In this document: positions 1 through 64,000 of the stretch, one piece after another
Layout: each line of letters opens with the position of its first letter
Numbering within the stretch: position 1 is the first letter of the stretch
DNA from: Candidatus Sulfotelmatobacter sp.
GTDB lineage: Bacteria; Acidobacteriota; Terriglobia; Terriglobales; Acidobacteriaceae
Assembly: GCA_036490235.1 (NCBI GenBank)
Contig: DASXEG010000134.1
Span: forward strand, 9,835 to 73,834
Direction: 5' to 3'
DNA length: 64,000 nucleotides
Made by a program: the position numbers and the translations under genes
The notes under the pieces: generated by a model
The model's input: the letters and a program-made list of their open reading frames with translations, nothing else
Database searches by the model: none
Told to the model about the DNA's origin: nothing

Positions 1-1
1 T

Positions 2-1351
2 GGCCTGATGAAAGAGGAAATTCCCATTGGAGCGCGAATTTTGTCGGCCGTGGACTGCCTGGACGCTCTCGCTTCCGACCGTCAGTATCGTCCAGCAATT
101 CCACTCGATCAGGCAATGGCGACGGTGCGGGAAAAATCAGGCACCTGGTTCGATCCGCAAGTCGTGGACTTACTCGGGCGCCGCTATGTCGAACTCGAAC
201 GGTTGGCACAATCGAAGGACGCCGGTTTCGTACCATCTGGTTTCTCGAGGGAACTAAAGGTCGAGCGCGGCCATGCTCCCGCGGCGGGCTTTGAACGCTC
301 CAACGAAAATCCCCAGGCGGAGACGGATTTCCTTTCATCCATCGCCTCTGCGCGGCAGGAAGCGCAGGCCATGTTCGAACTGAGCCAGGATTTGGGAAAC
401 TCGCTCAGCCTTAGCGAAACGCTTTCTTTGCTCTCGATGCGCCTGCGTAAGTTGATTCATTACGATTCGATTGCGGTGTTTGTGAATCGTAATGGCTGGC
501 TGTTGCCAGAACTCGCCAGTGGAGAAAACTTCCGGCTTTTATCGTCGTTGAAAATTCGGGTCGGCGAAGGCCTATGCGGCTGGGTCGCCGAAAACGGCAA
601 GCCAATACTGAATGGCAATCCGCAAGTCGAAGCAGGCTTCGCCCCCGATCCGAAGGCTACGCCAATGGCTTCTGCGCTGGCCGTCCCACTGCAGGGACTG
701 ACCGGCGTAGTTGGTGTATTGGCCATGTACCACTCGAACCTCGATGCATTTACTCCGGACGACCTGAGAATTCTGCTGGCAGTGGCCTCAAAAGTTGCAC
801 TTTCGGTAGAAAACGCCCTCAAGTATCAGCAGGCCGAAAGCTCTGCTACAACAGACTTTCTTACCGGACTGCCCAACGCCCGCTCGCTCTTTATGCACCT
901 GGCGCAGGAAGTGGCACGCAGCCGCAGAATGAAGACTTCACTGGCGGTAATGGTCTGCGACATCGATGGGCTGAAGAAGGTCAACGATTCCTGCGGCCAT
1001 TTGGAGGGCGACAAACTTCTTCGTGAATTCAGCCTGCGATTGAAAGAAGTCTGCCGCGGTTACGATTACGTCGCCCGGATGGGCGGCGATGAATTCGTGA
1101 TTACTGCCCCGGGTCTGACTCCAGAAGCCGCGATCGAAAAAGCGCAGCGCCTGAATCAGGCTGCCATCGAAGCTGGCAGGCAGGTCTGCGGCCGCGATGT
1201 GACGACCCTCAGCGTTGGAAGTTCATTCTGTCCGGACGATGGCTATGACGTGGAATCTCTCCTGAGCGAGGCGGACCGACGCATGTATGCGGTCAAACAG
1301 ATTCATCACGCCGAAACAGATGCGCTGGCAAAAAGCGCAGCGGTGAAATAA
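2..1351 (+). CDS. c-di-GMP signalling protein with HD-GYP (C-terminal end only), GAF and GGDEF domains; 5'-truncated by the window edge
   Basis: The frame is open from base 2. IGARILSAVDCLDALASDRQYRPA matches the end of HD-GYP phosphohydrolase domains. The central LCGWVAENGKPIL...ALAVPL region looks like GAF. The C-terminus has GGDEF hallmarks (LAVMVCDIDGLKKVND, RMGGDEFVI). Confidence 0.85.
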   Translation, partial: GLMKEEIPIGARILSAVDCLDALASDRQYRPAIPLDQAMATVREKSGTWFDPQVVDLLGRRYVELERLAQSKDAGFVPSGFSRELKVERGHAPAAGFERSNENPQAETDFLSSIASARQEAQAMFELSQDLGNSLSLSETLSLLSMRLRKLIHYDSIAVFVNRNGWLLPELASGENFRLLSSLKIRVGEGLCGWVAENGKPILNGNPQVEAGFAPDPKATPMASALAVPLQGLTGVVGVLAMYHSNLDAFTPDDLRILLAVASKVALSVENALKYQQAESSATTDFLTGLPNARSLFMHLAQEVARSRRMKTSLAVMVCDIDGLKKVNDSCGHLEGDKLLREFSLRLKEVCRGYDYVARMGGDEFVITAPGLTPEAAIEKAQRLNQAAIEAGRQVCGRDVTTLSVGSSFCPDDGYDVESLLSEADRRMYAVKQIHHAETDALAKSAAVK

Positions 1352-2218
1352 GTGCTCAGGAACAGGATTGCCGGACACATTCTCGCATTAGTCGCAACCG
1401 TGCTGCTTGGAGGTTTGCTCTCGGCCACTCTAGTGCGTCTTGCGCCCGGCTTCGATGTCGATGAGCAGCAACTTGATCCACACTTGAGTTCGGCCAGCGT
1501 GGAAGCATTACGTGCCGCGCGAGTACAGGATCACAACATATTACGTTTCTATGTGTCATACATGAACCGCCTGGCGCATGGCGACTTGGGGACGTCGCTT
1601 TCTCTCAGCCAGCCGGTTCGAACTTTGCTGCGCGATCGCGCCCCGACCACGGTCAGATTGCTCCTTCTCGGTCTTGCAATGGCTTGGGCTGCTGCTTTGT
1701 CTCTGGCGCTGAGCGCGGCGCGGCTGCGGCTTGCAGGTTATGACGCGGCCGGCACGCTTCTTAGCGGAACGCTCCTGTGTCTTCCCGCTGCCGTTCTCGC
1801 CCTGCTTTCCGTTTTGTGGAACGTGCCCGGTTCGCTGGCAATAGCCCTTATCGTTTTCCCGCATGTATATCGCTATGCGAGAAATCTCTTAGCGAAATCG
1901 TACACTCTGCCGCACATCGTTACGGCGCGAGCTAAGGGTCTCAGTGAAGCTCGCATTCTCTTCTGGCATGTTCTTCCGGGAGTCGCTCCGCAATTGCTCG
2001 CGATCGGCGGAGTTTCCATCAGCATGGCGATTGGTGCGGCGATTCCTGTAGAAGCTCTTTGCGGCGTGGCCGGCATTGGCCAACTCGCCTGGCAAGCGGC
2101 CCTGGCACGCGATCTGCCTTTGCTGGTCAACCTCACCGTCCTCGTGACGCTCGTAACCTTGCTGGCAAACTCCGGAGCCGATGTAATCGGTCAGATGATC
2201 CGGGGCCAGGAATTATGA
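1352..2218 (+). CDS. ABC transporter permease, peptide/nickel (DppB/OppB-like)
   Basis: It is multi-TM, with an N-terminus ending ...LAPGFDV typical of DppB/OppB. An EAA-like loop is present (TARAKGLSEARILFWHVLP). The GTG start directly follows the upstream TAA stop. Confidence 0.85.
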   Translation: MLRNRIAGHILALVATVLLGGLLSATLVRLAPGFDVDEQQLDPHLSSASVEALRAARVQDHNILRFYVSYMNRLAHGDLGTSLSLSQPVRTLLRDRAPTTVRLLLLGLAMAWAAALSLALSAARLRLAGYDAAGTLLSGTLLCLPAAVLALLSVLWNVPGSLAIALIVFPHVYRYARNLLAKSYTLPHIVTARAKGLSEARILFWHVLPGVAPQLLAIGGVSISMAIGAAIPVEALCGVAGIGQLAWQAALARDLPLLVNLTVLVTLVTLLANSGADVIGQMIRGQEL

Positions 2219-3024
2219 ATCTCTGGCAGAAGCTGGCGTGTGCCTTTCTGGTGGTCGTGGTTTGCGCCGCTGCGGGGGCGAACTGGCTGGCTCCGATTGG
2301 GTATGCGAAGCAAGATCGCGAAGCGATTAGTGCAGAGCCTTCCCGCGCGCACTGGTTGGGAACGGACGAACTTGGGCGCGATCGCTTTGCGCGCGTGCTT
2401 TACGGAACACGGATTTCCTTGCTTTTGGCGCCGGCGGCGGCGCTGCTTTCAACGCTGATGGCAGCGTTGATTGGAGGCCTTTCCGGATATTTGGGCGGAA
2501 TCTGGGCGAAAGGCGCGATGGCAATGACCGACTTGTTCATGTCGCTGCCGTGGCTATTTCTGCTGATCACGGCGCGGGCTTTGATGCCGCTGAATGTGTC
2601 GCCTCTGTTTTCGGTTGTGGTCACATTTCTGCTGCTCGGCCTCCTGGGTTGGAGCACGGCGGCACGTGTGCTTTGCACTGCGGCTGGATCGTTGCGCTCG
2701 TCTGATTTTGTGCGCCAGGCGCGAGCCTCCGGAGTCCGAGGCGCCCGGCTGTTCTGGATTCACGTGCTACCGAACATGAAACCTGTGCTTTATGCGCAAT
2801 TCTGGATTTCAATTCCGGTGTTCATTCTGACCGAGGCCAATCTGGGTGTACTCGGCCTCGGAGTTTCCGAACCCATGCCTTCCTGGGGAAGCCTGTTGAG
2901 AGAACTTGAAGGCCTGGTTTCCCTTGGTGAAGAACCGTGGAAGTTTGTGTCCCTCGCTCTTTTGGTGGTCGTTGTGATGTCGTTTCAGCTCCTGCTCTCG
3001 AGGCAGGAAGAGATAGCTTTTTAG
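2215..3024 (+). CDS. ABC transporter permease, peptide/nickel (DppC/OppC-like)
   Basis: The ATG at 2215 overlaps the upstream stop (ATGA). HWLGTDELGRDRFARVLYG is the classic DppC/OppC N-terminal motif. I discard the 52 codons upstream in the ORF track because they overlap the previous gene. Confidence 0.85.
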   Translation: MNLWQKLACAFLVVVVCAAAGANWLAPIGYAKQDREAISAEPSRAHWLGTDELGRDRFARVLYGTRISLLLAPAAALLSTLMAALIGGLSGYLGGIWAKGAMAMTDLFMSLPWLFLLITARALMPLNVSPLFSVVVTFLLLGLLGWSTAARVLCTAAGSLRSSDFVRQARASGVRGARLFWIHVLPNMKPVLYAQFWISIPVFILTEANLGVLGLGVSEPMPSWGSLLRELEGLVSLGEEPWKFVSLALLVVVVMSFQLLLSRQEEIAF

Positions 3025-3035
3025 AGGAAGTCGAA

Positions 3036-4655
3036 ATGAAGAGAACCCGGGCAAGAATTCTAGCTGCCGCGCTAGTTGCGTTCACCTGTTTCCCAATCTT
3101 CGCGCTGGCGCAAAGCGGCGGAGAACTCCGTTTTTGCCTCCGCCTGGAACCGAAGACATTCGATCCACTTAAAGTGGAAGACGAAGCTTCAGCTGCAGTT
3201 CGTTATCTCACAGGCGGAACGCTAATGCGGATCAACCGGCAGACTCAGGAGCTCGAGCCCGAGTTGGCGCTGGCGTGGAAGGTATCGAAGGATGGCCGCC
3301 AGATCAGCTTTCGCCTGCGCAGTGGAGTTGCTTTTTCCGATGGCACTCCGTTTTCGTCTTCGGACGTGGCATATACCATTCAGCAGTTGATGGATCCGGC
3401 TCTGCATTCGGCTACGGGCGACGCGTTTCGCTCCGGAACGGGCAGCGTTGAAACTAAGGTGATCTCTCCGACGCAGATCTCTGTTACTTTTCCTGCGCCG
3501 GTCGCAGAGCTTGACCGGCTTTTCGATCAGGTTGCAATTCTTTCGCAACATTCACCGAAGCGGGAACTGGCCGTGCTCGGGCCATTCATGCTCGCAGATT
3601 ACAAAGCGGGCGCATCGGTGCTGCTCAAACGAAATCCCAATTATTGGAAGACGGATGAACAGGGACGCAAGCTGCCATATCTCGATTCCATCCGCATGGA
3701 CATTCAGCCAAATCGCGATGTCGAGATGCTGCGCTTTAAGCGGGGAGAACTCGATCTCATCAACTCTCTCGATAGCGAATACTTCGACAAGCTGGCGTCC
3801 ACCTCGCCGCAGGTCGCTCATGATGCGGGACCATCCCTCGATAGCGAACAGCTATGGTTCAACGAAGTAGCGAAGGCACCCATTCCCGACTACAAGAAAG
3901 CATGGTTTCGGTCAGCAGAGTTTCGGCGAGCAGTTTCCGAAGCTATCAATCGCGAGGACTTGAGCCGCATCGTCTACCATGGGCATGCTCAGCCTGCCGC
4001 TGGGCCATTCTCTCCTTCGAATAAGTTCTGGTTCAACGCTAAACTCAAGCCGCTGGCCTACGATTCCGATGCCGCGCTGAAAGCCTTGCAGAACGCCGGT
4101 TTCCGCATGGAGAACGGCACGCTTAAGGACAAGGCTGGTAACGCCGTTGTGTTCTCGATCATTACCAACGCGGGCAGCAAACCGCGCGAGCGCATGGCAG
4201 TCCTGATCCAGGATGACCTGCAGAAAATCGGCATCCATGTGAACGTAGTCACGCTCGACTTCCCTTCCCTGATCGAGCGCATGACGCAAAGTTTTGATTA
4301 CGAAGCGATCATTCTCGGACTGACGAATGTCGATCTCGATCCCAATGGCGAGATGAACGTGTGGCTGAGTTCGGCCGAAAATCATCAGTGGAATCCCCAG
4401 CAAAAAGTTCCCGAAACAACATGGGAAGCGGAAATCGACCGGCTGATGCGCGCGCAGGCTTCGGCGATTGCTCCTTCGAAGCGTAAACAGGCGTTCGATC
4501 GCGTACAGGAAATCGTGGTGGAAGAGGAACCATTCATTTTCCTGATTAACAAGAATTCTCTGTCGGCCGTTTCAACCCGAGTACACGGCGCGGTTCCTGT
4601 CATCTTGTCGCCGCAGACATTCTGGAACGCAGAGCGGCTCACGGTTTCGCAGTAA
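3036..4655 (+). CDS. ABC transporter substrate-binding protein, family 5 (peptide/nickel)
   Basis: MKRTRARILAAALVAF... is a signal peptide. The length (~540 aa) and motifs (LKRNPNYW, ANLEVWLSS-like NVWLSSAENHQWN) fit SBP family 5. It sits inside the permease/ATPase operon. Confidence 0.85.
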   Translation: MKRTRARILAAALVAFTCFPIFALAQSGGELRFCLRLEPKTFDPLKVEDEASAAVRYLTGGTLMRINRQTQELEPELALAWKVSKDGRQISFRLRSGVAFSDGTPFSSSDVAYTIQQLMDPALHSATGDAFRSGTGSVETKVISPTQISVTFPAPVAELDRLFDQVAILSQHSPKRELAVLGPFMLADYKAGASVLLKRNPNYWKTDEQGRKLPYLDSIRMDIQPNRDVEMLRFKRGELDLINSLDSEYFDKLASTSPQVAHDAGPSLDSEQLWFNEVAKAPIPDYKKAWFRSAEFRRAVSEAINREDLSRIVYHGHAQPAAGPFSPSNKFWFNAKLKPLAYDSDAALKALQNAGFRMENGTLKDKAGNAVVFSIITNAGSKPRERMAVLIQDDLQKIGIHVNVVTLDFPSLIERMTQSFDYEAIILGLTNVDLDPNGEMNVWLSSAENHQWNPQQKVPETTWEAEIDRLMRAQASAIAPSKRKQAFDRVQEIVVEEEPFIFLINKNSLSAVSTRVHGAVPVILSPQTFWNAERLTVSQ

Positions 4656-4694
4656 TCGCACGGACTTTCGGATTCGCACGCATCCAGAAATGAA

Positions 4695-5537
4695 TTGATA
4701 TCGATGTCCTCCGCAATCCCCAATCCGGCTCTGCTTTCGGCGCGCCTCTCGGTTGCTTATTCCGCCAAGCAAGTCCTGCGCGATGTGCAGTTCGAAATCC
4801 AGCGCGGCGAAGTATTAGGCCTAGTCGGCCAGAGCGGCTCGGGCAAAAGCACCTTGGCAATGGCGATTCTTGGGCTTCTGGACAAAAAGACGACTCAAAC
4901 CGAAGGCGCCATCAAGTTTGAAGACCGCGATCTGTTGCAATTGTCCGAGCGCGAGCTTCGCACGCTGCGTGGCCGCGCCATCGCGCTCGTCTTGCAAAGC
5001 CCGCTTTCATCGCTGAATCCAGCGCTCCGCATTCGAACCCAACTCAAAGAAGCCTGGCGCGCTCACGCTCCCGGTTCTGGTGCCGAGTGCGAAGGAGCGA
5101 TTCGAAACTCTTTAGAGAGCGTCTCGCTACCCGCTACGACCGATTTTCTGTGCAAATATCCTTCGCAAATGAGCGTCGGACAAGCGCAACGTGTGTTGAT
5201 TGCAATGGCCATACTGCACCGGCCGGCGCTGCTCATCGCCGACGAGGCGACCAGCGCGCTTGATGTAATTACGCAATCCGAAATTCTCACCTTGTTTCGC
5301 GCCCTCAATCGCTCGACCGGAATGGCGATTCTGTATATTTCCCACGATCTCGCCTCCGTCGCGGGAATTTGCGATCGCATTGCGATTCTTCATCAGGGCG
5401 AGATCGTCGAGTGCGCCGCGACGGCACAAATATTTACCAGCCCGCAGCATTCGTATACGCAGCAACTCATGGCAGCTCTACCGCGCATTCCACACACACA
5501 GCTGGCCGCCGCAGCCCATGCAGCCACGGTGCGATAG
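4695..5537 (+). CDS. ABC transporter ATP-binding protein (DppD/OppD-like)
   Basis: Walker A is GQSGSGKST, the signature is MSVGQAQRV, and Walker B is LLIADEATSALD. Confidence 0.9.
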   Translation: MISMSSAIPNPALLSARLSVAYSAKQVLRDVQFEIQRGEVLGLVGQSGSGKSTLAMAILGLLDKKTTQTEGAIKFEDRDLLQLSERELRTLRGRAIALVLQSPLSSLNPALRIRTQLKEAWRAHAPGSGAECEGAIRNSLESVSLPATTDFLCKYPSQMSVGQAQRVLIAMAILHRPALLIADEATSALDVITQSEILTLFRALNRSTGMAILYISHDLASVAGICDRIAILHQGEIVECAATAQIFTSPQHSYTQQLMAALPRIPHTQLAAAAHAATVR

Positions 5538-5746
5538 CCACGAGTAATCCCGAGGTAACCACTGAGTTGTGTCGAATGTAATCGCCTTCGCCACCCTGGG
5601 ACAAACTGGCCTGCGCCCTCGCTCTTGGGACACACTGTCCCTAACCCGCTCGTCGTAACTTCCATAAGCATAACGGCATCAACAACTTACGCATCGCCAC
5701 TTGGCCCTTCCCGTGCACTCACCAATCCGACTCGAAGTACAAGTTT

Positions 5747-7576
5747 GTGCCATGGAAGGGTGAAAAACTTATGTCGCAGACATTAAAACCACAATCTCCC
5801 GGGCGCGGCGAACGTCACAGCGCAGCCTGGGGAAAACGCCTCGGCTATGTACTGGTATTGCTGGTGGCGCAAACAGCCTGGGGGCAGGCTCGCCCCGGCA
5901 AGTTCGCAAACGACCTGGGGCCGACTCTTGAGCGCGCCCATCAGGGCATTGCTAGCGCCCAGGAAACGGTCCGCGTAATCGTGCAGTACAAGCAAGTTCC
6001 GACCGCGACGCATTACGCAACTATGCAACAGCGCGGCGGGCTGCTTCACTCAAAGCTGCAAATGATCAAAGCCGCGGCTTTCACAGTTCCAGTGCGGGCG
6101 TTACCCCTGCTCGAAGCCGATCCAGAGATCGTCTCGGTCAGCGTCGACCACCCCATGCACTTGGCCGACGACGCCACCGATCTCGCAACCGGTGTTAATA
6201 CCGCATGGAATGCGGGCTACACGGGTGCAGGCATCGGCGTGGCGGTAATCGATAGCGGCATCAACGGCAATCATCCGGACCTTAAGAACTCGAGCCAGAC
6301 CGCATCGCGCGTGGTCTATCACCAGGACTTCACAGGAACCTCGACTTCTGGCGTCGGTGGCGCCCAGTGGGACCTGTACGGCCACGGCACTCACGTCGCC
6401 GGCATCATCGGCGGTAACGGATATCTCTCCGGCGGGCAGTATGAAGGCGTTGCGCCGGGAGTCAATCTGATTGATCTTCGCGCGCTCGATCTGAACGGCG
6501 TCGGCACCGATAGCAGCGTGATCGCGGCCATTCAGCAGGCCATTGCCCTACAGAGCACCTATAACATTCGAGTGATCAATCTCTCTCTCGGTCGCGGCAT
6601 CGCTGTCAGCTACACACAAGATCCTCTCTGCCAGGCGGTTGAGTCGGCATGGAAGGCGGGCATCGTTGTGGTTGTAGCTGCCGGCAATTATGGCCGCTTG
6701 AGCGTTTTCAACAGCAACGGTTACGGAACCGTTACCGCGCCGGGCAACGATCCTTACGTTCTCACGGTCGGTGCGACTAAGAGCAACGGATCGTCTTCAC
6801 CCTCGGCTGAAACTCTTGCCAGCTTCAGTTCGAAGGGCCCAACGACCTACGATCACGTAGTCAAGCCTGATCTCGTTGCGCCGGGCAACGACGTAGTTTC
6901 CCTTGCCGCGCCGGGTGCAACCCTGGAAGCTGCATACCCGGCAGAATTGGTGACCGGCAGCGACGGCAACAACGATTACTTCACGCTGAGCGGCACCAGC
7001 ATGGCGACTCCCGCGGTAGTGGGAGCCGTCGCCTTATTGCTGCAAGAGCATAGCTCGCTCACTCCTGATCAGGTGAAAGCTCGTCTGATGCAGACGACCT
7101 ACAAGATGAACCTGACTTCGACCAGCGCTTTTGTGCCCCATCTCTCGCAGACCTTCACCAGCTTGTACGATCTGTTCTCTGTTGGTTCCGGTCTGCTGAA
7201 CGTTCAGACCGCCATCAACAGCACCGCTCTCGCTCCGTCAACCGTTGGAGCGGCGCTTTCACCGAGCGTCGTCTACAACCCTCAGAACGGCACGGTTTCT
7301 CTGGCATACGGAAATTCGTCCGTATCGTCGAACTCAGTTGTCTGGGGAACCTCGGTGGTTTGGGGAGCGTCAGTGGTCTGGGGATCGGCGGAAGTGAGTG
7401 GTACCTCGGTCGTCTGGGGCAACTCAGTTCCTTGGAACAGTAGCGCCCTAAGTGCCTTCAGCGTAGTTTGGGGCTCGAGCGTGGGTACTGCGACACAGGC
7501 CACCAGCGTGGTCTGGGGAGCATCAGTCGGTAGTGCGGATGCCGCGTTCTCTGACGCCGGCGACGATGAGCAATAG
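5747..7576 (+). CDS. S8 family (subtilisin-like) serine peptidase with I9-like propeptide and C-terminal SVVWG repeats
   Basis: The catalytic triad motifs are VAVIDSGI (Asp), HGTHVAGII (His) and SGTSMATP (Ser). There is an N-terminal signal peptide plus an inhibitor-I9-like segment (VRVIVQYK...). Confidence 0.9.
   Translation: MPWKGEKLMSQTLKPQSPGRGERHSAAWGKRLGYVLVLLVAQTAWGQARPGKFANDLGPTLERAHQGIASAQETVRVIVQYKQVPTATHYATMQQRGGLLHSKLQMIKAAAFTVPVRALPLLEADPEIVSVSVDHPMHLADDATDLATGVNTAWNAGYTGAGIGVAVIDSGINGNHPDLKNSSQTASRVVYHQDFTGTSTSGVGGAQWDLYGHGTHVAGIIGGNGYLSGGQYEGVAPGVNLIDLRALDLNGVGTDSSVIAAIQQAIALQSTYNIRVINLSLGRGIAVSYTQDPLCQAVESAWKAGIVVVVAAGNYGRLSVFNSNGYGTVTAPGNDPYVLTVGATKSNGSSSPSAETLASFSSKGPTTYDHVVKPDLVAPGNDVVSLAAPGATLEAAYPAELVTGSDGNNDYFTLSGTSMATPAVVGAVALLLQEHSSLTPDQVKARLMQTTYKMNLTSTSAFVPHLSQTFTSLYDLFSVGSGLLNVQTAINSTALAPSTVGAALSPSVVYNPQNGTVSLAYGNSSVSSNSVVWGTSVVWGASVVWGSAEVSGTSVVWGNSVPWNSSALSAFSVVWGSSVGTATQATSVVWGASVGSADAAFSDAGDDEQ
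7331..7522 (+). repeat. Coding tandem repeat (about 7 copies of S-V-V-W-G-x-S) in the S8 peptidase C-terminus
   Basis: Translation reads NSVVWGTSVVWGASVVWGSAEVSGTSVVWGNSVPWNSSALSAFSVVWGSSVGTATQATSVVWGAS. The matching nucleotide repeat is gt(g/t)gt(c/t)tgggg. Confidence 0.8.
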
Positions 7577-7609
7577 CCGTGAATAAACGCACCTTGAAAG
7601 GAGGACAAT

Positions 7610-8332
7610 ATGAACTCACGGCTAACTAAAACATTCATCGGCACAATGGTTGTGGCAGCGGGAGCAAGCATTACATACGCTGCGGCCCAGAGCCACACCA
7701 TGCACACCTACTACGCTCTGGCAATACTTGCACTGGCAGCGGCAACTTCTCGCATGAAAGTAAAGCTGCCCGGGATTGAAGGCAACATGTCAGTGAACCT
7801 TCCGTTCCTGCTCACGGCGGTGATCACGCTGAGCGCGGTGGAAGCAGTCGCAATCGCCTGCTTGTCCACAGTGGTTCAGTGCTGGCCCAAGCAGGGCGGC
7901 AAGTTCAAAGCCGAGCAAATGCTGTTCAATGTCAGCATGATGGGTTTAGCTGCAAGCCTCGCAAACCTGGTTTGGAACGTGGGCTGGAGCAGGGCGGATT
8001 GGGCAACTGAGCCGCTAATGCTCGCCGCAGCCACTGCCACTTTCTTCTTCGGGCAAACGGTTCCGGTGGCGGTAATCATCAAGCTGACTCAGAACGAGTC
8101 GATGCGCAAGATTTGGACGAGCATCGCACTAATGTCATTCCCGTACTTCGTCTTGAGTGCGGGTGTGACCACGATGCTCGACCTGGTCAGCCATCGCTTC
8201 GGCTGGCAGGCGGCGGTGGTGATCTTCCCGTTGATGTACGGGATTCACCGCTCGCACCGGCTCTACTTCGCGCGGGAAGCAGAAGCGCTGGGGGCCCCGG
8301 CCTTAGCGCGAGCGGCATCAGCCAGCGCATAA
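7610..8332 (+). CDS. Hypothetical polytopic membrane protein
   Basis: It has six to seven hydrophobic segments, a GGAGGA RBS about 8 nt upstream, and a strong terminator downstream. I recognise no catalytic motif. Confidence 0.6.
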   Translation: MNSRLTKTFIGTMVVAAGASITYAAAQSHTMHTYYALAILALAAATSRMKVKLPGIEGNMSVNLPFLLTAVITLSAVEAVAIACLSTVVQCWPKQGGKFKAEQMLFNVSMMGLAASLANLVWNVGWSRADWATEPLMLAAATATFFFGQTVPVAVIIKLTQNESMRKIWTSIALMSFPYFVLSAGVTTMLDLVSHRFGWQAAVVIFPLMYGIHRSHRLYFAREAEALGAPALARAASASA

Positions 8333-8352
8333 TCGATTGTAGAAAGGTACTG

Positions 8353-8386
8353 GCGTTCCGGCATCTTCCGCCGGAACGCTTTTTTG
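8353..8386 (+). terminator. Rho-independent terminator
   Basis: A perfect 10-bp stem gcgttccggc / gccggaacgc has a 7-nt loop (atcttcc) and is followed by tttttt. Confidence 0.8.
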
Positions 8387-8498
8387 TTCTTAGCTCGGAA
8401 ATCCCGGGCCATCCTCTTGGAATCGAAATAGAAGCGTTATAGAGTGATCTTGCTGGGTGTCCGCACGTGCCCGGTCAAGGACTGTACGCAGACTACAC

Positions 8499-10160
8499 AT
8501 GAAGGTTTCCTTTCTAGCTTTGCCGGTCCTTGTGCTTGCCACTGTTCCTTCCTTTATCAACGCAAATGCGCAAACCTCTGGCGACTCCCAGAATGGCTGC
8601 GCATTACACGGAACCGTGATCGACTCCAAGACCGGGCAGCCGGTGAGAGGCGCCGAAGTCACGCTCCGTGGTTGGGGATTGAGTTCCTCAGGATCCTGGG
8701 TGGGCGGAGTGGGAAATCGCTCCGAGCCCACGGCCGCAATCTCTGACTCGGAAGGGCATTTTGCATTTGACAATCTCACCCCCGGACGATATCGAGTCAC
8801 AGCGTCTCGAAACGGTTATGTAAGCCGCGGACCCCGCCCAGGTGCAGGAGGGAGCTTGATTACGTTGTCTTCCGGCCAACAATCGTCCGACACGATTGTC
8901 CGGCTCACTCCTTCTGCGGTGCTCGCGGGCCGCGTCACGAGTGAGGGTGATGAACCTGTTCCGAACGTTTCAGTCGAAGCCATGAAGTATAACTATCAAA
9001 ATGAGCGGCGTCAGTTGACCGAGGTTGGAACCTCGACGACAGATGATCGCGGCGAATACCGTATCTGGGGTCTGCCTCCGGGAAAGTACTACATTCGCGC
9101 CACGCATCCCAGGGGGCAGACCGCGCGGCCCGGTGGCTTGCTCTATGTCCCTATTTTCTATCCCGGAGTGACCGATCCTTCGCGCACGCAACCGGTCGAT
9201 CTTCATCCCGGCGATGAAGCCACAGGCATTGATTTGAACTTTGTCTCGATGCACTCGGTCCGCGTAAGCGGACGAGTTCTGAACGCGAATTCTCAGCCCG
9301 AAAAAGGAGCGCAGGTTTCTCTCGTCGGCGGCTCGGGTAGCTTCACGTTCACTGCGGGCCAGGCTTCCTCAGACGCCAAAGGCGCGTTCGAGATTCGTGC
9401 CGTGCCGCCGGGGTCCTACACGCTCATCGCCGAGCAGTTCGGGAACGGCGAGAACGATAAGGTGATGCGCGGCCGGTCGCCGCTCGACGTGGGCGAGACG
9501 AATATTACTGATGCGGAAGTTGTCACGGGCCCGGGAGCGAGCGTAAGTGGGCACGTGCGCATCGAAGGAAAAAACTCTGCCGATCTCTCGAAGCTCAGCG
9601 TCATCCTCGATCCGCAAGATGATATGGCGTCGCTCGGCTTTGCCCCGGATGTGTCGAATGTTCACGTCCTGCCCGATGGCTCGTTCCAGTTTCATGACGT
9701 GCCTGAGGGAACTTATCGCATCAACGTGATCCCTCTGCCGAACGGTTATTACCTGAAGCCCGGTGGAGAAGGCGACGCGGTAGAAGCTGGCGTGAAGGTA
9801 GGGCGGAACCGTTCCGCAGCAGTAGACCTGACTTTGAGCGCCGGAGCGGGGCGCGTCAGCGGCACCGTCAGCAAAGATGACCAGGCATTTCCAGGCGCGA
9901 CAGTTGTGCTTGTACCCGATCCTCCGCGCCGAGCCGAGCCGCGATTCTACCGGCAGGCCCTCACGGATTCCGGCGGCCACTTCAATATTCAGAACGTGAT
10001 TCCGGGAAATTACAAACTCTTTGCATGGGAAGAAATTGACCGGGGAGCTTATTTCGATCTCGACTTTCTGCAGTCCTATGAGGATTCGGGCAAGGCTGTG
10101 AGCATCGAGGAAGGTTCAGCGCCCAATGTTGAGCTGGAGTTGATTCAGGGAAGCGAATAG
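8499..10160 (+). CDS. Secreted protein with repeated carboxypeptidase-regulatory-like domains
   Basis: The signal peptide is MKVSFLALPVLVLATVPSFINANA. Repeated G.V.D..G.P..GA.V.L / F.F..L.PG.Y modules are present (e.g. HGTVIDSKTGQPVRGAEVTL, FAFDNLTPGRYRV, FQFHDVPEGTYRI, FNIQNVIPGNYKL). Confidence 0.75.
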   Translation: MKVSFLALPVLVLATVPSFINANAQTSGDSQNGCALHGTVIDSKTGQPVRGAEVTLRGWGLSSSGSWVGGVGNRSEPTAAISDSEGHFAFDNLTPGRYRVTASRNGYVSRGPRPGAGGSLITLSSGQQSSDTIVRLTPSAVLAGRVTSEGDEPVPNVSVEAMKYNYQNERRQLTEVGTSTTDDRGEYRIWGLPPGKYYIRATHPRGQTARPGGLLYVPIFYPGVTDPSRTQPVDLHPGDEATGIDLNFVSMHSVRVSGRVLNANSQPEKGAQVSLVGGSGSFTFTAGQASSDAKGAFEIRAVPPGSYTLIAEQFGNGENDKVMRGRSPLDVGETNITDAEVVTGPGASVSGHVRIEGKNSADLSKLSVILDPQDDMASLGFAPDVSNVHVLPDGSFQFHDVPEGTYRINVIPLPNGYYLKPGGEGDAVEAGVKVGRNRSAAVDLTLSAGAGRVSGTVSKDDQAFPGATVVLVPDPPRRAEPRFYRQALTDSGGHFNIQNVIPGNYKLFAWEEIDRGAYFDLDFLQSYEDSGKAVSIEEGSAPNVELELIQGSE

Positions 10161-10221
10161 TAGGTAATGCATCAGTTCAACTGATAAATTACGGAATAGC
10201 TGGGCCGATACTCGATCTCGC

Positions 10222-10977
10222 CTAACCAGTCGGCTTTTCTTTCCGCCTCCACGGGGCGCGCTCACTCGAACCCCATGCCAGGTTTTCCACCGTCGCTGGC
10301 TTTGCATTTACACTCTCTTCTTCAGTGTCCGAATCTTTCGTTGCGCCCGCCGTAATCGGCTTGTTGGGAATAGTCTCGTAGGCGTACCCGGTCAACACCG
10401 CGCTGCGTTCGGCGGTCGCAACACGCGCCCATCCGAAATGAATTTCTCCATTAATCAGAAACTTCAAACCGAGGTAAGGCGGATGCGCTCCGTGCCACGG
10501 GCAATGGCTGCTGCGCCCTCGCGTATAACTTCCAGCAGCCTCCACCATGATTAGCGCTTTCGGTGCGAACAAGCGGGCCTTATCGATGCTCAATCCCGCG
10601 CGCACCGCGACCGCGCACTGATCTTTGTCGCTGCTCACTCCCCACACTTCATTCCCGGCCTGCGCCGGAATCACTCGCAGCCACGAGCTAAAATTGCCCA
10701 TCGGAGGCGCGCCGGCAAACTCGTAGATGCCTGCGCTGAGACCAAAATCTGGAACGCCATCGCCGTTGAGATCGAATTGAATCACGCCACCGTTGAGCGG
10801 GATGTTTATATTCACCTCGCTGGAGATGATGCGTGCTTCAGCAGGCTCTGCTGCGGACAAAATTCCCGTGCCGGCTGCAGCGGCGGCCAGTGCGTAGGCG
10901 GTGAGCTGTTTGTCTAACTTGAAACTGACGGCACGATGTTCGCGAACACGACTTCCTCTCGACTGCTTCTGGGACAT
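10222..10977 (-). CDS. Hypothetical secreted protein
   Basis: An N-terminal hydrophobic stretch (LTAYALAAAAAGTGILSAAEPAEA) looks like a signal peptide. A YLGLKFLINGEIHFGWARV motif is seen in other uncharacterised secreted proteins. Confidence 0.55.
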   Translation of the reverse strand: MSQKQSRGSRVREHRAVSFKLDKQLTAYALAAAAAGTGILSAAEPAEARIISSEVNINIPLNGGVIQFDLNGDGVPDFGLSAGIYEFAGAPPMGNFSSWLRVIPAQAGNEVWGVSSDKDQCAVAVRAGLSIDKARLFAPKALIMVEAAGSYTRGRSSHCPWHGAHPPYLGLKFLINGEIHFGWARVATAERSAVLTGYAYETIPNKPITAGATKDSDTEEESVNAKPATVENLAWGSSERAPWRRKEKPTG

Positions 10978-11183
10978 TGCGTCTGCCTTTGTCGGCCGGG
11001 GCTCCGGCCCGAGTCTACGAGTCCTTTGGGGGAGGATTGCAAACGATAATACAGCAGTAAGGTCAGGGAAGGAATCGTCAGAGGTACATAGGATGTAAAC
11101 AGATGCGTGCCTTCCAGACAGGCATAGCTTTGCGGAGACGGGAGATTATTTGGCGGACTTTGGCGTTAACGTGACCCCCTGAT

Positions 11184-11399
11184 ATGCAATATTCTGCATT
11201 CGTGACAGCGCCCTCGTCCAATGCGGCTTTGAGTTTTGAGGCATGGAAAGATTATCTGTGCAGCGACTGCGTCAGAAATGAAAAGCTCGCAGCATATAAC
11301 TGTCTCGGCGATTTCATCTTGAAATTGCTCTACGATAACGGCATTGCGCCGACCGTGGACGCAATCCTGAACGACGAAGTGGGGCAAAAGGCCGTCTGA
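11184..11399 (+). CDS. Possible small hypothetical protein (71 aa)
   Basis: It is the only protein-like ORF in a 550-nt spacer, and its composition is balanced (AYNCLGDFILKLLYDNGIAPTVDAILNDEV). No RBS or homology evidence supports it. Confidence 0.3.
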   Translation: MQYSAFVTAPSSNAALSFEAWKDYLCSDCVRNEKLAAYNCLGDFILKLLYDNGIAPTVDAILNDEVGQKAV

Positions 11400-11528
11400 C
11401 AATTGCAGTTTCGCAGTTCAGATGAGCTTGTATCCCGCAGATGATCCGGATGGATTCCGCTGAAGGTCCCTGCTAAAGCCTCGCAATCTCAGTTCGAAAA
11501 CAGGAGCTGCGAGGCATTCGATCGAACA

Positions 11529-13391
11529 CTACTTTGTTGCTTTCTTGGAGTTGGTCGAGAAGTTGAAGATTTCCGTCGCCCAAGTTAGCGCTTTGGGCAT
11601 TTCGTTCCCGTTTAAATATTCGTTGACGCCCCAGAACTCCAAGCCGTTCGCCGGATCCAGCGCGACCGAAACATAGTTCCCCCAATCGGGAACGTAGGTC
11701 GGACTGCCAGTGCTCACGCCTGTCCCTTCCAAAACAAGGCTCGGCACTTGCGGATTCCACGTCGAAGTCGCGCTGTCATAAACGATCTGCGCGGAATAAA
11801 TACTGGGCGGTATCGGATTAACGGTTCCCGAATCATCTTCACTAAACGTGAGGCCAAGCGTGTCCTGCGAATTAATGGCAACGCTCGCTGTCCAGCCGCT
11901 CCATGTCGAATCCGAAGCCGGGAAAGTTCCGGACGTAGCAAGCGAAGGCACTGCTCCCGGGCTCGCCAGCAGAACCGAGTACTGCACCGTCTGCTGCGGC
12001 GCCGATTGCGTGCCGTCTCCGTTCCATATTGTGTTCGTTCCGGCAAGAATTTCTTCGTTCAAAATCGAGGTATCGTAGCGATACGCAAATCGACCGCTGA
12101 CGCGATCCGAGAGACCATCAACCACCTGCGTTGAAGTCGCGGGATTAGGCTGCAACACGCAGAACGTGTCGCTCGGTTTCCACGGGTTATAGCAGCCGGG
12201 CATGAATGTGCTCGAAACCACCGTCCCCGGGGCTCCGGTCGAAATCTCGGACCAGGTCCACAGCATCAACTCCGCGGAACTGGCGCACGTGTAGCTTTTG
12301 TAACAATTCGAGCCCTGCGTCCAGATCGTTCCGTTTGTGATCGGGTTTACTTGCCCAAGGAAATATTCTCCTTCCGTGCTCGGGGCGACCGTGGTGCTGT
12401 CCATATCTGCCGGTATGAGGCTGTGGATGATGGAATCGAAACCACTGGTTCGCGTCGGCAGATAGACGGCGCACTGCGCGTTCGACGCCGGCTTACCCGC
12501 GATGATGTCTGCCTTATCGAGCGAGCATACGACGTAGCCGAGAATATGCTGGTAGTCGGGCGAGCCGACGGTGTTGTCGATGTAATCGATCGCAACGTAA
12601 AAGGCACTTCCAAATGTGCCGATGCGCGGATAGTCGAAGTAGGCGCGAACTCCGCTATCGGAGACCATCATGCTGCCGAGGCTGAAGCCGTAAGAGTTCC
12701 AGTAGCTGCGTCCGTTGGTGCCCAGCAAATTATCTTGCGTGCTCGCCGCGATGCAGATGGCCGGGACATTCTTCGATGACGCAGTCGAAATGCCGGAAAG
12801 GATGAAGACCGCATCGGGTTGATCGTAAGTCGCATTGAGGTCCACCGAGAGGCTGCCGCAATTCGCACTCAACGGCGATCCGGCATACGAAGCCCATGGC
12901 CTGCTCGGAGACTGCGGCGTCGGCGTCTTCGTTCCATTCTTAACAAAGATCGGATTCCCCGAGACTTTGTCGAACGCCTGAACGCCGCTATTCACAAACT
13001 CCAAAACCTGCTTCTGTCCGACGGCGCCGTTAGCATTGGGCGTGTCGTATGTGGGTGATCCGGAAAAATTCGAGTAAGCGATTCCAGAGAACTCGGAACC
13101 CGCCGTTCCAGCCGCAGGTTTCACCGCGTAAAAACCGATGTTTGGGGATCCACTAGGCTGCGAGCACCCGTTTGCGGACGTGCTCTGACAGGCAATTTGC
13201 GAAGCCGTGTACATCCCGCAAAATCCATACTGATTCGGCGTCGCGCCCCCGGGACAGCTCACCGCTGCCAGCACAAAATTCGGAGAGAGAAATAGCAGTA
13301 ATGCGCAGAAGTAACGTGTCAGAGTATTACCCCTCGTTCTTGAAACCGGCAAACTAGATCGCGAGACACTGCGAGCTATTGCCCACTTCAA
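11529..13391 (-). CDS. Large secreted hypothetical protein, paralog of 13475..15643
   Basis: A signal peptide is present (LLLFLSPNFVLAAV). It shares motifs with its neighbour: NGAVGQKQVLEFVN, HSLIPADMD, PGCY, DRVSGRFAYRY, WGNYVSVALDPANGLEFWGVNEY. Confidence 0.7.
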   Translation of the reverse strand: MKWAIARSVSRSSLPVSRTRGNTLTRYFCALLLFLSPNFVLAAVSCPGGATPNQYGFCGMYTASQIACQSTSANGCSQPSGSPNIGFYAVKPAAGTAGSEFSGIAYSNFSGSPTYDTPNANGAVGQKQVLEFVNSGVQAFDKVSGNPIFVKNGTKTPTPQSPSRPWASYAGSPLSANCGSLSVDLNATYDQPDAVFILSGISTASSKNVPAICIAASTQDNLLGTNGRSYWNSYGFSLGSMMVSDSGVRAYFDYPRIGTFGSAFYVAIDYIDNTVGSPDYQHILGYVVCSLDKADIIAGKPASNAQCAVYLPTRTSGFDSIIHSLIPADMDSTTVAPSTEGEYFLGQVNPITNGTIWTQGSNCYKSYTCASSAELMLWTWSEISTGAPGTVVSSTFMPGCYNPWKPSDTFCVLQPNPATSTQVVDGLSDRVSGRFAYRYDTSILNEEILAGTNTIWNGDGTQSAPQQTVQYSVLLASPGAVPSLATSGTFPASDSTWSGWTASVAINSQDTLGLTFSEDDSGTVNPIPPSIYSAQIVYDSATSTWNPQVPSLVLEGTGVSTGSPTYVPDWGNYVSVALDPANGLEFWGVNEYLNGNEMPKALTWATEIFNFSTNSKKATK

Positions 13392-13474
13392 CAGCGTTAC
13401 AGCAGGCTGTCAATGGCATCGTAGTGCCAATAGCCGCCTTCGAATGGGATCGAAAACATCCGGGAAAGAAGACT

Positions 13475-15643
13475 CTACTGGCAGCCGGGAAGTTGAAAAT
13501 TGGAGATGTTCGTCGCCCACGGTCCCGGAGTACCCGTGGTATTTGCAGGCCAATATTCGTTCACGTACCAGAAGGTGCAATCGTCCGTGGGGTCCACGCT
13601 AATGTCGGCATATGACCCCCATTGACCTAAATTCGGGTTTTGCCCCTGCTTCAAAGCGAGAGGAATCTCTTCGCCGGGACCGTTGAGAATCGTAACTTCC
13701 TGCGGCTGATTCGCATTCACCGGGTTCAGATTCCAGTAAGAGAGACTAATTCCCGGATTGCTTGAGGGATTTGAAATGCTGTACCCTGCCGCCGCATTTC
13801 CGTTCTTATCCTCGGCAATGCTCGGCAGGAACCGGTAGTAGACAGAATCTGGAGTGATTCTGCCCTGCTGCGCGAGTGAGGGCGTTCCGCTTCCGCTCCC
13901 GTCGCCGCGCAGTTCGTACCAGCGCACACCGGTTTGTGTAGCGTCCTGGCCCACTCCAAGACCGGTTTGCACCGTGTGGCTAACCAGGAAGGACTCGTAC
14001 GGAGTCGCGGCAGCGGAAAAATTTCGATACGCAAATCGCGGCATAAGCCGGTCGCCGACCGAGTCAACCTTGATGCCCCCGAGCCCAGTTACTCCCATCT
14101 CGGGTACGCAAGTCGTCTCGCCCGGTTCACTCTGCGTATAGCAGCCGGGAATGTATGTATCCACAGCCGGTGTTGAAAGATTCTCCAAGGTAAGTGTCGC
14201 CGGCGCCGTCCAATCCACATGAAAATCCCATAAGTTAATGGTCGACGAACTCTCGATGCCATTCGCCAAGCCGGGATCCTGCGGATTCTGTATGCTGACC
14301 ATGAATTCGTCCCGGCCCGTCGGTGGCGGGGTGATCCCGTCCACATCGGCCGGAATTAAACTGTGCGCCAGGTAAATTCCGTTGCTGAACCGAGTGGTGT
14401 TCGTACCGAAGTCCTCGTAACAGGCCAACGCGGGAGTGGAAGTTGGGTTCGTCAGAATACCATTTCGATCGATGGCACAAACCAGAACGCCGGACTCGTA
14501 CTGCGTGCTGGGATCAATCAAATCCATAGCCGCGTAATACCCGTCAGTCCATGTGCCCACCTTTGGCCAGTCGGGTAAATAGTAGGACACGGGATTTGAT
14601 CCGGGAACTTCGAGAAGCGGGTCGAGGGGGAAGTTGTAGGCGTACCACGCGAAAGTCGGAGACGTGAGGTCATCGGTGTTCGAAACCGCGATACAAAAAT
14701 TGTAGTCATCCTGAACTGTAGTTTTCCCCGCAATCACCCAACGCGAAGCCAAACGGTCAAAAATGATTACCGCGTCCAGTTGGATAGCCGGTCCATTCGC
14801 ACCGACCTCCCCGCACGGCGAAGTACTTGGCCACGGCGTATTGATGGATTGCGGACTCGACCATACAGGCGTGAAGGGGGGTATTTTGCTATATCCCTGA
14901 AAAGAGGTATTTACATATTCCATGTACTGCTTAGTTCCCACCGCACCATTTGGGTCAATGTCATCCTCGGTTGACCCGCCCCCGACCGAGGAGTCCAAAC
15001 CGTTGAAAGAAGTTATCGGGTTGACAGTCAACGTGGCGTTTACCCCAGCGGACTGCGCTCCGCTCGACGTGGTCGCCACCGCGGTGAAGGTGGTGGTCTG
15101 GCTTGGAGACGGGATGCTTACGTTGGCGCCGCTGGCTCCAACCCGTCCCGGGCTAGCGCCGACGTTGGCGTTAATCACCACATACGCCGCGTTCGTAGAA
15201 TTCCAGCTCAGCGTGACGCCACCCCCCACCAGAATTGTGCCGGGATTTACAGTGAAAGAAGTGACCATGGGCGCCTGCGCCACCGTCACTGTTGCCGACG
15301 CTTTGGTACTGCCTCCCGCACCGGTCGCCGTATAAACGTAGGTCGTTGTATCGGTGGGCTGGACCGTAATCTGTCCCTGACTCCCTGGGGCGTTTTGCCC
15401 GTTTATGCTGCCGGAAGTGGCATTCGTGGAGGTGTATACGAGCGTGACCGTGGTATTCGCGCCGGCTGTGATGGTAGAAGGAGTGGCGGTCAGGGTAGCG
15501 GTCGGCGGCGACGACGATCCGTTGCTGCTCGAAGAACCACCACAACTCGCCAACACAACGCAGGAGAAGGCAAGAAATGTAAACGACCAAACTCGTCGCC
15601 GGGAGAGTTCTGCGAAACCTATGATCATTGTTGCAGCAGTCAC
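13475..15643 (-). CDS. Large secreted hypothetical lipoprotein-like protein with two N-terminal Ig-like repeats, paralog of 11529..13391
   Basis: The signal/lipobox-like segment is FLAFSCVVLASCGG. Two ~85-aa repeats are present (TLTATPSTITAGANTTVTL..., FTVNPGTILVGGGVTLSWNS...). Shared motifs are NGAVGTKQYMEYVN, HSLIPADVD, PGCY, DRLMPRFAYRNF, WGSYADISVDPTDDCTFWYVNEY. Confidence 0.7.
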   Translation of the reverse strand: MTAATMIIGFAELSRRRVWSFTFLAFSCVVLASCGGSSSSNGSSSPPTATLTATPSTITAGANTTVTLVYTSTNATSGSINGQNAPGSQGQITVQPTDTTTYVYTATGAGGSTKASATVTVAQAPMVTSFTVNPGTILVGGGVTLSWNSTNAAYVVINANVGASPGRVGASGANVSIPSPSQTTTFTAVATTSSGAQSAGVNATLTVNPITSFNGLDSSVGGGSTEDDIDPNGAVGTKQYMEYVNTSFQGYSKIPPFTPVWSSPQSINTPWPSTSPCGEVGANGPAIQLDAVIIFDRLASRWVIAGKTTVQDDYNFCIAVSNTDDLTSPTFAWYAYNFPLDPLLEVPGSNPVSYYLPDWPKVGTWTDGYYAAMDLIDPSTQYESGVLVCAIDRNGILTNPTSTPALACYEDFGTNTTRFSNGIYLAHSLIPADVDGITPPPTGRDEFMVSIQNPQDPGLANGIESSSTINLWDFHVDWTAPATLTLENLSTPAVDTYIPGCYTQSEPGETTCVPEMGVTGLGGIKVDSVGDRLMPRFAYRNFSAAATPYESFLVSHTVQTGLGVGQDATQTGVRWYELRGDGSGSGTPSLAQQGRITPDSVYYRFLPSIAEDKNGNAAAGYSISNPSSNPGISLSYWNLNPVNANQPQEVTILNGPGEEIPLALKQGQNPNLGQWGSYADISVDPTDDCTFWYVNEYWPANTTGTPGPWATNISNFQLPGCQ

Positions 15644-15819
15644 ATCTTATCCCCTGAGTTGTGCTTGCTTGTCGCCCTGCGGGGGACGCCGAATCGGCGG
15701 TTAAAGATCACGTGAAGATGCAGGTAGCGTGCTCCCATCTTATCAAACTGGGACAAGCCTGGATTCGCACAACCGTTCGGGCGAGTGGCACCGTCGTGTG
15801 GTGACTTTGGTCATCGGAG

Positions 15820-15896
15820 TGGGGGCCCCGGGCGGAGTCGAACCGCCGACCAACGGTTTAGGAAACCGCTGCTCTATCCAACTGAGCTACGGGGCC
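15820..15896 (-). tRNA. tRNA-Arg (anticodon CCT), CCA encoded
   Basis: The reverse complement folds as a cloverleaf: GGCCCCG-TA-GCTC-AGTTGGATA-GAGC-A-GCGGT-TTCCTAA-ACCGT-TGGTC-GGCGG-TTCGACT-CCGCC-CGGGGCC-C-CCA. The anticodon loop TT-CCT-AA gives CCT. Confidence 0.92.
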
Positions 15897-16003
15897 GCGT
15901 GAAATGCGGGGGCTGGTGCCCTTCATTATCGCACGCCAATCGTGCACATCTTCGGGACGGTTTGCCCGCCGCGCCGCAAATGATTTACCCTCGCGGCAGT
16001 CCA

Positions 16004-17152
16004 ATGAATCCAACCCGCGCCAACTCCGGCACTGCCTCCGATCGTTTTTCCCATGACATGCGCCGGGAAATTTACCAACAGCCGCAGGCCATCGCGAAGA
16101 CCGTTGATCAACATCTGAAGGACGACATTCTTTTTCCCGGCGAACTGCATGCCATCGAAAGCGCGCTGCTCACATTCGAGAAGCTGATCATCGCCGCCAG
16201 CGGCTCCAGCCGCCACGCAGGATTAGCCGGCGAAATCATGATCGAGGATCTTTCAGGCGTTGCCGTCGACGTGGAATACGCCAGTGAATACTGCTACCGC
16301 TCCACTCATGCCGCCGTCGATCCAATCGTCATGGTGGTTACGCAATCCGGCGAAACCGCCGATACCATCGCGGCCCAGCGTGAAGCCCTTACGCGCGGCG
16401 TAAAGACCATCGCCGTGTCGAATGTCGCAGATACAACCATTCCCCGTGAGGCGAGTGCAGCGCTGATCACCGGCGCGGGCCCGGAGATCGCGATCCCGGC
16501 GACAAAGAGTTTCACAACTCAGGTAACAATTCTTTATCTGATGGCGCTTTTTCTTGCGCGCCGCCGCGGACGCATGACCTCGGAAGTGACGCGCACTTAC
16601 CTGCAGAGCCTGCTGAGCTTGCCCGAAGCGATCGGTCGCAGCCTTCGCTCCTGGGACGAGTTGGCCGAGCGTTTCGCCGAAAAACAATATCACGCCGAGA
16701 AATTCCTTTATCTCGGACGCGGAGTGCACTACGCCATTGCACGCGAGGGCGCGTTGAAGCTGAAAGAAACTTCGTACGCCCATGCCGAAGGCTATCCCGC
16801 CGGGGAGCTAAAGCACGGCCCCAACGCGCTGGTGGATGAAAACCTGCCGGTGGTTGTGCTGGCGACATTCGACCGCAACGATCCCGACTCGGTTCTGCGA
16901 TATCGCCGTACCCTTGATGTGATGAAAGAAGTGAGATCGCGCAATGGACGGCTGGTGGCGGTTGGGACCGAGGGCGATGACGAGATCGCTGCCATTGCGG
17001 ATGAAGTTTTCTCCGTTCCCCCGGCTCCTGAGTTGTTGCTGCCTATTGTGGAAGTCATCCCGCTGCAGTTGTTCGCTTACCATGTAGCCACGAAAAAAGG
17101 CTACGACGTCGACCGCCCGCGAAATCTGGTGAAAGCGGTGGTGACGGAGTAA
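16004..17152 (+). CDS. SIS-domain sugar-phosphate isomerase/deaminase (GlmS isomerase-half-like; no glutaminase domain)
   Basis: MRREIYQQPQAI, SGSSRHAG, VVTQSGETADT and the C-terminal LQLFAYHVA...G.DVD.PRNLAKSVTVE-like tail (PRNLVKAVVTE) match the two SIS domains of GlmS/AgaS-type proteins. The start is set at ATG 16004 because the longer ORF overlaps tRNA-Arg. Confidence 0.8.
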   Translation: MNPTRANSGTASDRFSHDMRREIYQQPQAIAKTVDQHLKDDILFPGELHAIESALLTFEKLIIAASGSSRHAGLAGEIMIEDLSGVAVDVEYASEYCYRSTHAAVDPIVMVVTQSGETADTIAAQREALTRGVKTIAVSNVADTTIPREASAALITGAGPEIAIPATKSFTTQVTILYLMALFLARRRGRMTSEVTRTYLQSLLSLPEAIGRSLRSWDELAERFAEKQYHAEKFLYLGRGVHYAIAREGALKLKETSYAHAEGYPAGELKHGPNALVDENLPVVVLATFDRNDPDSVLRYRRTLDVMKEVRSRNGRLVAVGTEGDDEIAAIADEVFSVPPAPELLLPIVEVIPLQLFAYHVATKKGYDVDRPRNLVKAVVTE

Positions 17153-17180
17153 TACATCGCTCTTCTCAAAATAATTCAGA

Positions 17181-18647
17181 ATGCCCAAGCCCGATTCATC
17201 CCATATCGATCTGCAGGCGATTGCGCTCGACGTGGTGCGAGAGCGCGGCTTCAATCCTGACTTTCCGCCTGCGGTTGGAAAACAACTCATTGAACTGCAC
17301 GCCCACCCGCCGCAAATAGCACCGGGACAAGATGTGCGCGACCTGCGCGATCTTCTCTGGTCGTCGATTGACAACGATACCTCGCGCGATCTCGATCAGA
17401 TTGAAGTCGCCGAGCAACAAGCGAACGGCAACGTCAAAGTGATGGTAGGCATTGCAGACGTCGATGCCTTTGTGCCCAAGCTAACGCCGATCGATCAGCA
17501 CGCCGCCCGCGAAACGGCCACCGTCTACGCGGGAGTGCGGAATTTCCCAATGCTGCCGGAGGAACTGAGCACCGGCAAGACTTCCCTTCTCGAAAATCAG
17601 GACTGCCTGAGCGTGGTCGTCGAATTCATGGTCGATGCAGGCGGCCAAGTCACTTCCAGCGAGGTCTATCGCGCTGTCGTTCGCAATAAAGCTCAACTGC
17701 AATACAACTCTCTGGGCGCGTGGCTGGAAGGCACTGGCCCGGCGCCACAGAAGGTCGCCGACTCCGCAGAGCTTCAGGCTCAGCTTCAGCTGCAAAATCA
17801 AACCGCGCAACGGCTCAAGACGCAGCGCTTCTCTCACGGAGCGCTTACGTTGCAAACAACTGAGTTTCAGCCGCTAATCGTGAATGACCAAGTCATCGAA
17901 CTGCAGAAGCAGCAGAAAAATCACGCCACGGAGTTGATCGAAGATTTCATGATCGCCGCCAACGGTGTCGTGGCCCGCATGCTCGAAAAAGTGTCGTCAT
18001 TGCGCCGCATTGTGAAGGAACCGGAGCGCTGGGACCGCATCGTCCAACTTGCCGCCGCGCATGGTGAGAAACTTCCGTCCAGTCCTGACTCTAAAGCCCT
18101 CAGCGATTTTTTGCTCAAGCAGGAAGCCGCCGCGCCTGAACATTTCGCCGATCTCTCGCTCGCGGTCGTGAAGTTGATCGGCCGCGGCGAATATGTGCTC
18201 GAACGTCCCGGCGAAACGGCGCCGGGACATTTCGGCCTTGCCGTCCGAGACTATACCCACTCGACCGCGCCGAATCGCCGCTTCGTCGATATTGTGACGC
18301 AGCGGATCACCAAAGCTACGCTCGCTGGAAAAGAAAACCCTTACTCCGATTCGGAACTCACGGCCATCGCGGCCAATTGCACCGAAAAAGAAAATGCCGC
18401 GAATAAAGTGGAGCGCGATATGACAAAACGAATGGCTGCGGTCGCGATGCAGAAGCGAATCGGCGAGACCTTCGACGCCTTGGTAACAGGCGTGACATCG
18501 AACGGAACCTTCGTCCGCGCAGTGCAACCGCAAGTCGAAGGCCTACTGGCGCAAGGCGCGCAAGGACTCGATGTTGGCGATAAACTTCGCGTCAAACTCG
18601 TCCGCACCGATGTGCAGCACGGCTTCATCGATTTCGCGAAGGTGTAG
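17181..18647 (+). CDS. RNB-domain exoribonuclease (RNase II/R family) with C-terminal S1-like domain
   Basis: RDLDQIEV, VGIADV, TVYAG...PMLPEELS and HFGLAVRDYTHSTAPNRRFVDIVTQR are RNB catalytic-domain signatures. The terminal GTFVRAV...GDKLRVKLVRTD resembles S1. Confidence 0.85.
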   Translation: MPKPDSSHIDLQAIALDVVRERGFNPDFPPAVGKQLIELHAHPPQIAPGQDVRDLRDLLWSSIDNDTSRDLDQIEVAEQQANGNVKVMVGIADVDAFVPKLTPIDQHAARETATVYAGVRNFPMLPEELSTGKTSLLENQDCLSVVVEFMVDAGGQVTSSEVYRAVVRNKAQLQYNSLGAWLEGTGPAPQKVADSAELQAQLQLQNQTAQRLKTQRFSHGALTLQTTEFQPLIVNDQVIELQKQQKNHATELIEDFMIAANGVVARMLEKVSSLRRIVKEPERWDRIVQLAAAHGEKLPSSPDSKALSDFLLKQEAAAPEHFADLSLAVVKLIGRGEYVLERPGETAPGHFGLAVRDYTHSTAPNRRFVDIVTQRITKATLAGKENPYSDSELTAIAANCTEKENAANKVERDMTKRMAAVAMQKRIGETFDALVTGVTSNGTFVRAVQPQVEGLLAQGAQGLDVGDKLRVKLVRTDVQHGFIDFAKV

Positions 18648-18766
18648 AGCGAATCGGGCCGGTTCTTCCGTTGCAACACAGGACGCCAGACTCTTTCGTA
18701 ATCCCGCGCACCTCACAAGCCAATACCAGCGCCGAATTGAGAAAGTTATCCTTTTAGCAGGCATTC

Positions 18767-19459
18767 GTGCGGATAAAGGCGGGAGGCAGTTTGCTCATAT
18801 GGCGCAAACTCGTTTGCGGCGTGATGATCGTTATAGCTCCGTCGCCGCTTCTCGCCCAATATAGCGAGCGCGCCTTGCTACGCAACGATGGCGGCACCTG
18901 GCTGAATGAAACTCCAGCCCCAGCGGTTTCTGCCATCTTCCCCGATTCGCTCATCCAGACCCAGGCCGCTCACACCGCCAGAATTGAAGCGGAAGGCTCG
19001 ACCGCGCAGATTTCGCCGGAGACGGTGGTGCAGTACCAGGGCCTCGAGCTTGCGCTCGATCACGGGATACTGCAACTCGACACCTCACGCGAAATGAAAG
19101 TGCTGATCGGTTGCATCACAATCACTCCTATCAATTCCGATCGAACTCAATACAGAGTCATCGATGTGGATGGAAAGGTGAAGATCGCCGCCTTCAAGAG
19201 CGATGTGAAAGTTCACCTTCACGGAGCAGCTCGCCGCACGAAACAGAGCAATTCATCCGATTTCATCGTTCACCAAGGCGAAGAAAAAGCTCACAGCGAA
19301 CACTGCGGAGGATACTTGCCTCGACCCGCTGACGGAACGGGGATTCAGCCCGTATGGTTGGATAGCACGGCGGCGAAAATCGCCGGAGGCGGCTTGATCG
19401 CGCTTACCTGCATAGAGATTTGCCACGGTGATGATCCGATTAGCCCTTCGAAGCCCTAG
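18767..19459 (+). CDS. Hypothetical secreted protein
   Basis: It has a GTG start and an N-terminal hydrophobic segment (VCGVMIVIAPSPLLAQ). I recognise no motifs, and the start is uncertain. Confidence 0.45.
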   Translation: MRIKAGGSLLIWRKLVCGVMIVIAPSPLLAQYSERALLRNDGGTWLNETPAPAVSAIFPDSLIQTQAAHTARIEAEGSTAQISPETVVQYQGLELALDHGILQLDTSREMKVLIGCITITPINSDRTQYRVIDVDGKVKIAAFKSDVKVHLHGAARRTKQSNSSDFIVHQGEEKAHSEHCGGYLPRPADGTGIQPVWLDSTAAKIAGGGLIALTCIEICHGDDPISPSKP

Positions 19460-19991
19460 ACCCTTCGCTCGCGGCAGCCTCTTTCGGCGCCGCCGCAGTT
19501 CCCATCGCCGTCAAGCGTCCACAACGCAGCAAATACAGCATGTAAAACACAATGATTAGATTCCCAATAAATACGCCCGAGCGCAACAGCGTGACGCCCC
19601 GCAGCAACTCCCGAATCTCCCACGGAATCAGCAAGGTACCGGATCCGAGGGCCACCCATTCGGCCCACGTCCGTTGTTTCCATAATCCATAAGCTTCAAC
19701 AAAGCGAAGAACGGAATAGGCAAAGGCCAAGCGTGCCAGCATCCAAAGACGCGCGTCGGTGAGATCGTCAGCGTAATCGAGAAACAGTTGTGCGGAACGC
19801 CGGTCGGTGCTGATGTGGAACAGCGCCAGAATGCTCTCCGCGATCACCCATGAATCTTTGTGCAAAAGCAGAATTGCGATCACGCCAAGGATCAGAACGA
19901 AAATACCCTTGAACAGCTCGACCGAGGCAACAGCCCGCAGAATGCGCCGTTGCGTTGTGGGCAGACCGGGTTTCGATGCATGTGAGGCCAT
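19440..19991 (-). CDS. DUF2127-family membrane protein
   Basis: ILRAVASVELFKGIFVLILGV...LRFVEAYGLWKQRTWAEW is the DUF2127 pattern. The start is taken at ATG 19991. Confidence 0.65.
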   Translation of the reverse strand: MASHASKPGLPTTQRRILRAVASVELFKGIFVLILGVIAILLLHKDSWVIAESILALFHISTDRRSAQLFLDYADDLTDARLWMLARLAFAYSVLRFVEAYGLWKQRTWAEWVALGSGTLLIPWEIRELLRGVTLLRSGVFIGNLIIVFYMLYLLRCGRLTAMGTAAAPKEAAASEGSRASKG

Positions 19992-20139
19992 GCTGCGCGG
20001 CGCAGTCAATTCCCAGACTAACACGGCAGAATAACCGGGCCGACTGACCCGGATAAGATGCGCTTTCCCGGACTTACGTCGGTAACTGGAGCAGACTCTT
20101 CCCCAATGGCAAGATCATGGGATCGCAAAAGGAAATCCC

Positions 20140-21123
20140 ATGAAACGATTCGCAATGGTCGCTATTGGCTTCGCTATCGCAGCTTCGGCTTGGGGCCAGG
20201 CGCCCGAAACTGCCGCTCCGCAAACCGCCCGTCAGGCGCTGATCGAAATGCTTTTCAGCAAGAACCCCGGCACCTTCATGAAACACTTGCCGGAGGCCAC
20301 ACTCGCGGCGATCGCGAAGTCGGGAGCGCTCACCAGCTTGCAGGGATACTCAATGTTGGCTACTCAATTTCAAAATGAGGCTCAACGGAAGTCCTTCCAG
20401 ACCTTCGAGACCGGGCCTGTGCTCATGACCGGCGTGAGCCAACAGTCGGGCGATAAGTACGATGTTATCGTCGACAACGATTCCATCCAGGGAGATACCG
20501 ACAACATCACAATTTCCTTTCATACCTACAAAGGCGAGCAACTGCAACGCACACCCTACATGCCCACGCTCACGCTGGCGATGAAGCAGGAATCCGGGGT
20601 GTGGAAATTGGACGTAGTGTCCGTCACGATCAGCGTTCCATTAGCCGATCCCGACTTCCTTAACAGAATTACAGAAGGAATGGCGAAGGCCCAGTCGCAC
20701 GCTGCAACTGCCCTGCTCTCTCAGCCGCAGGCGCGTGTTTCGGTCACCAGCTTCGGCTCAGATACTCAAGTCCTCTCCGCGATGCGTACCATTCTCGCCG
20801 CGGAATCCGCCTACAGCACAACCTATACCTCCGTTGGTTATACCTGCACGCTTTCTGATCTGGATGGTTTTGGAGCGGCTGACCGCAACGAGCATCAAGC
20901 GATGTTGATTCCGAGCGATCTGGCGGGTGGGCGAAGATACGGATACAGCTTCACGCTTTCGGGATGCACCGGCAATCCGGCCAGCGGTTTCGAAATCACC
21001 GCAACTCCTGCCGGAAGTTCGTTTGGGCGTCGCACTTATTGCGCCGATCAGGCCGGGACGATTCGCTACTCGAATGACGGTAATCCTGCCACCTGCCTGG
21101 CAAGCGGTTTACCGCAGCAGTAA
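20140..21123 (+). CDS. Secreted hypothetical protein with C-terminal pilin-globular-like domain
   Basis: The signal peptide is MKRFAMVAIGFAIAASAWGQA. The C-terminal 120 aa (VLSAMRTILAAESAYSTTYTSVGYTCTLSDLDG...MLIPSDLAGGRRYGYSFTLSGC) resemble the head domain of acidobacterial type IV pilin-like proteins. The N-terminal pilin helix is absent. Confidence 0.55.
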   Translation: MKRFAMVAIGFAIAASAWGQAPETAAPQTARQALIEMLFSKNPGTFMKHLPEATLAAIAKSGALTSLQGYSMLATQFQNEAQRKSFQTFETGPVLMTGVSQQSGDKYDVIVDNDSIQGDTDNITISFHTYKGEQLQRTPYMPTLTLAMKQESGVWKLDVVSVTISVPLADPDFLNRITEGMAKAQSHAATALLSQPQARVSVTSFGSDTQVLSAMRTILAAESAYSTTYTSVGYTCTLSDLDGFGAADRNEHQAMLIPSDLAGGRRYGYSFTLSGCTGNPASGFEITATPAGSSFGRRTYCADQAGTIRYSNDGNPATCLASGLPQQ

Positions 21124-21141
21124 GAATTGTTCGCCGTGAAA

Positions 21142-22155
21142 CTAGCGAGCCACCTGGGGGCCTTTCCCCAAGCTTCTTCCCGCGCTTTTTTCAGAACGAA
21201 CCGCCGCGCGCAATTCATTCACAATTTCCCGCGACGCTTTGATCGCCGCAGCATGTTGATTCACCTTGAACGAAATCGCGCCCACGCGCGCATGTCCGCC
21301 CCCGCCGTAGCGCTCGCAAATTTTCGCCAAATTGACCACCGGCTCTTCCGGCGCCCATGGATTCGACCCCACCGACACCTTGACGCGAAAGCTGCTCTTG
21401 CTTAGCCCTACGCTGTAGATCGACTCGGGATGCAGGTAATAAGGAACGAACTTGTTGTAGCCCTCGAGATCCTGATCCGTAATATCGAAGAAAATCGTGC
21501 CGTCAACACACTCGGTTCGCTGCCGCAAAATCTCAATCGAAATTTCGTGCCGCCTCAATAGCGGCGGCAAAAGCGGCGCCACAAAAGGTTCTTCCAGAAT
21601 CGCCCCAAGCGGCTTCGTAGCCAAGAGCGGAATCAAATTTGGAACGAATCCATGATCCGGCGCGGATTCAATCACCATCGCCAGCTTCATCGCCGGCGCT
21701 TGCATTTCAACCGCGTTCTTCGCATCCGGATACAGGGCACCATCAATCACATCGGTCCAGTGCACAAGATCGGCAACGGGCGCGGGATCGAAGCCGAAGC
21801 GCTGCTGCCCGATCATCGCGATGAAACTCGTACACGATTTGAACGCCGGATCGTAGAACTTGCGGTTGCTCTCGTCGTGTTCGAAGTGTTCCGCATCGGC
21901 CGGAGAAAGAAACGCGCTCTCGTGGTGATCGAACCACCAGGTAATTTTCGGGGAGCTGGAATATTTGAAATCGACAATCGCATTCTCATCGCCGGTAAAA
22001 TGCGATTCGTCAAACAGCGCACCGGCACGATGCACCAGGCCGGAGAACTCGAATTCGACGTTGTTGCGGATGCGCTCACGGTAAAAACGTGCAAACAGCG
22101 CCGCCGACGATGCTCCATCAAAACATTTGTCGTGATAAAAGACTTTAACTTTCAA
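21142..22155 (-). CDS. DHH/DHHA1-family phosphoesterase
   Basis: KVKVFYHDKCFDGASSAA, WWFDHHESAF (DHH) and a C-terminal GGGGHARVGA (DHHA1 GGGH) are present. The start is probably TTG 22155 (GAGG about 7 nt upstream). The ORF track extends it to 22197. Confidence 0.75.
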   Translation of the reverse strand: MKVKVFYHDKCFDGASSAALFARFYRERIRNNVEFEFSGLVHRAGALFDESHFTGDENAIVDFKYSSSPKITWWFDHHESAFLSPADAEHFEHDESNRKFYDPAFKSCTSFIAMIGQQRFGFDPAPVADLVHWTDVIDGALYPDAKNAVEMQAPAMKLAMVIESAPDHGFVPNLIPLLATKPLGAILEEPFVAPLLPPLLRRHEISIEILRQRTECVDGTIFFDITDQDLEGYNKFVPYYLHPESIYSVGLSKSSFRVKVSVGSNPWAPEEPVVNLAKICERYGGGGHARVGAISFKVNQHAAAIKASREIVNELRAAVRSEKSAGRSLGKGPQVAR

Positions 22156-22351
22156 TCCAAACCTCTGCCCGCAAAATTTCGCCCTTCCCACGCCCACAGG
22201 AGGCGTAGTTTGGCGACAAAGGAAAGCTAATAGGAATGACAGCTTAGACGAGGAAAGTCAAGCGCCGAAATGTTAATTCGTTCAGGCGCACTGCTTCCTT
22301 GAGGTGAAATCAATGCGCATCCAGCGAGGCCCACCGCTTTTGTAGAGGCGC

Positions 22352-22777
22352 TTAAACCTGTTTCTCCGCCATGTCGCCAATCACTGGCAGCTTATACATT
22401 TGTCCCTGGTTGGCCTTAATGACGAGGATCAGCCAGACGATGAACCCACCCAGCCCCACGATCGGCCAAATCAGCACAGTCAGAAAGCCCAAGGGAAAGT
22501 GCAGCACGATGTGCAGCCCGATCCATATTACCCACCACGCGATGTTGAAGAAAATCGACTGCCACGCGTGAAAGCGCACGAACCGGTTGCGGCTGTAAGG
22601 CTCAATCAACAGAAGGACAATCGCCGGGATGATGGTGATATACGCCAGCATTCCAGCAGTATTATCGGCAAGTCCAGGTGCGGTCGTGGCAGCAGCGACG
22701 ACTGGCCTATTACTGCACGCCGGGCATACGCCGGCGCCGTCCGGAATCTGTGCTCCGCACATATTGCAAAACGCCAT
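22352..22777 (-). CDS. Zinc-ribbon plus DUF4870-like membrane protein
   Basis: MAFCNMCGAQIPDGAGVCPAC is a zinc ribbon. It is followed by TM segments with a YSRNRFVRFHAWQS motif typical of DUF4870. The upstream 154 codons in the ORF track overlap the divergent dehydrogenase gene. Confidence 0.7.
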   Translation of the reverse strand: MAFCNMCGAQIPDGAGVCPACSNRPVVAAATTAPGLADNTAGMLAYITIIPAIVLLLIEPYSRNRFVRFHAWQSIFFNIAWWVIWIGLHIVLHFPLGFLTVLIWPIVGLGGFIVWLILVIKANQGQMYKLPVIGDMAEKQV

Positions 22778-22927
22778 TTGACACCCCCAAGCAAAGCGAC
22801 TCTCACCAACGAAATCGCACAACAGTTTACGGGATTTCCGGCGGATGGGATACAAATTTCCAATTTCCCCAAGTATCCTTGTTTCTTCCGCAGTTTCTTC
22901 CGCAAAGCCTCGTAACGGGAGCAAAAC

Positions 22928-23950
22928 ATGAAAGCTGTTCGCATCCACCAATTCGGCGGACCCGAAGTTCTCACCTACGAAGACGTCCCAGACCCGCAGC
23001 CGCGAAAAGACCAGGTCCTGATCCGCGTCTGCGCCTGCGCGCTGAACCATCTCGACGCCTGGGTGCGGAAAGGTCTGCCAGGCGTAAAGCTGCCACACAT
23101 CCTCGGCAGCGATATCGCCGGAGAAATCGTCGAGATCGGCGACTACGTCACGGAATTCCAGACCGGCCAGCACGTGCTCCTCGCACCCATGCATTTTTGC
23201 GGTCACTGCGCGAAGTGCGTAGCCGGTTTGCAAAATCAATGCCTGGAGTTTACGGTGCTGGGAAATGCCGTCGATGGCGGCAATTGCGAACTGATCGCGG
23301 TACCTGCCATGAACGTGATTCCAATCCCCGATTCACTCGATTTCAATCAGGCAGCCAGCGTTCCGCTTGTATTCGTCACCGCCTGGCACATGCTGGTTGG
23401 GCGCGCCGGCATTCGCCCTGGGCAGACGGTGCTCGTCCTTGGCGCTGGCTCAGGCGTAGGCGCGGCAGCCATTCAGATTGCCAAGCTCTTTCACTGTCGC
23501 GTAATCACGACAGCCGGCGATGAGACAAAGCTCGCGAAAGCGCGGGAACTCGGAGCGGATTTCGGAATCAATCACTATCAGCAGAAAATCTCGGAAGAAG
23601 TGCGGAAGTTCACAAACAAAGAAGGCGTCGATATCGTCATCGAACACGTAGGCGCAGCAACATGGGACGAGAGCTTGAAGTCACTAAAGACTGGAGGCAC
23701 GCTCGTAACCTGCGGTGCGACAACGGGATCGAATGTCGGCATCGAACTGCGTCATCTCTTCGCCCGCCAGTTGTCAATTCTTGGTTCATACATGGGAACG
23801 ATGGGCGAACTGTATGAAGTGCTTGGTCATTTATTCGCGGGGCGGCTGAAGCCAGTGGTCGATCGCGTGTTTCCGCTGAAAGACATACGCGCCGCGCATG
23901 AGTATTTGGAGAAAAGCCAGATGTTCGGGAAGATAGTGTTAAACCCCTAG
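22928..23950 (+). CDS. Zinc-binding medium-chain dehydrogenase/reductase (quinone oxidoreductase-like)
   Basis: MKAVRIHQFGGPEVL, CALNHLD, structural-zinc cysteines CGHCAKCVAG..NQC, a Rossmann motif VLVLGAGSGVGAAAIQ, and a C-terminal GKIVLNP are all present. Confidence 0.85.
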   Translation: MKAVRIHQFGGPEVLTYEDVPDPQPRKDQVLIRVCACALNHLDAWVRKGLPGVKLPHILGSDIAGEIVEIGDYVTEFQTGQHVLLAPMHFCGHCAKCVAGLQNQCLEFTVLGNAVDGGNCELIAVPAMNVIPIPDSLDFNQAASVPLVFVTAWHMLVGRAGIRPGQTVLVLGAGSGVGAAAIQIAKLFHCRVITTAGDETKLAKARELGADFGINHYQQKISEEVRKFTNKEGVDIVIEHVGAATWDESLKSLKTGGTLVTCGATTGSNVGIELRHLFARQLSILGSYMGTMGELYEVLGHLFAGRLKPVVDRVFPLKDIRAAHEYLEKSQMFGKIVLNP

Positions 23951-24002
23951 GAACATTCCGGGACGCAGCGAATAGCAGCCCATGAGTCCCTGTTGCCATG
24001 TT

Positions 24003-24278
24003 CTAGGCGGCACGCCCTTGTTTTTCGTGGTACATCCATTCACGGACGAAATCCGGGCATGAGACGATGCCGAATTCACGGCCCTCACCGCCGACCAAAT
24101 ACATCAGCGCGACCCGGTCCAACTCTTCCAGCCTTTCCAGATCGAGGAGAGGCCACAGGGCGCACTCAATCGCCGAGGCTACGAGTTGATCGAGATAGGA
24201 CAGATGGCCTTGCGACAGTGAGCCTGCTACGCGAATGGTGACCGTGGGAGAAATCGGCTTCGAGGTAAGATTGCGCAT
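24003..24278 (-). CDS. Hypothetical small protein (91 aa)
   Basis: The ORF runs from ATG 24278 and its composition is protein-like. I recognise no motif with confidence. Confidence 0.4.
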   Translation of the reverse strand: MRNLTSKPISPTVTIRVAGSLSQGHLSYLDQLVASAIECALWPLLDLERLEELDRVALMYLVGGEGREFGIVSCPDFVREWMYHEKQGRAA

Positions 24279-24450
24279 GGTATTGATTCTCCTAGCTACT
24301 CTCTTATAGATGACGTAACGCTCTTCCAAGAGACGCAGGACGAAGAAATTTCTTGCAAGAAGAGTTGTAAAGGCTGTGTAAAGCAAGGTCCGAGGGTTCC
24401 TAAACACACCACAAAGGAAATGTCTGGATAGGGTTACGAGAAAAGTAAAA

Positions 24451-24558
24451 AGCCAGGCACCGGGAACTCACTGCACACGCAAGAGCCCGTTACCGTTGCT
24501 TCCTTCCGGATCTGGCGGGGTTGGCGAGAGTACGTCGCGTGAGACCGATGCCTGACTC
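24451..24558 (-). ncRNA. ffs: Signal recognition particle RNA (small/4.5S type)
   Basis: The reverse complement contains the SRP domain IV core CCAGAUCCGGAAGGAAGCAAC (compare E. coli GGUCCGGAAGGAAGCAGCC). The termini pair as GUCAGGCAUCGG / CCGGUGCCUGGC. The ends are approximate. Confidence 0.8.
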
Positions 24559-24640
24559 GAATCATTCTAACAAACTGCTTTCCGCTTTCATTGCGAACGA
24601 CTTCCTCGACTTCGGTACACCGAACAGCTTGTGACTTTCG

Positions 24641-26938
24641 GTGCGAGAATTGCTGTCCTGGGACTTCCCTTTTGCACGGCTTTTATCGAACAATAGAAAG
24701 ATCAGGTCCAGAGCAGACTGGTTCTCGACATACCTATTCGTGCCTCAATCCAAAGTACAAACCGAAATCATTCCTTTGCCCCAGGCGATCAAGAAGTACC
24801 TGGATCTCTGCCTCTTTCTCCTTGTGCTGATGGGCTTTGGAACATTGGCCAGTACGGGAGCTTTGGATCTGCCCGCGATCGTGATTACCGGCGCTGCCTT
24901 CGCCTTTCGTGGATATCTTCTCGCCAAGCGAACACGAGTCGTCATCTCTGACCGATGGACTACACCTCTGACGATTCTGTATTGCGTTTTCTATGCCGCG
25001 GATTATCTGCTTCTCTCGCGGGCGTTTCTTCCTGCCACCGTTCACTTGGTGTTGTTTGCAGTGGTGGTGCGCACTTTTTCTTTGCGGCGAGATCGCGATT
25101 ACATCATGCTCGCGGTGTTGTCGTTTTTAATGGTACTGGCCTCCGCTGTGCTGACCGTCGACAGCATGTTTGTGCTCTTCTTTTCCGGCTTCACGCTGCT
25201 GGCTGTGGCGACCTTCGTCTTGATGGAAATGCGGCGGACCGGCCAGTCGGCAAAATTTCTCGCGCGTCATTCGCGAGATGACTATGAACATCGACGAATG
25301 GCTTTTTCGCTGGCGCGGGTCACTCCGCTGCTGGTGTTGATGATTTTGCTGGGTGCGACTGCAATGTTTTTTGTCATGCCGCGGCGTATGTCCGCCGGGT
25401 TCCTGGGTAATTACACCTTCGGTACCGATCTTTCCACCGGCTTCAGTGAGCGAGTGCAATTAGGAAGCATTGGGCAAATTCAGCAGTCGAACGCGGTGGT
25501 CATGCATATTCAGATCGAAGGTGACAAGCGCGGCAAATATGCACTGCACTGGCGCGGCGTGGCGCTGGAAAATTTCGATGGTCGGAATTGGTCGAATCCC
25601 GCAGTCCAATACGGCCTGCAGCCGGAATTCGGCGGCACTTTTCCAGTACCCTGGATGGCGCAAGGTGTTGGACCTGCCAGTCCCGCCTACGCTTCTTCTA
25701 GCGACGAGGTTATCCACTACCGCGTTCTGCTGGAACCGATTGGAACTAACGTCTTTTTTCTTGCTCCTTGGGGACGCCGTATACATGGCGCGTACCGGGC
25801 GATGGCGGTCGATAGCGGTGGCGCAATTTACAACGCGGATGCGAGGCATCCGATTAGCAGCTACGATGCGGAATCAGACATCACCCAGCCGAGCGCAGCG
25901 AACCTGCGGAGCGCGGGAAATAATTTCCCTGCATTCACGGCCCCTTACCTGAAACTTCCGCCACGAATTGACCTACGAATTCCGAGGCTGGCGGCGGAGA
26001 AAGCAGGCTCGGCCTCGAACGAATACGACAAAGCGGTTGCAATCGACCGATACTTGAAAACCAACTATGGATATACCCTGCAGCTGCTGCGCGCGCCGGT
26101 GCCGGATCCGTTGGCTAACTTTCTCTTCGATCGCAAGCAAGGGCACTGCGAATATTTCGCCTCTTCCATGGCGGTGATGTTGCGAACGCTGAAGATCCCC
26201 GCGCGAGTGGTGAACGGGTTTCGCAGCGATGAATTCAATGACATTACAGGTAGTTACATCATCAGGGCGCGGAACGCACATTCGTGGGTGGAAGTTTATT
26301 TCCCGCAATATGGATGGATCACGTTTGACCCTACTCCGGGCGGGCTGGTCGGAACTCCCGAAGGATGGGACCGTGCAATGCTTTATCTGGACGCGGCCCA
26401 GTCGTTCTGGCGCGAGTGGATTATCAGCTACGATGCATCCCATCAATTTGTTTTAGGACAAGCGGCAATGAACACCACGCGCAGTCTTGCCGACCGTGCC
26501 CGTGGGTGGACGCTGACGCGGTACCAGGACCTGCTGAATCTTGCGCGTCGTCAACAAGAGCGTGCAGAACAGGCGCCGATTGGCTGGATTACGGGAATAG
26601 TGGCAGGCTGCGTGTTTCTGATAATGCTGGCGCAGGCAGGTCGCATCGTTCGTGTGATTCGTGTGCGATTGTTGCAGTCGCACCCAGAAAGATCCCCGCA
26701 GGAGGCCGCCACAATCTGGTACGAACGCATGGCGCGGTCGGTTGCAAAACGGGGAGTCAGAAAAACATCGGCTCAGACCCCTAGAGAATTTTTGCATGCC
26801 ATTCACGACACGTCGTTGCGCATAAGAGTGGAGCGCTTTACGTACGTGTATGAATCAGCGCGATTCGGAAATTCGGCAGAGGATGCGCGGCAGTTGAGAG
26901 GTCTGTGCGAAGAGGTGGAATCAGTTTCGAGGAAATGA
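24641..26938 (+). CDS. Transglutaminase-like membrane protein (DUF3488 N-terminal TM domain plus transglutaminase core, TgpA-like)
   Basis: The N-terminus is multi-TM. The transglutaminase core reads QGHCEYFASSMAVMLRTLKIPARVVNGF...AHSWVEVYFPQYGWITFDPTP (Cys-His-Asp). A C-terminal TM and DUF4129-like tail follow. The start is uncertain. Confidence 0.8.
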   Translation: MRELLSWDFPFARLLSNNRKIRSRADWFSTYLFVPQSKVQTEIIPLPQAIKKYLDLCLFLLVLMGFGTLASTGALDLPAIVITGAAFAFRGYLLAKRTRVVISDRWTTPLTILYCVFYAADYLLLSRAFLPATVHLVLFAVVVRTFSLRRDRDYIMLAVLSFLMVLASAVLTVDSMFVLFFSGFTLLAVATFVLMEMRRTGQSAKFLARHSRDDYEHRRMAFSLARVTPLLVLMILLGATAMFFVMPRRMSAGFLGNYTFGTDLSTGFSERVQLGSIGQIQQSNAVVMHIQIEGDKRGKYALHWRGVALENFDGRNWSNPAVQYGLQPEFGGTFPVPWMAQGVGPASPAYASSSDEVIHYRVLLEPIGTNVFFLAPWGRRIHGAYRAMAVDSGGAIYNADARHPISSYDAESDITQPSAANLRSAGNNFPAFTAPYLKLPPRIDLRIPRLAAEKAGSASNEYDKAVAIDRYLKTNYGYTLQLLRAPVPDPLANFLFDRKQGHCEYFASSMAVMLRTLKIPARVVNGFRSDEFNDITGSYIIRARNAHSWVEVYFPQYGWITFDPTPGGLVGTPEGWDRAMLYLDAAQSFWREWIISYDASHQFVLGQAAMNTTRSLADRARGWTLTRYQDLLNLARRQQERAEQAPIGWITGIVAGCVFLIMLAQAGRIVRVIRVRLLQSHPERSPQEAATIWYERMARSVAKRGVRKTSAQTPREFLHAIHDTSLRIRVERFTYVYESARFGNSAEDARQLRGLCEEVESVSRK

Positions 26939-26943
26939 TCCCG

Positions 26944-27597
26944 CTAAAACCGCCATATCACGCCCGCGCCGACGAAATAATTGTGCTGGCGGCTTTCGCC
27001 TGTATCTGCTAGCGGCAAGTCGGGAGCGCCGGACCAGAAGTCACGGCCTTCAGCGCGAATCCCGAAGCTCTTGAAACGCCCGCGAAACGGCATTAGATCA
27101 AGGCCTAAACCGCCCTGTAACACTCCCGATGTGGAGGAGCCACCTGGGTTCGTTCCATAATAGTTCAAGTCTTTATTTTCGCTGAAATGCGCGAACCCGC
27201 CGCCTACGCTAACCCAGAACGAAACTGCAGTTTCAGGAAAGAGATTCAAACGAACCGCCGGCGTTACGAAGATCTGCTGATAATCTTTGGGAACGACATC
27301 GCCACCGGAACCGAGCTTTTCATCCAGGTTGAAGACCGCTGGAACTTCGGCGGAAATTCCGAGAACCGGATTAATTCGTAGACGACGCGCGTAATTCACC
27401 TCGAAGGCATATCCCTTCCCCGAGCGGACAAACGGATTAATGCTTGGCGTGTTTGGACCGTGAACACCCTGATCACTGATGATGGCGCGGACAAACATAC
27501 CACTCAATTCGTTTTTCTCATCCTGCGCAAAGGCCGACAGACTTACGATAACGATCGCAGCGATTGCGACTGAGAGCACGGCCTGTTTCGCAGACAT
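26944..27597 (-). CDS. Outer-membrane beta-barrel protein (OmpW/porin-like)
   Basis: A signal peptide is present (AIVIVSLSAFAQ). The sequence shows an alternating beta-strand pattern and a C-terminal aromatic residue (...GAGVIWRF). Confidence 0.7.
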   Translation of the reverse strand: MSAKQAVLSVAIAAIVIVSLSAFAQDEKNELSGMFVRAIISDQGVHGPNTPSINPFVRSGKGYAFEVNYARRLRINPVLGISAEVPAVFNLDEKLGSGGDVVPKDYQQIFVTPAVRLNLFPETAVSFWVSVGGGFAHFSENKDLNYYGTNPGGSSTSGVLQGGLGLDLMPFRGRFKSFGIRAEGRDFWSGAPDLPLADTGESRQHNYFVGAGVIWRF

Positions 27598-27772
27598 TGT
27601 CCCCCTCCGGAAAGTGGGATCACTTGAATTCTCGGCGGTAATTCAGCCTAGCATGAAGGTCTCGAATTTTGACCTCAGGCATTACCTTTCATGGTGCCCA
27701 AAGTAAGTGCCTGTCCGACCTCCGCCCCCAAAAGCAGCCTTGGTTCGCAGAATGATAAAATCGAAAGATTGC

Positions 27773-29284
27773 ATGGCATCAAAAACCCGCACAATTACAC
27801 CTGACGGCGAAAATACCGCAATATCTGGGCCGGCCACCGATATAAAGACACAAGCCGGTCCGACGGTCGGTTTCGTCAGTTTGGGATGTCCGAAGAACCT
27901 CGTCGATAGTGAAGTCATGATGGGCCTGCTTAGCCGCGCCGGAGCTCGGCTCTCGACCCGCGCCGAAGATGCCGACGTCATCGTCGTGAACACTTGTTCG
28001 TTCATTGAAAGCGCTCAACAGGAATCGGTGAACACGATTCTTGAGATGGCGGAGCACAAGGCATCAGGCCGCGCAAAGAAACTGGTAGTGGCCGGCTGTC
28101 TGGTGGAACGTTACCGGGATGAGATTCGCAAGCGTATTCCAGACGTGGACGCGGTTGTTGGGACAGGCGAATTACAAAAGATTCTGTCGGCCGCCGGCAT
28201 GACGACTCCAACTCCGGCGGCGAGCAATTCTCCCTTTGTCGTTCTTCCTTCGCGGCCCGAGGGAGACGCCCGTGCATTGCAGGGACGATTTTCGCGCGAG
28301 GAGTGGGATGGCGCCGTCGCTGACCTTCCAAATTATTTGTACGACGACGAGACGCCGCGAGTTCTGGCGACGCCGAAGCACACCGCGTACATCAAAATTG
28401 CGGAAGGCTGCGATCACCCGTGCACATTCTGCATTATTCCTCAGCTGCGCGGAAAGTTTCGGTCCCGGCAGTTCGAGTCCGTAATCGCTGAAGCGGAACG
28501 GCTCGCGCGCACCGGCGTTCGCGAGATTACGCTCATCGGCCAGGATACGACCTGTTATGGCGAAGATTTAGGTTTAAAAGATGGCTTGGCCCTGCTGCTT
28601 GAAAAACTGGCGCAGATCGAGGACTTGCGCTGGATCCGTTTTCTCTACGCTTATCCGAACAAGATCACGGACAGGCTGCTGCAAACGATCGCAGCACACG
28701 AAAAGGTCTGTTCATACATGGACGTTCCTCTGCAACACGCCTCCGCCTCGACACTGAAGAGAATGAAGCGCGGCGCGGGAGCCGACGTTTTCCTTCGTTC
28801 GATCGAAAAAATGCGGCGCACCATTCCCGGCCTGACTTTGCGTTCGTCATTCATCGTAGGTTTTCCGGGCGAAACGGAAAAGGAATTCGAGCACCTTTGC
28901 GACTTTGTAAGCGAAGCGCAATTTGACTGGATGGGGACGTTTTCTTACTCGGATCAGGAAGGGGCAGACGCCTACGAACTCGGGGACAAACTTTCATCGC
29001 GCGAGCTTGAGCGCCGGCGCAAGCATTTGATGGAGATTCAGCGGAGAATCAGCCGGAAGAAAAAGAAGGCGCTCGTCGGCCGGGAATTCGATCTGCTGCT
29101 CGAAGGCACATCGGAAGAAACTGATCTCCTGTTGGAGGGTCGCACTTCGATGCACGCCCCGGAAATCGACGGCAAAGTGTTCGTGAATGATTTCCCTTCA
29201 GAAACGACTCCGGAAGCGGGTAATTTCTATCGTTGCGAAATTACAGAAGCGCACGATTACGATCTCGTAGCGAAGATTCTGTAG
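27773..29284 (+). CDS. rimO: Ribosomal protein S12 methylthiotransferase RimO
   Basis: VGFVSLGCPKNLVDSEVMMG matches the RimO N-terminus. NTCSFIE is present, as is the radical-SAM motif CDHPCTFC. A C-terminal TRAM-like domain follows. The alternative start is ATG 27752. Confidence 0.88.
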   Translation: MASKTRTITPDGENTAISGPATDIKTQAGPTVGFVSLGCPKNLVDSEVMMGLLSRAGARLSTRAEDADVIVVNTCSFIESAQQESVNTILEMAEHKASGRAKKLVVAGCLVERYRDEIRKRIPDVDAVVGTGELQKILSAAGMTTPTPAASNSPFVVLPSRPEGDARALQGRFSREEWDGAVADLPNYLYDDETPRVLATPKHTAYIKIAEGCDHPCTFCIIPQLRGKFRSRQFESVIAEAERLARTGVREITLIGQDTTCYGEDLGLKDGLALLLEKLAQIEDLRWIRFLYAYPNKITDRLLQTIAAHEKVCSYMDVPLQHASASTLKRMKRGAGADVFLRSIEKMRRTIPGLTLRSSFIVGFPGETEKEFEHLCDFVSEAQFDWMGTFSYSDQEGADAYELGDKLSSRELERRRKHLMEIQRRISRKKKKALVGREFDLLLEGTSEETDLLLEGRTSMHAPEIDGKVFVNDFPSETTPEAGNFYRCEITEAHDYDLVAKIL

Positions 29285-29324
29285 AGAAACAGCAGACATA
29301 GCTGCAACCAATCAACTTGTTTCC

Positions 29325-29537
29325 ATGGCAGAAAAGCCCATAACCGCTCTCCGCTGCCCGATCTGCAAAAAGGACGTCAAGGCTGGAGACCCGAATTCCC
29401 CATTCTGCAGCGAACGCTGCCGTACGATTGATTTGGGTAAGTGGGCGAGTGGGGCTTATTCGATTCCCTCAGCAGTGCCAGACGAAGAAGAACGGCTGCA
29501 GGAAAATACACCTGGCAGAGAACGGGACGAGGATTAG
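29325..29537 (+). CDS. yacG: DNA gyrase inhibitor YacG (zinc finger)
   Basis: The motif is CPICKK...PFCSERCRTIDLGKWASGAYSIP. Confidence 0.8.
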   Translation: MAEKPITALRCPICKKDVKAGDPNSPFCSERCRTIDLGKWASGAYSIPSAVPDEEERLQENTPGRERDED

Positions 29538-29598
29538 TGAGCCACGAACCGGATCCTATAACAGGGACAGTGCCCCGCAGCAGTGATACTCAAATCGC

Positions 29599-30102
29599 TT
29601 GACTAAACCATCGAAGTCAAAACCCGCCCTCACTTCTTTATGGTCCATGCTTCTTGCCTCTTTCTTCGGCATCGGCCGCCTGCGGCCCGGCCCCGGGACG
29701 TGGGCCTCCGCCGTTACCGTTATTCTGTGGAGCTTCATCGCATACTCGCTCCCTCTCACGGTCAGGCTTCCCGCTGCGATTGGTCTCGTTATTCTGATCA
29801 TTGCAGTCGGCATTCCCGCGGCAACCCAGGTTTCGCGAACATCTGGGATCAAAGATCCGCAATTCGTCGTCATCGATGAAGTTGCGGGCCAACTTGTCGC
29901 ACTCATTGCCGTGCCGCTGGCGTGGAAATCTTTTTTGCTCGCTTTTATCCTTTTTCGCGTTTTCGACATCCTAAAACCCCCACCTGTCCACCAACTCGAA
30001 GCTCTACCGGAAGGCGCAGGCATTGTTCTGGATGATATTGCCGCCGGACTTTACGCATTGGTGATCATGCATCTCTTGCTGCACTTTGGTCTTCTAAGAT
30101 AG
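29599..30102 (+). CDS. pgpA: Phosphatidylglycerophosphatase A
   Basis: FFGIGRLRPGPGTWAS, VVIDEVAGQ, FRVFDILKPPPV and LDDIAAGLYA are PgpA motifs. The start (TTG 29599 or ATG 29647) is uncertain. Confidence 0.8.
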   Translation: MTKPSKSKPALTSLWSMLLASFFGIGRLRPGPGTWASAVTVILWSFIAYSLPLTVRLPAAIGLVILIIAVGIPAATQVSRTSGIKDPQFVVIDEVAGQLVALIAVPLAWKSFLLAFILFRVFDILKPPPVHQLEALPEGAGIVLDDIAAGLYALVIMHLLLHFGLLR

Positions 30103-30127
30103 TGTTCTAACAAGGCAGTGGTTCCTC

Positions 30128-31186
30128 ATGGGATTTTCCGATCGTATCCTGGGCAAGAAAAACGTGAACGGCGGACCGCATATTGAATCTGTTACACCCG
30201 TGCTGGCCTTGACGGGAGGCGAGGTCCGCATCGCCGGCTCCGGCTTGCGCCCGCAGGAGTGGGAACGGCCCCGAGTTCATTTTGGCGAAATCGAAGGCGG
30301 AATCGTAGTAAGTTCAGATTCGTTTCTGGTCGCCCGTGTACCTGAAGGGGCAACGTCAGGGTCAGTGGTCGTTGCTACCAATGGCCACGTGAGCAACGCG
30401 CAAACGGTGAAGGTCGCGGTACCGATCGCCGAAAACCTGCATCCAGTAACCAATCCGGCGCTCGACTCTCAAGGCAATATTTTTGTGACCTTTTCCGGCT
30501 CGCGCGGACAGAAGGTGCCGGTGGCAATTTTCAAGATCGACACCAATTACACGGTAAAGCCTTTCGTCCCAGAGATGATGAATGCAACGTCAATCGCATT
30601 CGATCGCGAAGGTCAGATGTATGTTTCGTCGCGGCATGATGGCGCCGTATATCGCGTGGCTCCGAACGGGACGATGACTACCTATGCCGAGGGCATGGGT
30701 ATCGCCACCGGTATTGCCTTCGACAAGGGCGGCAATCTCTACGTTGGCGATCGCAGCGGCACGATCTTCAAAATCGGCCGCGATCAACAGGTATTCGTTT
30801 TCGCCACGCTCGAGCCAAGTGTGTCTGCCTATCACCTGGCGTTCGGGCCGCAGGGAGATCTGTTTGTTACCGGCCCCACAACTTCAAGCTTCGACTGCAT
30901 TCATAGAATTGATCCGCACGGAACGGTGACTACGTTTTACCGTGGCCTGGGACGGCCTCAGGGCCTGGCTTTTGACGCGAACGGAAATCTTTACGTCGCC
31001 GCTTCTCTCACAGGTAAACGCGGAATCGTGAAGATCACGCCGGAAGGAAAAGCCAACCTGGAAGTCGCCGGCCACGGCCTGGTAGGCCTGGCGTTTGCTC
31101 CCGGACGCAGCGCAATTCTGGCTACCACAGATTCCGTCCACCATCTTTCGTGGAATATTCAGGGTCTGCCGCTCCTCGGTGAATAG
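30128..31186 (+). CDS. IPT/TIG domain plus NHL/SMP-30-like six-bladed beta-propeller protein
   Basis: The N-terminal PVLALTGGEVRIAGSGL...VARVPEGATSGSVVV resembles IPT/TIG. Repeated G..A.D..GN.YV blades follow (SQGNIFVT, REGQMYVS, KGGNLYVGD, PQGDLFVT, ANGNLYVA). Confidence 0.65.
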   Translation: MGFSDRILGKKNVNGGPHIESVTPVLALTGGEVRIAGSGLRPQEWERPRVHFGEIEGGIVVSSDSFLVARVPEGATSGSVVVATNGHVSNAQTVKVAVPIAENLHPVTNPALDSQGNIFVTFSGSRGQKVPVAIFKIDTNYTVKPFVPEMMNATSIAFDREGQMYVSSRHDGAVYRVAPNGTMTTYAEGMGIATGIAFDKGGNLYVGDRSGTIFKIGRDQQVFVFATLEPSVSAYHLAFGPQGDLFVTGPTTSSFDCIHRIDPHGTVTTFYRGLGRPQGLAFDANGNLYVAASLTGKRGIVKITPEGKANLEVAGHGLVGLAFAPGRSAILATTDSVHHLSWNIQGLPLLGE

Positions 31187-31271
31187 CGGCACACACGTGT
31201 CCGCTTCACTGCACGATGTTGGTCCGCGTTCCTCCACTTTCATTTAAGCTTCTTTCGTTTAAACTTCTATC

Positions 31272-32516
31272 GTGAACGCAGAGATCATTGCGGTCGGCTC
31301 GGAGCTGCTTACGCCGTTCCGCATGGACACCAACTCGCTTTACCTCACCGAGCAACTGAATCTGCTTGGAGTTGACGTCATTTTCAAGAGCGTGGTGGGC
31401 GATGACCTGGCGCAGCTTATTGCCACCGCGCAACACTCCTTATTTCGCTCTGATATCGTGATTGTCACCGGTGGGCTGGGCCCGACGGAAGATGACCTGA
31501 CGCGGGAGGCTATCGCGCATGCGTTAGGAGTTTTGCTCCGGCGCGATCAAGATGTTGTTGCCCGAATCGAGCAGCGCTTTGCCGCGCGCGGCTGGAAGAT
31601 GTCTGCGAACAATCTGAAACAGGCGGACATCCTTGAAGGTGCGACCGTGTTACCGAATGCAAACGGCACGGCGCCGGGTCAGTGGATCTGCGGAAGATTC
31701 GACGGGCGTCAGCAAATTGTGATTCTACTGCCGGGACCACCGCATGAGCTTAAAGCACTTTTTGAGGCGGAGTGCCGCGAGCGCTTGAGGGTGAATGTGC
31801 CGGCGGCGTTTATCGCGACCCGTGTTTTGAAAGTGGCGATGCTGGGCGAGTCCCACGTAGACGCCCGTGTTTCGCCGATCTACAAACGATTCCCGGAAGT
31901 GCAGACGACCATTCTTGCCGGAGCGGGAGAAATCCAACTGCACTTCAGGTCTCGCGCGGAAACCGTGGAAGCCGCACAGGCAAGGGTAGACGAAGCGGCA
32001 GACGCGGTCGAAGAAGAACTGGATGATGCCGTTTACTCCCGCGATGGACAGTCGCTCGAGCATATCGTGGGCTATTGGCTGCAGATGCGCAACGCCACTT
32101 TGGCAGTCGCCGAATCGTGCACCGGCGGTTTGCTCGGGGAAAGAATAACTTCTGTTCCCGGCAGTTCTCGATATTTCGCCGGTGGTGCAATCGTTTATGC
32201 GAACTCTGTGAAAACCGATCTCGCCGGGGTGCCCGCGGATATGATTCAGCGCCACGGTGCGGTGAGCCGTGAAGTGGCGGCAGCTCTGGCGGAGGGAATT
32301 CGATATCGTTGCGAAGCCACCCTCGGAGTCGGCATCACGGGGGTTGCAGGACCCGCGGGCGGAACTCCAGAAAAGCCGGTGGGATTGGTGTATCACGGCC
32401 TCGCCAGCGATAGCGGGACGGAAGTTATCGAGCGAAACTTTTCCGGTGATCGCAAACGCATTCGCTGGTTCGCCACCACTATGGCTTTGGACATGGTGCG
32501 AAGGAAGTTGATGTGA
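31272..32516 (+). CDS. cinA: Competence/damage-inducible protein CinA (MoCF-binding plus nicotinamide-nucleotide amidase domains)
   Basis: It starts at GTG. VNAEIIAVGSELL, VIVTGGLGPTEDDLT and C-terminal AVAESCTGGLL / GITGVAGP are canonical CinA/PncC motifs. Confidence 0.88.
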   Translation: MNAEIIAVGSELLTPFRMDTNSLYLTEQLNLLGVDVIFKSVVGDDLAQLIATAQHSLFRSDIVIVTGGLGPTEDDLTREAIAHALGVLLRRDQDVVARIEQRFAARGWKMSANNLKQADILEGATVLPNANGTAPGQWICGRFDGRQQIVILLPGPPHELKALFEAECRERLRVNVPAAFIATRVLKVAMLGESHVDARVSPIYKRFPEVQTTILAGAGEIQLHFRSRAETVEAAQARVDEAADAVEEELDDAVYSRDGQSLEHIVGYWLQMRNATLAVAESCTGGLLGERITSVPGSSRYFAGGAIVYANSVKTDLAGVPADMIQRHGAVSREVAAALAEGIRYRCEATLGVGITGVAGPAGGTPEKPVGLVYHGLASDSGTEVIERNFSGDRKRIRWFATTMALDMVRRKLM

Positions 32517-32614
32517 GGGAGCTGCGAGCTACGTGCCGCGAGCTGCGAATTTCTAGCCTGCGGTTGAGACGTTTCACCTTTTCGGTTAAACGGGATCGGT
32601 TGTAGCTCGTCTTT

Positions 32615-33202
32615 ATGCGTTTATTTGTAGCATTGGACATTGACGACAGCATTCGGGATAAAATCACGCGCTTCCTCGACGGAGTTCGCGAATTTGCCCC
32701 GAATGCGCGCTGGGTCCGGCCCGAGTCGTTGCACGTAACGTTGAAGTTCATGGGAGAAAAGCCAGACGGGGAAGTTGTACGAATTGAGAAATCCCTTGCG
32801 ACGATTGAAGCCGAAAAGATAGAAATGCAGATTCGTGGCCATGGATTTTTTCCAAGCGCTCGTGCGCCGCGTGTCTTTTGGATTGGCATCGAGGCGGATT
32901 CGAGATTGTCTACGCTGGCGTCGCAGGTGGAGGGCCGACTGTCGGCGTTGAACATTCCGAAAGAAACGCACGCGTTTAATGCGCACCTTACGCTCGCCCG
33001 AGGCGGTGGGGGGTCCGGTTCGCCGCACTGGCGCAAGGGAGACCGCGCCAATCTCAACTTCAAACATTTGCAGGAAAAGTTCGCTGCCCTGCCCACGCCG
33101 GAGTTCGGGAAAATGACTGCACAGGAATTCTTTCTGTACCGGAGTCAGCTTTCGCCACGCGGATCAAAATATACGAAGTTAGCTGCATTTCCATTGCACT
33201 AG
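32615..33202 (+). CDS. thpR: RNA 2',3'-cyclic phosphodiesterase (2H family, ThpR/LigT)
   Basis: MRLFVALDI is present, along with two HxT motifs (LHVTLKF, AHLTLAR). Confidence 0.85.
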   Translation: MRLFVALDIDDSIRDKITRFLDGVREFAPNARWVRPESLHVTLKFMGEKPDGEVVRIEKSLATIEAEKIEMQIRGHGFFPSARAPRVFWIGIEADSRLSTLASQVEGRLSALNIPKETHAFNAHLTLARGGGGSGSPHWRKGDRANLNFKHLQEKFAALPTPEFGKMTAQEFFLYRSQLSPRGSKYTKLAAFPLH

Positions 33203-33215
33203 CTAAGATAAGTCA

Positions 33216-33833
33216 ATGACCACATTCGCCCTGATCGCCGCCATAAGCTATCTGCAGGGATCCATTCCTTTCGGATATTTGCTGGTCCGCGCGTTTCATG
33301 GAGAGGACGTGCGGTTAAGCGGCAGCGGCAACATCGGCGCAACGAATGTCTCCCGGAAATCGCCGGTGCTCGGTGTCGCCACTCTCTTGCTGGATGCGCT
33401 GAAGGGGACCTCGGCCGTCGCAATCGCCTCTATCTTGACTGCAAGGTTTGAATCCGGCGCGCTGAGAATCGAAAATATGGCGGCCGCGGCGTTGTTCGCC
33501 GTCGTTGGACACATGTTTCCCCTCTGGCTGAAATTCCGCGGAGGTAAAGGGGTTGCTACCGGCCTGGGATCTTTCGTGTTGATCGCTCCCAAAGCTGTGC
33601 TGCTTGCAGCCGGTGTTTTTGTTTTGATCGTCGCTGTCTTCCGTTACGTGGCTCTGGGATCGATCGCTTCGGTTGCGGCTTTTCCTTTCATTGTCTGGTG
33701 GTCAGGCCATTTTGAAACAAGAGTGCTGATCCTGATTGGTTTCGCTTCCCTGCTGATCGTAGCCAAACATCATCAAAATATTCGCCGTCTCGTCTCGGGA
33801 ACAGAAAGCCGGACAGGACCAAAGCGCGCATGA
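33216..33833 (+). CDS. plsY: Glycerol-3-phosphate acyltransferase PlsY
   Basis: GSIPFGYLL, GSGNIGATNV, LDALKG and GHMFPLWLKFRGGKGVATGLG are PlsY motifs. Confidence 0.92.
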   Translation: MTTFALIAAISYLQGSIPFGYLLVRAFHGEDVRLSGSGNIGATNVSRKSPVLGVATLLLDALKGTSAVAIASILTARFESGALRIENMAAAALFAVVGHMFPLWLKFRGGKGVATGLGSFVLIAPKAVLLAAGVFVLIVAVFRYVALGSIASVAAFPFIVWWSGHFETRVLILIGFASLLIVAKHHQNIRRLVSGTESRTGPKRA

Positions 33834-34852
33834 GCAAGATCGCCATCATTGGCGCCGGCGCGTGGGGCACGGCGCTTTCCATCGTTCTGGGACGCAAGGG
33901 AACGCATCAGGTCCGCCTGTGGTCGCGGGAAAAAGATGTATATGAATCGATTCGCGATCGGCACGTGAATGACAGGTTTCTTCCCGGCTGCCACATTCCG
34001 GAAACCGTTCATCCGACCACCAGCTACGAAGAGGCAATTAGAGAGGCTGAAATCGTCGTTAGCGTCATGCCTTCTCATCATTGCCGTGCTGTCTTTACAG
34101 ACTTGCATGAGCATCTCACTTCGGAAATGCTCCTCGTCAGCGCCACCAAAGGTATTGAGAACCAGACCGATATGCGGATGACGGAAGTGATTCGGGAGGT
34201 TGTGAAGAACAACAAAACCTTCGCTCCCCGGATCGGTGCCTTGAGTGGGCCATCATTCGCGCTCGAAGCGGCTCGCGGCGATCCAACGGCGATTACGATC
34301 GCTTCGGAGGACGCCGACCTGGCTCGAACAATTCAGAAAGAATTCAGCGATCCAACCTTCCGCGTTTATACGAATGCCGACGCGATTGGAGTCGAACTTG
34401 GCGGAGCTTTGAAGAACACAATTGCGATCGCCGCAGGAATTTGTGATGGCCTGGGGTTAGGATACAACTCGGTCGCCGCCCTAATCACTCGCGGATTGGC
34501 TGAAATTACACGCCTGGTCGTGGCCTGCGGGGGAAAAGCTGAAACCATGGCGGGACTGGCGGGGCTTGGGGATTTGGTCTTGACCTGCACTGGCGGCCTG
34601 TCGCGTAATCGCAGCGTTGGCGTGGAACTCGGCCATGGTCGAAAGCTGCCGGAAATTCTCGCCAGCATGCATGGCGCGGTTGCAGAAGGAGTCTTCACCA
34701 CGACGGCGGCGTTGGGACTGGCACGCGATCACGGGGTTGAAATGCCGATCACGGAGCAGATGTACGAGATTCTTCAAAAAGGAAAGTCCCCGCGCGATGC
34801 AATTCAGCAACTGATGGCACGCAGCGGCAAGAGCGAGATGTTTGGCGGGTAA
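33830..34852 (+). CDS. gpsA: NAD(P)H-dependent glycerol-3-phosphate dehydrogenase
   Basis: IAIIGAGAWGTALS, SATKGIE, GALKNTIAIAAG and RNRSVG are GpsA motifs. A 4-nt overlap (ATGA) links it to plsY. Confidence 0.92.
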   Translation: MSKIAIIGAGAWGTALSIVLGRKGTHQVRLWSREKDVYESIRDRHVNDRFLPGCHIPETVHPTTSYEEAIREAEIVVSVMPSHHCRAVFTDLHEHLTSEMLLVSATKGIENQTDMRMTEVIREVVKNNKTFAPRIGALSGPSFALEAARGDPTAITIASEDADLARTIQKEFSDPTFRVYTNADAIGVELGGALKNTIAIAAGICDGLGLGYNSVAALITRGLAEITRLVVACGGKAETMAGLAGLGDLVLTCTGGLSRNRSVGVELGHGRKLPEILASMHGAVAEGVFTTTAALGLARDHGVEMPITEQMYEILQKGKSPRDAIQQLMARSGKSEMFGG

Positions 34853-34982
34853 CCACCGGTAACCTTTTTAGTTTTCGTTCCCGAATCCTCGCCCATTGGC
34901 CGCAGTTTGCACTTTGGTAATCGCCAACATCATAGATTCCGTCATCTTGCTGGAATTCAGCCATTAAACTTCAATAGATATC

Positions 34983-36875
34983 GTGGAATCCGCCGCCACT
35001 TCGATCGACGGCGCTGCACCGGCACAACCGGCGAGCGACGCGTCTTCTGCCGCGCCCAATTCGGCGCGAATCCCCATTCTCTACGTCATTCTGGGCGTGC
35101 TTCTCGCGATCAGTATTGTCCCGATGTATTTCTACTCCGCCCAAGTGGAGGCGATTAATCGCGACCGGCTGAAGACCAACGAAATGCTGCTTCAGAATAC
35201 CGTGACACGCTCTCTGGCGGATGACCTGTCCGAGCACGAGCGCTCGCTAAGAATGATGCTAGGCAATCTCTCTTCGGCAGTTCAGGTGGCAAGTGGGGGA
35301 GATATCGGCGCCAAAAACATCGAAGCCCCTGAACTGCGCGCGCTACTCGAAAACTTCGTTTCCACTTCGGACGAACTCGCTTACGCGACCCTGCTGAATT
35401 CCGATGCCAAAGGCATTTCCGCCGGCCGAATCACGCCCGACGCGTTCTTGCAGCGCGAATTGCAGCATGCCTTCGATGCCGCGCGCGACGGGCGCGCATA
35501 TACGGGGCAGGCTCTCCAGATAGAAGACGGCAAGAACTCGCGAACGGTTGTTTTAGTAAGCAGCCCGGTCAGCTATGGCGGGCGATTCTTAGGCATGCTC
35601 GGAGCCGTAGTCGATCTGCAATTTCTGATTCGCCGCCTGCATGATTTCAGCGGTGGAGGCCTGATCCCTTATGTTGTGGATGCGCAAGGCCGCCTCGTCG
35701 CGGCGGGCACGTCGCAATACATTACCGGGCAGGACATGAAGAGTTTGGAGATCGTCCGGAACTTTGTGGACGAAGGCAACAAGGCCCAACTTGCTGCAAC
35801 CAAGGAATTCGCGGCGCGGGAAGGCAACAGCAACGAGGGAATGCTGGGCACCTACAGCCCGGTAACGGCCTTGGACTGGGCTGTGGTGGTTCAAAAGCCA
35901 CAGCGTGAAGCTTATCGCAGCGTTTATGAAATGCAGCGAACCGCGCGCCTTTTGGCGCTGATGGCGGTACTGCTCAGCATCACGGTAAGCATCTTTGCAG
36001 CCCGCAGAATTAACAATCCCCTGCAGGTTCTAACCCAGTCAAGCCGGGCATTGGCCCGCGGCGATTTTTCGCAGCGCGTTCACCTGCGAAGTCGCACTGA
36101 AATCGGCGAATTGGCTGAGACTTTCAACACCATGTCACAAGAGCTCGAACGCTTTGTTGAGGATCTGAAGAAGGCAGCGGAAGAGAATCGCGCACTGTTT
36201 CTCGGCTCGATTGTAATGCTGGCTGGCGCCGTTGACGAAAAGGATCCCTACACACGCGGCCATTCCGACCGCGTCACGCGCTACTCGATGATGATCGCGA
36301 AGGAAATGAATTTGCCCGCTCCATTCATGGAGACGTTGCAGATTTCCGCGCAGTTGCACGATGTTGGCAAGATCGGCATCGAAGATCACATTCTGAAAAA
36401 GCCCGGCGCACTCACCGCAGAAGAATTTGAAGTGATGAAAACGCATACCACCAAGGGCGCAAATATTCTGCGTCCGGTTACTCAGCTCGCTGAGATGCTG
36501 CCCGGCATTGAACTGCACCATGAAGCACTCGATGGCCGCGGTTATCCGTATGGTTTGAAGGGCGATCAGATTCCGTTGCTGGCGCGAGTCATCGCCGTTG
36601 CCGACACCTTCGACGCGTTGACCACGAACCGCCCCTACCAGACTGCGCACACTCCCGATGAGGCATTAAAGATTATCCAGAATCTAGCCGGCAAACGGCT
36701 CGACCCTGGGCCGGTCGCTGCGTTGCTGGCCGTTTACGGGCGGGGTGAAATCCGTATTCAGCGCATCTCTATCAAGCGCCCTGTTCCAGTCGAATCTGCG
36801 GGTGGCGCTGCGGCAGCGCCCGCTCCCGAGTCTCCCAGCCCAGACGCTGCTACGCTCGAACGCACGCGCGTGTAA
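34983..36875 (+). CDS. Membrane sensor with Cache-like periplasmic domain, HAMP and HD-GYP phosphodiesterase domains
   Basis: Two TM segments flank a ~270-aa extracytoplasmic region. HAMP reads PLQVLTQSSRALARGDFSQRV. HD-GYP reads HSDRVTRYS, LHDVGKIGI, HHEALDGRGYPYGL, ADTFDALTTNRPY. It starts at GTG. Confidence 0.85.
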   Translation: MESAATSIDGAAPAQPASDASSAAPNSARIPILYVILGVLLAISIVPMYFYSAQVEAINRDRLKTNEMLLQNTVTRSLADDLSEHERSLRMMLGNLSSAVQVASGGDIGAKNIEAPELRALLENFVSTSDELAYATLLNSDAKGISAGRITPDAFLQRELQHAFDAARDGRAYTGQALQIEDGKNSRTVVLVSSPVSYGGRFLGMLGAVVDLQFLIRRLHDFSGGGLIPYVVDAQGRLVAAGTSQYITGQDMKSLEIVRNFVDEGNKAQLAATKEFAAREGNSNEGMLGTYSPVTALDWAVVVQKPQREAYRSVYEMQRTARLLALMAVLLSITVSIFAARRINNPLQVLTQSSRALARGDFSQRVHLRSRTEIGELAETFNTMSQELERFVEDLKKAAEENRALFLGSIVMLAGAVDEKDPYTRGHSDRVTRYSMMIAKEMNLPAPFMETLQISAQLHDVGKIGIEDHILKKPGALTAEEFEVMKTHTTKGANILRPVTQLAEMLPGIELHHEALDGRGYPYGLKGDQIPLLARVIAVADTFDALTTNRPYQTAHTPDEALKIIQNLAGKRLDPGPVAALLAVYGRGEIRIQRISIKRPVPVESAGGAAAAPAPESPSPDAATLERTRV

Positions 36876-36960
36876 CACTTTCCATCTCGCTTTTCCGCGC
36901 TCGCGCGCTTATCTCAGTAAGCAGCGCTCTCGCCGCTATAATCAAGATTGGTTATCCGTC

Positions 36961-37914
36961 ATGATTCAGACCTTATTTGGCAGTACGGAAGAAACGAAAA
37001 GCGGCCTGTTCGAGCGAATGAAACAGGCGGTCACGCGCACTCGAGAAAATCTTGCCGAGCGTATTGAAGAGGTTGTTTCGTTTGGCAAGGAAATTGACCG
37101 CAATACGCTCGATGATTTGGAAGCGACGCTGATTGGCGCCGACCTGGGCTCGATCACCACTCAGGAAGTGCTGGGCAAGTTGCGCGATAAAGCCGACCGC
37201 AAGCAGATAAAAGACGTCGAGGAACTCAAACGCCTTCTCAAGGAAGAGCTGCTGACAATTCTGAGCGCAGCGAATACACGGCCAGTCAGTAGAGTCGATG
37301 GCGGACCCGAAGTGATTCTGGTGGTTGGCGTGAATGGAACTGGCAAAACCACCACTATCGGAAAGCTGTCACAGGTCTTCCGTTCGGATGGAAAGAACGT
37401 TCTGCTCTGCGCGGCCGATACCTTTCGAGCGGCGGCGATCGAACAACTGGAAGTCTGGGGGCAACGCACTGGAACGGAAGTGATCAAAACGAAACCGGGC
37501 GGCGATCCAAGCGCAGTGCTGTTCGACGCTCTCCAGGCTGCAGCCGCGCGAAAAACCGATTATGTGATCGTCGACACGGCCGGGCGCCTCCATACGAAAG
37601 CAAGCCTGATGTCGGAGCTGGAAAAAATGCGTCGAACTGCCCAGCGAATCATTCCCGGCGCCCCACACGAAACCCTTCTGGTGATGGACGCAACAACTGG
37701 CCAGAATGGATTGCAACAGGCACGCTTGTTCACCCAGTCCGCCGGAGTCACCGGAATCGTGCTCACCAAGCTGGATGGGACTGCGAAGGGCGGCGTGGTC
37801 GTTGCCATTTCCCGGGAGTTGGGTCTGCCGGTTCGGTTCGTGGGTGTAGGCGAGAAACTTGGTGATCTGCTCCCGTTCAATCCAAAAGAATTTGTGGATT
37901 CCCTATTCGAATAG
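36961..37914 (+). CDS. ftsY: Signal recognition particle receptor FtsY
   Basis: GVNGTGKTTTIGKL, DTFRAAA, DTAGR and TKLDGTAKGG are the SRP GTPase G1-G5 motifs. The start is set at ATG 36961 because the longer ORF overlaps the upstream gene. Confidence 0.92.
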   Translation: MIQTLFGSTEETKSGLFERMKQAVTRTRENLAERIEEVVSFGKEIDRNTLDDLEATLIGADLGSITTQEVLGKLRDKADRKQIKDVEELKRLLKEELLTILSAANTRPVSRVDGGPEVILVVGVNGTGKTTTIGKLSQVFRSDGKNVLLCAADTFRAAAIEQLEVWGQRTGTEVIKTKPGGDPSAVLFDALQAAAARKTDYVIVDTAGRLHTKASLMSELEKMRRTAQRIIPGAPHETLLVMDATTGQNGLQQARLFTQSAGVTGIVLTKLDGTAKGGVVVAISRELGLPVRFVGVGEKLGDLLPFNPKEFVDSLFE

Positions 37915-37980
37915 AAAGACGTGCAAGTTTTACTTTAACTAATACTTCTATCACGATAAATATAGATCATTAATCGTGCA

Positions 37981-39153
37981 ATGACAGATCATCTCGCTGA
38001 CGAGCAATTCCTGAAACATGCTCTGGAATTAGCCGAAAAAGGTGTTGGGCTGGCCTCTCCGAATCCCAATGTTGGCGCGGTCATCGTTGACTCTGGTGGA
38101 AAAATAGCAGGAACTGGAACCTACACGTACGACGGCGTGAAACATGCTGAGGTGCTGGCGCTTGAGCAGGCCGGATCGAAGGCACGCGGCGGCACTCTTT
38201 ACATCAACCTCGAGCCGCACGCACACCAGGGACGCACGCCTCCCTGCACTGACGCCTTAATCGCCGCGGGAATTCGCCGCGTAGTGACATGCATGGCAGA
38301 TCCCAACCCCAAAGTCAGTGGCCTGGGATTTGAAAAACTGCGGGCCGCGGCCGTGCAGGTCGAAGTTGGCCGATTTGAAAACGAAGCGCGACATTTGAAC
38401 GAAACATTCGCTCGATACATTCGCCACGGCGTCCCGCTCGTGACTCTGAAATCGGCGATGACGCTCGATGGAAAGATTGCTCCGCCGCCGAATTTAGCAC
38501 TTCCGAAAAAACGTGGAACACCAGCCGGGGGATGGCTCACAGGCGAAGCCGCTCGCGCGCACGTCCAGGAACTGCGCCACCAAAGCGATGCGATTCTGGT
38601 TGGAATCGGAACGATTCTGGCGGACGATCCGGTGCTGACGGATCGCAGCGGCAAAATCCGGCGTCGGCCACTCTTACGAGTCGTCCTCGATTCCCATTTA
38701 CGCCTGACTTTGGGGTCTCGATTGGTCCAGACTGCCCGACGAGAAAATGCTCGCGAAAGCGACGTCCTCGTTTTTTGCTCTAGTGCCGAAGAAGACAAGA
38801 AACGAGCACTCGAAGATGCCGGCATTCGAGTCGAGAGGATTTCGGATTCCTCGCTAAACAGCGGCCTGGATTTGCAAACGGTTTTACAACGAATGGGACA
38901 ACTCGAAATCACGAGTCTTCTGATCGAAGGCGGCTCGACTGTAAATGGGGCGGCGCTTGCCGCAAGCGTGGTCGATAAACTTTTCCTGTATTACGCGCCG
39001 AAGATCATGGCACTCGTTGGGGCCGTGCCCTTCGCCTGCGGATCCGCACTCGATAATCGGGATGAAGTACTACGCTTGAAACAGGTTCAACTCCATCGCT
39101 TTGGCGAGGACGTCGCCATCGAGGGCTATCTCCGCGATCCTTATCTCGATTAA
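37981..39153 (+). CDS. ribD: Bifunctional riboflavin biosynthesis deaminase/reductase RibD
   Basis: The deaminase zinc motifs are HAEVLAL and PCTDALI. The reductase half has TLKSAMTLDGKIA and LLIEGGSTVNG. Confidence 0.9.
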   Translation: MTDHLADEQFLKHALELAEKGVGLASPNPNVGAVIVDSGGKIAGTGTYTYDGVKHAEVLALEQAGSKARGGTLYINLEPHAHQGRTPPCTDALIAAGIRRVVTCMADPNPKVSGLGFEKLRAAAVQVEVGRFENEARHLNETFARYIRHGVPLVTLKSAMTLDGKIAPPPNLALPKKRGTPAGGWLTGEAARAHVQELRHQSDAILVGIGTILADDPVLTDRSGKIRRRPLLRVVLDSHLRLTLGSRLVQTARRENARESDVLVFCSSAEEDKKRALEDAGIRVERISDSSLNSGLDLQTVLQRMGQLEITSLLIEGGSTVNGAALAASVVDKLFLYYAPKIMALVGAVPFACGSALDNRDEVLRLKQVQLHRFGEDVAIEGYLRDPYLD

Positions 39154-39413
39154 GTCCCTCAGTCTTTGGTGGTCGTCAGTCTCCAATCATCGAATACGCA
39201 GCGAAATCCCGGCCCTTCAGGCGCGGCGCACATTACACCCACGTCGCCTGCATAGGGGACAGGATAAACGACCTCCGATTCATGCCGCTCATGATCTCTC
39301 CGGTTGATGCTGCCCATCAAGATACTGCTTTCAACTCTCAGAGAGTGGGGAGCCGGTCCGCGGGCCGCAACAGGAGTTAGAATTTAGATCAGCTTATTCG
39401 AAACGAGGCCTGC

Positions 39414-40058
39414 ATGTTCACCGGCATAATCGAGGAAGTGGGACGCATCACCCGCATGGCGCAACGGGGCGAGAACCGTCGAATCACGGTCGCGGCAAAG
39501 AATATTCCAAAGGAATTGAAGCAGGGTGACAGCGTTGCCGTAAGCGGGGTTTGCCTTACGGCCATTCAGATCAAGTCGGATTCGTTCTGCGCAGATCTGG
39601 CTCCCGAAACCTGGGAGCGCACGTCTTTCTCTCGAGTTCGTGAAGGCACATCGGTAAATCTTGAACTGCCCATGAGGGCCGATGGCCGCTTCGGCGGGCA
39701 CATGGTGCAGGGACATGTTGACGGCGTGGGCAAATTCATCTCGCTCGAGTGCATTGCAGGATCGGACAACTTCTGGTTACGAATCACGTTGCCGAGTGAG
39801 ATTGAGAAGTACACGGTATACAAGGGTTCGGTATCGATCGAGGGAATCAGCCTGACCGTGGCGAAGCTTGAGGACGGAATCTGCACCGTCGCGGTCATTC
39901 CTCATACCATCGAGATGACAAATCTCGGCTCCCTGAGGCAGGGCGATCCCGTCAATCTCGAAGCCGATTTGATTGCGAAATATGTCGAGAAGATGGTGAA
40001 GAGCGAACCGCCGGAAAGTTCTCTTACGATAGAAGAACTTGTTCGGCAGGGATTTTAG
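39414..40058 (+). CDS. ribE: Riboflavin synthase (alpha chain)
   Basis: MFTGIIEEVG, GDSVAVSGVCLT and a duplicated barrel (GSVSIEGISLTV) are present. Confidence 0.92.
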   Translation: MFTGIIEEVGRITRMAQRGENRRITVAAKNIPKELKQGDSVAVSGVCLTAIQIKSDSFCADLAPETWERTSFSRVREGTSVNLELPMRADGRFGGHMVQGHVDGVGKFISLECIAGSDNFWLRITLPSEIEKYTVYKGSVSIEGISLTVAKLEDGICTVAVIPHTIEMTNLGSLRQGDPVNLEADLIAKYVEKMVKSEPPESSLTIEELVRQGF

Positions 40059-40249
40059 TGACGCGGCTTGAGTTAAAAGACTCCTTTGGTTTAGGGCTTT
40101 GTGCCAGTTGTGTCCACGGCAAGAGGATCACATCTGACAAAGGCTCGACGTTTCTGCAGTGTCAGCTATCGTTCAGCGATTCGCGATTTGCCCGGTATCC
40201 CCGGTTACCCGTGCTAGCCTGCGAAGGTTACAAGAAAAGTGAGCCTTAA
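40058..40249 (+). CDS. Possible small Cys-rich protein (63 aa)
   Basis: The GTG start overlaps the ribE stop (TAGTG). Four Cys residues are arranged CASC...C...C (CASCVHGK, FLQCQ, LACEGY). I know of no functional assignment. Confidence 0.4.
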   Translation: MTRLELKDSFGLGLCASCVHGKRITSDKGSTFLQCQLSFSDSRFARYPRLPVLACEGYKKSEP

Positions 40250-40285
40250 TTCGTGGGGATTTGATCGCTGTGGCTGCACACAACG

Positions 40286-41053
40286 TCAGCATGCTTCGAT
40301 CTTCAGTTCATCGAGTTCCAGAAATTCCTGCACGATAGGCTCAGTCGATTTTTCCATTTCGGCGTAGGTGCCAAAGAAAATGGCTTTGCCTTCGTACAAA
40401 AACACCACGCGGTCGGCAAGCTTCTCCGCCAGACGCATGTCATGGGTAACTACGATGCTGGTCAGGCTGAGTTGCAGCTTGAGGCGCTTAATCAGATCGC
40501 CGAGCAATTGCGCCATCAGCGGGTCGACCATGGTCGTGGGTTCGTCGTAAAGAATGCACTCGGGGCGCGCGGCCAACGCGCGAGCAATGGCAACGGAGCG
40601 CTTCATTCCTGTAGAAAGATCAGACGGCAAAAGATCGCGCATTTCTTTGACGCCCACCATTTGAAGGAGCCCATCCACAATCTGATAAATCTGCTCTTCC
40701 GATAGATTCCGCGCTTCGCGCAAAGGAAAGGCCACGTTTTCACCAACGGTGAGCGAATCGAAAAGCGCGCCGTTCTGAAATACCATCGTTACTTTCTTTC
40801 GAATCGCTTCCATTTGCTCCTGCGTGAAATCCGTTATGTCTTCCTCGGCAACGACCACCCGGCCGGAATCGGCCTTGAGAAATCCCATCAGAATCTGCAG
40901 GGAAACCGATTTGCCCACGCCGCTCCGGCCCAATATGCAGACCGTTTCCGCAGGCATGACGTTGAAGCTCACTCGGTCAAGAACCTTCTTGTCCCCGAAC
41001 GCCTTGGAAACTTCGCGGAACTCGATGTAGGGATGAATCTGAGAATCGGGCAT
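40286..41053 (-). CDS. ABC transporter ATP-binding protein (MlaF-like)
   Basis: IEFREVSKAFGDKKVL is present. Walker A is GRSGVGKS, the signature is LSTGMKRSVAIARAL, and Walker B is ILYDEPT. Confidence 0.85.
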   Translation of the reverse strand: MPDSQIHPYIEFREVSKAFGDKKVLDRVSFNVMPAETVCILGRSGVGKSVSLQILMGFLKADSGRVVVAEEDITDFTQEQMEAIRKKVTMVFQNGALFDSLTVGENVAFPLREARNLSEEQIYQIVDGLLQMVGVKEMRDLLPSDLSTGMKRSVAIARALAARPECILYDEPTTMVDPLMAQLLGDLIKRLKLQLSLTSIVVTHDMRLAEKLADRVVFLYEGKAIFFGTYAEMEKSTEPIVQEFLELDELKIEAC

Positions 41054-41084
41054 TCGTTTGAGCTCTCAAGTAAAGAACGATGTT

Positions 41085-41699
41085 CTAACTTATTTTCTCC
41101 TCTGCTAGCTCCAGGAACTCTTGCGGTGTATTTAAATTGTGGAACATGGAGGATACGAATTCAGCTTTCTTCAGTTCCTCGTCTTCGATTGTCAACGTCT
41201 CCGTCTGTGCGAACAGAGGGTCAATCTTATTCCGGCCTAGCTTGAGGACATCTTCGGCAAGTACCGCGAAGGCGGGGCGATAAACGGCGCAAAGCGGGTA
41301 CCAACGGCCGCCCGCGCGAGGCACGGTTACAGTCGCCGTCGAGCTCCGCGCTCGATCAACCAGATACCGCAGGAATTTCGGCGAAAGCAGCGGCATGTCG
41401 ACCGCAATCATAAGGTTCAGGTCCGCCGAGGACGAACGCAACGCCGCGTGAATGCCTGCAAGCGGTCCCTGGCCCGGAAATACATCTTCTATCACTGGAC
41501 TATAGCGTTCGAACTTCTCCCGGCTCCCTACGACGAATACGTCCGGCGTGAGCAATCGGGCCAACTCCAGCGCGTGCGAGAGCAGCGTTCTGCCTCCATG
41601 TTCCAGAAATGCCTTGTCCGTTCCCATGCGACTGCTCTTACCACCGGCCAGAATGAACGCAGCCAAATCGCTCCGACCCGCCATGCGGCGATCATACAC
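41085..41699 (-). CDS. mobA: Molybdenum cofactor guanylyltransferase MobA
   Basis: AFILAGGKSSRMGTDKAFL and MIAVDMPLL are MobA motifs. Confidence 0.8.
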   Translation of the reverse strand: MYDRRMAGRSDLAAFILAGGKSSRMGTDKAFLEHGGRTLLSHALELARLLTPDVFVVGSREKFERYSPVIEDVFPGQGPLAGIHAALRSSSADLNLMIAVDMPLLSPKFLRYLVDRARSSTATVTVPRAGGRWYPLCAVYRPAFAVLAEDVLKLGRNKIDPLFAQTETLTIEDEELKKAEFVSSMFHNLNTPQEFLELAEEKIS

Positions 41700-41897
41700 T
41701 CTACCCCGTCCAAAGCCTGCAAGCGACCTAACAGTTCTGTGGAGCTTCTGGCAAACAAAGCCGGTAGCAATGTGACTCTAAGAATGCCCCTCCCCTGACA
41801 CAAAAGTAACCTATCCAAGAAATCCTATCCGGGAGATGATGAACCTGCCCTCAGACGCTCTCCTGGGTGCACCGAGGTTGTCCGGAAGTCATTCATC

Positions 41898-42452
41898 ATG
41901 CCGCAGAAAATAATGGAAGTTCTTATGCTTGGGCATTGCTCCCACGAGTTTTCCTGGCCCCGGCGTGGTTCTGATGGGGATTACTATCAGATTTGCCTGC
42001 TTTGCGCAGCGGAATATAAGTACGACTGGGCGACCATGCGGCGCACGGAGCGGGTAAAGCATGCTCAGCCGGAAACGGGCATCCGCCGCGCCCACACGCG
42101 CGAAAAACGGCCAAAATGGATTCCTCGCGCACGCAGGCTGAAGCTCGATCTGCCCTTGCGCTATCGCGTAAACAACACCAGCATCTGGTATGAAGGCGTA
42201 ATCGACAATCTCAGCCAGACAGGAATCCTCTTCAACGGACCTCAGCCACTACCCGTCAACGCTCTAGTTGAAATGGTGTTCGAGATGCCAGAAGAGATTT
42301 CCGGCCAAAAGAACCGGAGCGTGCTGTGCCAGGGTCGAATTATCCGCGCGAAAGATACAGACAAGCTTGCCAAGGAAAAACCGCAGCAAGAAACGGAGAC
42401 TGCGACGAGTTTCCTGGCCGCTTCAATCGTGGACTACAAGTTCATCCGCTAG
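41898..42452 (+). CDS. PilZ-domain protein with N-terminal Cys cluster
   Basis: RARRLKLDLPLRY...DNLSQTGILF is the PilZ RxxxR / D.S.xG signature. The N-terminus has C-x20-CxxC (CSHEF...ICLLC). The start is uncertain. Confidence 0.65.
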   Translation: MPQKIMEVLMLGHCSHEFSWPRRGSDGDYYQICLLCAAEYKYDWATMRRTERVKHAQPETGIRRAHTREKRPKWIPRARRLKLDLPLRYRVNNTSIWYEGVIDNLSQTGILFNGPQPLPVNALVEMVFEMPEEISGQKNRSVLCQGRIIRAKDTDKLAKEKPQQETETATSFLAASIVDYKFIR

Positions 42453-42965
42453 GTTCGCAACGAACTCCTCAGCATTTCTTACTGATCTGCTACACAGAAG
42501 TGCAATTCGTCTTCTGCAGTTTCGGTATTCCGAACAGGTACATCCACTTTCTTGTCATTCCATAGGGCACAGGTTGCCGGCCGCCGAAGATTCTATGTTC
42601 AAGAAAACCTTAACAGTTCTCCAATTCCTCTGGATTTCCTTGTTCTGACTCCGTAACGATCTGCATTTTGTTTTCACAACCAACCGGAATTGCGCTACAA
42701 AACGCAGCACTGACTTCGGACCACCTGCACCTTTGACGTCCGGATTCTTTGTCGAGTCCCCGCGCCAGTTCATTAGTCGGGTTCTGTGGCCCACGTCTAA
42801 ATGAGGAAAACTGTGCTCCGCTCCAGACACGCTCGTCTGCAGACGGGAAGCGAACTTCTGTTTCCCAACCCTTGCCCCGGGGATCGACTCGCTCGGGCGC
42901 TTTCCGCAAGAGCTAAGTAGAAAGACTCAGACAACCCTGTAAAAACTTGTCTCTAAGGAGGCGTT

Positions 42966-44387
42966 GTGATGAAGGCATCTGCAGTCGCATGTGGTCTTGT
43001 GTCAATTCTGATGTTCGTCGCTCCCTTCGCAGTCGCTCAGACTGATCCGGGAGTGCAAAGCGGTAATCGCGGCACCGGAGCAGCACTCTCCTCGGTGTTG
43101 TCTAACAGCCCTTCAGGGATTCTCTCGTTCTTTACCGACGGTCAGGCCCGCTTTCAAGAAGTGGAATCTGTTTCTGGCGGTGCCAATAATGGCCTGGGAC
43201 CACGATTCAACTCAAACAGCTGTAGTTCGTGCCACGCTCAACCAGCGGTCGGCGGCTCAGGAGCTGCCACCAACCCAGAGTTTTCATTTCCCACCAACGG
43301 GGTCGCACCTGGAAACACAGTCCCATCTTTCATTACCGCCACCGGGCCAACACGTGAGGCGCGGTTTCCTTTTTTCTTTAACAGCAATGGAACCGTGAAC
43401 ACGAACTCGCCCAATGGCGGGGTGGAAGATCTGTACACCGTTACCGGCCGTTCCGATGCTGGCACCTGCAACAGCGCCACTACATTGCCGCAACCAAGTT
43501 TTTCTACCGCTGTAGCGGAGAATAACGTGATCTTCCGCATTCCGACACCAACTTTCGGAACGGGATTGATCGAGAACCTTGACGATTCGACCCTGCTGGA
43601 TAATCAACTCGTCAATCTGAATAACGGATTTGGAATTGGAGGAACGTTCAACCACAACGGCAACGATGGCACGATCAGCCGCTTTGGCTGGAAGGCACAG
43701 AACAAGTCGCTGCACATCTTCTCGGGCGAAGCGTACAACGTGGAAATGGGCATCAGCAATCTGCTGTTCCCACAAGATCGCCCCCTGCCCGGCGAAGACC
43801 AACAACAGACCGGCCTGCCCTCGAGCTGCTTAAATCTGAGCGGCAGCGGTTATCCCGAAGACAGCTCCAATCCGGCGGCAACGCCGAATTCCGCCGTCCT
43901 GGATGACGTTTCAGCGTTCGCCAACTTCATGCGAACCCTCGCGCCGCCACCTACAGGCGGAGTTGTGCTCAATGGACAGAGCGTCAGCTCTAGTACAATT
44001 TCGGCTGGCGCATCGTTGTTTTCTTCCATCGGCTGCGCGACTTGTCACAACTCGAATCCCGGCAAGACGCAGGTATCGAATTTCACCAGTTCACTTAGCC
44101 AAGTGTCCGTGCCCGCCTACTCCGATATCGAAATCCACCATATGGGCACCGGGCTTACGGACAATGTTTCGCAAGGCGGCGCGGGCGGCGACCAGTTCCG
44201 CACTGCTCCTCTCTGGGGCCTCGGGCAGCGAATCTTCCTGCTGCACGACGGCCGCACCACCAATCTGATCACGGCAATTCAGGACCACGCCAGCCGCGGC
44301 AGCGAGGCTAGCACGGTGGAACAGGAGTTCTTCGAACTCAACTCCACCCAGCAGCAGGAAATTCTGGACTTCCTGCGGTCGCTGTAA
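42966..44387 (+). CDS. DUF1111-family di-haem cytochrome c (putative peroxidase/thiol oxidoreductase)
   Basis: There is a signal peptide, two CxxCH haem motifs (CSSCH, CATCH), and an RFGWKAQ motif typical of DUF1111. Confidence 0.75.
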   Translation: MMKASAVACGLVSILMFVAPFAVAQTDPGVQSGNRGTGAALSSVLSNSPSGILSFFTDGQARFQEVESVSGGANNGLGPRFNSNSCSSCHAQPAVGGSGAATNPEFSFPTNGVAPGNTVPSFITATGPTREARFPFFFNSNGTVNTNSPNGGVEDLYTVTGRSDAGTCNSATTLPQPSFSTAVAENNVIFRIPTPTFGTGLIENLDDSTLLDNQLVNLNNGFGIGGTFNHNGNDGTISRFGWKAQNKSLHIFSGEAYNVEMGISNLLFPQDRPLPGEDQQQTGLPSSCLNLSGSGYPEDSSNPAATPNSAVLDDVSAFANFMRTLAPPPTGGVVLNGQSVSSSTISAGASLFSSIGCATCHNSNPGKTQVSNFTSSLSQVSVPAYSDIEIHHMGTGLTDNVSQGGAGGDQFRTAPLWGLGQRIFLLHDGRTTNLITAIQDHASRGSEASTVEQEFFELNSTQQQEILDFLRSL

Positions 44388-44469
44388 ATCGGGTGAGTAT
44401 CCGGCGGGACGCGGTGTGCATCCCGCCGGATGCTCGACTCGCTTGAGCCTTCATTCGCGGAGAAGAATC

Positions 44470-45483
44470 ATGCGCTCTTCGTTCTGTGGAATTCTGTTGC
44501 TTGTATTGTCGACGACGCTTCCTCTGTCGAGCCAGATCAAGCCGCAGGCCGTGCCTAACGGCGGCGATTTCTCGAATAACGTCACCGGCAGCAAAGTGCC
44601 TCAAGGCGTGATTCTTGTGAAAGGCGCGTGGTCAAGCGCCAGCGACTCCACAACACCGGTTCCGGAAGGGGGAAGCGTAGCCAACGGTGCATTTGCCAAC
44701 CCGTACTTCGGGATGAGCTATACCCTGCCCCCGGATTGGACGGAGAAATACGAAGGTCCGCCACCTTCCGAAACGGGCCGCTATGTGCTCGCCCAACTGG
44801 GTCCAGCGGATACGTACAGGGGATCGAGCCGCGGCTTGATCTTGATTACCGCCCAGGATATGTTCTTCAATCCGCTCCCCGCCTCCAACGCGGTGGAGTT
44901 GGTCAATTACTCGAAGAATCACCTGCAGGCCGATTACAAGGTTGAACTGCCACCCTCGCAGACTACGATAGCCGGACGACCCTTCACTTTCTTCGCCTAT
45001 TGGTCCCCCATTGCCGAGCTGCATTGGTATGTGCTGACGACCGAGGCCCGGTGTCATACGCTGCAGATCATAATGTCCAGCCAGGACACCAAACTCCTGG
45101 AAAAACTGGTGCTGGACTTGAACAGGATGAAGCTGCCCGAGGATGCCGATCCAAAAACGGGCACCGGCGGCGGAAGTTCTCCTGCTTGCGTGAAGGACTA
45201 TGCGAATGACGAGAATCTGGTGACGCGCGTCGATCCCGTGTTCTCCGAACGCCGCTTTAACTCGGTTCCGGTGCGAATCATCATCGACGAGCAGGGCAAG
45301 GTAAAGCATATTCATTTTCTCAGCGCATTTCCGGAGCAATCCAAAGCGATCACAGATGCGCTAAAACAGTGGAAATTTAAACCTTATCTTCGCAACGGAA
45401 AACCGACTGAAGTTGAAACCGGAATCATGTTCGGCAGGCCCTCGTTCCCGCTCCGGCGCACGGAAAATAGCGCCACCGAATGA
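44470..45483 (+). CDS. Secreted hypothetical protein with TonB-C-like C-terminal domain
   Basis: The signal peptide is MRSSFCGILLLVLSTTLPLSSQ. The C-terminal VPVRIIIDEQGKVKHIHFLS...ALKQWKFKPYLRNGKPTEVETGIMF resembles the TonB C-terminal fold. Confidence 0.6.
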   Translation: MRSSFCGILLLVLSTTLPLSSQIKPQAVPNGGDFSNNVTGSKVPQGVILVKGAWSSASDSTTPVPEGGSVANGAFANPYFGMSYTLPPDWTEKYEGPPPSETGRYVLAQLGPADTYRGSSRGLILITAQDMFFNPLPASNAVELVNYSKNHLQADYKVELPPSQTTIAGRPFTFFAYWSPIAELHWYVLTTEARCHTLQIIMSSQDTKLLEKLVLDLNRMKLPEDADPKTGTGGGSSPACVKDYANDENLVTRVDPVFSERRFNSVPVRIIIDEQGKVKHIHFLSAFPEQSKAITDALKQWKFKPYLRNGKPTEVETGIMFGRPSFPLRRTENSATE

Positions 45484-45511
45484 CTGATTTTGCTGGAGAT
45501 TCGCGTGTGCG

Positions 45512-47464
45512 CTAATTCGGCTGCGGGTTCGTATTTTCCTGCAAAGGCGGTGCGGAAGGCTCTTTTCGCTTCTCTTCGGAGGCGACCGCAAACAGCATGT
45601 AATGATCGAAGCTGTGCCGCCGGTAGTAGCGGTGGTGGCGGAATTCAAAATAAATCTCCGCGGTCTTGGGCAGCCACAATTCCGTATTGTGGCTCTGGAA
45701 AGGAACCGCCCCGTATTCAACAATCTGATGTTCGCTGAGCAACTGAATCGGCTTCATTGGATTCACCAGTTCCGACTCAATCCTGACGATCTGAAATTTG
45801 TCCGCGGTGATCCAGGCGCGGCCTTTCAAGCGCACGGCGTACGTCTCCGACCCCACGCGGTAATCGTGAAGATTGGCCGGACGGTCATCGCGCTGATGAA
45901 AATAAACCAGCCAGGTCGGTTGCCCGTGCCAGTCGCTTAAACCTTCGCACTTCATGTCGAAGTTGCCGCGCATATCGGGGTGGAACACGAGTGCCAAAGC
46001 GGCAAAGCCCGTGCTTGCAATTTGATCGGGAAAGTCGCTCATGCCAAGATGCTCAGCGCGGTACTCCTCCACGGCCAGGGCGCCGGGGCTCGCCTCGGAG
46101 ATGGACGCTACATAATTAAAATCACGCGTCTGCCTGGTAATCGGGTTTCCGATTTCGTCCATTTGCTCGTGCAGAAGGTGCTCGAGGGCCGCAATACGTG
46201 ACACGTTATCCACCAATTCTTTGACGCGCTTGCCCGACTGTTCGATCACTTGATCGTAAGGACAAGTGACACCGGACGCGATCGAGAGATTGCTGTCATC
46301 GATCCCCGCTGGCTGCCATGGCCTCACGGAGAATGTGAGTTCCGGGGATGCCAAAAGAGGATCGACTCCCGCCAGTGAAGTATGCGCTGCCGAGGCGAGG
46401 GTTTCGCCAACTGAGACCCCCGACTCAGTTTCGAGCTGGGCAATGAGAGTTTTTACCTGCGGTGCCGTGGGACTCTTTGGTGAATCTATGAGATAGGCTT
46501 TGAGAGCCTGTATCCCCTCCTGACGCTGACCGAGATTAACCAGAGCCTGGCCGAGCACCAGCCGTCCCGATCCGGCGCCTTTGCTTTTTTCAATTGCCGT
46601 CTGGGCCTCGTGCCGTGCGTCATCATACTTCTTCTCTTTGAGATATGCTCCGGCCAACAAATCGTGTGCCATCCAATAATTGGAGTCAGCAGCGACGGCT
46701 TTTTCCAGAATGGTGCTGGCCTGCGGATAGTTTTCCTGCTGCAAATCGATGCGGCCCATCAAAGTCAGCGACTGCACGTCATGCGGATTCAGACTGGCCG
46801 CCAAGCCTAAATAGTTCTGAGCGTGGGGGAAATCTTTCCGCTGGTAGCTCAGATAGCCCATGAGAAAATTCAGATCGGGATTACCCGGCGCGAGCGTATA
46901 AGCGGCATCGAGCCATCGTTCCGCCTGCTTTAGGTTTCCCGACTTCAGGGCGGAAACACCGTGCTTGGTTTCCTTGCGCGCCTTGGGTGGCATCGCGGCC
47001 TGGGCAAATCCTAACTGAAACGCGGCTGGATCTTTTTTCAAGACGAAATCGAGGTTGACGGTGGCAGTTGCACTGACGACCTGGAGTTCCTTATGCTCCG
47101 TCAGATATCCGACGGCGCTGACTTCGATGTCGTAGTGCCCGAAAGGCATATCGCCAAAAAAGGCTTCTGACTTGTCGTCCGTTGTCATCCAGCGAACGGT
47201 GTTGGTGGTCTGATTGGTGAGTTTGATCACTGATTGCCGGTCGAGCAGGCTTCTATCATTTTCGGCGTACACTTTTAGCTGCAAGACAGTGCCACCGCCG
47301 CGGCTGTCGTAGCCCGGCGTGAGGTTCGTCGTCGAACCCATGGCATTAAAAGGATCATTGCCGAATCCCTGGGCAAAGAGACTGGGACCGCCAATCACAC
47401 CTGCAATTAACAGGGCAAAGAAGGGCCACGAACCACACACGGCCCGCGCACGCATACCGGCCAT
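45512..47464 (-). CDS. Secreted carboxypeptidase-regulatory-like plus TPR-repeat protein with unknown C-terminal domain
   Basis: A signal peptide is present. FGDMPFGHYDIEVSAVGY is a CarboxypepD_reg-like strand pattern. Several TPR-like repeats follow (AERWLDAAYTLAPGNPD, AQNYLGLAASLNPHD, ...). Confidence 0.65.
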   Translation of the reverse strand: MAGMRARAVCGSWPFFALLIAGVIGGPSLFAQGFGNDPFNAMGSTTNLTPGYDSRGGGTVLQLKVYAENDRSLLDRQSVIKLTNQTTNTVRWMTTDDKSEAFFGDMPFGHYDIEVSAVGYLTEHKELQVVSATATVNLDFVLKKDPAAFQLGFAQAAMPPKARKETKHGVSALKSGNLKQAERWLDAAYTLAPGNPDLNFLMGYLSYQRKDFPHAQNYLGLAASLNPHDVQSLTLMGRIDLQQENYPQASTILEKAVAADSNYWMAHDLLAGAYLKEKKYDDARHEAQTAIEKSKGAGSGRLVLGQALVNLGQRQEGIQALKAYLIDSPKSPTAPQVKTLIAQLETESGVSVGETLASAAHTSLAGVDPLLASPELTFSVRPWQPAGIDDSNLSIASGVTCPYDQVIEQSGKRVKELVDNVSRIAALEHLLHEQMDEIGNPITRQTRDFNYVASISEASPGALAVEEYRAEHLGMSDFPDQIASTGFAALALVFHPDMRGNFDMKCEGLSDWHGQPTWLVYFHQRDDRPANLHDYRVGSETYAVRLKGRAWITADKFQIVRIESELVNPMKPIQLLSEHQIVEYGAVPFQSHNTELWLPKTAEIYFEFRHHRYYRRHSFDHYMLFAVASEEKRKEPSAPPLQENTNPQPN

Positions 47465-47551
47465 AGTGGCCGAAGTGTCTCACAAGCCTGGAGGAGGGTC
47501 AATCCACCGTTCGGGGCGTATTCTCGTACAATAACTTGCTGCGACCAAAGT

Positions 47552-48055
47552 GTGACGCTTTTATCAACGGCGATGCCTCCAATCACCGCGCTCCTCCATA
47601 CCTCAAATGACGCTCGCAGGCTCGGCCGAGCACTGGAAACGCTTCTGCCCTGTGCTGACGTTTTGGTGGTGGACCATCACTCATTCGATCAGACCCCTCG
47701 CATTGCCGCTAGTTACGGCGCCCGGGTAATCTTAACGGACGATCACCACGCCGCTCGCTACCTGGATGTAGCCGAGCATGACTGGATTCTCTGCCTCGAC
47801 CCGTCCGAATCGATGACGGAGGGTCTGCAGGCAGCGCTGTTCGAATGGACCCTTCTTCTGGGTAATGCATTGCCCATTTCAAGCAGTTTCTGCATTCCTG
47901 TGCGGCGACAGGTGGGCGAAATCTGGCACACGCGAAGGGCGCTTGAAACACGCTTAATACCGCGAACCTGGAGCCGCTGGAACGGTAATTTTCCAGCGGA
48001 TGATCCGTCTTCCATTCCCTTGGACGGCGAATTATTGCGGTTGGATCTTCCTTAA
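47552..48055 (+). CDS. Short glycosyltransferase-family-2-like protein
   Basis: ITALLHTSNDARRLGRALETL...VLVVDHHSFDQTPRIAASYGARV resembles the N-terminal nucleotide-sugar-binding half of GT2 enzymes. At 167 aa it is short. Confidence 0.45.
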   Translation: MTLLSTAMPPITALLHTSNDARRLGRALETLLPCADVLVVDHHSFDQTPRIAASYGARVILTDDHHAARYLDVAEHDWILCLDPSESMTEGLQAALFEWTLLLGNALPISSSFCIPVRRQVGEIWHTRRALETRLIPRTWSRWNGNFPADDPSSIPLDGELLRLDLP

Positions 48056-48202
48056 ATCCACCCCGGGGGTGCGGCAACAAGGCATTCCTGTGCAATCCGA
48101 CCATTGACCTTCTGGGCAGTGACTTCGGTACCTTAGTTTGCCAAATCCAGCCGCCTTATAATCCAGTCAAGAGATCGCACAATCTGCGTTCTCAATTAAA
48201 GC

Positions 48203-49171
48203 GTGCGTGGGAAAAGAAGAGGCGCTGCGCCTTCTCACGAAACCAAACCCGTGGATCCTGTTTACGCATCATCGATTTTCTTTCTAGGGCTGTGTTTCGG
48301 CAGCTTCCTGAATGTGTGTATCTATCGGCTTCCCTTGGGTTTGTCCGTGATCTCACCCCGGTCAGCGTGTCCACAATGCAAGTATCAGATTGCGTTTTAC
48401 GACAATGTGCCGGTATTGAGTTGGCTGATTTTGCGCGGACGCTGCCGCCAATGTGAGGCGAGGATTTCTCCTCGGTATCTCTTCATCGAATTGCTTACTG
48501 GAGCCCTCTTTTTGGGTTGTTATGCCTATTTTGGATTAACGCTGGCGACTTTGAAGTATTGCGTTTTTGGATTTCTGCTGCTCGGCCTCATTTTCACTGA
48601 CGCGGAAACCAAGCTTCTTCCCGACAAGCTGACCCTTCCGGGACTGGCTTTGGGCGTGGCATTCAGCCTGTTTGTCCCGGTCAATGATCTCGCGTCGCAG
48701 TTTCTGCCGGGGGTGGTCAACCTGCCCTTCAGCGCGGAAATTGAGATGCGCCTGCTTTCTCTGGTCGATTCGCTCTCTGGCGCGGCTCTTGGAGCGTCTT
48801 TCATTTATGGCGCGGGAGCTGTCTATCTTCGCTGGCGAGGGACCGAAGGCATGGGTTTCGGGGACGTGAAGCTGATGGCCATGGTGGGAGCATTCCTTGG
48901 GATAAAACTCACGGTCTTCACAATTTTTACCGCTTCCATGGCGGGATCGATGTTTGGATTGGCCATGGTCGGAATCGTCTGGGCCAAGCGCACACGCCGC
49001 TTCATGCGGCGGCTCGCGGACAGTCAAGCTGCGCGCCGAAGGGGATGGCAATCGGCGCAGATGGTGTACCGCCATTATCAAATGCCCTTTGGAGTATTTC
49101 TTGGCAGCATGGCGCTATTGGCGCTGTTTGCCGGCAATTATTTCTTCCAGTGGTACGGAAGGTTTTGGTGA
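48203..49171 (+). CDS. pilD: Prepilin peptidase (A24 family)
   Basis: FGSFLNVCIYRLP is present. The zinc motif is CPQC...GRCRQC. Also present are ISPRYLFIELLTG and the catalytic GFGDVKLMAMVGAFLG. The start is uncertain (GTG 48203). Confidence 0.88.
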   Translation: MRGKRRGAAPSHETKPVDPVYASSIFFLGLCFGSFLNVCIYRLPLGLSVISPRSACPQCKYQIAFYDNVPVLSWLILRGRCRQCEARISPRYLFIELLTGALFLGCYAYFGLTLATLKYCVFGFLLLGLIFTDAETKLLPDKLTLPGLALGVAFSLFVPVNDLASQFLPGVVNLPFSAEIEMRLLSLVDSLSGAALGASFIYGAGAVYLRWRGTEGMGFGDVKLMAMVGAFLGIKLTVFTIFTASMAGSMFGLAMVGIVWAKRTRRFMRRLADSQAARRRGWQSAQMVYRHYQMPFGVFLGSMALLALFAGNYFFQWYGRFW

Positions 49172-49252
49172 TCGTCAAGTCTCAAGGCATGAAAGACGAT
49201 AGATACAGATAGGCAAGCCAAGCGGCTTAGACCAAATCGTCATTATTGGAGG

Positions 49253-49864
49253 ATGAAATCTATGAAGCGTATTTCGATCGTATTCGCACTCGTCACTCTG
49301 CTGGCCGTTTCTGCGGTGGCACAGAATTCGACTACTGGCACAGACCAATCCTCTCTCGCAGACTACGCCCGCAAAGTCCGCAAAGATCCCACATCCAAGG
49401 CCAAGCCCAAGGTCTACGATAACGACAATCTTCCGACCGAAGACAAACTATCCGTGGTGGGAGCTCCAGCAACTGCGGACGCCCAGACTAATGCTGGCAA
49501 GCCTGGCAGTGACGGTCAAGCGAAGGACGATCAGGCGAAGAATGAGCAGGAATGGAAAGATTGGCAGGACAAGATGACTACGCAGAAAAGCGACATCGAT
49601 TTAGCCTCGCGTGAACTGGACGTGTTGCAGAAAGAGTATCAACTGCGAGCCGCTGCCATGTACGCAGATGCCGGCAATCGTTTGCGCAACTCTGGAGACT
49701 GGGATAAGCAAGACGCGGATTACAAACAAAAGATTGCCGACAAACAAAAGGCTGTCGACGATGCCAAGCAAAAGCTGGATGATATGCAGGAACAGGCCCG
49801 CAAGGATGGCGTTCCGGCGTCCGTGCGAGAGCAAACTGCCCCAAGCAACAACTCCGAGCAGTAG
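49253..49864 (+). CDS. Secreted coiled-coil hypothetical protein
   Basis: The signal peptide is MKSMKRISIVFALVTLLAVSAVAQ. The remainder is charged K/D/Q-rich heptad-like sequence. Confidence 0.6.
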   Translation: MKSMKRISIVFALVTLLAVSAVAQNSTTGTDQSSLADYARKVRKDPTSKAKPKVYDNDNLPTEDKLSVVGAPATADAQTNAGKPGSDGQAKDDQAKNEQEWKDWQDKMTTQKSDIDLASRELDVLQKEYQLRAAAMYADAGNRLRNSGDWDKQDADYKQKIADKQKAVDDAKQKLDDMQEQARKDGVPASVREQTAPSNNSEQ

Positions 49865-49897
49865 AGGAGAACTTTCACGGGGATCTCAACCGGTTGT

Positions 49898-50416
49898 CTA
49901 CAAAGTGCCTGGTCTTGCTGTCTGCTGACGTAAACGCGCGATTTGTTTGGCATGGTGCCGGCCGTGAATCAGGTGAAATCTGCGCCACCGTTTGGCCGTC
50001 AGCGGACCAAGCATCGGGTGATCGAGTAGTTTGCGCGAACCGAAACGCCGTTCGCATTCTGCGATGATTCCATCCATGGCGGCAATTTTCCCGTAAATCT
50101 CTGTTCTGATCGTCTCAGCTGCCAAACCTCTTGGCATCGTTTGCGGCGGGGCTTTTCTGCCAGCCGGCAGATAGTTGAAGCTAAAAACAACCAAGGCCTG
50201 GACACGATTCTTCATGGATGCGCGAGTCGCGAGAGGCCTTCCCGCCGCAAGCACGCGTTCGAATCCCTTTATGGTTCCCGTATAAGTCAGGTAAAGATGT
50301 TCCAAAACCTCCCCGGCCGACCACTTGCCAGCAGGACACCATTGCAATTGCTCTTCGGACATCCCTTCTATCGTGGTTCGTAACGTTTTCAGCAGAGTCT
50401 CAAGGTCGGAATCCAT
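49898..50416 (-). CDS. DinB-superfamily (DUF1569-like) protein
   Basis: WSAGEVLEHL and a C-terminal WRRFHLIHGRHHAKQI match the DinB/DUF1569 four-helix-bundle His pattern. Confidence 0.6.
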   Translation of the reverse strand: MDSDLETLLKTLRTTIEGMSEEQLQWCPAGKWSAGEVLEHLYLTYTGTIKGFERVLAAGRPLATRASMKNRVQALVVFSFNYLPAGRKAPPQTMPRGLAAETIRTEIYGKIAAMDGIIAECERRFGSRKLLDHPMLGPLTAKRWRRFHLIHGRHHAKQIARLRQQTARPGTL

Positions 50417-50497
50417 ACAGTTAGTGTCGTCTTGTCGTTCGCTTCAGGTAGAATGAGCGGTCGAATCCATCATCCCATTATTTCCAGGTAGGGTGCC

Positions 50498-51211
50498 ATG
50501 AGAACCCGCAAAAACGCTGTGCGGAAGACTGAGGCAGAACGTCCGGTGCGACGCTGCTTTCAGCCGCGCGTCTCTCCGAGAAGGTTACTCTCAAGCGCAC
50601 TGTTGGTTCCCGTTTTTATCTCCGTTCTGTTGGCAACAGCATGCAATTCGAATCCGCCGAGCACACAGGAAGCGAAACCCGAGCCGAAACCGCCAGAGTT
50701 GCTTACGGGGCGGGGCGCGTTTCAGAAGGTGTTCATCGCCGCCCGCAATTACGCGCCCGATGTGAAGCCGTTTCGCATCGAGTCGACTCCCACAACTGAT
50801 GCCAATGGTCACGACGGAAAATCGGCGATTTGGAAAGCCAGCTTTGCCTCGGCAACGCGGCGCGGGGTGAAGCCTTTTATCTGGTCAGGCAGCAATGCCC
50901 CGGATGCTCCTTCGCGCGGAGTATCCCCGGGAAACGAAGATGTCTACAACGCAAGCAATTCGTCTACCCAGGTTTTCGATGTTGGTTTTCTTAAAATAGA
51001 TTCCGACCAGGCGTTTGACATGGCGCAAAAGCACGGTGGGGACAAAGTTCTCGAAAAGGACCCATCCGTACCAGTCATCTACGTTTGCGACTGGAATCAC
51101 AACACGAATGAACTCATCTGGCACGTTATCTACGGGACCTCCCGGGATGACGCCAAGCTCACGGTGGCCGTGAATGCATCGACTGGCGAGTTTACCCGGG
51201 TCGAGAAGTAG
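50498..51211 (+). CDS. Hypothetical lipoprotein
   Basis: A lipobox-like LLATAC follows a hydrophobic segment. I recognise no other motif. Confidence 0.55.
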   Translation: MRTRKNAVRKTEAERPVRRCFQPRVSPRRLLSSALLVPVFISVLLATACNSNPPSTQEAKPEPKPPELLTGRGAFQKVFIAARNYAPDVKPFRIESTPTTDANGHDGKSAIWKASFASATRRGVKPFIWSGSNAPDAPSRGVSPGNEDVYNASNSSTQVFDVGFLKIDSDQAFDMAQKHGGDKVLEKDPSVPVIYVCDWNHNTNELIWHVIYGTSRDDAKLTVAVNASTGEFTRVEK

Positions 51212-51268
51212 AAAACTCTTTAAATTTTTTGGGCCCCTAAATCGATTTCCACTCGGGAGCCAATTCCC

Positions 51269-51940
51269 TTGCCTCGACAACCCGACCCCCTGCTAGAAAA
51301 ACGAATCCTTCAAGCCGCCGGCCGTTTACGGGCCCGGGGAGGCGAAAAAGCGCTCACTATGCGGGCGGTGGCCAAGGCCGCACGAACCACGACCCCAACT
51401 GTCTACGAGCGCTATCGCAACCGCGCCGACCTTTTGCGCGCCCTGCGCATTCAAACTCGAGCGGAGCTTTTTGCGTCTCTGCAAGACGTCCGCACGCTGG
51501 AGGAGGGTTGTCAGCGATATCTCGAATTCGCCCTTCAGCACCGTCACGCTTACGAGGTGCTTTACGACAAATTCGCGGAACCGCCTTCGCTGCATGAGCC
51601 ATGGCCTTCGTTTAATCTGTTGCGGGAAAAGCTGACTCGCCGAATCGGCGGAGCCCCGCGGCAGCACACGCGCCTGATGCTTGCGATCTGGTCACTCGTT
51701 CACGGCACTGCGATGCTGTTGATCCGCGGCGGCGTGGTCGACCCGCTGCGGACGCAAATGTTCCACTCCTGCCTTGACGCGGTTGAAGTTATCGTGACGG
51801 AAAGCGCTCACAACAAAAGCAGGGGGCGCTCCGGACCAGCATGGCCGTCAAATCTGATTCTTGGTGAAGCGGCAGAGAGCAAGGTGGCTTCTGTTGGCGG
51901 GGCAAAAGATTCCCGGCGCGGACGACAGCGCAAGGCCTAG
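51269..51940 (+). CDS. TetR/AcrR-family transcriptional regulator
   Basis: The N-terminal HTH reads LTMRAVAKAARTTTPTVYERYRNRADLL. It starts at TTG. Confidence 0.75.
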   Translation: MPRQPDPLLEKRILQAAGRLRARGGEKALTMRAVAKAARTTTPTVYERYRNRADLLRALRIQTRAELFASLQDVRTLEEGCQRYLEFALQHRHAYEVLYDKFAEPPSLHEPWPSFNLLREKLTRRIGGAPRQHTRLMLAIWSLVHGTAMLLIRGGVVDPLRTQMFHSCLDAVEVIVTESAHNKSRGRSGPAWPSNLILGEAAESKVASVGGAKDSRRGRQRKA

Positions 51941-51979
51941 AATCGCGCCAGCCTCAGTGTGTGCATTGAGAACATTCCG

Positions 51980-52657
51980 CTAGCGCGGCCCTCCGGCGTC
52001 CTGTGCTTTCAACTTGTCAAGAGCTTTCTGTGCCTCTGACGCTTCCGGGCCGTGAGGCAGGATCTTCAGGTAGCTTTCGAATTCGGCACGGGCGTCATCG
52101 AACACTCCCAACTTCTCCAGTGACTGCGCCAACCGGAATGTGGCGACAGCATCGTTCTCTTTGTAAGTGAGTGCTTCGCGAAAGCGGTCCTCTGCAGCCC
52201 TATAGTTTCCACGCTTGAAATAATAAGTTCCGACCTCGATATCCTTGGCAGCCTTCTGCGGATCCCAAGTATGAAATTCGCTGATCCCACCCGGCGCGAT
52301 TCCCGCCTCTTCCTGGGCTACCGTCGAGGAGCTGTTCGGATGCGCTTTGGCATCGTCTTTCGGCGGAGCCAAATCCACTTCCGTATCCTTGCTCGAACTG
52401 TCCCCAAGTGCCGAGCCGAGATCGTCGGCCTGAACACGGTCGGAGCGGGGAGGTTCGAGGTTTGGAGCACTTGACCGTTGAACAGAATCTGAGTTCGACG
52501 GAGTCGAATCCTTGGTAGAAGAAGTTTGTTTAGAATCGCTGGAAGAAGATGCCGAATGAGCAGAGGGCGGTGGGGACTGCGACTGTCCGATTGCTGATAG
52601 CGACCCAGACGCCACGCACAGCAAGAGTCCAAAGCTTAACCTATGCCAACTACCCAT
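51980..52657 (-). CDS. Secreted Ser-rich TPR-repeat protein
   Basis: There is a signal peptide and a low-complexity S/D/P region. C-terminal TPR units follow (GTYYFKRGNYRAAEDRFREALTYKEND, ATFRLAQSLEKLGVFDDARAEFESYLKILP). Confidence 0.65.
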   Translation of the reverse strand: MGSWHRLSFGLLLCVASGSLSAIGQSQSPPPSAHSASSSSDSKQTSSTKDSTPSNSDSVQRSSAPNLEPPRSDRVQADDLGSALGDSSSKDTEVDLAPPKDDAKAHPNSSSTVAQEEAGIAPGGISEFHTWDPQKAAKDIEVGTYYFKRGNYRAAEDRFREALTYKENDAVATFRLAQSLEKLGVFDDARAEFESYLKILPHGPEASEAQKALDKLKAQDAGGPR

Positions 52658-52794
52658 TGACCTATTTTACGACTTCCTGAGAGATAAGAACCGGCGAGCA
52701 ATTAGCTTTCCCAAAAAAAGCAGGCCGCTCAGGGGGAGGCTTTGAGCGGCCTGGTTGGCAAAGTCCTCCGGGGAGGAGGAACTCAAAAAAGTCG

Positions 52795-53535
52795 TTACAT
52801 CGAAGAGGGATTGTTCTGCCCACTCGTCGTGGGCGCGGCTGCCGGCTGATTGCCATCTGTCGTGTTCGTCATGAGGCGAACATCCACACGGCGATTGTCG
52901 GCGCGTCCCGCCTTCGTCTTATTTGTCTCGATCGGCTTATCCTTGCCCAATCCGATCACATAAATTTTGTGCGCGGGAACGTTGTACTTTGAGGCAAGGT
53001 ACTGGATTACCGAATTCGCGCGGCGCTGGCTCAAATCGTAGTTATAGTCCGCCGGTCCCACTGAATCGGTTCCGCCTTCCAATGTGATGATGTAACCCTT
53101 GGTGCTCGCGATGTTGCCTGCGACCTGGTCGAGAGATTGCTTCGACTCTGCCGTCAGATTGTCCTTGTTGAAACCAAACTTCACCGACGTCTCAGCCACC
53201 GGACGATAATTGTCGAGATTTGCGACGGTATTGGTCAGGACGGTGACACGGCCATTGGCTGTGTCCGCAGTCTGTTGCGCAGAGCTGGCGGTTTGGCCGG
53301 CAGCCTGTGTCTTCTGTTCGACTTCAGCCGTCTTGGCGTTCACAGCAGCGATACCAGCCTGAGCGCGCGTGTCTACGTCTTTAATGTCTCTGCTGTTTTT
53401 CGCGGTTAGATCGTCCAGTTCGTTGGTCTTGTTGATAAGCGGTGTGGTTTGCTGCTTTACGTAGTTCTTCGAGGTACAGCCAAAGGTGGCTGCCAGACAG
53501 ATTCCTAGCAAAACCGTTAACGAAGTGCGGGTCAT
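52795..53535 (-). CDS. OmpA-family lipoprotein with coiled-coil N-terminal region
   Basis: The lipobox is LAATFGC. The C-terminal OmpA-like domain reads GGTDSVGPADYNYDLSQRRANSV...NRRVDVRL. The start is taken at ATG 53535. Confidence 0.8.
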   Translation of the reverse strand: MTRTSLTVLLGICLAATFGCTSKNYVKQQTTPLINKTNELDDLTAKNSRDIKDVDTRAQAGIAAVNAKTAEVEQKTQAAGQTASSAQQTADTANGRVTVLTNTVANLDNYRPVAETSVKFGFNKDNLTAESKQSLDQVAGNIASTKGYIITLEGGTDSVGPADYNYDLSQRRANSVIQYLASKYNVPAHKIYVIGLGKDKPIETNKTKAGRADNRRVDVRLMTNTTDGNQPAAAPTTSGQNNPSSM

Positions 53536-53987
53536 TTGTGAGCGGCTCCTTAATCTTCTTTCAGCACGATTGAACTCTCGCGCCTTATATGTGTTGCAAG
53601 CCCTGGGTTTCCAGTTGGCACCGTGAAACAATCATAACTGTGCACGGCAGATGCCAGTTTTCGACTGCCGGTGGAATTCGAGACAAGTATACCGATTATC
53701 AATGGTTTGCATTCGGAATCGAGATGGCGACCATTAACTGACTTGGGCCCCCAGCAAAGCAAACCCACACGAGATATGGAAATTTTATACGGTACCAGTC
53801 AGCCCTGAATCCGGAGCGAGGGGGCAGAAATCGAATAAAAGGCAAAACTTGAGATCTTATTCGACGACGGATCCGGCGCATTTCGGGTTGTGACGTCGCG
53901 TAAATGCGTGCGAGTTTGGCTGCAATACAAATCAAACCCGTGCCAGATCGATCTAATAAAATAGGTAATCAATCCCTCCGTTAATTA

Positions 53988-55964
53988 ATGGATCTTCTTC
54001 AGAAAATTCGCACTATTCCGACCGAGCCCGGCGTGTACTTGTACAAGAACGCCGAAGGAGAGGTGATTTATGTCGGAAAAGCGAAGAATCTTCGCAGCCG
54101 AGTTTCAAGCTACTTTCACGAGGGACGTTGGGAAGATGCGAAAACCGGAAGCCTGGTGCGCGAGGCCGTCGATGTTGATTACATCGTGGTCGCCAATAAC
54201 AAAGAGGCGTTGGCGCTCGAAAACAATTTAATCAAGCAGCGGAAGCCGCGATTTAACATCTTGCTGCGCGATGACAAAACTTACCCTTATGTGAAGCTCA
54301 CGCTTGGCGAGCGCTGGCCGCGAGTTTACGTCACGCGCCGCCTACGAAAGGATGGCAGCGCATATTACGGTCCGTACTTTCCTGCCAATCTCGCTTACCG
54401 GATTGTCGATCTGATTCATCGGAATTTTCTGATTCCATCCTGCAAGGTCGACCTTACGCGCTTCCATCCCCGCCCTTGCTTGCAGTACTACATCAAGCGT
54501 TGTCTCGGTCCCTGCGTGCAGGCGCTGACGACGCCCGAGGCGTATCAGGAAGCGGTTCGCGACGTGAAGTTGTTTCTCGAAGGAAGGCCTACAGATTTGT
54601 CGCGCTCGCTGCGCCAACGCATGGAACAGGCTGCGGACGCCGAGGAGTACGAACGAGCCGCGCGCTATCGTGACTTAATCTCTACCGTCGAGCAATTGCA
54701 GGAGCGCCAGCGAATCGCCGCAGCCGAAGGCGATGACGCGGACGTATTTGGGTATCACTTTGAAAACGGAATGCTGGCTGTGAATTTGTTTCACATGCGC
54801 GGCGGGCGGGTAGTCGACCGCCGGGAATTTTTCTGGGAAGACTTGCCGGAGTTTGAGAGTCCAAGAACGCATCGTCATCCTGAGCGAAGCGAAGGGCATA
54901 TGCAGTCTGCAGGTAGCGCCGATGCGGACTGCACCAGCTTAGCTCGCGATAGTTCGAGGGTTTTGTCGGCCCCCGAAGAAAGCGGGCCTCAGAAGGACAC
55001 AACAAAACCCGGCTTTTCTCCCAATGAGTTCTTCTCTGCCCTTCTGAAGCAGCTCTACATCGAACAGCCTTACGTTCCCCGGAATTTGTACGTGCCAGTC
55101 GATTTCGAAGATCGCGAAGAGCTGGAAAATCTGCTCTCAGAAAAGTTCGCAGGTGAGGGTGCTCGCGCTCCGCGGGTGCATATTCTGGTTCCGCAGCGGG
55201 GCGATAAGCGGGCGTTGATCGACCTGGCTGGAACCAACGCCAAACAATCCTACGATCAGCGTTTCCGCGTGCTCAAGCCGAACGCCCGAAAGATTCAGGA
55301 AGAATTACAGGAAATTCTCAGTCTTCCTGATTTGCCGAAGCGCATCGAGTGCTTCGACATCTCTCACATTCAAGGTGCAGAAACTGTCGCCTCGATGGTC
55401 GTATGGGAAGACGGCAAGATGAAAAAGTCGGACTACCGCAAATTCATCATCCGCACCGTCGAGGGAGTGGACGATTTTGCCTCAATGCGCGAGGTGGTCA
55501 CGCGCCGCTATAAGCGAGTGCAACAGGAAGAAAAGCGGATGCCAAGTCTCGTGCTGATTGACGGAGGACTCGGACAACTACATGCCGCCGCCGAAGCGCT
55601 GGAATCGCTGGAGATCATCAACCAACCGCTCGCTGCGATTGCCAAGCGCGAGGAAATTCTCTACGTTTACGGCCAGGAGAAAGATCCGATTGCGCTCGAT
55701 CATCACTCACCCGTGCTTCATCTGATTCAGCAGATTCGCGATGAAGCTCATCGCTTCGCTGTGACATTCCATCGCAAGCGACGCCAGATGCGTGACCGGT
55801 CGACGGAGCTGTTGGAAATTCCGGGGGTAGGAGAAAGCACCACCCGCCGTTTGCTCGAACACTTTGGTAGCCTGCAGGCGGTAAAGCAGGCGGATGCAGC
55901 CGCATTATCGGCAGTAGTGACGCGGGGACAAGCGGAGGCCATTAGCAGTTATTTTCGCAAGTAA
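53988..55964 (+). CDS. uvrC: Excinuclease ABC subunit C (UvrC) carrying a ~50-aa in-frame insertion
   Basis: GIY-YIG is present (GVYLYKNAEGEVIYVGKAKNLRSRV). The UVR domain is EEYERAARYRDLISTVEQL. The C-terminal endonuclease region has IECFDISHIQG and IDGG.GQL, followed by an (HhH)2 tail. Confidence 0.92.
   Translation: MDLLQKIRTIPTEPGVYLYKNAEGEVIYVGKAKNLRSRVSSYFHEGRWEDAKTGSLVREAVDVDYIVVANNKEALALENNLIKQRKPRFNILLRDDKTYPYVKLTLGERWPRVYVTRRLRKDGSAYYGPYFPANLAYRIVDLIHRNFLIPSCKVDLTRFHPRPCLQYYIKRCLGPCVQALTTPEAYQEAVRDVKLFLEGRPTDLSRSLRQRMEQAADAEEYERAARYRDLISTVEQLQERQRIAAAEGDDADVFGYHFENGMLAVNLFHMRGGRVVDRREFFWEDLPEFESPRTHRHPERSEGHMQSAGSADADCTSLARDSSRVLSAPEESGPQKDTTKPGFSPNEFFSALLKQLYIEQPYVPRNLYVPVDFEDREELENLLSEKFAGEGARAPRVHILVPQRGDKRALIDLAGTNAKQSYDQRFRVLKPNARKIQEELQEILSLPDLPKRIECFDISHIQGAETVASMVVWEDGKMKKSDYRKFIIRTVEGVDDFASMREVVTRRYKRVQQEEKRMPSLVLIDGGLGQLHAAAEALESLEIINQPLAAIAKREEILYVYGQEKDPIALDHHSPVLHLIQQIRDEAHRFAVTFHRKRRQMRDRSTELLEIPGVGESTTRRLLEHFGSLQAVKQADAAALSAVVTRGQAEAISSYFRK
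54874..54896 (+). repeat. Core of a dispersed GTCATCCTGAGCGAAGCGAAGG-type repeat, embedded in uvrC
   Basis: The sequence gtcatcctgagcgaagcgaaggg translates in-frame as (R)HPERSEG and on the opposite strand as ...SLRMT. From memory, this core is a widespread small dispersed repeat in several phyla. I noticed only one copy in this window. Confidence 0.5.
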
Positions 55965-56080
55965 CAGAAAGAAGATCACCGAGTGTGACTTCACAGCCGG
56001 CTGTCTCTGGGCGACATGAGGTCGATCATCGGCCAGCTTTTCAACTAGGCCGTTTCTAAAGAAGACTGCTAAGCTAAAAC

Positions 56081-57379
56081 GTGCGTCGCCCGGCAGGAAT
56101 TCTAAACGTGGAGCAGATATTATTTCTGGCCAATATAGGGCAGCTCCTCACTCTTCGCTCTACTTCGGATAGTTCCCGTCCTCGCCGCGGTGCAGAACTG
56201 CAGCAGCTCGGCATCATCGATAATGCGGCGGTGTTGTGCCTGGGCGGAAAAATTGTGTCGGTCGGCGCAATGAAAGACGCGCTGCGCGATCCCTGGCTTA
56301 GGAAAAATCGGAAGAATCTCCTCGAAATCGACTGCTCCGGTAAAGTTGTCCTTCCTGGCTTCGTTGACTCACATACACATCCCGTTTTTGCCGGCCCTCG
56401 GTTGCTCGATTTTGAAAAACGCATTCAAGGTGCATCCTATGAAGAAATCGCCGCGGCCGGTGGCGGTATACGGTCAAGTTTGGAGGGAGTTCGCAAGGCG
56501 GCTGAGAGGGATCTGGTCTTGAAATTATCGGCCGTGCTGCGCGATATGGCAGTCCACGGCACAACTACCGTCGAAGCCAAATCCGGTTACGGTCTGACCG
56601 TCGAATCCGAGTTGAAGTCGCTCGAAGCCATTCGCGGGGCGGCAGGCAGTTGGGCCGGAACGGTGGTTCCCACGTTCCTGGGCGCACATGTAGTGCCTCA
56701 GGAATTTCATGGCCGCTCACAGAAATATATACAGATCATCTGTGAGGAAATGATTCCACAAGTCGTGAAGCGGAGGCTTGCGCAATTTGCAGACGTTTTC
56801 TGCGACAGAGGTGCGTTCGCGGCAGAAGAAACGCTGGAAATCTTCGAAGCTGCTTCGCAGCACGGGCTCGGCGTTCGTGCTCACGTGGGACAGCTTTCTC
56901 ATACAAAACTGAAGCCGTTGCTGCGCTACGAACCAGCATCTCTCGATCACATGGACCACGTGGACGATGACGACATATTGGAACTGGTTCAACACGACAC
57001 CGTCGCGACCTTCGTATCGGGAGCAAATTACTTTCTAGGAATGAACGCCTATCCGCAGGCAAGAAGACTAATCGACGCGGGAGTTCCCGTGGCGCTTGCA
57101 ACCGACTATAACCCCGGAACCTCGCCAACGTTGAGCATGCCGATGGCGATGTCGCTTGCCTGCACGCACATGGAGATGTCGCCGGCGGAGGCTATTGTGG
57201 CCGCGACGATCAATGGCGCATGGGCTTTGAGAGTCGCGGATCGCAAGGGCTCGATTGAGCCGGGAAAAGATGCGGATATGGCCATCTTCAACGTCAACGA
57301 TTACCGCGAGATTCCCTATTGGTTTGGAACGAACCGCTGCGAAACAACGGTTATCAACGGCGTTGTATCTCAACGATAG
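56081..57379 (+). CDS. hutI: Imidazolonepropionase (amidohydrolase superfamily)
   Basis: VLPGFVDSHTHPVFAG, ASYEEIAAAGGGI, TTVEAKSGYGL, ATDYNPGTSP and DADMAIF are HutI motifs. The start (GTG 56081 or GTG 56108) is uncertain. Confidence 0.85.
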   Translation: MRRPAGILNVEQILFLANIGQLLTLRSTSDSSRPRRGAELQQLGIIDNAAVLCLGGKIVSVGAMKDALRDPWLRKNRKNLLEIDCSGKVVLPGFVDSHTHPVFAGPRLLDFEKRIQGASYEEIAAAGGGIRSSLEGVRKAAERDLVLKLSAVLRDMAVHGTTTVEAKSGYGLTVESELKSLEAIRGAAGSWAGTVVPTFLGAHVVPQEFHGRSQKYIQIICEEMIPQVVKRRLAQFADVFCDRGAFAAEETLEIFEAASQHGLGVRAHVGQLSHTKLKPLLRYEPASLDHMDHVDDDDILELVQHDTVATFVSGANYFLGMNAYPQARRLIDAGVPVALATDYNPGTSPTLSMPMAMSLACTHMEMSPAEAIVAATINGAWALRVADRKGSIEPGKDADMAIFNVNDYREIPYWFGTNRCETTVINGVVSQR

Positions 57380-57401
57380 GGAAACGTACGGGGCCCTGAC
57401 G

Positions 57402-57430
57402 TTGAGGTAACTCCGATCGATTGTTATAAT
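57402..57430 (+). promoter_or_regulatory. Candidate sigma70-type promoter (TTGAGG-N17-TATAAT)
   Basis: The -35 is ttgagg (57402-57407), followed by a 17-nt spacer and the -10 tataat (57425-57430). It lies about 95 nt upstream of tRNA-Phe. This is sequence resemblance only. Confidence 0.3.
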
Positions 57431-57525
57431 CGACGAGTTCTACGCGCATCGGCATAATCAGTTCAAGCCCGCACCGCGTAAACAGAATAACCTTCGCGAC
57501 CGCCGCCAATGCGGTTTCGACAAGT

Positions 57526-57601
57526 GGCCAGGTAGCTCAGGTGGTAGAGCGCAGCCCTGAAAAGGCTGGCGTCGGCGGTTCAACTCCGTCCCTGGCCACC
57601 A
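57526..57601 (+). tRNA. tRNA-Phe (anticodon GAA), CCA encoded
   Basis: The cloverleaf is GGCCAGG-TA-GCTC-AGGTGGTA-GAGC-G-CAGCC-CTGAAAA-GGCTG-GCGTC-GGCGG-TTCAACT-CCGTC-CCTGGCC-A-CCA. Confidence 0.92.
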
Positions 57602-57756
57602 TGTTTTCAATCATTTACCTCCGTTCGGAAATCCCAACCTGTTCCAATTTGTTCCAAAAAAAATAAAGCTGGACCTACCGGGTTCGCCTGCTCAGTAGAT
57701 GTTTGCCCCCAGACTGCAAGCTCCAGCGCCGATTTTCGCCTTTGGAGATTACCCAA

Positions 57757-58185
57757 ATGACAACCTTCACTTTTCGAGCGCCGGAAGAGATAACGACAAG
57801 CCTTACTTCCGCCGAGATGCGTTCATGGCTGCATGATTTTATTCACCAGCCTCATTCGTTGCCGCCGGATCCAGGTTCAGGGTACGGGCGTGTTTCGTTA
57901 ACGCTGCCAGCAGATGCCGTCAATGCTGTTGCCACGTACTCGAACTCGTCCACCAGTTCTGCTCTTCGGCGGATCGCAGTAGCGCGCTTGGGCCTGCGAA
58001 GTCTTAGCAGTCCCGAGGATTACAGCGCCCCTCATCGTTCCCCGGCAGCTCCTGCGTCCGGAAGGTCGCAAGACAATTCGCGATCAGGAGATGAAGTCGC
58101 CGGAGCACTGGTGTCGTTTGTCATTTGGATCATTTTCGTCGGAATTGCAATTCTCGCTGCCTCGAGCAGGAAGAAAGATGGTTAA
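57757..58185 (+). CDS. Hypothetical protein, possible ribbon-helix-helix-like N-terminus with C-terminal TM anchor
   Basis: ATG 57757 is preceded by ggagattacccaa. RVSLTLPADAVNAVATYSNSSTSSALRRIAVARL resembles an RHH strand-helix-helix. The C-terminal GALVSFVIWIIFVGIAILAASS is a TM helix. Confidence 0.5.
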   Translation: MTTFTFRAPEEITTSLTSAEMRSWLHDFIHQPHSLPPDPGSGYGRVSLTLPADAVNAVATYSNSSTSSALRRIAVARLGLRSLSSPEDYSAPHRSPAAPASGRSQDNSRSGDEVAGALVSFVIWIIFVGIAILAASSRKKDG

Positions 58186-58299
58186 AGTCGCATGACAAGC
58201 ATGACTTAGAAAAACCCTATTTACGATGAATTGCTAATTGCCACGGTTTATGGACCCTCCAATTGTCTAGTTTTTGCTGCTTCGTAGATTCTCGGTGAA

Positions 58300-58599
58300 G
58301 TGTTGGAACAGAACATGTCACATTTACCTCGTTACAACAGGTTGAAACAACGTGCGCTGAGCGTATTCGAATGTCATGGTGGCTGGATCAGGCCGACAGA
58401 GTGGGCCGTTCTCGTTGGTTTCTATCCGATCCGCGCCGCGTATTCCTATTTACTTCGGTTACATCGTTTTGGGCTTTTGGAGCGTTTTAAGACAACTGCA
58501 GGGATCGTGTATCGGCTCTCTGAGCGTGGGGCTGGACGACTGGAATGGCTGACGAATGTAGCGAAAACAAGGGCTGCATCCGTGCCAAGACGTCGATGA
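58300..58599 (+). CDS. Hypothetical small protein, possible winged-helix DNA-binding fold
   Basis: WIRPTEWAVLVGFYPIRAAYSYLLRLHRFGLLERFKTTAGIVYRLSERG resembles an HTH plus beta-wing pattern. The start is GTG 58300 or ATG 58315. Confidence 0.45.
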   Translation: MLEQNMSHLPRYNRLKQRALSVFECHGGWIRPTEWAVLVGFYPIRAAYSYLLRLHRFGLLERFKTTAGIVYRLSERGAGRLEWLTNVAKTRAASVPRRR

Positions 58600-58675
58600 G
58601 TGTTAGCCACATTTCTTAGCCAAACTGAGGTTCCGCAGAACGGAGACTCAAGACTATGCAGGCAGTTGCCGTTTG

Positions 58676-59632
58676 CTATTTCGTGGGTTTCGATTGGCTA
58701 ACCAAACGTCCTCTCGGCTCCATGCCTTCGAACTCAAACGGAAGGCCCTTATCCAGGCCGAGAGACAAAGAGATCGCAAGCAAACTTCGTCCAGCCGCTG
58801 AGTTTTGAGCTTCTTCATTGATACTGCACCACTGGCACATTCCGGATTCCGATAGATCTGCCGGTTCAAAACATCCTCCACAGACACTCGCGATGCTCTG
58901 AAAGTCATCTCCGGACCATGTCGAGGCGCGCAGATCTGAATCCGTAAAAAATGGCTTGAACGTTCGAGCACCGATTCGTAGCTGAACGATTGGAACGCTC
59001 CACTCTCTAGCACGTGCTTTGCATAAGTCTTTGACACTCGACTCCGCGTTAGGTCCTAAAATGACGCAGCGAAGCGCGGCTCGACTGAATCGACCAAGCA
59101 AAACACCGTCGAGATCCTCTACTGCATTCGGTGGAACCACAATTCTTCTTTCAGCTTCATACTGCCAGTCGGTCCTTTTCCTAAAGTATGCGGCCCGGTG
59201 CGCCGCTGCTATTAGAGCCAGAGCGTGTCTACGTTTCCCAGTCATATACGCATATTTAAGTATTCCCGAATCTATCGTTGCGGGGCCATCCGCATATTCG
59301 ATGTCACCCGCATACGCGATCGGCAGTTCCTTCACTAAGACGTCCTCGTCAAGCCCAAGGCATATCCCTGCACATTCTTTACCATAGTGTGCCCACATTA
59401 CGACCGAGTCCGGTCGCCTTGAAAAGCACGCTACCGGAGTTTCGACCACCTTCCCGAGAAAATACGCATAAAATGCGCGGTGCTCTTCGCTTTCCAGCGG
59501 TGGATCGGGCTGCAGGAATAGCTCGTAGGGATCGTTGTAGTGTTTTGGAAGCCCAAAGCGAATTGATAAGCCATTGGCACTCACGAATACTTTTGAGACC
59601 GAGTCTGGACCTACGTATTTGAATATCAACAT
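58676..59632 (-). CDS. DUF2971-family protein with C-terminal CxxC...CxxC tail
   Basis: The DUF2971 pattern is IFKY, RFGLPKHYNDPYE, VACFSRRPDSVVMWAHYGKECAGICLGL, KRTDWQYEAERRIV. The tail reads SVCGGCFEPADLSESGMCQWCS. It starts 22 nt after the upstream stop, with a purine-rich gaagagaaagaagc before the ATG. Confidence 0.75.
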   Translation of the reverse strand: MLIFKYVGPDSVSKVFVSANGLSIRFGLPKHYNDPYELFLQPDPPLESEEHRAFYAYFLGKVVETPVACFSRRPDSVVMWAHYGKECAGICLGLDEDVLVKELPIAYAGDIEYADGPATIDSGILKYAYMTGKRRHALALIAAAHRAAYFRKRTDWQYEAERRIVVPPNAVEDLDGVLLGRFSRAALRCVILGPNAESSVKDLCKARAREWSVPIVQLRIGARTFKPFFTDSDLRASTWSGDDFQSIASVCGGCFEPADLSESGMCQWCSINEEAQNSAAGRSLLAISLSLGLDKGLPFEFEGMEPRGRLVSQSKPTK

Positions 59633-59654
59633 GCTTCTTTCTCTTCGATGGTGA

Positions 59655-62600
59655 TCAAGACAGAGTTTTTTCCAAGATCTGCATAACTTTCGGTTTGATT
59701 ACCTCGATATCTACTTCTCCCCTTAAGAACTGGTACACGACCTCGATCAGGACTTCGCCGAGCAAGCCTTGAACAGCGGAAGCCGACCCTGTTCCAGCGC
59801 GCCACTGTTTGCCAATGTCTTCTCGGCAGATCACAAACGTTGGATCGTCTTTTCCAGGTTTGGAAGGTCTAGTTACGGCACAGATTGTGAAGTCTGGAGG
59901 AAAATAAGAAATCATGTCTTTAGGCATTGACTCGATGTTGCCGACGTAAATGTCGAGCTCACGCCTCGGAAGCTCTGGTACGGAAAGCATCTGAGCAATG
60001 CTTTGCTCGAAACCCTTGAAAAACATTGCAAGCAAAGCTGAAGCTGTGAAAGTGTCGATACGACCATCTAGACACGTAATCGTGACGAGGGCGGGCTTAC
60101 GCAGATTGAGGCCGACGACCCAGGATGAACCCTCTTGTTTAAACCTAAAGTGAAGCCCACTAATTCGGTCCTGTATTTTGTCACCAAGTTGCACCAAATG
60201 GCGAAGAGCCAAGCCGTCCTCAGGAATGCTAGCCAAAAGCTGCATCGCTGGGAAAAGAATCCTCGAAGCCTCTGCATCCTTAGTTTGAGCTGAAAGCTGC
60301 TTCAGAACACGCCCGAATAGAAAACGCGCCACAGGCTGCGGGAGATCTGCAAACATGAATCGGAAGTGCAGTCCGAAAAGCCTAATGGCATGGTCACTGT
60401 GAACATTCCCTAACATGATGTCGATGCAATCAAACAACTGCTCTGTGGCGGGCTTCTTCGCAGCGGCTGTCAGGCCGTAAGCCAGATTGATGCAACCGAT
60501 GTATTTGTCGGGGCCCAAATTCTCGTAGACACATGTCGAGAGCGCATCCACAGTCAGCCTGGATTTTTCCTTGATATCCGTCGAAGCGGCAGCAGCCTTA
60601 GCGTAGGATTCTGCTGCGTTGTCCCACGATCTCGCTGAATAGTGACAGTCTCCGACTTCTTCAAGAGCATCGGCCAGCCCAGTTGAGGCAATGGAGCCCT
60701 CTAGGAGAGCGACAGCAACCTTGGCATGTTCTAGCGCCAAACGATTGTTGCCCTGCGTGCGATATATACCTGCAGTGAGTCTGGCAGCAGATGCCTCGAG
60801 GCTCTTGTCGCTAGACCTACGACCGAGATCTCCAGCTGCAGCGTACTCTGTGATCGCTGCATCCAGTTCGCGTTTGTCTCTGAGCACGTTCCCAACATTT
60901 AGACGATTAATGCCAGCCAGGTTGAGGTCTCCGAGTTCCTCTCCAATTTGCACTGCCTCACGACCATAGGAAAGTGCTTCCTGGAACTGTTTCTTGCGTC
61001 GCAGGGTCCGCACCATGTAGTTGCACAACCAGGCTCTCTCACGCTGGTCCCCTGACTCCTGCTGCTGCTCCTGAAGCTTTTCGATCAGCACTATTGCTTC
61101 CGTTTCTCTGCCGGGGGTCTCTGCCAATGCCGACGCCATATTTCGAATAGAGACGGACACGCCGTAAACGTCTCCGAGATTTTCGAAAATCTTCAGTCCT
61201 CGTTCGGATACAGCGAGAGCCTCTGGAAATCTCTTCGTCCGGGTAAACAATACACTCAACTCAGTCGTTAAACGTCCAGCAGACCAACGGTCTCCAGTTG
61301 CTAAGTATTCCTGTTCTAGTTTCTGCAACATCTCAAGGTATTCAAGGGACAGGGTTGATTTGGCTAAATAGATTGCGCGTACTTCACGTGCACGCAAATT
61401 CAGGATTGGATCACCAGAGCTACTGGCGACCCCATCAACCTCGGCAAAGACAGCGTCCAGCTCCGAAGTCCGACCTGTGTGGTGCAGCGCGTGGGCCCGG
61501 GAAAGAAGCAGAGTCATCAAATCCTGGGGATCCGACTTTTTCCGTGCACTCTCCAGAATGTCATCAACAATGACAAGCTGTGACTTAAAGTCGCCTCTTC
61601 TCTGGGCATCAAACAGTGCGAGGCGCGAGATCGACTTCGCAGCAGACTTGTCTGCCTCGCGAAGAACAAGAAATGCGTGGAGATAGTCGCCACGCGCTCT
61701 TAGAAGTGTTGCGACACGGCCACTGTAATATGCAAATTTACTCGGGCTTGTGGACAGCTGCTCTCGAATCGTGAGTCTCTGGTGTTCATGTCGGAGCGCA
61801 TAGCCATTGGGGAACTCCGCGACGAAGACTTGAGCTCGTTGTAGCGTATCCGTCATTTCTTCAAGGGGCCCGCCACCCTGTCCCACCAATCCAACTAGCT
61901 CTACAAGAGAGATTCGTTGATTGGCTATAGCCAGATACGAGGCCAGTTCGCGAGCTAAGGGCTCCAGCTTGCGCCAAGCGTCTAATTCATACTCGCGAAA
62001 ACTCTTTTCAGAAGCGACTTCGGGCGATTGAGAAAAATACAGAAGATATAACGGATTGCCCGCGGACTTCTTATAGATCTCCTCTAGTTCTTCCCCTGAC
62101 AGTTCCTTGCCATGGCTCGTCAAGAACTCCGTTGCCTCCGAGAAAGAGAGACCAGGAACCGTAAAACGTGTGTGTCCAAATCGCGCATCTGCAATCCTGA
62201 TGCTGTAGATCAATCTTTTCGTTTTGCTAGCAGGCCCAGCATTTTTGAGAAAAGCTGCCACGAACTCGGGGTCCGAACAATCGTCGATCACTAATGTGAA
62301 AGTCTCGGCGGTTCGCCATTCTTCCAGGAGAGCTGAAAATGCGCTGGTTGCGTCGGCGAAATACCGCGTGTTGGCGCCTCTTGCGGAAGCCAATTTGTTG
62401 GTGACCACAGCTGCAAGCTCATGATTGTCCAGCTGGGTTGCGCTTACGAAAAGAAAACCATTGTCCTTCGCAACTGTGGCTAGAAATACGGTTTTACCTA
62501 TTCCCAGTTCCCCAGAGACCTGGAGAACGTGGTCGGACGAAAGTTGCTCCAGCAAGAGGTCAGCGAGTTTCTTGCGCATCAGTAACGACTTCGGGGCTGG

Positions 62601-63122
62601 AATAAGACCCGATACAGCTGCAGCTGCATCTGTGTGGACTATGGCTTCTAGACGCTCTGCTTCGTGAAAGCGCTCGGTGACTTCGGCTTCAATATCTTCA
62701 CGAATCCTCTCATAGAGTTCCTCAGGGTTGCGATACCTAGAATATGTAATCTCCGATTGCACTTCCTTCAACATCGCGGACAATCGCGGATCTCGATCCT
62801 GGGCAGGATCAAGCACGTAGACGAGTCGAGGCATTCCCCTTTGACTCGAGCGGCGCAACTCGTCTTCGATCCCGGAGATTGCTGCTCCAGGTGCTACCCA
62901 GCCGTACCCATTCCGGTAGATGCTTATGAAAATGTCAGACTGGTCTAATTTCCCTAGATATAGCGCTCTTGGTGACACTGATCGAGCGCCGATGTGCTCG
63001 AATAGAATTGCGTCGTGATTGAGGGACTCGATTGCGCGCTTTGCCGCGGAACGCTCGGCCGCGCACTCTCCGATAGTCGAACTCACGAAAATTTGCAGCT
63101 TCTCCTGAATCCGTTCAGACAT
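59655..63122 (-). CDS. DUF4062 / P-loop STAND NTPase / TPR-repeat protein with unassigned C-terminal domain (1155 aa)
   Basis: aa 8-105 match the DUF4062 pattern (LQIFVSSTIGECAAERSAAKRAIESLNHDAILFEHIGAR...SDIFISIYRNGYGWV...ISGIEDELRR...PRLVYVLD). Walker A GELGIGKT is at aa 204-211 (nt 62490-62513). Walker B TFTLVIDD is at aa 274-281. A GNPLYL motif follows as in NB-ARC/STAND. aa ~600-880 are TPR-like helical repeats. The last ~280 aa have no motif I recognise. Confidence 0.8.
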   Translation of the reverse strand: MSERIQEKLQIFVSSTIGECAAERSAAKRAIESLNHDAILFEHIGARSVSPRALYLGKLDQSDIFISIYRNGYGWVAPGAAISGIEDELRRSSQRGMPRLVYVLDPAQDRDPRLSAMLKEVQSEITYSRYRNPEELYERIREDIEAEVTERFHEAERLEAIVHTDAAAAVSGLIPAPKSLLMRKKLADLLLEQLSSDHVLQVSGELGIGKTVFLATVAKDNGFLFVSATQLDNHELAAVVTNKLASARGANTRYFADATSAFSALLEEWRTAETFTLVIDDCSDPEFVAAFLKNAGPASKTKRLIYSIRIADARFGHTRFTVPGLSFSEATEFLTSHGKELSGEELEEIYKKSAGNPLYLLYFSQSPEVASEKSFREYELDAWRKLEPLARELASYLAIANQRISLVELVGLVGQGGGPLEEMTDTLQRAQVFVAEFPNGYALRHEHQRLTIREQLSTSPSKFAYYSGRVATLLRARGDYLHAFLVLREADKSAAKSISRLALFDAQRRGDFKSQLVIVDDILESARKKSDPQDLMTLLLSRAHALHHTGRTSELDAVFAEVDGVASSSGDPILNLRAREVRAIYLAKSTLSLEYLEMLQKLEQEYLATGDRWSAGRLTTELSVLFTRTKRFPEALAVSERGLKIFENLGDVYGVSVSIRNMASALAETPGRETEAIVLIEKLQEQQQESGDQRERAWLCNYMVRTLRRKKQFQEALSYGREAVQIGEELGDLNLAGINRLNVGNVLRDKRELDAAITEYAAAGDLGRRSSDKSLEASAARLTAGIYRTQGNNRLALEHAKVAVALLEGSIASTGLADALEEVGDCHYSARSWDNAAESYAKAAAASTDIKEKSRLTVDALSTCVYENLGPDKYIGCINLAYGLTAAAKKPATEQLFDCIDIMLGNVHSDHAIRLFGLHFRFMFADLPQPVARFLFGRVLKQLSAQTKDAEASRILFPAMQLLASIPEDGLALRHLVQLGDKIQDRISGLHFRFKQEGSSWVVGLNLRKPALVTITCLDGRIDTFTASALLAMFFKGFEQSIAQMLSVPELPRRELDIYVGNIESMPKDMISYFPPDFTICAVTRPSKPGKDDPTFVICREDIGKQWRAGTGSASAVQGLLGEVLIEVVYQFLRGEVDIEVIKPKVMQILEKTLS

Positions 63123-63999
63123 TCAATGGCTCCAGAAGATTTAGCTGCGCGAGTTTCCTTTGAAGGTTATCCAGATCTAGCGATGAGATCGTCTGTCGCT
63201 CTGCTTCCAGCAGGGCAATTGCATCCAGTTGTACCTGCGCGATTATTTGTTCTGTGGAGAATCTTGAGATTTCAGGCGTATCTGATCTCTCTTCTCGCCC
63301 TTCGAGTGCCTTCGTTACTCCACTGGTTAATTCTTCCGCAGTTAGGTTAGGGTAGAAAAGCAAGCCATCGAATAGAGATGCACTCAGAAGCAAGTTGCAT
63401 GCTGCTTGTTTGACCTGCCATTCTTTGACGCCCCTCGATTGCAACACATTCATCATTCCTGCGTACCTCCCAGCCCGGATACGTTCAATCGTTACCGGGA
63501 AGTATCGTTCAAGCATCCTAGTTCTATGTCGGAAGTATTCCTCGGGTTGCTGGGGTTCCGGGGCGGGCAGAGACGAAAGAAAATCTCTCTTCTGGTGCTT
63601 TCTGATAGGCTCCGAATTCGGTTTGTTCCGGAGCAACGAGTAGAAGCTGGTGCCCGGCAAGATGGCATCCTCATCAAGGAAGTCCGCTTCGAACTTTAGA
63701 ACTGGAGCAACTTCATCCAAAGGATCAATGTTGTTAGGCGCTGGCGTACTAGGAGTTTCTAGCACGGCCGCACCCAGCAAAAACGGGGAGATCAAGAAAG
63801 CTTGCTTGTATTGCCGTAGTTCTTCAAGGGCTGGGTGGCGGGTGTCAAACTGTTTGATATAGCTTCCCCCAAATAGGATCGTAGAGTAAATGCGATCTGA
63901 TCCTGTGAGATCATGAGTTGTCCTACTTGGCTCCCGCTCGATGCACAGTAAGTAGCCACCATCCTTTAGGAAGATAAATGTGAGCTTAACTGCATCCCC
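63115..63999 (-). CDS. Hypothetical protein, 5'-truncated by the window edge (first visible gene of the island operon)
   Basis: My manual translation shows the frame of ORF 63115..63795 stays open from 63796 to 63999 (GDAVKLTFIFLKDGGYLLCIEREPSRTTHDLTGSDRIYSTILFGGSYIKQFDTRHPALEELRQYKQAF then LISPF...). The listed start at 63795 is a TTG. Its stop TGA (63115-63117) overlaps the ATG (63120-63122) of the next gene as ATGTCTGA. Confidence 0.65.
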   Translation of the reverse strand, partial: GDAVKLTFIFLKDGGYLLCIEREPSRTTHDLTGSDRIYSTILFGGSYIKQFDTRHPALEELRQYKQAFLISPFLLGAAVLETPSTPAPNNIDPLDEVAPVLKFEADFLDEDAILPGTSFYSLLRNKPNSEPIRKHQKRDFLSSLPAPEPQQPEEYFRHRTRMLERYFPVTIERIRAGRYAGMMNVLQSRGVKEWQVKQAACNLLLSASLFDGLLFYPNLTAEELTSGVTKALEGREERSDTPEISRFSTEQIIAQVQLDAIALLEAERQTISSLDLDNLQRKLAQLNLLEPLNV

Positions 64000-64000
64000 G

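What the first reader, a model, noticed from the sequence alone, without database searches (positions are those of the whole stretch)
57602..64000. Compositional break exactly at the 3' end of tRNA-Phe: probable genomic island whose far boundary lies outside the window
Upstream of 57601 the genes are core (hutI, uvrC) and GC-rich. Immediately downstream the sequence becomes AT-richer. Hand counts of 60-nt lines give 42% at 60001, 50% at 61201 and 50% at 62401, against 55% at 30001 and 58% at 9001. The segment begins with an A-tract and a 10-nt-periodic direct repeat tgttccaa (57640-57647 and 57650-57657). tRNA 3' ends are classical integration sites. No integrase or repeated tRNA 3' segment is visible in the 6.4 kb available.
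Basis: partly seen in the sequence, partly recalled or inferred. Interest (0 to 1): 0.65.

Follow-up and report, generated by a model that had tools for sequence, protein, structure and literature searches.

The report
Defence-carrying genomic island in tRNA-Phe
The AT-richer stretch after tRNA-Phe is the first half of a 12-kb mobile island, with its own integrase, a repeated tRNA half at each end and probable anti-phage genes; this is an ordinary kind of element, here mapped to the base in a soil acidobacterium.

Summary
The observation and the interpretation both hold. GC drops from 55.7% to 51.1% exactly at the 3' end of tRNA-Phe (57601). GC3 of the genes falls from 0.62 to about 0.5.

Three public metagenome contigs are 100% identical to the window and extend it. 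The island runs from 57602 to virtual coordinate 69575 (11,974 bp). It ends in a perfect 48-nt copy of tRNA-Phe positions 29-76 (attR). GC then jumps to 61.7%.

A tyrosine integrase sits at the far end, preceded by a rolling-circle Rep-like gene.

In 54 related elements the same positions hold repeats that change together within each element. They are most likely integrase arm-type binding sites.

The cargo is:
- a DUF2971 gene (PADLOC candidate PDC-S31);
- a rare conserved pair of an unknown 386-aa protein and a DUF4062 (NIR NADase)-STAND-TPR protein;
- a BglII-like nuclease with a coiled-coil partner and no methylase.

Verdict: a precisely bounded, probably still mobile integrative element. 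It is a new member of a known kind. No empty site or excised circle was seen.

The parts
57526..57601 (+). tRNA-Phe (GAA), intact. This is the integration target; its 3' part is supplied by the island.
   Evidence: ARAGORN. The sequence is 100% identical to the tRNA-Phe of relatives L002 and L015.
57554..57601 (+). attL core: a 48-nt identity block covering tRNA positions 29-76, from the anticodon stem to CCA.
   Evidence: Identical 48/48 to the distal copy at virtual 69528-69575. The ends of Logan contig L020 fall inside this repeat, as expected for an assembly-graph branch point.
57602..57619 (+). Conserved box TGTTTTCAATCATTTACC, directly after the tRNA on the island side (P' arm).
   Evidence: Similar boxes follow the tRNA in the complete sibling islands L051, L057 and L099.
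57640..57657 (+). Two direct TGTTCCAA repeats with a 10-nt period. They are inferred P' arm-type integrase binding sites. An eight-base A run follows at 57656-57663.
   Evidence: Sibling islands have two repeats at the same +38 position, and the repeat variant matches that of their attR-side repeats.
57757..58185 (+). p142: hypothetical protein with a C-terminal membrane helix. Probably a backbone gene of the element.
   Evidence: ORF, called as a gene on L020, L107 and L108. No hit in any family library. Homologs lie together with p99 homologs in L034 and L055.
58303..58310 (-). A sixth TGTTCCAA copy in inverted orientation, 5 nt upstream of the p94 ATG. It may be an extra integrase-binding or operator site (speculative).
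58315..58599 (+). p94/p99: a small protein that looks like a winged helix. Candidate regulator or recombination directionality factor (function not shown).
   Evidence: The JGI gene call is 94 aa. There is only a faint PaaX-like Pfam hit. Homologs occur in L034, L055, L058 and L067.
58676..59632 (-). DUF2971 protein of 318 aa. It matches the PADLOC candidate defence family PDC-S31.
   Evidence: Pfam DUF2971 2.5e-6, above the cut-off. PADLOC PDC-S31 8e-18. phrog_1762 2e-26.
59655..63122 (-). NLR/Avs-like protein of 1155 aa: an N-terminal DUF4062 (NIR, TIR-like NADase) domain, a P-loop STAND NTPase and C-terminal TPR repeats.
   Evidence: Pfam DUF4062 6e-18 and TPR_12 7e-12. Invariant residues across 10 homologs (26-89% identity to the window protein) include E88 (E86 nearly invariant), the Walker A residues G204/G207/G209/K210, and D280. 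For the role of DUF4062 see bioRxiv 10.64898/2026.09.04.749371 and 10.64898/2026.05.01.722283.
63115..64000 (-). p386: unknown protein whose reading frame overlaps the start of the STAND gene by 8 nt. The gene continues to virtual 64275 beyond the window end.
   Evidence: Homologs directly precede the STAND homolog (8-nt reading-frame overlap in L109 and L110, a 3-nt gap in L111) in three diverged genomes. Only 26 homolog clusters exist and none has a Pfam domain.
64000..64000 (.). Marker for the part of the island that lies BEYOND the window. It is read from contigs L020, L107 and L108, which are 100% identical to the window. Virtual coordinate = 57377 + (14926 - position in L107).
- BglII-like endonuclease, 64293-64826 (-)
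- coiled-coil p489, 64823-66292 (-)
- zinc-ribbon ORF, 66354-66617 (+)
- Rep_trans-like rep322, 67182-68150 (+)
- tyrosine integrase, 68161-69420 (+)
- three TGTTCCAA arm repeats at 69424, 69437 and 69447 (+)
- attR core (48-nt tRNA-Phe fragment), 69528-69575 (+)
- then the 61.7%-GC right flank, with a Ser/Thr kinase gene from 69743 (+)
   Evidence: - Contig identity and attR.
- Gene calls.
- BglII domain 4.3e-45, integrase domains. phrog_1 5.8e-58.
- Rep_trans hits, all below threshold, in 6 of 6 relatives. Rep_1 in the same position in L057.
- Arm repeats.
- Right flank.

Best explanation
Window 57602-64000 is the proximal 6.4 kb of an 11,974-bp integrative genetic element inserted by site-specific recombination into the tRNA-Phe gene of a Terriglobia (Acidobacteriota) chromosome.

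Shown:
- The element lies between the intact tRNA-Phe and a perfect 48-nt direct copy of tRNA positions 29-76.
- It carries an intact tyrosine integrase gene at its distal end.
- It differs in GC and GC3 from both flanks.
- It belongs to a large family of integrase/att modules. These almost always sit next to tRNA-Phe sequence, with varied cargo and varied flanks.

Inferred:
- A circular form carrying attP recombined with the tRNA gene. attP would read: 3 arm repeats, about 73 nt, the 48-nt core, 38 nt, then 2 arm repeats.
- Strand exchange occurred in or near the anticodon loop. The element's own copy of the 3' half restored the tRNA, and the original half was displaced to the far end.
- The TGTTCCAA repeats are arm-type sites. 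They would be bound by the conserved N-terminal domain of the integrase.
- After excision the element probably replicates as a rolling-circle plasmid, using the Rep-like gene next to int.
- No transfer or capsid genes are present, so movement between cells would need a helper or transformation.
- The cargo is most likely anti-phage defence. It comprises a DUF2971/PDC-S31-like gene, a conserved pair of an unknown 386-aa protein with a NIR(DUF4062)-STAND-TPR sensor expected to deplete NAD+ on activation, and a BglII-like nuclease with a coiled-coil partner.
For: - Boundaries: tRNA-Phe. L020, L107 and L108 are 100% identical to the window over 6.4-7.1 kb and continue through the island. The 48/48 repeat is at virtual 69528-69575.
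- Composition: GC 55.7 / 51.6 / 61.7% for left flank, island and right flank. GC3 shift.
- Integrase.
- Family: 2489 homologs with E<1e-20. Of 86 related loci, 54 have the window's arrangement (int, repeats, partial tRNA-Phe). A further 21 have tRNA-Phe sequence convergent with int, 5 contigs are too short and 6 have none.
- Complete sibling islands with other cargo: L051, L057 and L099.
- The same module is followed by different right flanks in L021, L025, L027, L028 and L107.
- Arm repeats: 6 copies against 0.56 expected on L107. Their position is conserved, and the variants (TGTTCCA, CGTTCCA, CATTCCA, GGTTCCA, TGTCCCA, CGTATCA) change together in all copies of one element and on both arms.
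- Rep.
- Cargo: and the DUF4062 papers read.
- Definition of a tDNA island: PMC4383910.
Against: - No empty tRNA-Phe site in a close relative was found, and no circular attP junction. The nearest genomes share only 67-78% HutI identity and have unrelated DNA after tRNA-Phe. Recent mobility of this copy is therefore inferred.
- No excisionase was recognised.
- The Rep assignment is below Pfam's threshold, and there is no PDB sequence match.
- The integrase model is of moderate quality (pLDDT 64.5).
- The binding of the integrase to the repeats, the crossover position and every cargo function are untested.
- PADLOC does not recognise the STAND protein as a known system; it gives only a weak TPR hit.
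Confidence: 0.85

Rival explanations
1. The element is a fixed, decaying remnant that can no longer excise. It would be an old island kept for its cargo.
For: All three independent contigs show only the integrated state. No excisionase was found. Decayed relatives do exist: in L034 the int gene lacks its N-terminal domain and the tRNA fragment is only 45 nt.
Against: The 48-nt repeats are perfect. The integrase is full length and is 97% identical to its closest family member, P0001. All five arm repeats are intact. The GC3 difference has not been worn away.
Confidence: 0.12
2. It is a prophage or a phage satellite (PICI- or P4-like) that is packaged by a helper phage.
For: An integrase plus a replication gene plus defence cargo in about 12 kb resembles phage satellites. 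DUF2971 matches a phage protein family (phrog_1762).
Against: No capsid, terminase, portal, tail or known hijacking gene appears in any library. IMG/VR holds only one distant integrase relative (48% identity), against 203 in the metagenome contigs.
Confidence: 0.06
3. There is no island. The AT-richer stretch is ordinary local variation in composition, or a chimeric assembly join at the tRNA.
For: The GC drop is only 4.6 points. Single 1-kb windows elsewhere fall as low as 50.9%.
Against: No upstream 6.4-kb window falls below 54.1%. The junction is identical in three assemblies from different samples. The att repeat, the integrase and the family evidence cannot be explained this way.
Confidence: 0.01

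Closest known systems
tDNA-integrated genomic islands as defined by Islander (Hudson, Lau and Williams 2015, PMC4383910), class with an anticodon-centred attP
   Same: There is an intact tRNA gene and a displaced 3' fragment downstream in the same orientation. A tyrosine integrase lies between them. The identity block starts in the anticodon stem and runs to the 3' end. Tandem arrays occur at the same tRNA in relatives.
   Different: The host is an uncultured Terriglobia acidobacterium. I found no published description of this integrase family. The integrase lies at the end far from the intact tRNA.
pSAM2-type integrative plasmids (AICEs) of actinomycetes (from my own knowledge of pSAM2: int, xis, repSA and tra genes, with an att identity segment from the anticodon loop to the 3' end of tRNA-Pro)
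   Same: A tyrosine integrase sits next to a rolling-circle-type replication gene. The element integrates into the 3' half of a tRNA gene and is small (about 10-12 kb).
   Different: No FtsK-like transfer gene and no recognisable Xis are present. The Rep is only weakly Rep_trans-like. The phylum is different, and the cargo is defence genes.
Integrative and mobilizable elements (IMEs) and defence islands at tRNA hot spots, such as the pheV/pheU islands of Enterobacteria and the Mesorhizobium symbiosis island in phe-tRNA (Sullivan and Ronson, cited in PMC4383910)
   Same: tRNA-Phe is the target. Cargo is modular and exchangeable between siblings. The element has no transfer apparatus of its own.
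   Different: The integrase lineage is unrelated to the P4-like enterobacterial integrases as far as tested; only generic tyrosine-recombinase similarity was found. The element is far smaller than the symbiosis island.
NIR/DUF4062-STAND-TPR Avs-like antiviral proteins (bioRxiv 10.64898/2026.09.04.749371; Swarozyc 10.64898/2026.05.01.722283; Evangelion 10.64898/2026.06.25.731849)
   Same: There is an N-terminal DUF4062 domain with conserved glutamates, a central P-loop STAND NTPase and C-terminal TPR repeats. The gene sits on a mobile element beside other defence candidates.
   Different: This protein always comes with an upstream unknown 386-aa partner, either overlapping it or within 3 nt. 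That partner is not mentioned in the parts of those papers that I read. No activity has been tested, and PADLOC does not call it a known system.

Membership tests
tDNA-integrated genomic island (Islander criteria, PMC4383910) | Intact tRNA gene at one end | tested here: met
   tRNA-Phe(GAA) at 57526-57601
tDNA-integrated genomic island (Islander criteria, PMC4383910) | Displaced 3' fragment of the same tRNA, downstream and in the same orientation | tested here: met
   48/48-nt copy of positions 29-76 at virtual 69528-69575 on L107 and L108. Its first 30 nt are also on L020.
tDNA-integrated genomic island (Islander criteria, PMC4383910) | Tyrosine integrase gene inside the interval | tested here: met
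   419-aa gene. Pfam Phage_integrase is above the cut-off and phrog_1 gives 5.8e-58.
tDNA-integrated genomic island (Islander criteria, PMC4383910) | Presence/absence polymorphism (an empty site in a related strain) | tested here: inconclusive
   The closest genomes share only 67-78% HutI identity and have unrelated DNA after tRNA-Phe. Exact-protein look-ups of uvrC and hutI found nothing. Indirect support: the same int/att module has different flanks and cargo.
Prophage | Virion structural and packaging genes | tested here: not met
   No such hit for any of the 10 island proteins in PHROGs, Pfam or NCBIfam.
Integrative conjugative element (ICE) | Type IV secretion genes, coupling protein, MOB relaxase | tested here: not met
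   None found in Pfam or NCBIfam scans of all the island proteins.
Integrative rolling-circle plasmid / IME (pSAM2-like) | Rolling-circle replication initiator or relaxase gene | tested here: inconclusive
   rep322 and 5 relatives all hit Rep_trans, but below the cut-off (best E 0.002, 18 bits against 29.6). There is no PDB sequence match. Sibling L057 has a strong Rep_1 gene in the same position.
Integrative rolling-circle plasmid / IME (pSAM2-like) | Excisionase (Xis/RDF) and a transfer or mobilisation function | tested here: not met
   No HTH_17, Xis or transfer domain was found. p94 and the zinc-ribbon ORF remain candidates without any family hit.
NIR(DUF4062)-STAND antiviral NLR/Avs-like proteins | N-terminal DUF4062 domain with conserved acidic catalytic residue | tested here: met
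   Pfam DUF4062 at 65 bits against a cut-off of 24.7. E88 is invariant and E86 nearly invariant across homologs of 26-89% identity. Which glutamate is catalytic is inferred from the papers.
NIR(DUF4062)-STAND antiviral NLR/Avs-like proteins | Central STAND P-loop NTPase and C-terminal repeat sensor | tested here: met
   The Walker A residues (G204, G207, G209, K210) and D280 are invariant. The AAA_16 hit is weak. TPR_12 gives 7e-12.
NIR(DUF4062)-STAND antiviral NLR/Avs-like proteins | Phage-triggered NAD+ depletion and protection | not testable with these tools
   Needs expression, phage challenge and an NAD+ assay.
PADLOC candidate PDC-S31 (DUF2971) | Match to the family HMM | tested here: met
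   PDLC04990 8e-18. Pfam DUF2971 is above the cut-off. The family itself is only a candidate defence system.
Type II restriction-modification system (BglII type) | Endonuclease together with a cognate DNA methyltransferase | tested here: not met
   The endonuclease domain is strong (4.3e-45), but no island protein has a methyltransferase domain. Its conserved neighbour is a coiled-coil protein instead. It is not filed as an R-M system.

The most novel reading that the evidence does not exclude
The island family may be a so far undescribed, abundant lineage of tRNA-Phe-specific integrative rolling-circle plasmids. It would shuttle defence modules among soil Acidobacteriota. Two of its cargo modules may be new defence systems. 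The first is a rare obligate pair of an unknown 386-aa protein with a NIR-STAND-TPR NADase sensor; it has 26-33 clusters among 5.8 billion proteins and always keeps the same gene order. The second is a methylase-less BglII-like nuclease coupled to a coiled-coil partner.
Probability: 0.35. Interest if true: 0.55.

Novelty: new member of a known kind. Interest (0 to 1): 0.4.

Why it matters
This is a clean example of an integrative element mapped to the base in a phylum that is hard to culture and whose mobile elements are little studied.

- The integrase, attP core and arm sites form a ready-made candidate for a site-specific integration tool for Acidobacteriota. The tRNA-Phe target is 100% conserved across the relatives sampled (the window, L002 and L015).
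- The family gives natural variation in arm sites. This could be used to study how integrase N-terminal domains and their DNA sites co-evolve.
- The cargo adds a conserved two-gene variant to the newly recognised DUF4062/NIR NADase defence proteins.

None of this overturns current understanding.

Tried and rejected
- Exact-protein look-ups of the truncated 226-aa ORF, UvrC and HutI found nothing. The chromosome around the island could therefore not be followed in other samples.
- The GTDB relatives found with HutI are too distant. Their DNA after tRNA-Phe shares nothing with the window or with each other, and the right-flank kinase is not next to tRNA-Phe in any fetched locus. No empty-site test was possible.
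- A profile search of the PDB with the Rep-like family gave only chance hits.
- The coiled-coil protein p489 gave weak LmuB, JetC, SMC and EH_Signature hits. These cover only its coiled-coil stretch, and I treat them as composition artefacts.
- The 226-aa ORF that the ORF listing reported at 63115-63795 is an artefact of the window end. The real gene has 386 codons.
- The AlphaFold2 model of the integrase is only moderate (pLDDT 64.5). Foldseek returned generic tyrosine recombinases, so it supports the N-terminal arm-binding fold only through its secondary structure.
- IMG/VR held one distant integrase relative, so the prophage reading was dropped.
- The motif TTCRCACCTGTG of the right flank occurs in no other fetched locus.


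Full report
**Observation**

ARAGORN places tRNA-Phe(GAA) at 57526-57601 on the + strand. Upstream are uvrC (53988-55964) and hutI (56081-57379), both above the curated NCBIfam cut-offs.

GC is 55.7% over 1-57601 and 51.1% over 57602-64000. Windows of the same 6.4-kb size upstream have mean 55.7%, sd 0.96 and minimum 54.1%, so the segment lies about 4.8 sd low and below every upstream window.

Among 46 core ORFs, GC3 has mean 0.621, sd 0.033 and minimum 0.547. Six of the seven island ORFs have GC3 of 0.484-0.534, and all are shifted towards atypical synonymous codon use.

The tgttccaa pair at 57640 and 57650 and the A run that follows are as described. In detail: the drop is modest, but it is real and sharply bounded.

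**Extending the window**

The 1155-aa protein encoded at 59655-63122 was found on Logan contig L020 (SRR11836411, 11,985 bp). A shorter gene call for the same protein was found on JGI contigs L107 (14,926 bp) and L108 (12,928 bp).

Reverse-complemented, all three contigs are 100% identical to the window where they overlap: L020 from 57573, L107 from 57377 and L108 from 56861, each up to 64000. They are also identical to each other beyond the window end.

I therefore use virtual window coordinates above 64000, defined as 57377 + (14926 - position in L107).

L020 begins 29 nt before the end of the tRNA. It ends with the 30 nt that begin at tRNA position 29. That is the signature of a de Bruijn-graph contig bounded on both sides by one repeat.

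L107 and L108 read straight through. A perfect 48-nt copy of tRNA-Phe positions 29-76 lies at virtual 69528-69575, in the same orientation as the tRNA gene.

The interval 57602-69575 is 11,974 bp at 51.6% GC. The 2.7 kb after it are 61.7% GC and encode a Ser/Thr kinase-TPR-TolB_N protein with GC3 of 0.72. Both boundaries are therefore compositional breaks that coincide with the tRNA repeat.

**Anatomy** (window orientation)

| Feature | Coordinates | Strand |
|---|---|---|
| attL core | 57554-57601 | + |
| conserved box TGTTTTCAATCATTTACC | 57602-57619 | + |
| two TGTTCCAA repeats | 57640, 57650 | + |
| p142 | 57757-58185 | + |
| p94/p99 | 58315-58599 | + |
| DUF2971 | 58676-59632 | - |
| DUF4062-STAND-TPR | 59655-63122 | - |
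| p386 | 63115-64275 | - |
| BglII-like | 64293-64826 | - |
| p489 | 64823-66292 | - |
| small zinc-ribbon ORF | 66354-66617 | + |
| rep322 | 67182-68150 | + |
| integrase | 68161-69420 | + |
| three TGTTCCAA repeats | 69424, 69437, 69447 | + |
| attR core | 69528-69575 | + |

The five minus-strand genes, from p489 (first) to DUF2971 (last), are tightly packed. Neighbours overlap by 4 nt or 8 nt, or are separated by 17-22 nt.

The integrase has Phage_integrase and SAM-like domains and matches phrog_1 at 5.8e-58.

**The integrase family and the att site**

The integrase has 2489 homologs at E<1e-20, many of them 65-97% identical. I fetched 86 related loci and sorted them by what follows the integrase gene:

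| What follows int | Loci |
|---|---|
| Partial tRNA-Phe copy (from position 27-29 to 76 in most), same orientation, mostly 75-116 nt after the int stop: the window's arrangement | 54 |
| tRNA-Phe sequence convergent with int, mostly about 62 nt after its stop (10 full genes, 11 fragments) | 21 |
| Contig too short | 5 |
| No tRNA-Phe sequence (one has tRNA-Ala) | 6 |

Loci L051, L057 and L099 contain complete islands between tRNA-Phe and the fragment. These are 3.7-7.6 kb long and carry different cargo.

The same int/att module is followed by unrelated right flanks in L021, L025, L027, L028 and L107.

Several loci carry tandem islands behind the first fragment: L021, L027, L028, L035 and L099.

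This is what is expected of a mobile element family specific for tRNA-Phe. It meets the Islander definition of a tDNA island: a regenerated tRNA gene, a displaced fragment in the same orientation, and an integrase between them (PMC4383910).

**The tgttccaa repeat**

On L107 the octamer occurs 6 times against 0.56 expected, and 0 of 200 shuffles reach 6. Five of those copies lie in two clusters in the same orientation: two copies 38 nt after the attL core, and three copies 74-104 nt before the attR core.

When the 54 window-type relatives are lined up on the core, the same columns in most of them hold two or three copies of a 7-mer. The variant differs between elements: TGTTCCA in most, CGTTCCA, CATTCCA, GGTTCCA, TGTCCCA or CGTATCA in others. 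All copies within one element carry the same variant.

In the complete islands the two copies beside attL carry the same variant as those beside attR. For example, L099 has CGTTCCA on both sides.

Concerted change of this kind is what protein-binding sites do when they co-evolve with their protein. I infer that these are arm-type integrase sites.

The integrase has a conserved extra N-terminal region with invariant R33, R34, W47, R63, R65 and R67. The AlphaFold2 model folds residues 40-92 as three strands and a helix, at block-mean pLDDT 57-88. Foldseek aligns the model over the full length of lambda integrase as well as Tn1549 Int and XerA. The model is only moderate overall (pLDDT 64.5), so this is supportive, not decisive.

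**Mechanism**

Shown: the structure of the two junctions, the integrase, and the behaviour of the family.

Inferred:
- A circular form with an attP of about 240 bp recombined with the chromosomal tRNA-Phe. attP reads: three arm sites, 73 nt, the 48-nt core, 38 nt, two arm sites.
- The identity block starts inside the 5' strand of the anticodon stem. Strand exchange therefore most likely occurs in the anticodon loop, between the inverted stem halves. Islander calls this class an anticodon-centred attP.
- The element's copy of the 3' half now completes the tRNA.

rep322 lies directly upstream of int. It and five relatives all hit Pfam Rep_trans, but below threshold. In sibling L057 the same position holds a clear Rep_1 rolling-circle replication gene (1.7e-82). 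I infer that the excised form replicates as a rolling-circle plasmid.

No excisionase, relaxase, secretion, capsid or packaging gene was recognised.

**Cargo**

The 1155-aa protein has an N-terminal DUF4062 domain (6e-18) and C-terminal TPR repeats. Across ten sequences (the window protein and nine homologs 26-89% identical to it), E88, the Walker A residues and D280 are invariant.

Three 2026 preprints show that DUF4062 (NIR) is a TIR-like NADase. It serves as the effector of Avs and other NLR-like antiviral proteins, and of the Swarozyc, Evangelion, Vulcan and Vesta systems.

In three diverged contexts (65%, 38% and 30% identity) the homolog is always directly preceded by a homolog of p386 (8-nt reading-frame overlap in L109 and L110, a 3-nt gap in L111). 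DUF2971 is not conserved there. The neighbours are a resolvase, AbiEi/AbiEii, and an integrase with type IV secretion genes.

p386 has only 26 homolog clusters and no Pfam domain. At least 12 of these clusters have a longest contig whose length equals that of a contig carrying a STAND homolog. The pair is thus a rare conserved two-gene module.

DUF2971 matches the PADLOC candidate PDC-S31 (8e-18).

The BglII-like protein (4.3e-45) and p489 recur as a pair in L027, where the other three genes are absent. No methyltransferase is present, so I do not file this pair as a restriction-modification system.

That all of this is anti-phage defence is inference from homology and context.

**Rivals**

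- A fixed remnant cannot be excluded, because no attP or attB junction was seen. The perfect repeats, the full-length integrase and the intact arm sites argue against decay.
- The prophage or satellite reading lacks any structural or hijacking gene. IMG/VR holds only one distant integrase relative.
- Chance composition or an assembly chimera is refuted by three identical assemblies and by the att structure.

**Comparison and novelty**

This is a textbook tDNA island in its logic. It is closest in organisation to small integrative rolling-circle plasmids of the pSAM2 type and to mobilizable islands at tRNA hot spots.

What is new is the lineage and its details: an abundant integrase family in soil Acidobacteriota that I did not find described, its arm-site variation, and its cargo. 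I rate it a new member of a known kind, with moderate interest.

Noticed in passing
virtual 69576-69640 (L107 2660-2725, minus strand): Directly after attR the right flank repeats the layout of an island's P' arm. There is a similar box (TATCTTTCAATCACTTAGC), then two direct repeats (TTTCGCACCTGTG and TTTCACACCTGTG) starting 35 and 49 nt after the CCA. A 61.7%-GC kinase gene follows. This may be the start of a second, tandem element or a remnant of one. The motif occurs in no other fetched locus.
   Followed up: partly
L001 12347-14000; L002 8031-11133: The closest GTDB relative (HutI 78% identical) has a different tyrosine integrase, convergent with tRNA-Phe and directly after it. Both relatives also have a pepN-like aminopeptidase gene between hutI and tRNA-Phe that the window lacks (a 267-aa piece in L001, the full 920 aa in L002). 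tRNA-Phe is a hot spot across this lineage.
   Followed up: partly
L021 3579-5500; L027 6946-7060; L028 4320-4420; L035 11380-20969; L099 11198-11323: Tandem arrays occur behind the first tRNA fragment. The downstream elements have their own, different paired repeats (for example CAGTCCGC twice, GGCTCCA twice, or a 21-nt repeat). L021 has a second integrase with an HTH_17 excisionase.
   Followed up: partly
window 58303-58310 (minus strand): An inverted sixth copy of TGTTCCAA lies 5 nt upstream of the ATG of the small gene p94. If the integrase binds it, it could regulate that gene.
   Followed up: no
L057 8724-9974; L099 7973-9532: Sibling islands swap modules. L057 has a strong Rep_1 replication gene in place of rep322, plus an HNH nuclease. 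L099 carries a large serine recombinase as cargo.
   Followed up: partly
L034 100-2136: This is a decayed relative. p142 and p99 homologs are fused directly to an integrase that lacks its first 58 or so residues (the putative arm-binding domain), and the tRNA fragment is shortened to 45 nt.
   Followed up: partly
L076, L081, L090, L092, L093, L098, L105: A more distant integrase subfamily (57-60% identity) has the opposite layout. Here int converges on the intact tRNA-Phe, about 62 nt from its 3' end. The orientation of the att core relative to int has therefore flipped within the family.
   Followed up: partly
window 63115-63795: the ORF listing reported a 226-aa ORF with a TTG start here. 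It is really the C-terminal part of a 386-codon gene that runs off the window end.
   Followed up: yes
window 15820-15896 (minus strand): A second tRNA gene, tRNA-Arg(CCT), is present. No integrase-like sequence occurs anywhere in the window, and I did not examine its surroundings.
   Followed up: no

Follow-up and report, generated by a model that had tools for sequence, protein, structure and literature searches.

Three tightly packed minus-strand genes lie at 58676-64000, at one edge of the window (the whole 64,000-nucleotide stretch of Candidatus Sulfotelmatobacter DNA analysed here). The initial annotation proposed them as a candidate for an uncharacterised, NLR-like defence system of three components. 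The locus thus raises the question which of these genes form a functional unit, and whether defence is the best reading of their role.

Gene layout and domain structure

The ORF list confirmed the three minus-strand frames where they had been placed, at 58676-59632 (318 aa), 59655-63122 (1155 aa) and from 63115 to the window edge. The last of these, g386, is represented in the window by its 3' part (63115..64000, the C-terminal 295 codons), with the frame open to the edge. Strong homologues show that the genes are genuine and not chance ORFs. The co-directional tight packing held for the three genes but the count did not, the string comprising five genes in this genome. Reading of the sequence bore out both the 8-nt overlap ATGTCTGA (63115-63122), in which the g386 stop codon lies inside the start of the next gene (...CCA TTG AAT GTC TGA / ATG TCT GAA), and the 22-nt gap (59633-59654), which is rich in purines (gaagagaaagaagc) and precedes the ATG of the DUF2971 gene. 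A GGAG sequence is located 11 nt upstream, within g386, and the conserved C-terminal LLEP of g386 may reflect this embedded putative ribosome-binding site instead of a protein interface.

The central gene (59655..63122, minus strand) encodes, as judged from the ORF, Pfam, profile comparison and a structure model, a NIR(DUF4062)-STAND-TPR protein with an additional C-terminal domain. Pfam, profile and fold agreed with its earlier description as an NLR-like STAND protein with N-terminal effector, P-loop NTPase and C-terminal helical repeats. The TIR-like NIR domain (aa 8-160, 62643..63101), delimited by Pfam, conservation and the model, has a beta-alpha fold with five strands in the model; the DUF4062 match (aa 10-90) had an E-value of 6e-18 and 65 bits against a cut-off of 24.7. 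The candidate catalytic glutamate is E88 (codon 62859-62861) in the motif S83-G84-x-x-D87-E88. It is invariant across the 25-member family and 99% conserved among 120 DUF4062-STAND proteins, in which D87, S83 and G84 are likewise conserved, and it would be the equivalent of the published catalytic glutamates (E108, E97, E98) by motif position and conservation.

The STAND NTPase module (aa 184-458, 61749..62573), recognized by invariant residues, profile match and Foldseek, is made up of a P-loop domain, a helical domain and a winged helix. Walker A spans G204-T211 (62490-62513) and includes K210, the residue originally named, within the invariant G207-x-G209-K210; Walker B is D279-D280, and G207, G209, K210 and D280 are invariant in the 25-member family. 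Pfam matches to AAA_16 and NB-ARC were weak. The family profile matched the STAND protein PH0952 (6mfv) in the PDB with an E-value of 2.6e-13 over aa 198-478 and a plant NLR with 1.9e-4, and Foldseek of the model returned 6mfv (3e-12), Avs3 (3e-10), Avs4 (3e-7) and CED-4 (4e-7). The TPR/helical repeat region (aa 459-988, 60159..61748), with a TPR_12 match in Pfam (7e-12), was modelled as about 26 paired helices, and its distal part (aa 871-988) is the least conserved of the whole protein (mean pairwise column identity of 0.24 versus 0.52 for NIR). The C-terminal alpha/beta domain (aa 989-1155, 59658..60158) is defined by predicted structure (strands 990-1017, 1055-1062 and 1081-1099 plus helices, pLDDT about 80-93); it had no match in Pfam or among PDB sequences, and no family was assigned to it. 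Other DUF4062-STAND proteins align with the N-terminal approximately 20% only of the 1155-aa protein, and the C-terminal domain is specific to this NIR-STAND-TPR family. PADLOC v2 recognized neither g386 nor the NIR-STAND gene as part of a system; its sole match was to a generic TPR model (2.5e-4), and none of its Avs models matched the 1155-aa protein.

g386 and its linkage to the NIR-STAND gene

The full-length g386 protein (386 aa) is encoded on Logan contig L001 of the same locus (5283-6443), its end falling near the window-equivalent position 64275. A basic tail at the N-terminus is followed by an alpha/beta domain and, at the C-terminus, by a helical domain. Searches of Pfam, PADLOC, PHROGs and NCBIfam with the protein gave no match. 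For the homologue P0125 (54% identical), the AF2 model was confident (pLDDT 81.6), but Foldseek found no match for it in the PDB or BFVD, and matches of the model to purine nucleoside phosphorylase were noise (TM ~0.1, E > 0.3). Because g386 contains no catalytic-looking motif or conserved set of catalytic-type residues and has no structural relative, any role given to it is a guess. Relatives were not found on IMG/VR viral contigs, so there is no direct tie of g386 to phage.

A g386 homologue was located directly upstream of the NIR-STAND gene, in the same direction, in all 31 genome loci of the family. These loci span Acidobacteriota, Alphaproteobacteria, Longimicrobiales, Verrucomicrobia, Lentisphaerae, Polyangiales and Neomarinimicrobiota, and their flanking genes vary; they are not fully independent, since about 18 of the 31 come from two lineages (Alphaproteobacteria and Longimicrobiales). 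In the reverse search with the g386 profile, the NIR-STAND gene was directly downstream in 39 of 40 assessable loci. The genes are within 31 nt of each other at 66 of 68 junctions, with an 8-nt overlap at 27 and a 4-nt overlap at 12, and the 8-nt overlap is kept in all three relatives of 84%, 65% and 61% identity. Two other DUF4062-STAND families had no g386 upstream. These observations show that g386 is an obligate partner of the NIR-STAND gene and that the two genes form a conserved unit. In one locus (L077) g386 is broken, and little downstream sequence remains there.

A variant arrangement is found on the Clostridium botulinum plasmid pOsaka2020-1, where a g386 homologue (hhalign 99.4%, E 6e-21) is followed by a 141-aa protein and by a STAND-TPR-CTD protein without NIR (BLASTP 3e-27 over aa 178-1132, C-terminal domain retained). 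The gene set adjoins Shedu. An amyloid-type motif is common to the end of the 141-aa protein (...RDINNINGSQIIINK) and the start of the STAND protein (...RDINNVIGTQYILNN). NIR is thus replaced by a separate small protein, whereas the partner and the STAND-TPR chassis are kept: the association of chassis and g386 is independent of the effector type.

The island and the DUF2971 gene

As had been noted, the genes lie in a low-GC segment beside a tRNA gene, with a GC content of 0.50-0.52 over 58-64 kb and of 0.53-0.59 in the rest of the window. Two small opposite-strand ORFs separate the tRNA-Phe(GAA) gene (57526..57601, plus strand, ARAGORN) from the DUF2971 stop codon, about 1.07 kb away. L001 begins with 30 nt that match tRNA positions 57554-57583 exactly in reverse complement, and it ends inside the tRNA 3' end. 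The 3' part of the tRNA, from 57554, thus recurs at the opposite end of the island, outside the window, beside an integrase (L001 138-1397). With its integrase, Rep-like gene and att repeat, the module sits on an integrative island of about 12 kb that uses tRNA-Phe as its integration site. A BglII-like nuclease and the PDC-S31 DUF2971 gene are cargo of this island. Both the DUF2971 gene, on the downstream side, and the 489-aa/BglII-like pair, on the upstream side, are cargo independent of the module and are probably co-transcribed with it here only. At other loci, the module is found beside Gabija (3 loci), SIR2_2, PIN_12, HEPN_LA2681, STALD, relaxases and transposases, and its distribution is patchy, on islands and plasmids of at least 7 phyla.

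The DUF2971 gene (58676..59632, minus strand; Pfam, PADLOC and PHROG) encodes a 318-aa protein with a Pfam DUF2971 match above the cut-off (2.5e-6) and, as first described, a zinc ribbon (CxxC...CxxC, aa 251-269, placed by motif positions at 58826-58882). It matched PHROG 1762 (2e-26) and PADLOC PDC-S31 (8e-18), whose models stand for candidate systems, and it contains the ADP-ribosyltransferase-like motifs NDPYE (aa 33), MWAHY (aa 79) and YEAERR (aa 158). Aristaios, a DUF2971 protein of 316 aa, is a tested single-gene antiphage system (PMC11381338, PMC12522546). The 318-aa protein shares with Aristaios and PDC-S31 its size class, the Tyr and ExE motifs and strong PDC-S31 matches, but differs by its C-terminal zinc ribbon. 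Its likeness to Aristaios is one of size and motifs, as tblastn against plasmids gave no Lactococcus match. The gene is a separate, stand-alone defence-type neighbour of the PDC-S31/Aristaios type, with a predicted ADP-ribosyltransferase-like product. Hence the view that both flanking proteins have no known function applies to g386, which matched nothing, and not to DUF2971.

It could be argued that g386, the NLR-like protein and the DUF2971 zinc-ribbon protein act together, since the three are co-directional here, joined by the 8-nt overlap and the 22-nt gap, and since an NADase beside an ADP-ribosyltransferase-like protein makes a tempting biochemical pairing. The trio was, however, not conserved: no DUF2971 gene adjoined the NIR-STAND gene in any of the 31 genome loci (tblastn and phmmer, E ≤ 0.1), the 42 metagenome loci or the three close relatives. 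The 84% relative has a similar integrase/Rep element but a different downstream gene, on the opposite strand. Taking into account also that members of the DUF2971 family count as single-gene systems (PDC-S31, Aristaios; PMC11381338, PMC12522546), a three-gene system is extremely improbable.

Relation to known systems and proposed function

DUF4062 ("NIR") has been described in three 2026 preprints (including bioRxiv 10.64898/2026.09.04.749371 and 10.64898/2026.05.01.722283) as a TIR-like NADase that serves as effector in antiphage systems, and its conserved glutamate is required for defence, also in the STAND-TPR Avs-type protein PsAvs2 (same two preprints). Since this includes an Avs-type STAND-TPR protein, the kind can no longer be called uncharacterised as regards effector and architecture; what is new is the two-component form with g386. 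The NIR-STAND protein shares with NIR-Avs/PsAvs2 the N-terminal NIR with its conserved glutamate, the STAND NTPase and TPR-type repeats, resembles Avs3 and Avs4 by fold, and would be expected to give the same output, NAD+ depletion and abortive infection. PsAvs2, however, is a single gene, whereas members of the present family are without exception translationally coupled to a partner gene and possess an additional C-terminal alpha/beta domain. Swarozyc, Evangelion, Vulcan and Vesta (2026 preprints) also combine a NADase effector domain with a mobile, defence-island context, but they have no STAND NTPase, their NIR being fused to AUX or HEAT regions or forming a small protein by itself, and g386 is unrelated to their components. 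Vesta is a two-gene operon like the module, but its partner is an alkaline phosphatase dispensable for defence (bioRxiv 10.64898/2026.09.04.749371). In Bell/BASS pairs (bioRxiv 10.1101/2020.01.06.895854) an NB-ARC/TPR NLR-like gene is likewise tightly coupled to its neighbour, and the C. botulinum relative carries exactly such an amyloid-signalling pair. There the coupled gene is the effector, whereas in the window the NIR effector is fused and a shared terminal motif is not needed; g386 is a third component relative to such a pair, present in fused and split versions alike.

The NIR effector, the STAND fold and the mobile, defence-rich context support defence as the best reading of the locus. 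We consider it on balance probable that the functional unit is the two-gene, translationally coupled g386 + NLR-like module, most likely an abortive-infection antiphage system. The STAND protein would be kept closed at rest, and a phage-derived cue would be sensed by the TPR/helical repeats and the C-terminal domain jointly with g386, which might serve as co-receptor or as guarded/regulatory subunit; we infer both its physical contact with the chassis and the direction of its effect. Nucleotide-dependent oligomerization through the P-loop module (K210, D279/D280) would then bring the NIR domains together and, presumably, switch on their NADase activity.

A sub-case of g386 acting on the sensor side is that it is a brake, an antitoxin-like subunit or guarded decoy, whose binding or cleavage by phage, or loss of synthesis, frees the NADase. 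Translational coupling with the partner gene first would fit a protective subunit, a change of effector leaves g386 linked to the chassis, and g386 has no enzyme-like motifs; known single-chain Avs and NIR-Avs proteins, however, autoinhibit without a partner (bioRxiv 10.64898/2026.09.04.749371), and we regard this version as possible but doubtful. A role for g386 as a second effector, or in a step following the NADase such as the processing of ADP-ribose or nicotinamide, has a precedent among NIR systems whose two genes include one for an accessory enzyme, such as Vesta, but is highly unlikely given that the C. botulinum variant keeps g386 though it has no NIR domain, and that the protein has neither conserved catalytic-type residues nor an enzyme fold match. 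The pair could also be a MalT/AfsR-kind STAND signalling or regulatory pair serving the mobile element or host physiology: the TPR region matches AfsR weakly in NCBIfam, the PDB profile search matched AfsR as well, no immune role is known for PH0952, the closest STAND protein of solved structure, and several loci have no recognisable defence neighbour. This is nevertheless very improbable, as domain searches (and, for the NIR-STAND protein, the model) revealed no DNA-binding domain in either protein, the N-terminal NADase-type effector has its catalytic motif intact, and the module is scattered over at least 7 phyla on islands and plasmids, beside Gabija, Shedu and SIR2.

Gene layout and architecture of the central protein

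Three minus-strand ORFs occupy the distal end of the window: the DUF2971 ORF (58676-59632, 318 aa), the NIR-STAND ORF (59655-63122, 1155 aa) and the ORF of a 386-aa partner protein (g386), which ends at 63115 and starts outside the window. Translation of 63115-63999 in the g386 frame revealed no stop codon, therefore the gene continues past the window edge, as the initial annotation had stated. The 8-nt overlap and the 22-nt gap described there were confirmed by the ORF calls and by the junction sequence: at 63115-63122 '...CCA TTG AAT GTC TGA' overlaps 'ATG TCT GAA', and a purine-rich 22-nt spacer precedes the DUF2971 ATG at 59632. The low-GC segment adjacent to a tRNA gene was also found (GC 0.50-0.52 in the three-gene region versus 0.53-0.59 in the remaining window; tRNA-Phe at 57526-57601). 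A promoter and terminator scan of the 57.4-64 kb region showed no internal terminator between the operon genes; the number of sites was not above that in shuffled controls, and the scan was uninformative in either direction. The conserved 'LLEP' near the C-terminus of g386 is encoded at 63131-63141 (minus strand), where the codons CTG GAG CC include GGAG, the ribosome-binding site of the NIR-STAND gene. The tail may therefore be conserved owing to a constraint at the nucleotide level. Because the same codons serve as ribosome-binding site, the idea that the tail is a TPR-docking peptide was downgraded.

In the 1155-aa protein Pfam identified DUF4062 and TPR_12, with weak AAA_16 and NB-ARC matches. 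An AlphaFold2 model (pLDDT 86) predicts a five-strand beta-alpha domain (NIR, aa 8-160), an NTPase module consisting of a P-loop domain followed by helical and winged-helix domains (aa 184-458), helical repeats with about 26 paired helices (aa 459-988) and a compact alpha/beta domain (CTD, aa 989-1155). With the family profile, PH0952, a STAND protein of solved structure (6mfv), was matched at 2.6e-13 across the NTPase module (aa 198-478); a plant NLR scored 1.9e-4. PH0952, Avs3, Avs4 and CED-4 were the top-ranking Foldseek matches of the model; the likeness to Avs3 and Avs4 is at whole-protein level with a low TM (0.14). The PADLOC HMMs for Avs1-5 (AVAST) gave no match at E ≤ 0.1; the sole PADLOC hit was to a generic TPR model (2.5e-4). 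About 33 full-length relatives (1150-1175 aa, 26-100% identity) were found by homology search, and hundreds of other DUF4062-STAND proteins aligned to just the first ~20% of the protein. Invariant residues in an alignment of 25 members include S83, G84, D87 and E88 in the NIR domain and the Walker A/B residues G207, G209, K210 and D280 of the P-loop. The NLR-like layout proposed in the initial annotation (N-terminal effector, P-loop NTPase, helical repeats) was borne out by Pfam, profile, model and fold comparisons; the NLR-like reading is sound, and the modelled protein has the tripartite effector-NTPase-repeat sensor organization. A search with the C-terminal 285 aa alone for effector-swapped relatives returned three short fragments.

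The DUF4062 match exceeds the curated cut-off (PF13271, aa 10-90, 65.3 bits versus a cut-off of 24.7, E 6e-18). In one of three 2026 preprints on the domain, DUF4062 has been renamed NIR, and a Pseudomonas DUF4062-STAND-TPR Avs2 protects E. coli via NAD+ depletion, for which a conserved glutamate, E108, is required (Le Mouellic et al., bioRxiv 10.64898/2026.09.04.749371). Another showed the domain to be a TIR-like NADase that yields ADP-ribose and nicotinamide, and described the DUF4062 system Swarozyc, which the phage portal activates (Osinski et al., 10.64898/2026.05.01.722283); Evangelion is a further DUF4062 system (Ibarra-Chavez et al., 2026 preprint). E88, located in the sequence S-G-x-x-D-E, does not vary among the 25 aligned family members, its conservation in a set of 120 DUF4062-STAND proteins is 99%, and the AlphaFold2 model places it at the start of the helix following strand 3. 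Judged from this position, E88 is the probable counterpart of the catalytic residues E108 (PsAvs2), E97 (KpSwz) and E98 (Vulcan). Among PDB sequences phmmer found no solved relative of the NIR domain to which the catalytic glutamate could have been aligned. Given the preprints, the effector and the general architecture have already been characterized, and the term 'uncharacterised' used in the initial annotation does not hold for them.

Genes conserved as a unit

The gene order beyond the window edge was read from L001, an 11,985 bp Logan contig of the same locus, which encodes an identical 1155-aa protein. Its operon consists of the genes for a 489-aa protein and a 177-aa BglII-like nuclease (4-nt overlap), a 17-nt spacer, g386 and the NIR-STAND gene (8-nt overlap), a 22-nt spacer and the DUF2971 gene; the tight co-directional string thus comprises five genes here. 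To define the conserved part, 31 loci with relatives of the 1155-aa protein were taken from one-genome-per-species contigs. These derived from Bryobacterales, Acidobacteriaceae, Vicinamibacterales, Ca. Acidiferrales, many Alphaproteobacteria, Longimicrobiales, Verrucomicrobia, Lentisphaeraceae, Polyangiales and Neomarinimicrobiota.

A g386 homologue was detected by tblastn directly upstream and on the same strand in 29 of the 31 loci, and phmmer searches of upstream ORFs identified the remaining two (1e-12 and 1e-14), giving 31/31. With the same loci, searches for DUF2971, the BglII-like nuclease, the 489-aa protein and the Rep-like protein and integrase of L001 (tblastn 1e-3; phmmer --max, E ≤ 10) yielded nothing significant in any locus, and on this basis both the three-gene and the five-gene unit were rejected. 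Relatives with 84%, 65% and 61% identity shared the identical 8-nt overlap with their g386 homologue and had unrelated genes downstream. In the reverse direction, the g386 profile identified 42 metagenome loci, 39 of which had a NIR-STAND gene directly downstream; of the other three, two had no downstream room and one carried a fragmented g386 with 876 nt left. The spacing between the two genes was -8 nt in 27 and -4 nt in 12 of 68 junctions, and within 31 nt in 66. Upstream of two DUF4062-STAND proteins of other families g386 was absent.

The initial annotation had proposed a unit of g386, the NIR-STAND gene and the DUF2971 gene, and had named lack of conservation of the trio in other genomes as evidence against it. 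The search for DUF2971 neighbours of DUF4062-STAND genes that it suggested gave none in 31 genome loci, 42 metagenome loci and three close relatives (0/31, 0/42 and 0/3), in contrast to g386 with 31/31. Since DUF2971 was found beside the module in none of these loci, the trio is refuted on its own terms and is replaced by a two-gene module of g386 and the NIR-STAND gene. Of the original interpretation, the NLR-like reading of the central protein is supported, with defence as its best reading, and the conserved three-gene unit is not. The central gene adds a new member to the recently characterized NIR-bearing NLR-like defence class, and with its obligate unannotated partner it represents a new two-component variant. 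In the main-text passages covered from the three 2026 DUF4062 preprints, no conserved upstream gene resembling g386 is described, and DUF2971 is nowhere mentioned.

Two loci carried broken genes. In a Ca. Acidiferrales MAG (L011, 9983-13510) the NIR-STAND frame is split into three ORFs of 139, 209 and 821 aa, and on a metagenome contig (L077, 3579-4988) the g386 homologue is in fragments. These look like decayed copies, produced by pseudogenization or by assembly error.

The partner protein and a putative effector exchange

No match to g386 was found in Pfam, PADLOC, PHROGs or NCBIfam, and its profile had 0 matches among PDB sequences at E ≤ 10. All 27 relatives in a word-indexed database are annotated 'hypothetical'. 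Among 1.84 billion cluster representatives the profile detected 375 clusters (325 at E ≤ 1e-10), all of them stand-alone proteins of roughly 340-420 aa, with 0 fusions. The N-terminal tail is basic (KRKRR-like) and conservation begins at a GFDFG motif; among the polar positions that never vary (K, E, R, Q, N, D) no catalytic set can be recognized. The model of a 54%-identical homologue is confident (pLDDT 81.6) and comprises an alpha/beta domain and a helical domain, for which Foldseek found no match (best E 0.17 in the PDB and 0.013 in BFVD, both with TM about 0.1). Recurrent weak matches to purine nucleoside phosphorylases were dismissed as noise because of their TM of about 0.1. The profiles of g386 and of the NIR-STAND protein showed no relationship by hhalign, and no g386 was found in IMG/VR viral contigs scanned with the profile.

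The sole plasmid match for g386 was on Clostridium botulinum pOsaka2020-1 (NZ_AP025141.1), where the module lies at 6995-11615, just downstream of a Shedu nuclease gene. The g386 homologue (329 aa; hhalign 99.4%, E 6e-21) is followed, with an 8-nt overlap, by a gene for a 141-aa protein and then by one for a 1067-aa NB-ARC/TPR/CTD protein, whose alignment with the 1155-aa protein covers aa 178-1132 of the latter (3e-27) and which has no NIR domain. Hydrophobic at its N-terminus, the 141-aa protein gave sub-threshold matches to HetE-N and GapS6a, and its C-terminus ('...RDINNINGSQIIINK') has a motif in common with the N-terminal part of the NLR-like protein ('...RDINNVIGTQYILNN'). Bacterial amyloid signalling pairs are defined by a short motif that the effector carries at its C-terminus and the neighbouring NLR at its N-terminus; for Firmicutes, Bell domains as well as NLR-like architectures are reported to be rare or absent (Dyrka et al., bioRxiv 10.1101/2020.01.06.895854). 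From the shared motif, the two plasmid proteins look like such a pair (BASS-type). In this variant g386 and the chassis are thus retained with a different output module. This argues for a role of g386 in sensing or regulation and not in the service of the NADase, and for a chassis of the cell-death NLR type. We give an even chance to g386 acting in sensing or regulation. A strictly linked g386 with no structural match, together with the evidence for effector swapping, is what sets the module apart.

The module is probably a defence system that depletes NAD. In the proposed mechanism g386 and the NLR-like protein would be co-produced through translational coupling, and a phage cue would be perceived via the variable helical repeats, the C-terminal domain and g386. 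P-loop-dependent oligomerization would then cluster the NIR domains, and NAD+ hydrolysis at the E88 site would lead to abortive infection. Neighbours of the module in 25 sampled loci included Gabija (three loci), SIR2_2, PIN_12, HEPN_LA2681, STALD, an N6 methylase, integrases, TrwC/TrwB and transposases; these raw neighbour counts are only supportive of a defence role. For NIR genes in general, the published enrichment is 20% versus 3.9% (10.64898/2026.09.04.749371).

Bacterial STAND defence proteins described to date, including the NIR-Avs of 2026, are single chains that bind a phage protein directly, whereas in every genome locus the present family came with a second, translationally coupled protein without a fold match, which stays with the chassis even where the killing domain differs. 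A bolder and rather doubtful reading is that g386 founds a new class of bacterial NLR accessory subunits, i.e. a dedicated co-receptor or guarded 'bait', structurally without relatives, that sets what the STAND chassis senses. If this were true, bacteria too would use two-component NLR sensing, as plants do, and the module would be a bacterial counterpart of plant paired or guard-type NLR arrangements. The outputs of the chassis would then be interchangeable: a fused NIR NADase in most lineages or a separate, amyloid-signalled small effector on the C. botulinum plasmid. At about 4.6 kb, the two genes would then make a compact, clonable system for testing two-component NLR sensing. The pair is missed by present defence-finder models, and with about 375 g386-family clusters in public data a modest but widespread system thus goes unannotated.

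The integrative element and its other cargo

Everything beyond 57602 belongs to an integrative element of ~12 kb in tRNA-Phe, with one att side at 57554-57602. L001 starts with an exact 30-nt reverse-complement copy of the tRNA-Phe from the anticodon loop onward (window 57554-57583) and ends inside the 3' end of tRNA-Phe, the remaining repeat lying past the contig end; copies at both ends are the signature of a direct att repeat around an integrated element. That the contig breaks exactly at both copies is consistent with a 31-mer assembly graph. A tyrosine-type integrase gene (L001 138-1397; Phage_integrase 2.8e-13) lies 137 nt from the distal repeat copy and, together with the gene for a 322-aa Rep-like protein, spans L001 138-2376 on the strand opposite to the operon; the matches of the latter to rolling-circle Rep proteins are weak (Rep_trans 0.002).

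The DUF2971 gene is best read as an independent cargo gene. Its product matched PF11185 (29.1 bits versus a cut-off of 22), the PADLOC PDC-S31 models (8e-18, 5e-16 and 2.6e-11) and PHROG 1762 (2e-26). DUF2971 has been placed in the ADP-ribosyltransferase superfamily near DarT, with a conserved Tyr (motif II) and ExE (motif III) as ART-like motifs (PMC12522546). Besides NDPYE and a C-terminal CxxC...CxxC ribbon, the protein contains MWAHY (Y83) and YEAERR (E158, E160), which were tentatively matched by eye to motifs II and III, respectively. Aristaios, a 316-aa DUF2971 protein, is a tested single-gene antiphage system of lactococci (PMC11381338). In a tblastn search of PLSDB, relatives were found on 324 plasmids, mostly SSU5-like phage-plasmids, with no Lactococcus plasmid among them.

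The genes for the 489-aa coiled-coil protein and the BglII-like nuclease (4.3e-45) occupy L001 3266-5265, equivalent to about 64293-66292 in window numbering, on the operon strand. They are directly upstream of g386, no methyltransferase gene is nearby, and the matches of the 489-aa protein (EH_Signature, LmuB, SMC-like) were all sub-threshold. The pair had no plasmid relatives and is not conserved beside the module; it possibly works as a nuclease-based defence pair of its own. Two small ORFs on the opposite strand, 57703-58185 (+) and 58300-58599 (+), separate the tRNA from the DUF2971 gene; neither of them matches any family. One encodes 142-160 aa with a C-terminal hydrophobic helix, the other 99 aa with a sub-threshold PaaX-like winged-helix match. 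The locus of the 84%-identical relative (L033) contains a similar element with an integrase and REP_ORF2-G2P, and its cargo is otherwise different.

Follow-up and report, generated by a model that had tools for sequence, protein, structure and literature searches.

A NIR (DUF4062)-STAND-TPR protein with a private C-terminal module and a strictly paired upstream gene: a probable two-gene anti-phage module on a tRNA-Phe island

The DUF4062 domain, also named NIR, is described as a TIR-like NADase in three preprints of 2026 (for the TIR-like fold see Osinski et al., 10.64898/2026.05.01.722283, and Le Mouellic et al., 10.64898/2026.09.04.749371). NAD+ is converted into ADP-ribose and nicotinamide, and NADase activity and anti-phage defence have been reported for Swarozyc, Evangelion, Vulcan, Vesta, human TEP1 and a DUF4062-STAND-TPR Avs2 protein. 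The DUF4062 domains of KpSwz, PsAvs2, Vulcan, Vesta and TEP1 are NADases that each depend on an equivalent glutamate; the catalytic residues are E87 in Eva01, E97 in KpSwz and E108 in PsAvs2. In Eva01, defence was abolished by the exchange E87A and was likewise lost in the alanine mutant of F11. Le Mouellic et al. (10.64898/2026.09.04.749371) describe PsAvs2, the DUF4062(NIR)-STAND-TPR Avs2 protein of Pseudomonas chlororaphis, which has terminase as its trigger and depletes NAD+ upon infection.

A gene with this domain order was analysed in a 64 000-nucleotide stretch of DNA (the window) from Candidatus Sulfotelmatobacter sp. (contig DASXEG010000134.1). The open reading frame runs from ATG to stop on the minus strand and encodes 1155 aa (ORF list and translation), in which DUF4062 is followed by a STAND NTPase, by TPR repeats and finally by ∼290 aa of folded C-terminal sequence (Table 1). 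The first-pass annotation had recognised the reading frame and read the same architecture, in which DUF4062 was placed as the effector and the C-terminus was taken for an additional domain that could not be assigned, but it had missed the minus strand, the upstream partner gene and the tRNA-Phe defence island. Public gene calls begin at Met97, so that the NADase domain is hidden in them, an annotation trap. The protein has the three-part organisation of Avs families 1–5, with effector, STAND and sensor; in PADLOC a generic TPR model was the sole match at E≤1 (E=2.5e-4), and no Avs model matched at this threshold. PADLOC v2 presumably includes AVAST/Avs types I–V. Full-length relatives were aligned (A1, 28 members), and all invariance counts of 28/28 refer to this alignment; no relative was found in IMG/VR viral contigs. 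The product is most likely a bacterial NLR-like immune protein.

Table 1. Coordinates of features in the window (aa numbering of the 1155-aa protein).
Feature	Position	Strand	Basis
tRNA-Phe (GAA), island integration site	57526..57601	+	ARAGORN
49-bp att repeat (3′ part of tRNA-Phe)	57554..57602	+	exact k-mer diagonal in L007, L008
DUF2971 gene, 318 aa, Aristaios / PDC-S31-like candidate ADP-ribosyltransferase defence gene	58676..59632	−	Pfam, PADLOC, PHROG, literature
NIR(DUF4062)-STAND-TPR-CTD gene	59655..63122	−	1155 aa + stop; ORF list, translation, domain matches
Family-private C-terminal alpha/beta module, aa 966–1155	59658..60227	−	confident model; profile search
Variable helical segment, aa 866–965, joins TPR array to C-terminal module	60228..60527	−	structure model
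Helical / TPR repeat array, aa 481–865	60528..61682	−	Pfam TPR_12 ×3, TPR_10, SNAP
STAND NTPase module (NBD, helical domain, winged helix), aa 186–480	61683..62567	−	family profile, BLASTP
Codon of H445 (LRHEH), candidate winged-helix 'MHD-like' histidine	61788..61790	−	invariant 28/28
GNPLYL, GxP motif of helical domain, aa 355–360	62043..62060	−	P357, L358 invariant; G355 27/28
Walker B LVIDD, aa 277–281	62280..62294	−	D280 invariant 28/28
Walker A GELGIGKT, aa 204–211	62490..62513	−	G207, G209, K210 invariant 28/28
NIR/DUF4062 TIR-like NADase domain (predicted), aa 8–105	62808..63101	−	Pfam PF13271 match
Codon of E88, predicted catalytic glutamate	62859..62861	−	alignment with Eva01 E87
Partner stop / NIR-STAND start overlap, 8 nt, ATGTCTGA	63115..63122	−	sequence read directly
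Conserved partner gene, cut by window end	63115..64000	−	open frame to window edge

The DUF4062-like N-terminus proposed in the first reading was borne out by Pfam: PF13271 matched aa 10–90 with E=6e-18 (65.3 bits against a gathering cut-off of 24.7), covering profile positions 1–80 of 82. No other part of the protein is as well conserved: the identity between distant pairs is 0.57 here versus ∼0.28 elsewhere. The predicted catalytic residue is E88, which, like F12, is invariant in 28/28 family members; in a MAFFT alignment of 16 diverse sequences E88 and F12 share columns with E87 and F11 of Eva01, and both columns are invariant throughout. From the score above the Pfam cut-off and these two residues an effector role is assigned to the NIR domain, with predicted NADase activity. 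A TIR- or nucleoside-deoxyribosyltransferase-like fold had been suggested for DUF4062, in agreement with Osinski et al. and Le Mouellic et al., and by analogy with this literature the N-terminus of the present protein would be TIR-like. The further remark that no biochemical function had been demonstrated for DUF4062 is out of date, since NADase activity has already been reported for several DUF4062 proteins, and the DUF4062 effector that headed the first-pass annotation is therefore no longer novel.

Walker A and Walker B are present as originally quoted, and GNPLYL, placed ∼75 aa past Walker B, was measured at 74 aa. R309 is conserved across the family alongside these motifs and H445, which probably represents the histidine of the winged-helix domain, given its position 235 aa past the P-loop lysine. 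Pfam AAA_16 (E=0.0048; 17.9 bits versus 32.6) and NB-ARC (E=0.023; 14.4 bits versus 23.5) both remained under their gathering cut-offs, and by its sequence the NTPase is divergent. When the family profile was searched against the PDB, the STAND protein PH0952 (6mfv) was matched with E=3.9e-13 (query aa 198–478, chain 29–312) and a plant NLR (8yl6) with E=2.6e-4; by the PH0952 match, homology to a genuine STAND is not confined to the P-loop domain but takes in the helical and winged-helix domains as well. BLASTP of aa 7–344 against the DUF4062 protein P0041, which passes the NB-ARC cut-off, gave E=1e-32. The STAND call is upheld by the PH0952 and P0041 matches, although the Pfam scores leave it weaker than had been implied. 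The conserved Walker A/B, R309, GxP and H445, the PH0952 profile match and the homology through aa 344 together argue for an NTPase switch.

Three Pfam TPR_12 matches (E=7e-12) were obtained in the repeat array, and the family profile of this region matches the TPR regions of LGN/GPSM2, OGT and AfsR. Two of the three repeat strings quoted earlier are exact; the third starts PEALAVSERGL, not AEALAVSERGL, a difference of one letter. The variable segment that follows is all-helical in model m0df6dfbd4c96 and is the least conserved of the protein (0.16 identity between distant pairs).

The C-terminal region is, as judged from a structure model of aa 867–1155 (pLDDT 89.5, pTM 0.91), a real folded domain, and every full-length relative retains it. 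No match was found in Pfam, NCBIfam, PADLOC or PHROG; a search of the model against PDB and BFVD returned nothing at E≤0.001, the best hit being Upx (9wuf; E=0.033). Its description as an unassignable extra domain holds: folded in the model, conserved and without a convincing match in Pfam, PDB or BFVD. A profile of the module, searched against 1.84 billion cluster representatives, gave 195 matches, all at the C-terminus of this architecture; the module is exclusive to this protein family and is new here. Between distant pairs its identity is 0.27 versus 0.29 for the NTPase, and it is no more variable than the latter; such variability appears unlike that of the usual fast-evolving phage-recognition surface and would count against the main explanation given below.

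A gene for a protein of ∼390 aa lies directly upstream on the same strand and abuts or overlaps the NIR-STAND gene in 40/40 loci, which span at least six phyla (Acidobacteriota, Gemmatimonadota, Verrucomicrobiota, Lentisphaerota, Marinimicrobia, Myxococcota, Alphaproteobacteria); homologues of the two proteins come from the same contigs. This strict pairing is likewise new here. The full partner gene was read from locus L007, in which 6624 nt match the window without a difference: it encodes 388 aa (L007 8022–9188) and would equal window positions 63115–64281. GGAG is found 7 nt upstream of the NIR-STAND ATG; the 8-nt overlap of partner stop and NIR-STAND start is identical in L001, L002 and L009, and L006 has a 4-nt overlap. 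The partner protein gave no match in Pfam, PADLOC, PHROG or PDB, and its model, of moderate quality (pLDDT 72, pTM 0.51), contains a compact alpha/beta domain and a helical domain.

The gene pair is carried on a ∼12-kb island at tRNA-Phe, with 49-bp att repeats and an integrase. The second att copy was located ∼12 kb off, past the window end (L007 2727–2775), beside the integrase (L007 2883–4142). A BglII-type endonuclease gene (Pfam E=4e-45) adjoins the pair on the island. The DUF2971 gene (Pfam DUF2971 E=2.5e-6; PADLOC PDC-S31 E=8e-18; phrog_1762 E=2e-26) is absent from the other loci examined; it is neighbouring island cargo, outside the conserved module. Individual loci elsewhere adjoin AbiE, integrases, ICE T4SS, Mrr with methylase, Gabija GajA, SIR2, PIN, HEPN and STALD genes.

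Among described systems, PsAvs2 has the domain order of the window protein, from an N-terminal DUF4062/NIR domain with the catalytic glutamate through a STAND NTPase in the middle to a helical-repeat sensor at the C-terminus, and by analogy cleavage of NAD+ into ADPR and nicotinamide with abortive infection would be expected. PsAvs2 is, however, a single gene with an Avs2-type terminase sensor, whereas the window protein, which lacks a PADLOC Avs match, has the private alpha/beta module past the repeats, an obligatory upstream partner and an NTPase closest to PH0952/NB-ARC-type STANDs. The large 'predicted ATPase' family of DUF4062-NB-ARC/AAA_16-(PF25872)-TPR proteins (830–1030 aa; e.g. P0036, P0041, P0053) has a homologous NIR and nucleotide-binding domain (34% identity over aa 7–344) with the catalytic glutamate in the same alignment column, but homology ends past the nucleotide-binding domain; these proteins are shorter, score over the NB-ARC cut-off and are absent from the matches to the C-terminal module. 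A DUF4062 NADase effector in which F and E are conserved is also present in Swarozyc, Evangelion, Vulcan and Vesta; there, however, DUF4062 is joined without an intervening NTPase to a phosphatase gene or to a region of auxiliary, HEAT or ligand-binding type, and none has the STAND NTPase, TPR array, C-terminal module or partner of the window family. PH0952, a TPR-sensor STAND NTPase of Pyrococcus horikoshii, is the best relative of the NTPase among solved structures; it is not known to carry an N-terminal enzyme as effector or to act in defence.

The locus is interpreted as probably encoding a two-gene abortive-infection anti-phage module, in which an NLR-like NADase switch works with a partner. 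In its favour are the effector residues and the switch motifs given above, the precedent of PsAvs2 with its identical DUF4062-STAND-TPR order, the partner in 40/40 loci, the exclusive C-terminal module and the island context with defence neighbours. The TPR array, the variable helical segment and the C-terminal module would keep the large protein auto-inhibited and recognise an infection cue, whereupon nucleotide-dependent oligomerisation through the NTPase would cluster the N-terminal NIR domains; the output would be NAD+ depletion and abortive infection. By translational coupling the partner would be made in a fixed ratio to the large protein, to which it would most likely bind, plausibly at the C-terminal module, as co-sensor, adaptor or restraining subunit. 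Several observations speak against the module: apart from the generic TPR model, neither protein matched a PADLOC defence model, NB-ARC and AAA_16 fall short of their Pfam cut-offs in the large protein, IMG/VR viral contigs gave no relative, the C-terminal module varies no more than the NTPase, and the partner model is of moderate quality. A narrower version is offered only tentatively: the C-terminal module and the partner might form an undescribed sensing or control unit, the partner docking on the receptor C-terminus as guardee, decoy or adaptor. If so, the NADase would fire when a phage modifies, removes or binds the partner, and the system would be a hetero-oligomeric 'guard-type' bacterial NLR, rather than a direct pattern-recognition Avs.

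Other explanations were weighed against this module. A split of sensor, signal and effector, with a nucleotide signal made by the NIR domain in the style of the Thoeris TIR and an effector role for the partner that it activates, would suit the strict pairing, which resembles sensor/effector operons, the ability of TIR-superfamily enzymes to make signalling nucleotides (Thoeris) and the compact alpha/beta and helical domains of the partner, which, as modelled, could bind a ligand. It is nevertheless considered unlikely: every characterised DUF4062 domain yields ADP-ribose and nicotinamide with bulk NAD+ depletion, the partner has no recognised effector domain (Pfam, PADLOC, PHROGs) and no PDB fold match, and, with an 8-nt overlap of start and stop, a stoichiometric complex seems likelier than a catalytic relay. 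That the partner is instead an antitoxin-like inhibitor, the pair mainly stabilising the island by post-segregational killing or serving inter-element conflict and not sensing phage, is quite improbable, because few antitoxins would be as long as 390 aa, auto-inhibition in cis is the normal state of STAND proteins, a conserved sensor-type TPR array and NTPase switch would be superfluous for a simple toxin, and the neighbours are defence genes. Cognate immunity proteins are, on the other side, common for NADase toxins, a small upstream gene is here translationally coupled to a large toxic-enzyme gene, and the pair is always on or beside integrases, ICEs or Rep genes.

The C-terminal module could also be a degenerate PD-(D/E)XK-like nuclease or nucleic-acid-binding domain related to Upx, acting as a second effector or as a nucleic-acid sensor. 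Model residues 107–196 are ordered helix-strand-strand-strand-helix-strand, as in the PD-(D/E)XK core; acidic positions are conserved (D/E997, invariant D1019 and E1055); and the only high-probability structural neighbour in Foldseek is Upx (prob 1.00, 171 columns), an anti-phage protein with dual PD-(D/E)XK that senses terminase. This match is weak, with a TMq of 0.33 and an E value over any usual threshold, and is unaccompanied by any sequence-level similarity; Upx, moreover, is a single protein with neither NTPase nor NADase. The acidic residues are placed non-canonically, the catalytic D...(D/E)xK is absent from strands 2 and 3, the third strand reading TITxLD without lysine, and no canonical nuclease was among the Foldseek matches, so that such a function is considered unlikely. 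Control of expression by a MalT/AfsR-type regulator, through a STAND-TPR core and a DNA-binding C-terminus, is largely excluded and very improbable. The weak NCBIfam and PDB-profile matches to AfsR that favour it are confined to the TPR repeats, and a precomputed TPR_MalT Pfam label appears on some relatives; against it, no HTH, LuxR or SARP domain was found at E≤1 (Pfam, NCBIfam), the C-terminal model matched no DNA-binding fold, and the N-terminus is an enzyme domain with a conserved, predicted catalytic glutamate. Assignment to a regulator class had been named in the first-pass annotation as the result that would speak against it, as had missing DUF4062 or STAND matches; both matches are significant, and the Pfam and NCBIfam searches gave no DNA-binding domain.

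For the proposed two-gene defence module, a DUF4062 NADase as N-terminal effector of a STAND protein is already known; the C-terminal module and the partner gene, both borne on the island, are new. The DUF4062/NIR NADase has only lately been reported and is common to bacterial immunity and human TEP1/NWD1-type NLR-like proteins. The characterised bacterial NIR-NLRs are single proteins, to which the window family would add a two-component version. The family is rare yet phylogenetically wide, with members among the Acidobacteriota, Gemmatimonadota, Verrucomicrobiota, Myxococcota and Alphaproteobacteria of soils and waters. No functionally characterised relative could be detected for either the partner or the C-terminal module, and the family offers a testable case for control of an NLR-type switch by a second subunit.

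The 1155-residue open reading frame reported in the first-pass annotation was recovered from ATG to stop in the ORF list and by translation, and was assigned to the minus strand, which had not been given. Its proposed N-terminal DUF4062 domain was matched by Pfam at aa 10-90 (E=6e-18; 65.3 bits, cut-off 24.7), as were three TPR_12 stretches (E=7e-12). The motifs quoted for the NTPase were located at aa 204-211 (Walker A, GELGIGKT), aa 277-281 (Walker B, LVIDD) and aa 355-360 (GNPLYL); one of the quoted TPR strings contained a one-letter error (AEALAV for PEALAV). In Pfam, AAA_16 (E=0.0048) and NB-ARC (E=0.023) scored below threshold, and searches against NCBIfam and PADLOC added nothing specific. 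A family profile matched PH0952 (6mfv), a solved TPR-sensor STAND protein, over aa 198-478, corresponding to the nucleotide-binding, helical and winged-helix domains (E=3.9e-13), and also a plant NLR (E=2.6e-4). By BLASTP, the relative P0041, which passes the NB-ARC Pfam cut-off, was 34% identical to aa 7-344 of the window protein (E=1e-32). The STAND assignment, as claimed originally, is judged sound by virtue of the PH0952 profile match and the homology to P0041, though on its own the window protein does not reach the Pfam cut-offs. Membership of Avs1-5 was rejected, as PADLOC returned no Avs match.

A public JGI call for the same gene (also P0013 and P0014) starts at Met97 and thereby loses DUF4062, so that the product is labelled only "TPR repeat protein"; the gene caller seems to have avoided the overlap with the preceding gene.

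DUF4062 had been described in the first-pass annotation as lacking a demonstrated biochemical function. This is outdated: as a TIR-like NADase, the domain splits NAD+ into ADP-ribose and nicotinamide, and it acts in the Swarozyc defence system, where E97 is the catalytic residue of KpSwz, and in human TEP1 (Osinski et al. 2026, preprint, 10.64898/2026.05.01.722283). It was renamed NIR after its discovery as the N-terminal effector of the Avs2 protein PsAvs2, which has a DUF4062-STAND-TPR layout, depletes NAD+ in a manner requiring E108 and is toxic together with phage terminase (Le Mouellic et al. 2026, 10.64898/2026.09.04.749371). In the Evangelion system, the F11A and E87A mutants of the founder, Eva01, lose defence (Ibarra-Chavez et al. 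2026, preprint). The TIR-like fold suggested in the first-pass annotation agrees with the 2026 preprints, and its interpretation is supported in part; the main claim of novelty has been overtaken by the same literature, since PsAvs2 already provides DUF4062 as the effector of a STAND protein.

As no solved DUF4062 structure was matched by sequence in the PDB, Eva01 from plasmid pMW2 (NC_005011, 3863-4837) was used for residue mapping; the alignment also included the window protein and a diverse set of 14 relatives. E88 and F12 of the window protein share invariant columns with Eva01 E87 and F11, respectively. By this alignment, the window protein carries a predicted NADase-type effector with the catalytic residues validated in other DUF4062 proteins.

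A search of 5.8 billion proteins gave approximately 33 full-length relatives of 1150-1175 aa, the most distant at 26% identity; each spans the entire query including the C-terminus. Hundreds of shorter DUF4062-NB-ARC-TPR proteins match only its first 13-29%. No relatives were found in viral contigs (IMG/VR). In an alignment of 28 full-length members, S14, S15, E19, E23, R24, E42, R47, R52, Y55, G74, S83, G84 and E88 of the NIR domain and G207, G209, K210, D280, P357, L358 and H445 of the NTPase motifs are invariant, and R309 is kept in 26 members. Between distant pairs, identity is highest in the NIR domain (0.57), about equal in the NTPase (0.29) and the C-terminal module (aa 966-1155; 0.27), and lowest in the helical segment aa 866-965 (0.16). 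Judged from its sequence, the large protein combines an intact STAND switch with a repeat region and a C-terminal module private to the family. A variant of only some 917-995 aa (L035 and L038 in Polyangiales; also P0263 and P0275) keeps the NIR domain, NTPase and C-terminal module with a reduced repeat region. Interrupted copies at other loci (see table) could be decayed, reflecting either sequencing errors or real pseudogenes.

The extra C-terminal domain had been called unassignable, and so it proved: Pfam, NCBIfam, PADLOC and PHROGs gave nothing usable. An AlphaFold2 model of aa 867-1155 (23-sequence alignment; pLDDT 89.5, pTM 0.91) is helical to about aa 986 and forms a compact alpha/beta module thereafter. 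The profile of this region matched only designed helical bundles among PDB sequences, on the helical part; Foldseek returned nothing at E<=0.001 from the PDB and BFVD, and the BFVD matches had RMSD values above 18 A. A HMMER search of 1.84 billion cluster representatives with the aa 966-1155 profile found the module in 195 proteins: all 48 full-length matches have the same architecture, including the DUF4062 N-terminus, 90 are N-terminally truncated fragments of it, and four have 52-86 unaligned N-terminal residues. The module is therefore regarded, on this profile search, as private to the NIR-STAND family. The idea that some relatives lack it, suggested by tblastn matches confined to aa 7-825/856, was rejected because local HMM searches showed it to be present but divergent.

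Directly upstream of the NIR-STAND gene, and in the same orientation, lies an open frame that the window end cuts off. The stop end of this frame and the ATG end of the NIR-STAND gene share 8 nt (ATGTCTGA); GGAG stands 7 nt ahead of that ATG. The contig L007, identical to the window over 6624 nt, supplies the complete 388-aa ORF of this partner. The arrangement recurs beside relatives of 65%, 38%, 30% and 26% identity, whose upstream proteins are homologous to each other. Scanning 185,579 species genomes yielded 31 loci; in local HMM searches the partner lay directly upstream, abutting or overlapping the large gene, in 40 of 40 loci, and every complete large gene among them had the C-terminal module. 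The hosts are Acidobacteriota, Gemmatimonadota, Verrucomicrobiota, Lentisphaerota, Marinimicrobia, Myxococcota and many Alphaproteobacteria. With 22 matches the partner family is small; its members lie on contigs that also carry the large-gene family. No matches were obtained for five orthologues against Pfam, for the full-length partner against PADLOC, Pfam and PHROGs, or for its profile against PDB sequences. In the partner model, which has P0125 as its target (pLDDT 72, pTM 0.51), the N-terminus is basic and disordered, alongside one alpha/beta and one helical domain; Foldseek gave no structural neighbour in the PDB (best probability 0.16). Paralogy with the C-terminal module was rejected (hhalign probability 0.1%).

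The translationally coupled pair lies on a mobile defence island of approximately 12 kb, bounded by two exact copies of the 3' end of tRNA-Phe. Past this tRNA the GC content drops from about 0.55, as in the flanking chromosome, to about 0.50. The cargo comprises, in order, an integrase, a weak Rep-like protein (Rep_trans/G2P-like; these two form the far end), a 489-aa coiled-coil protein with only weak LmuB/JetC/EH_Signature-like matches, a BglII-type endonuclease, the partner, the NIR-STAND gene, a DUF2971 protein and two small ORFs. The endonuclease gene overlaps the coiled-coil gene by 4 nt. Since the island showed no DNA methyltransferase, the two may form a nuclease-plus-SMC-like pair of unusual type instead of a classical R-M system.

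Coordinates of features in the window and on related contigs
Feature	Location	Strand	Remarks
455-aa ORF	window 15785-17152	+	listed start
tRNA-Arg (CCT)	window 15820-15896	-	inside span of 455-aa ORF
tRNA-Phe	window 57526-57601		
Direct repeat, 49 bp	window 57554-57602		
Direct repeat, 49 bp	L007 2727-2775		just past integrase gene
Island	L007 2727-14749; window 57554-64000		continues about 5.5 kb beyond window end
DUF2971 gene	window 58676-59632	-	318 aa; 22 nt downstream of NIR-STAND gene
NIR-STAND gene	window 59655-63122	-	1155 aa
NIR-STAND gene, JGI call	L007 9469-12648; L008 6955-10134		1059 aa
BglII-type endonuclease gene (with 489-aa gene)	L007 6011-8010		177 aa; Pfam 4e-45; beyond window end
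PNP_UDP_1-domain gene	L006 7277-9238	-	653 aa; beside distant family member
DUF7379-TPR gene	L001 13955-17179	+	1074 aa; beside distant family member
Large gene, Acidiferrales MAG	L019 5968-9507		broken into three ORFs
Large gene, Brevundimonas MAG	L036 about 9000-9100		frameshift close to C-terminus
Partner, Longimicrobiales chromosome	L005 and L017 8724-9965		single in-frame stop

The DUF2971 protein matches the PADLOC candidate PDC-S31 (E=8e-18) and phrog_1762. DUF2971 is described as a DarT-like ADP-ribosyltransferase family, and the protein resembles Aristaios, a validated lactococcal antiphage system with a DUF2971 domain of ADP-ribosyltransferase fold. An NAD+-consuming transferase beside an NADase is curious; the pairing is not kept elsewhere. 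The gene was absent from the other loci examined and was rejected as a system component in favour of separate cargo, so that only the partner and the NIR-STAND gene are taken as the unit. Neighbours at other loci include AbiE, integrases, an ICE type IV secretion system, Mrr with a methylase, a PNP-domain protein, and Gabija GajA, SIR2, PIN, HEPN and STALD genes; the PNP_UDP_1 and DUF7379-TPR proteins in the table look like further candidate defence genes. Elsewhere in the window, the start of the 455-aa ORF is probably over-extended, because tRNA-Arg falls inside its span.

In the favoured reading, drawn by analogy from PsAvs2 and from STAND proteins in general, an infection cue would relieve auto-inhibition of the large protein, the NTPase would then drive its oligomerisation, and the clustered NIR domains would hydrolyse NAD+, whereupon the infected cell would arrest. 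Given their exclusive co-occurrence, binding of the partner to the large protein is most likely, with the C-terminal module as a plausible site of contact. The partner could serve as co-sensor, adaptor or brake.

That the partner is the effector of a signal-relay system is considered improbable. A nuclease-like second effector in the C-terminal module is about equally doubtful: the lone, weak Foldseek lead was Upx (9wuf; E=0.033, probability 1.00, TMq 0.33, 171 columns), a terminase-sensing, dual PD-(D/E)XK protein of anti-phage defence, and the secondary-structure elements follow an order like that of a PD-(D/E)XK core, but these nucleases have a (D/E)xK motif that is absent here. Slightly less credence is given to a toxin-restraint or addiction module. 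A transcription regulator is very improbable; a C-terminal LuxR/SARP-type DNA-binding domain, which the first-pass annotation had named as contrary evidence, was looked for, and none appeared among the Pfam and NCBIfam matches, so such a regulator was rejected. What is still new at the locus is a two-gene version of the NIR-NLR theme, rare and widely scattered, in which two components, the partner and the C-terminal module, are each without a match to a known fold or function.
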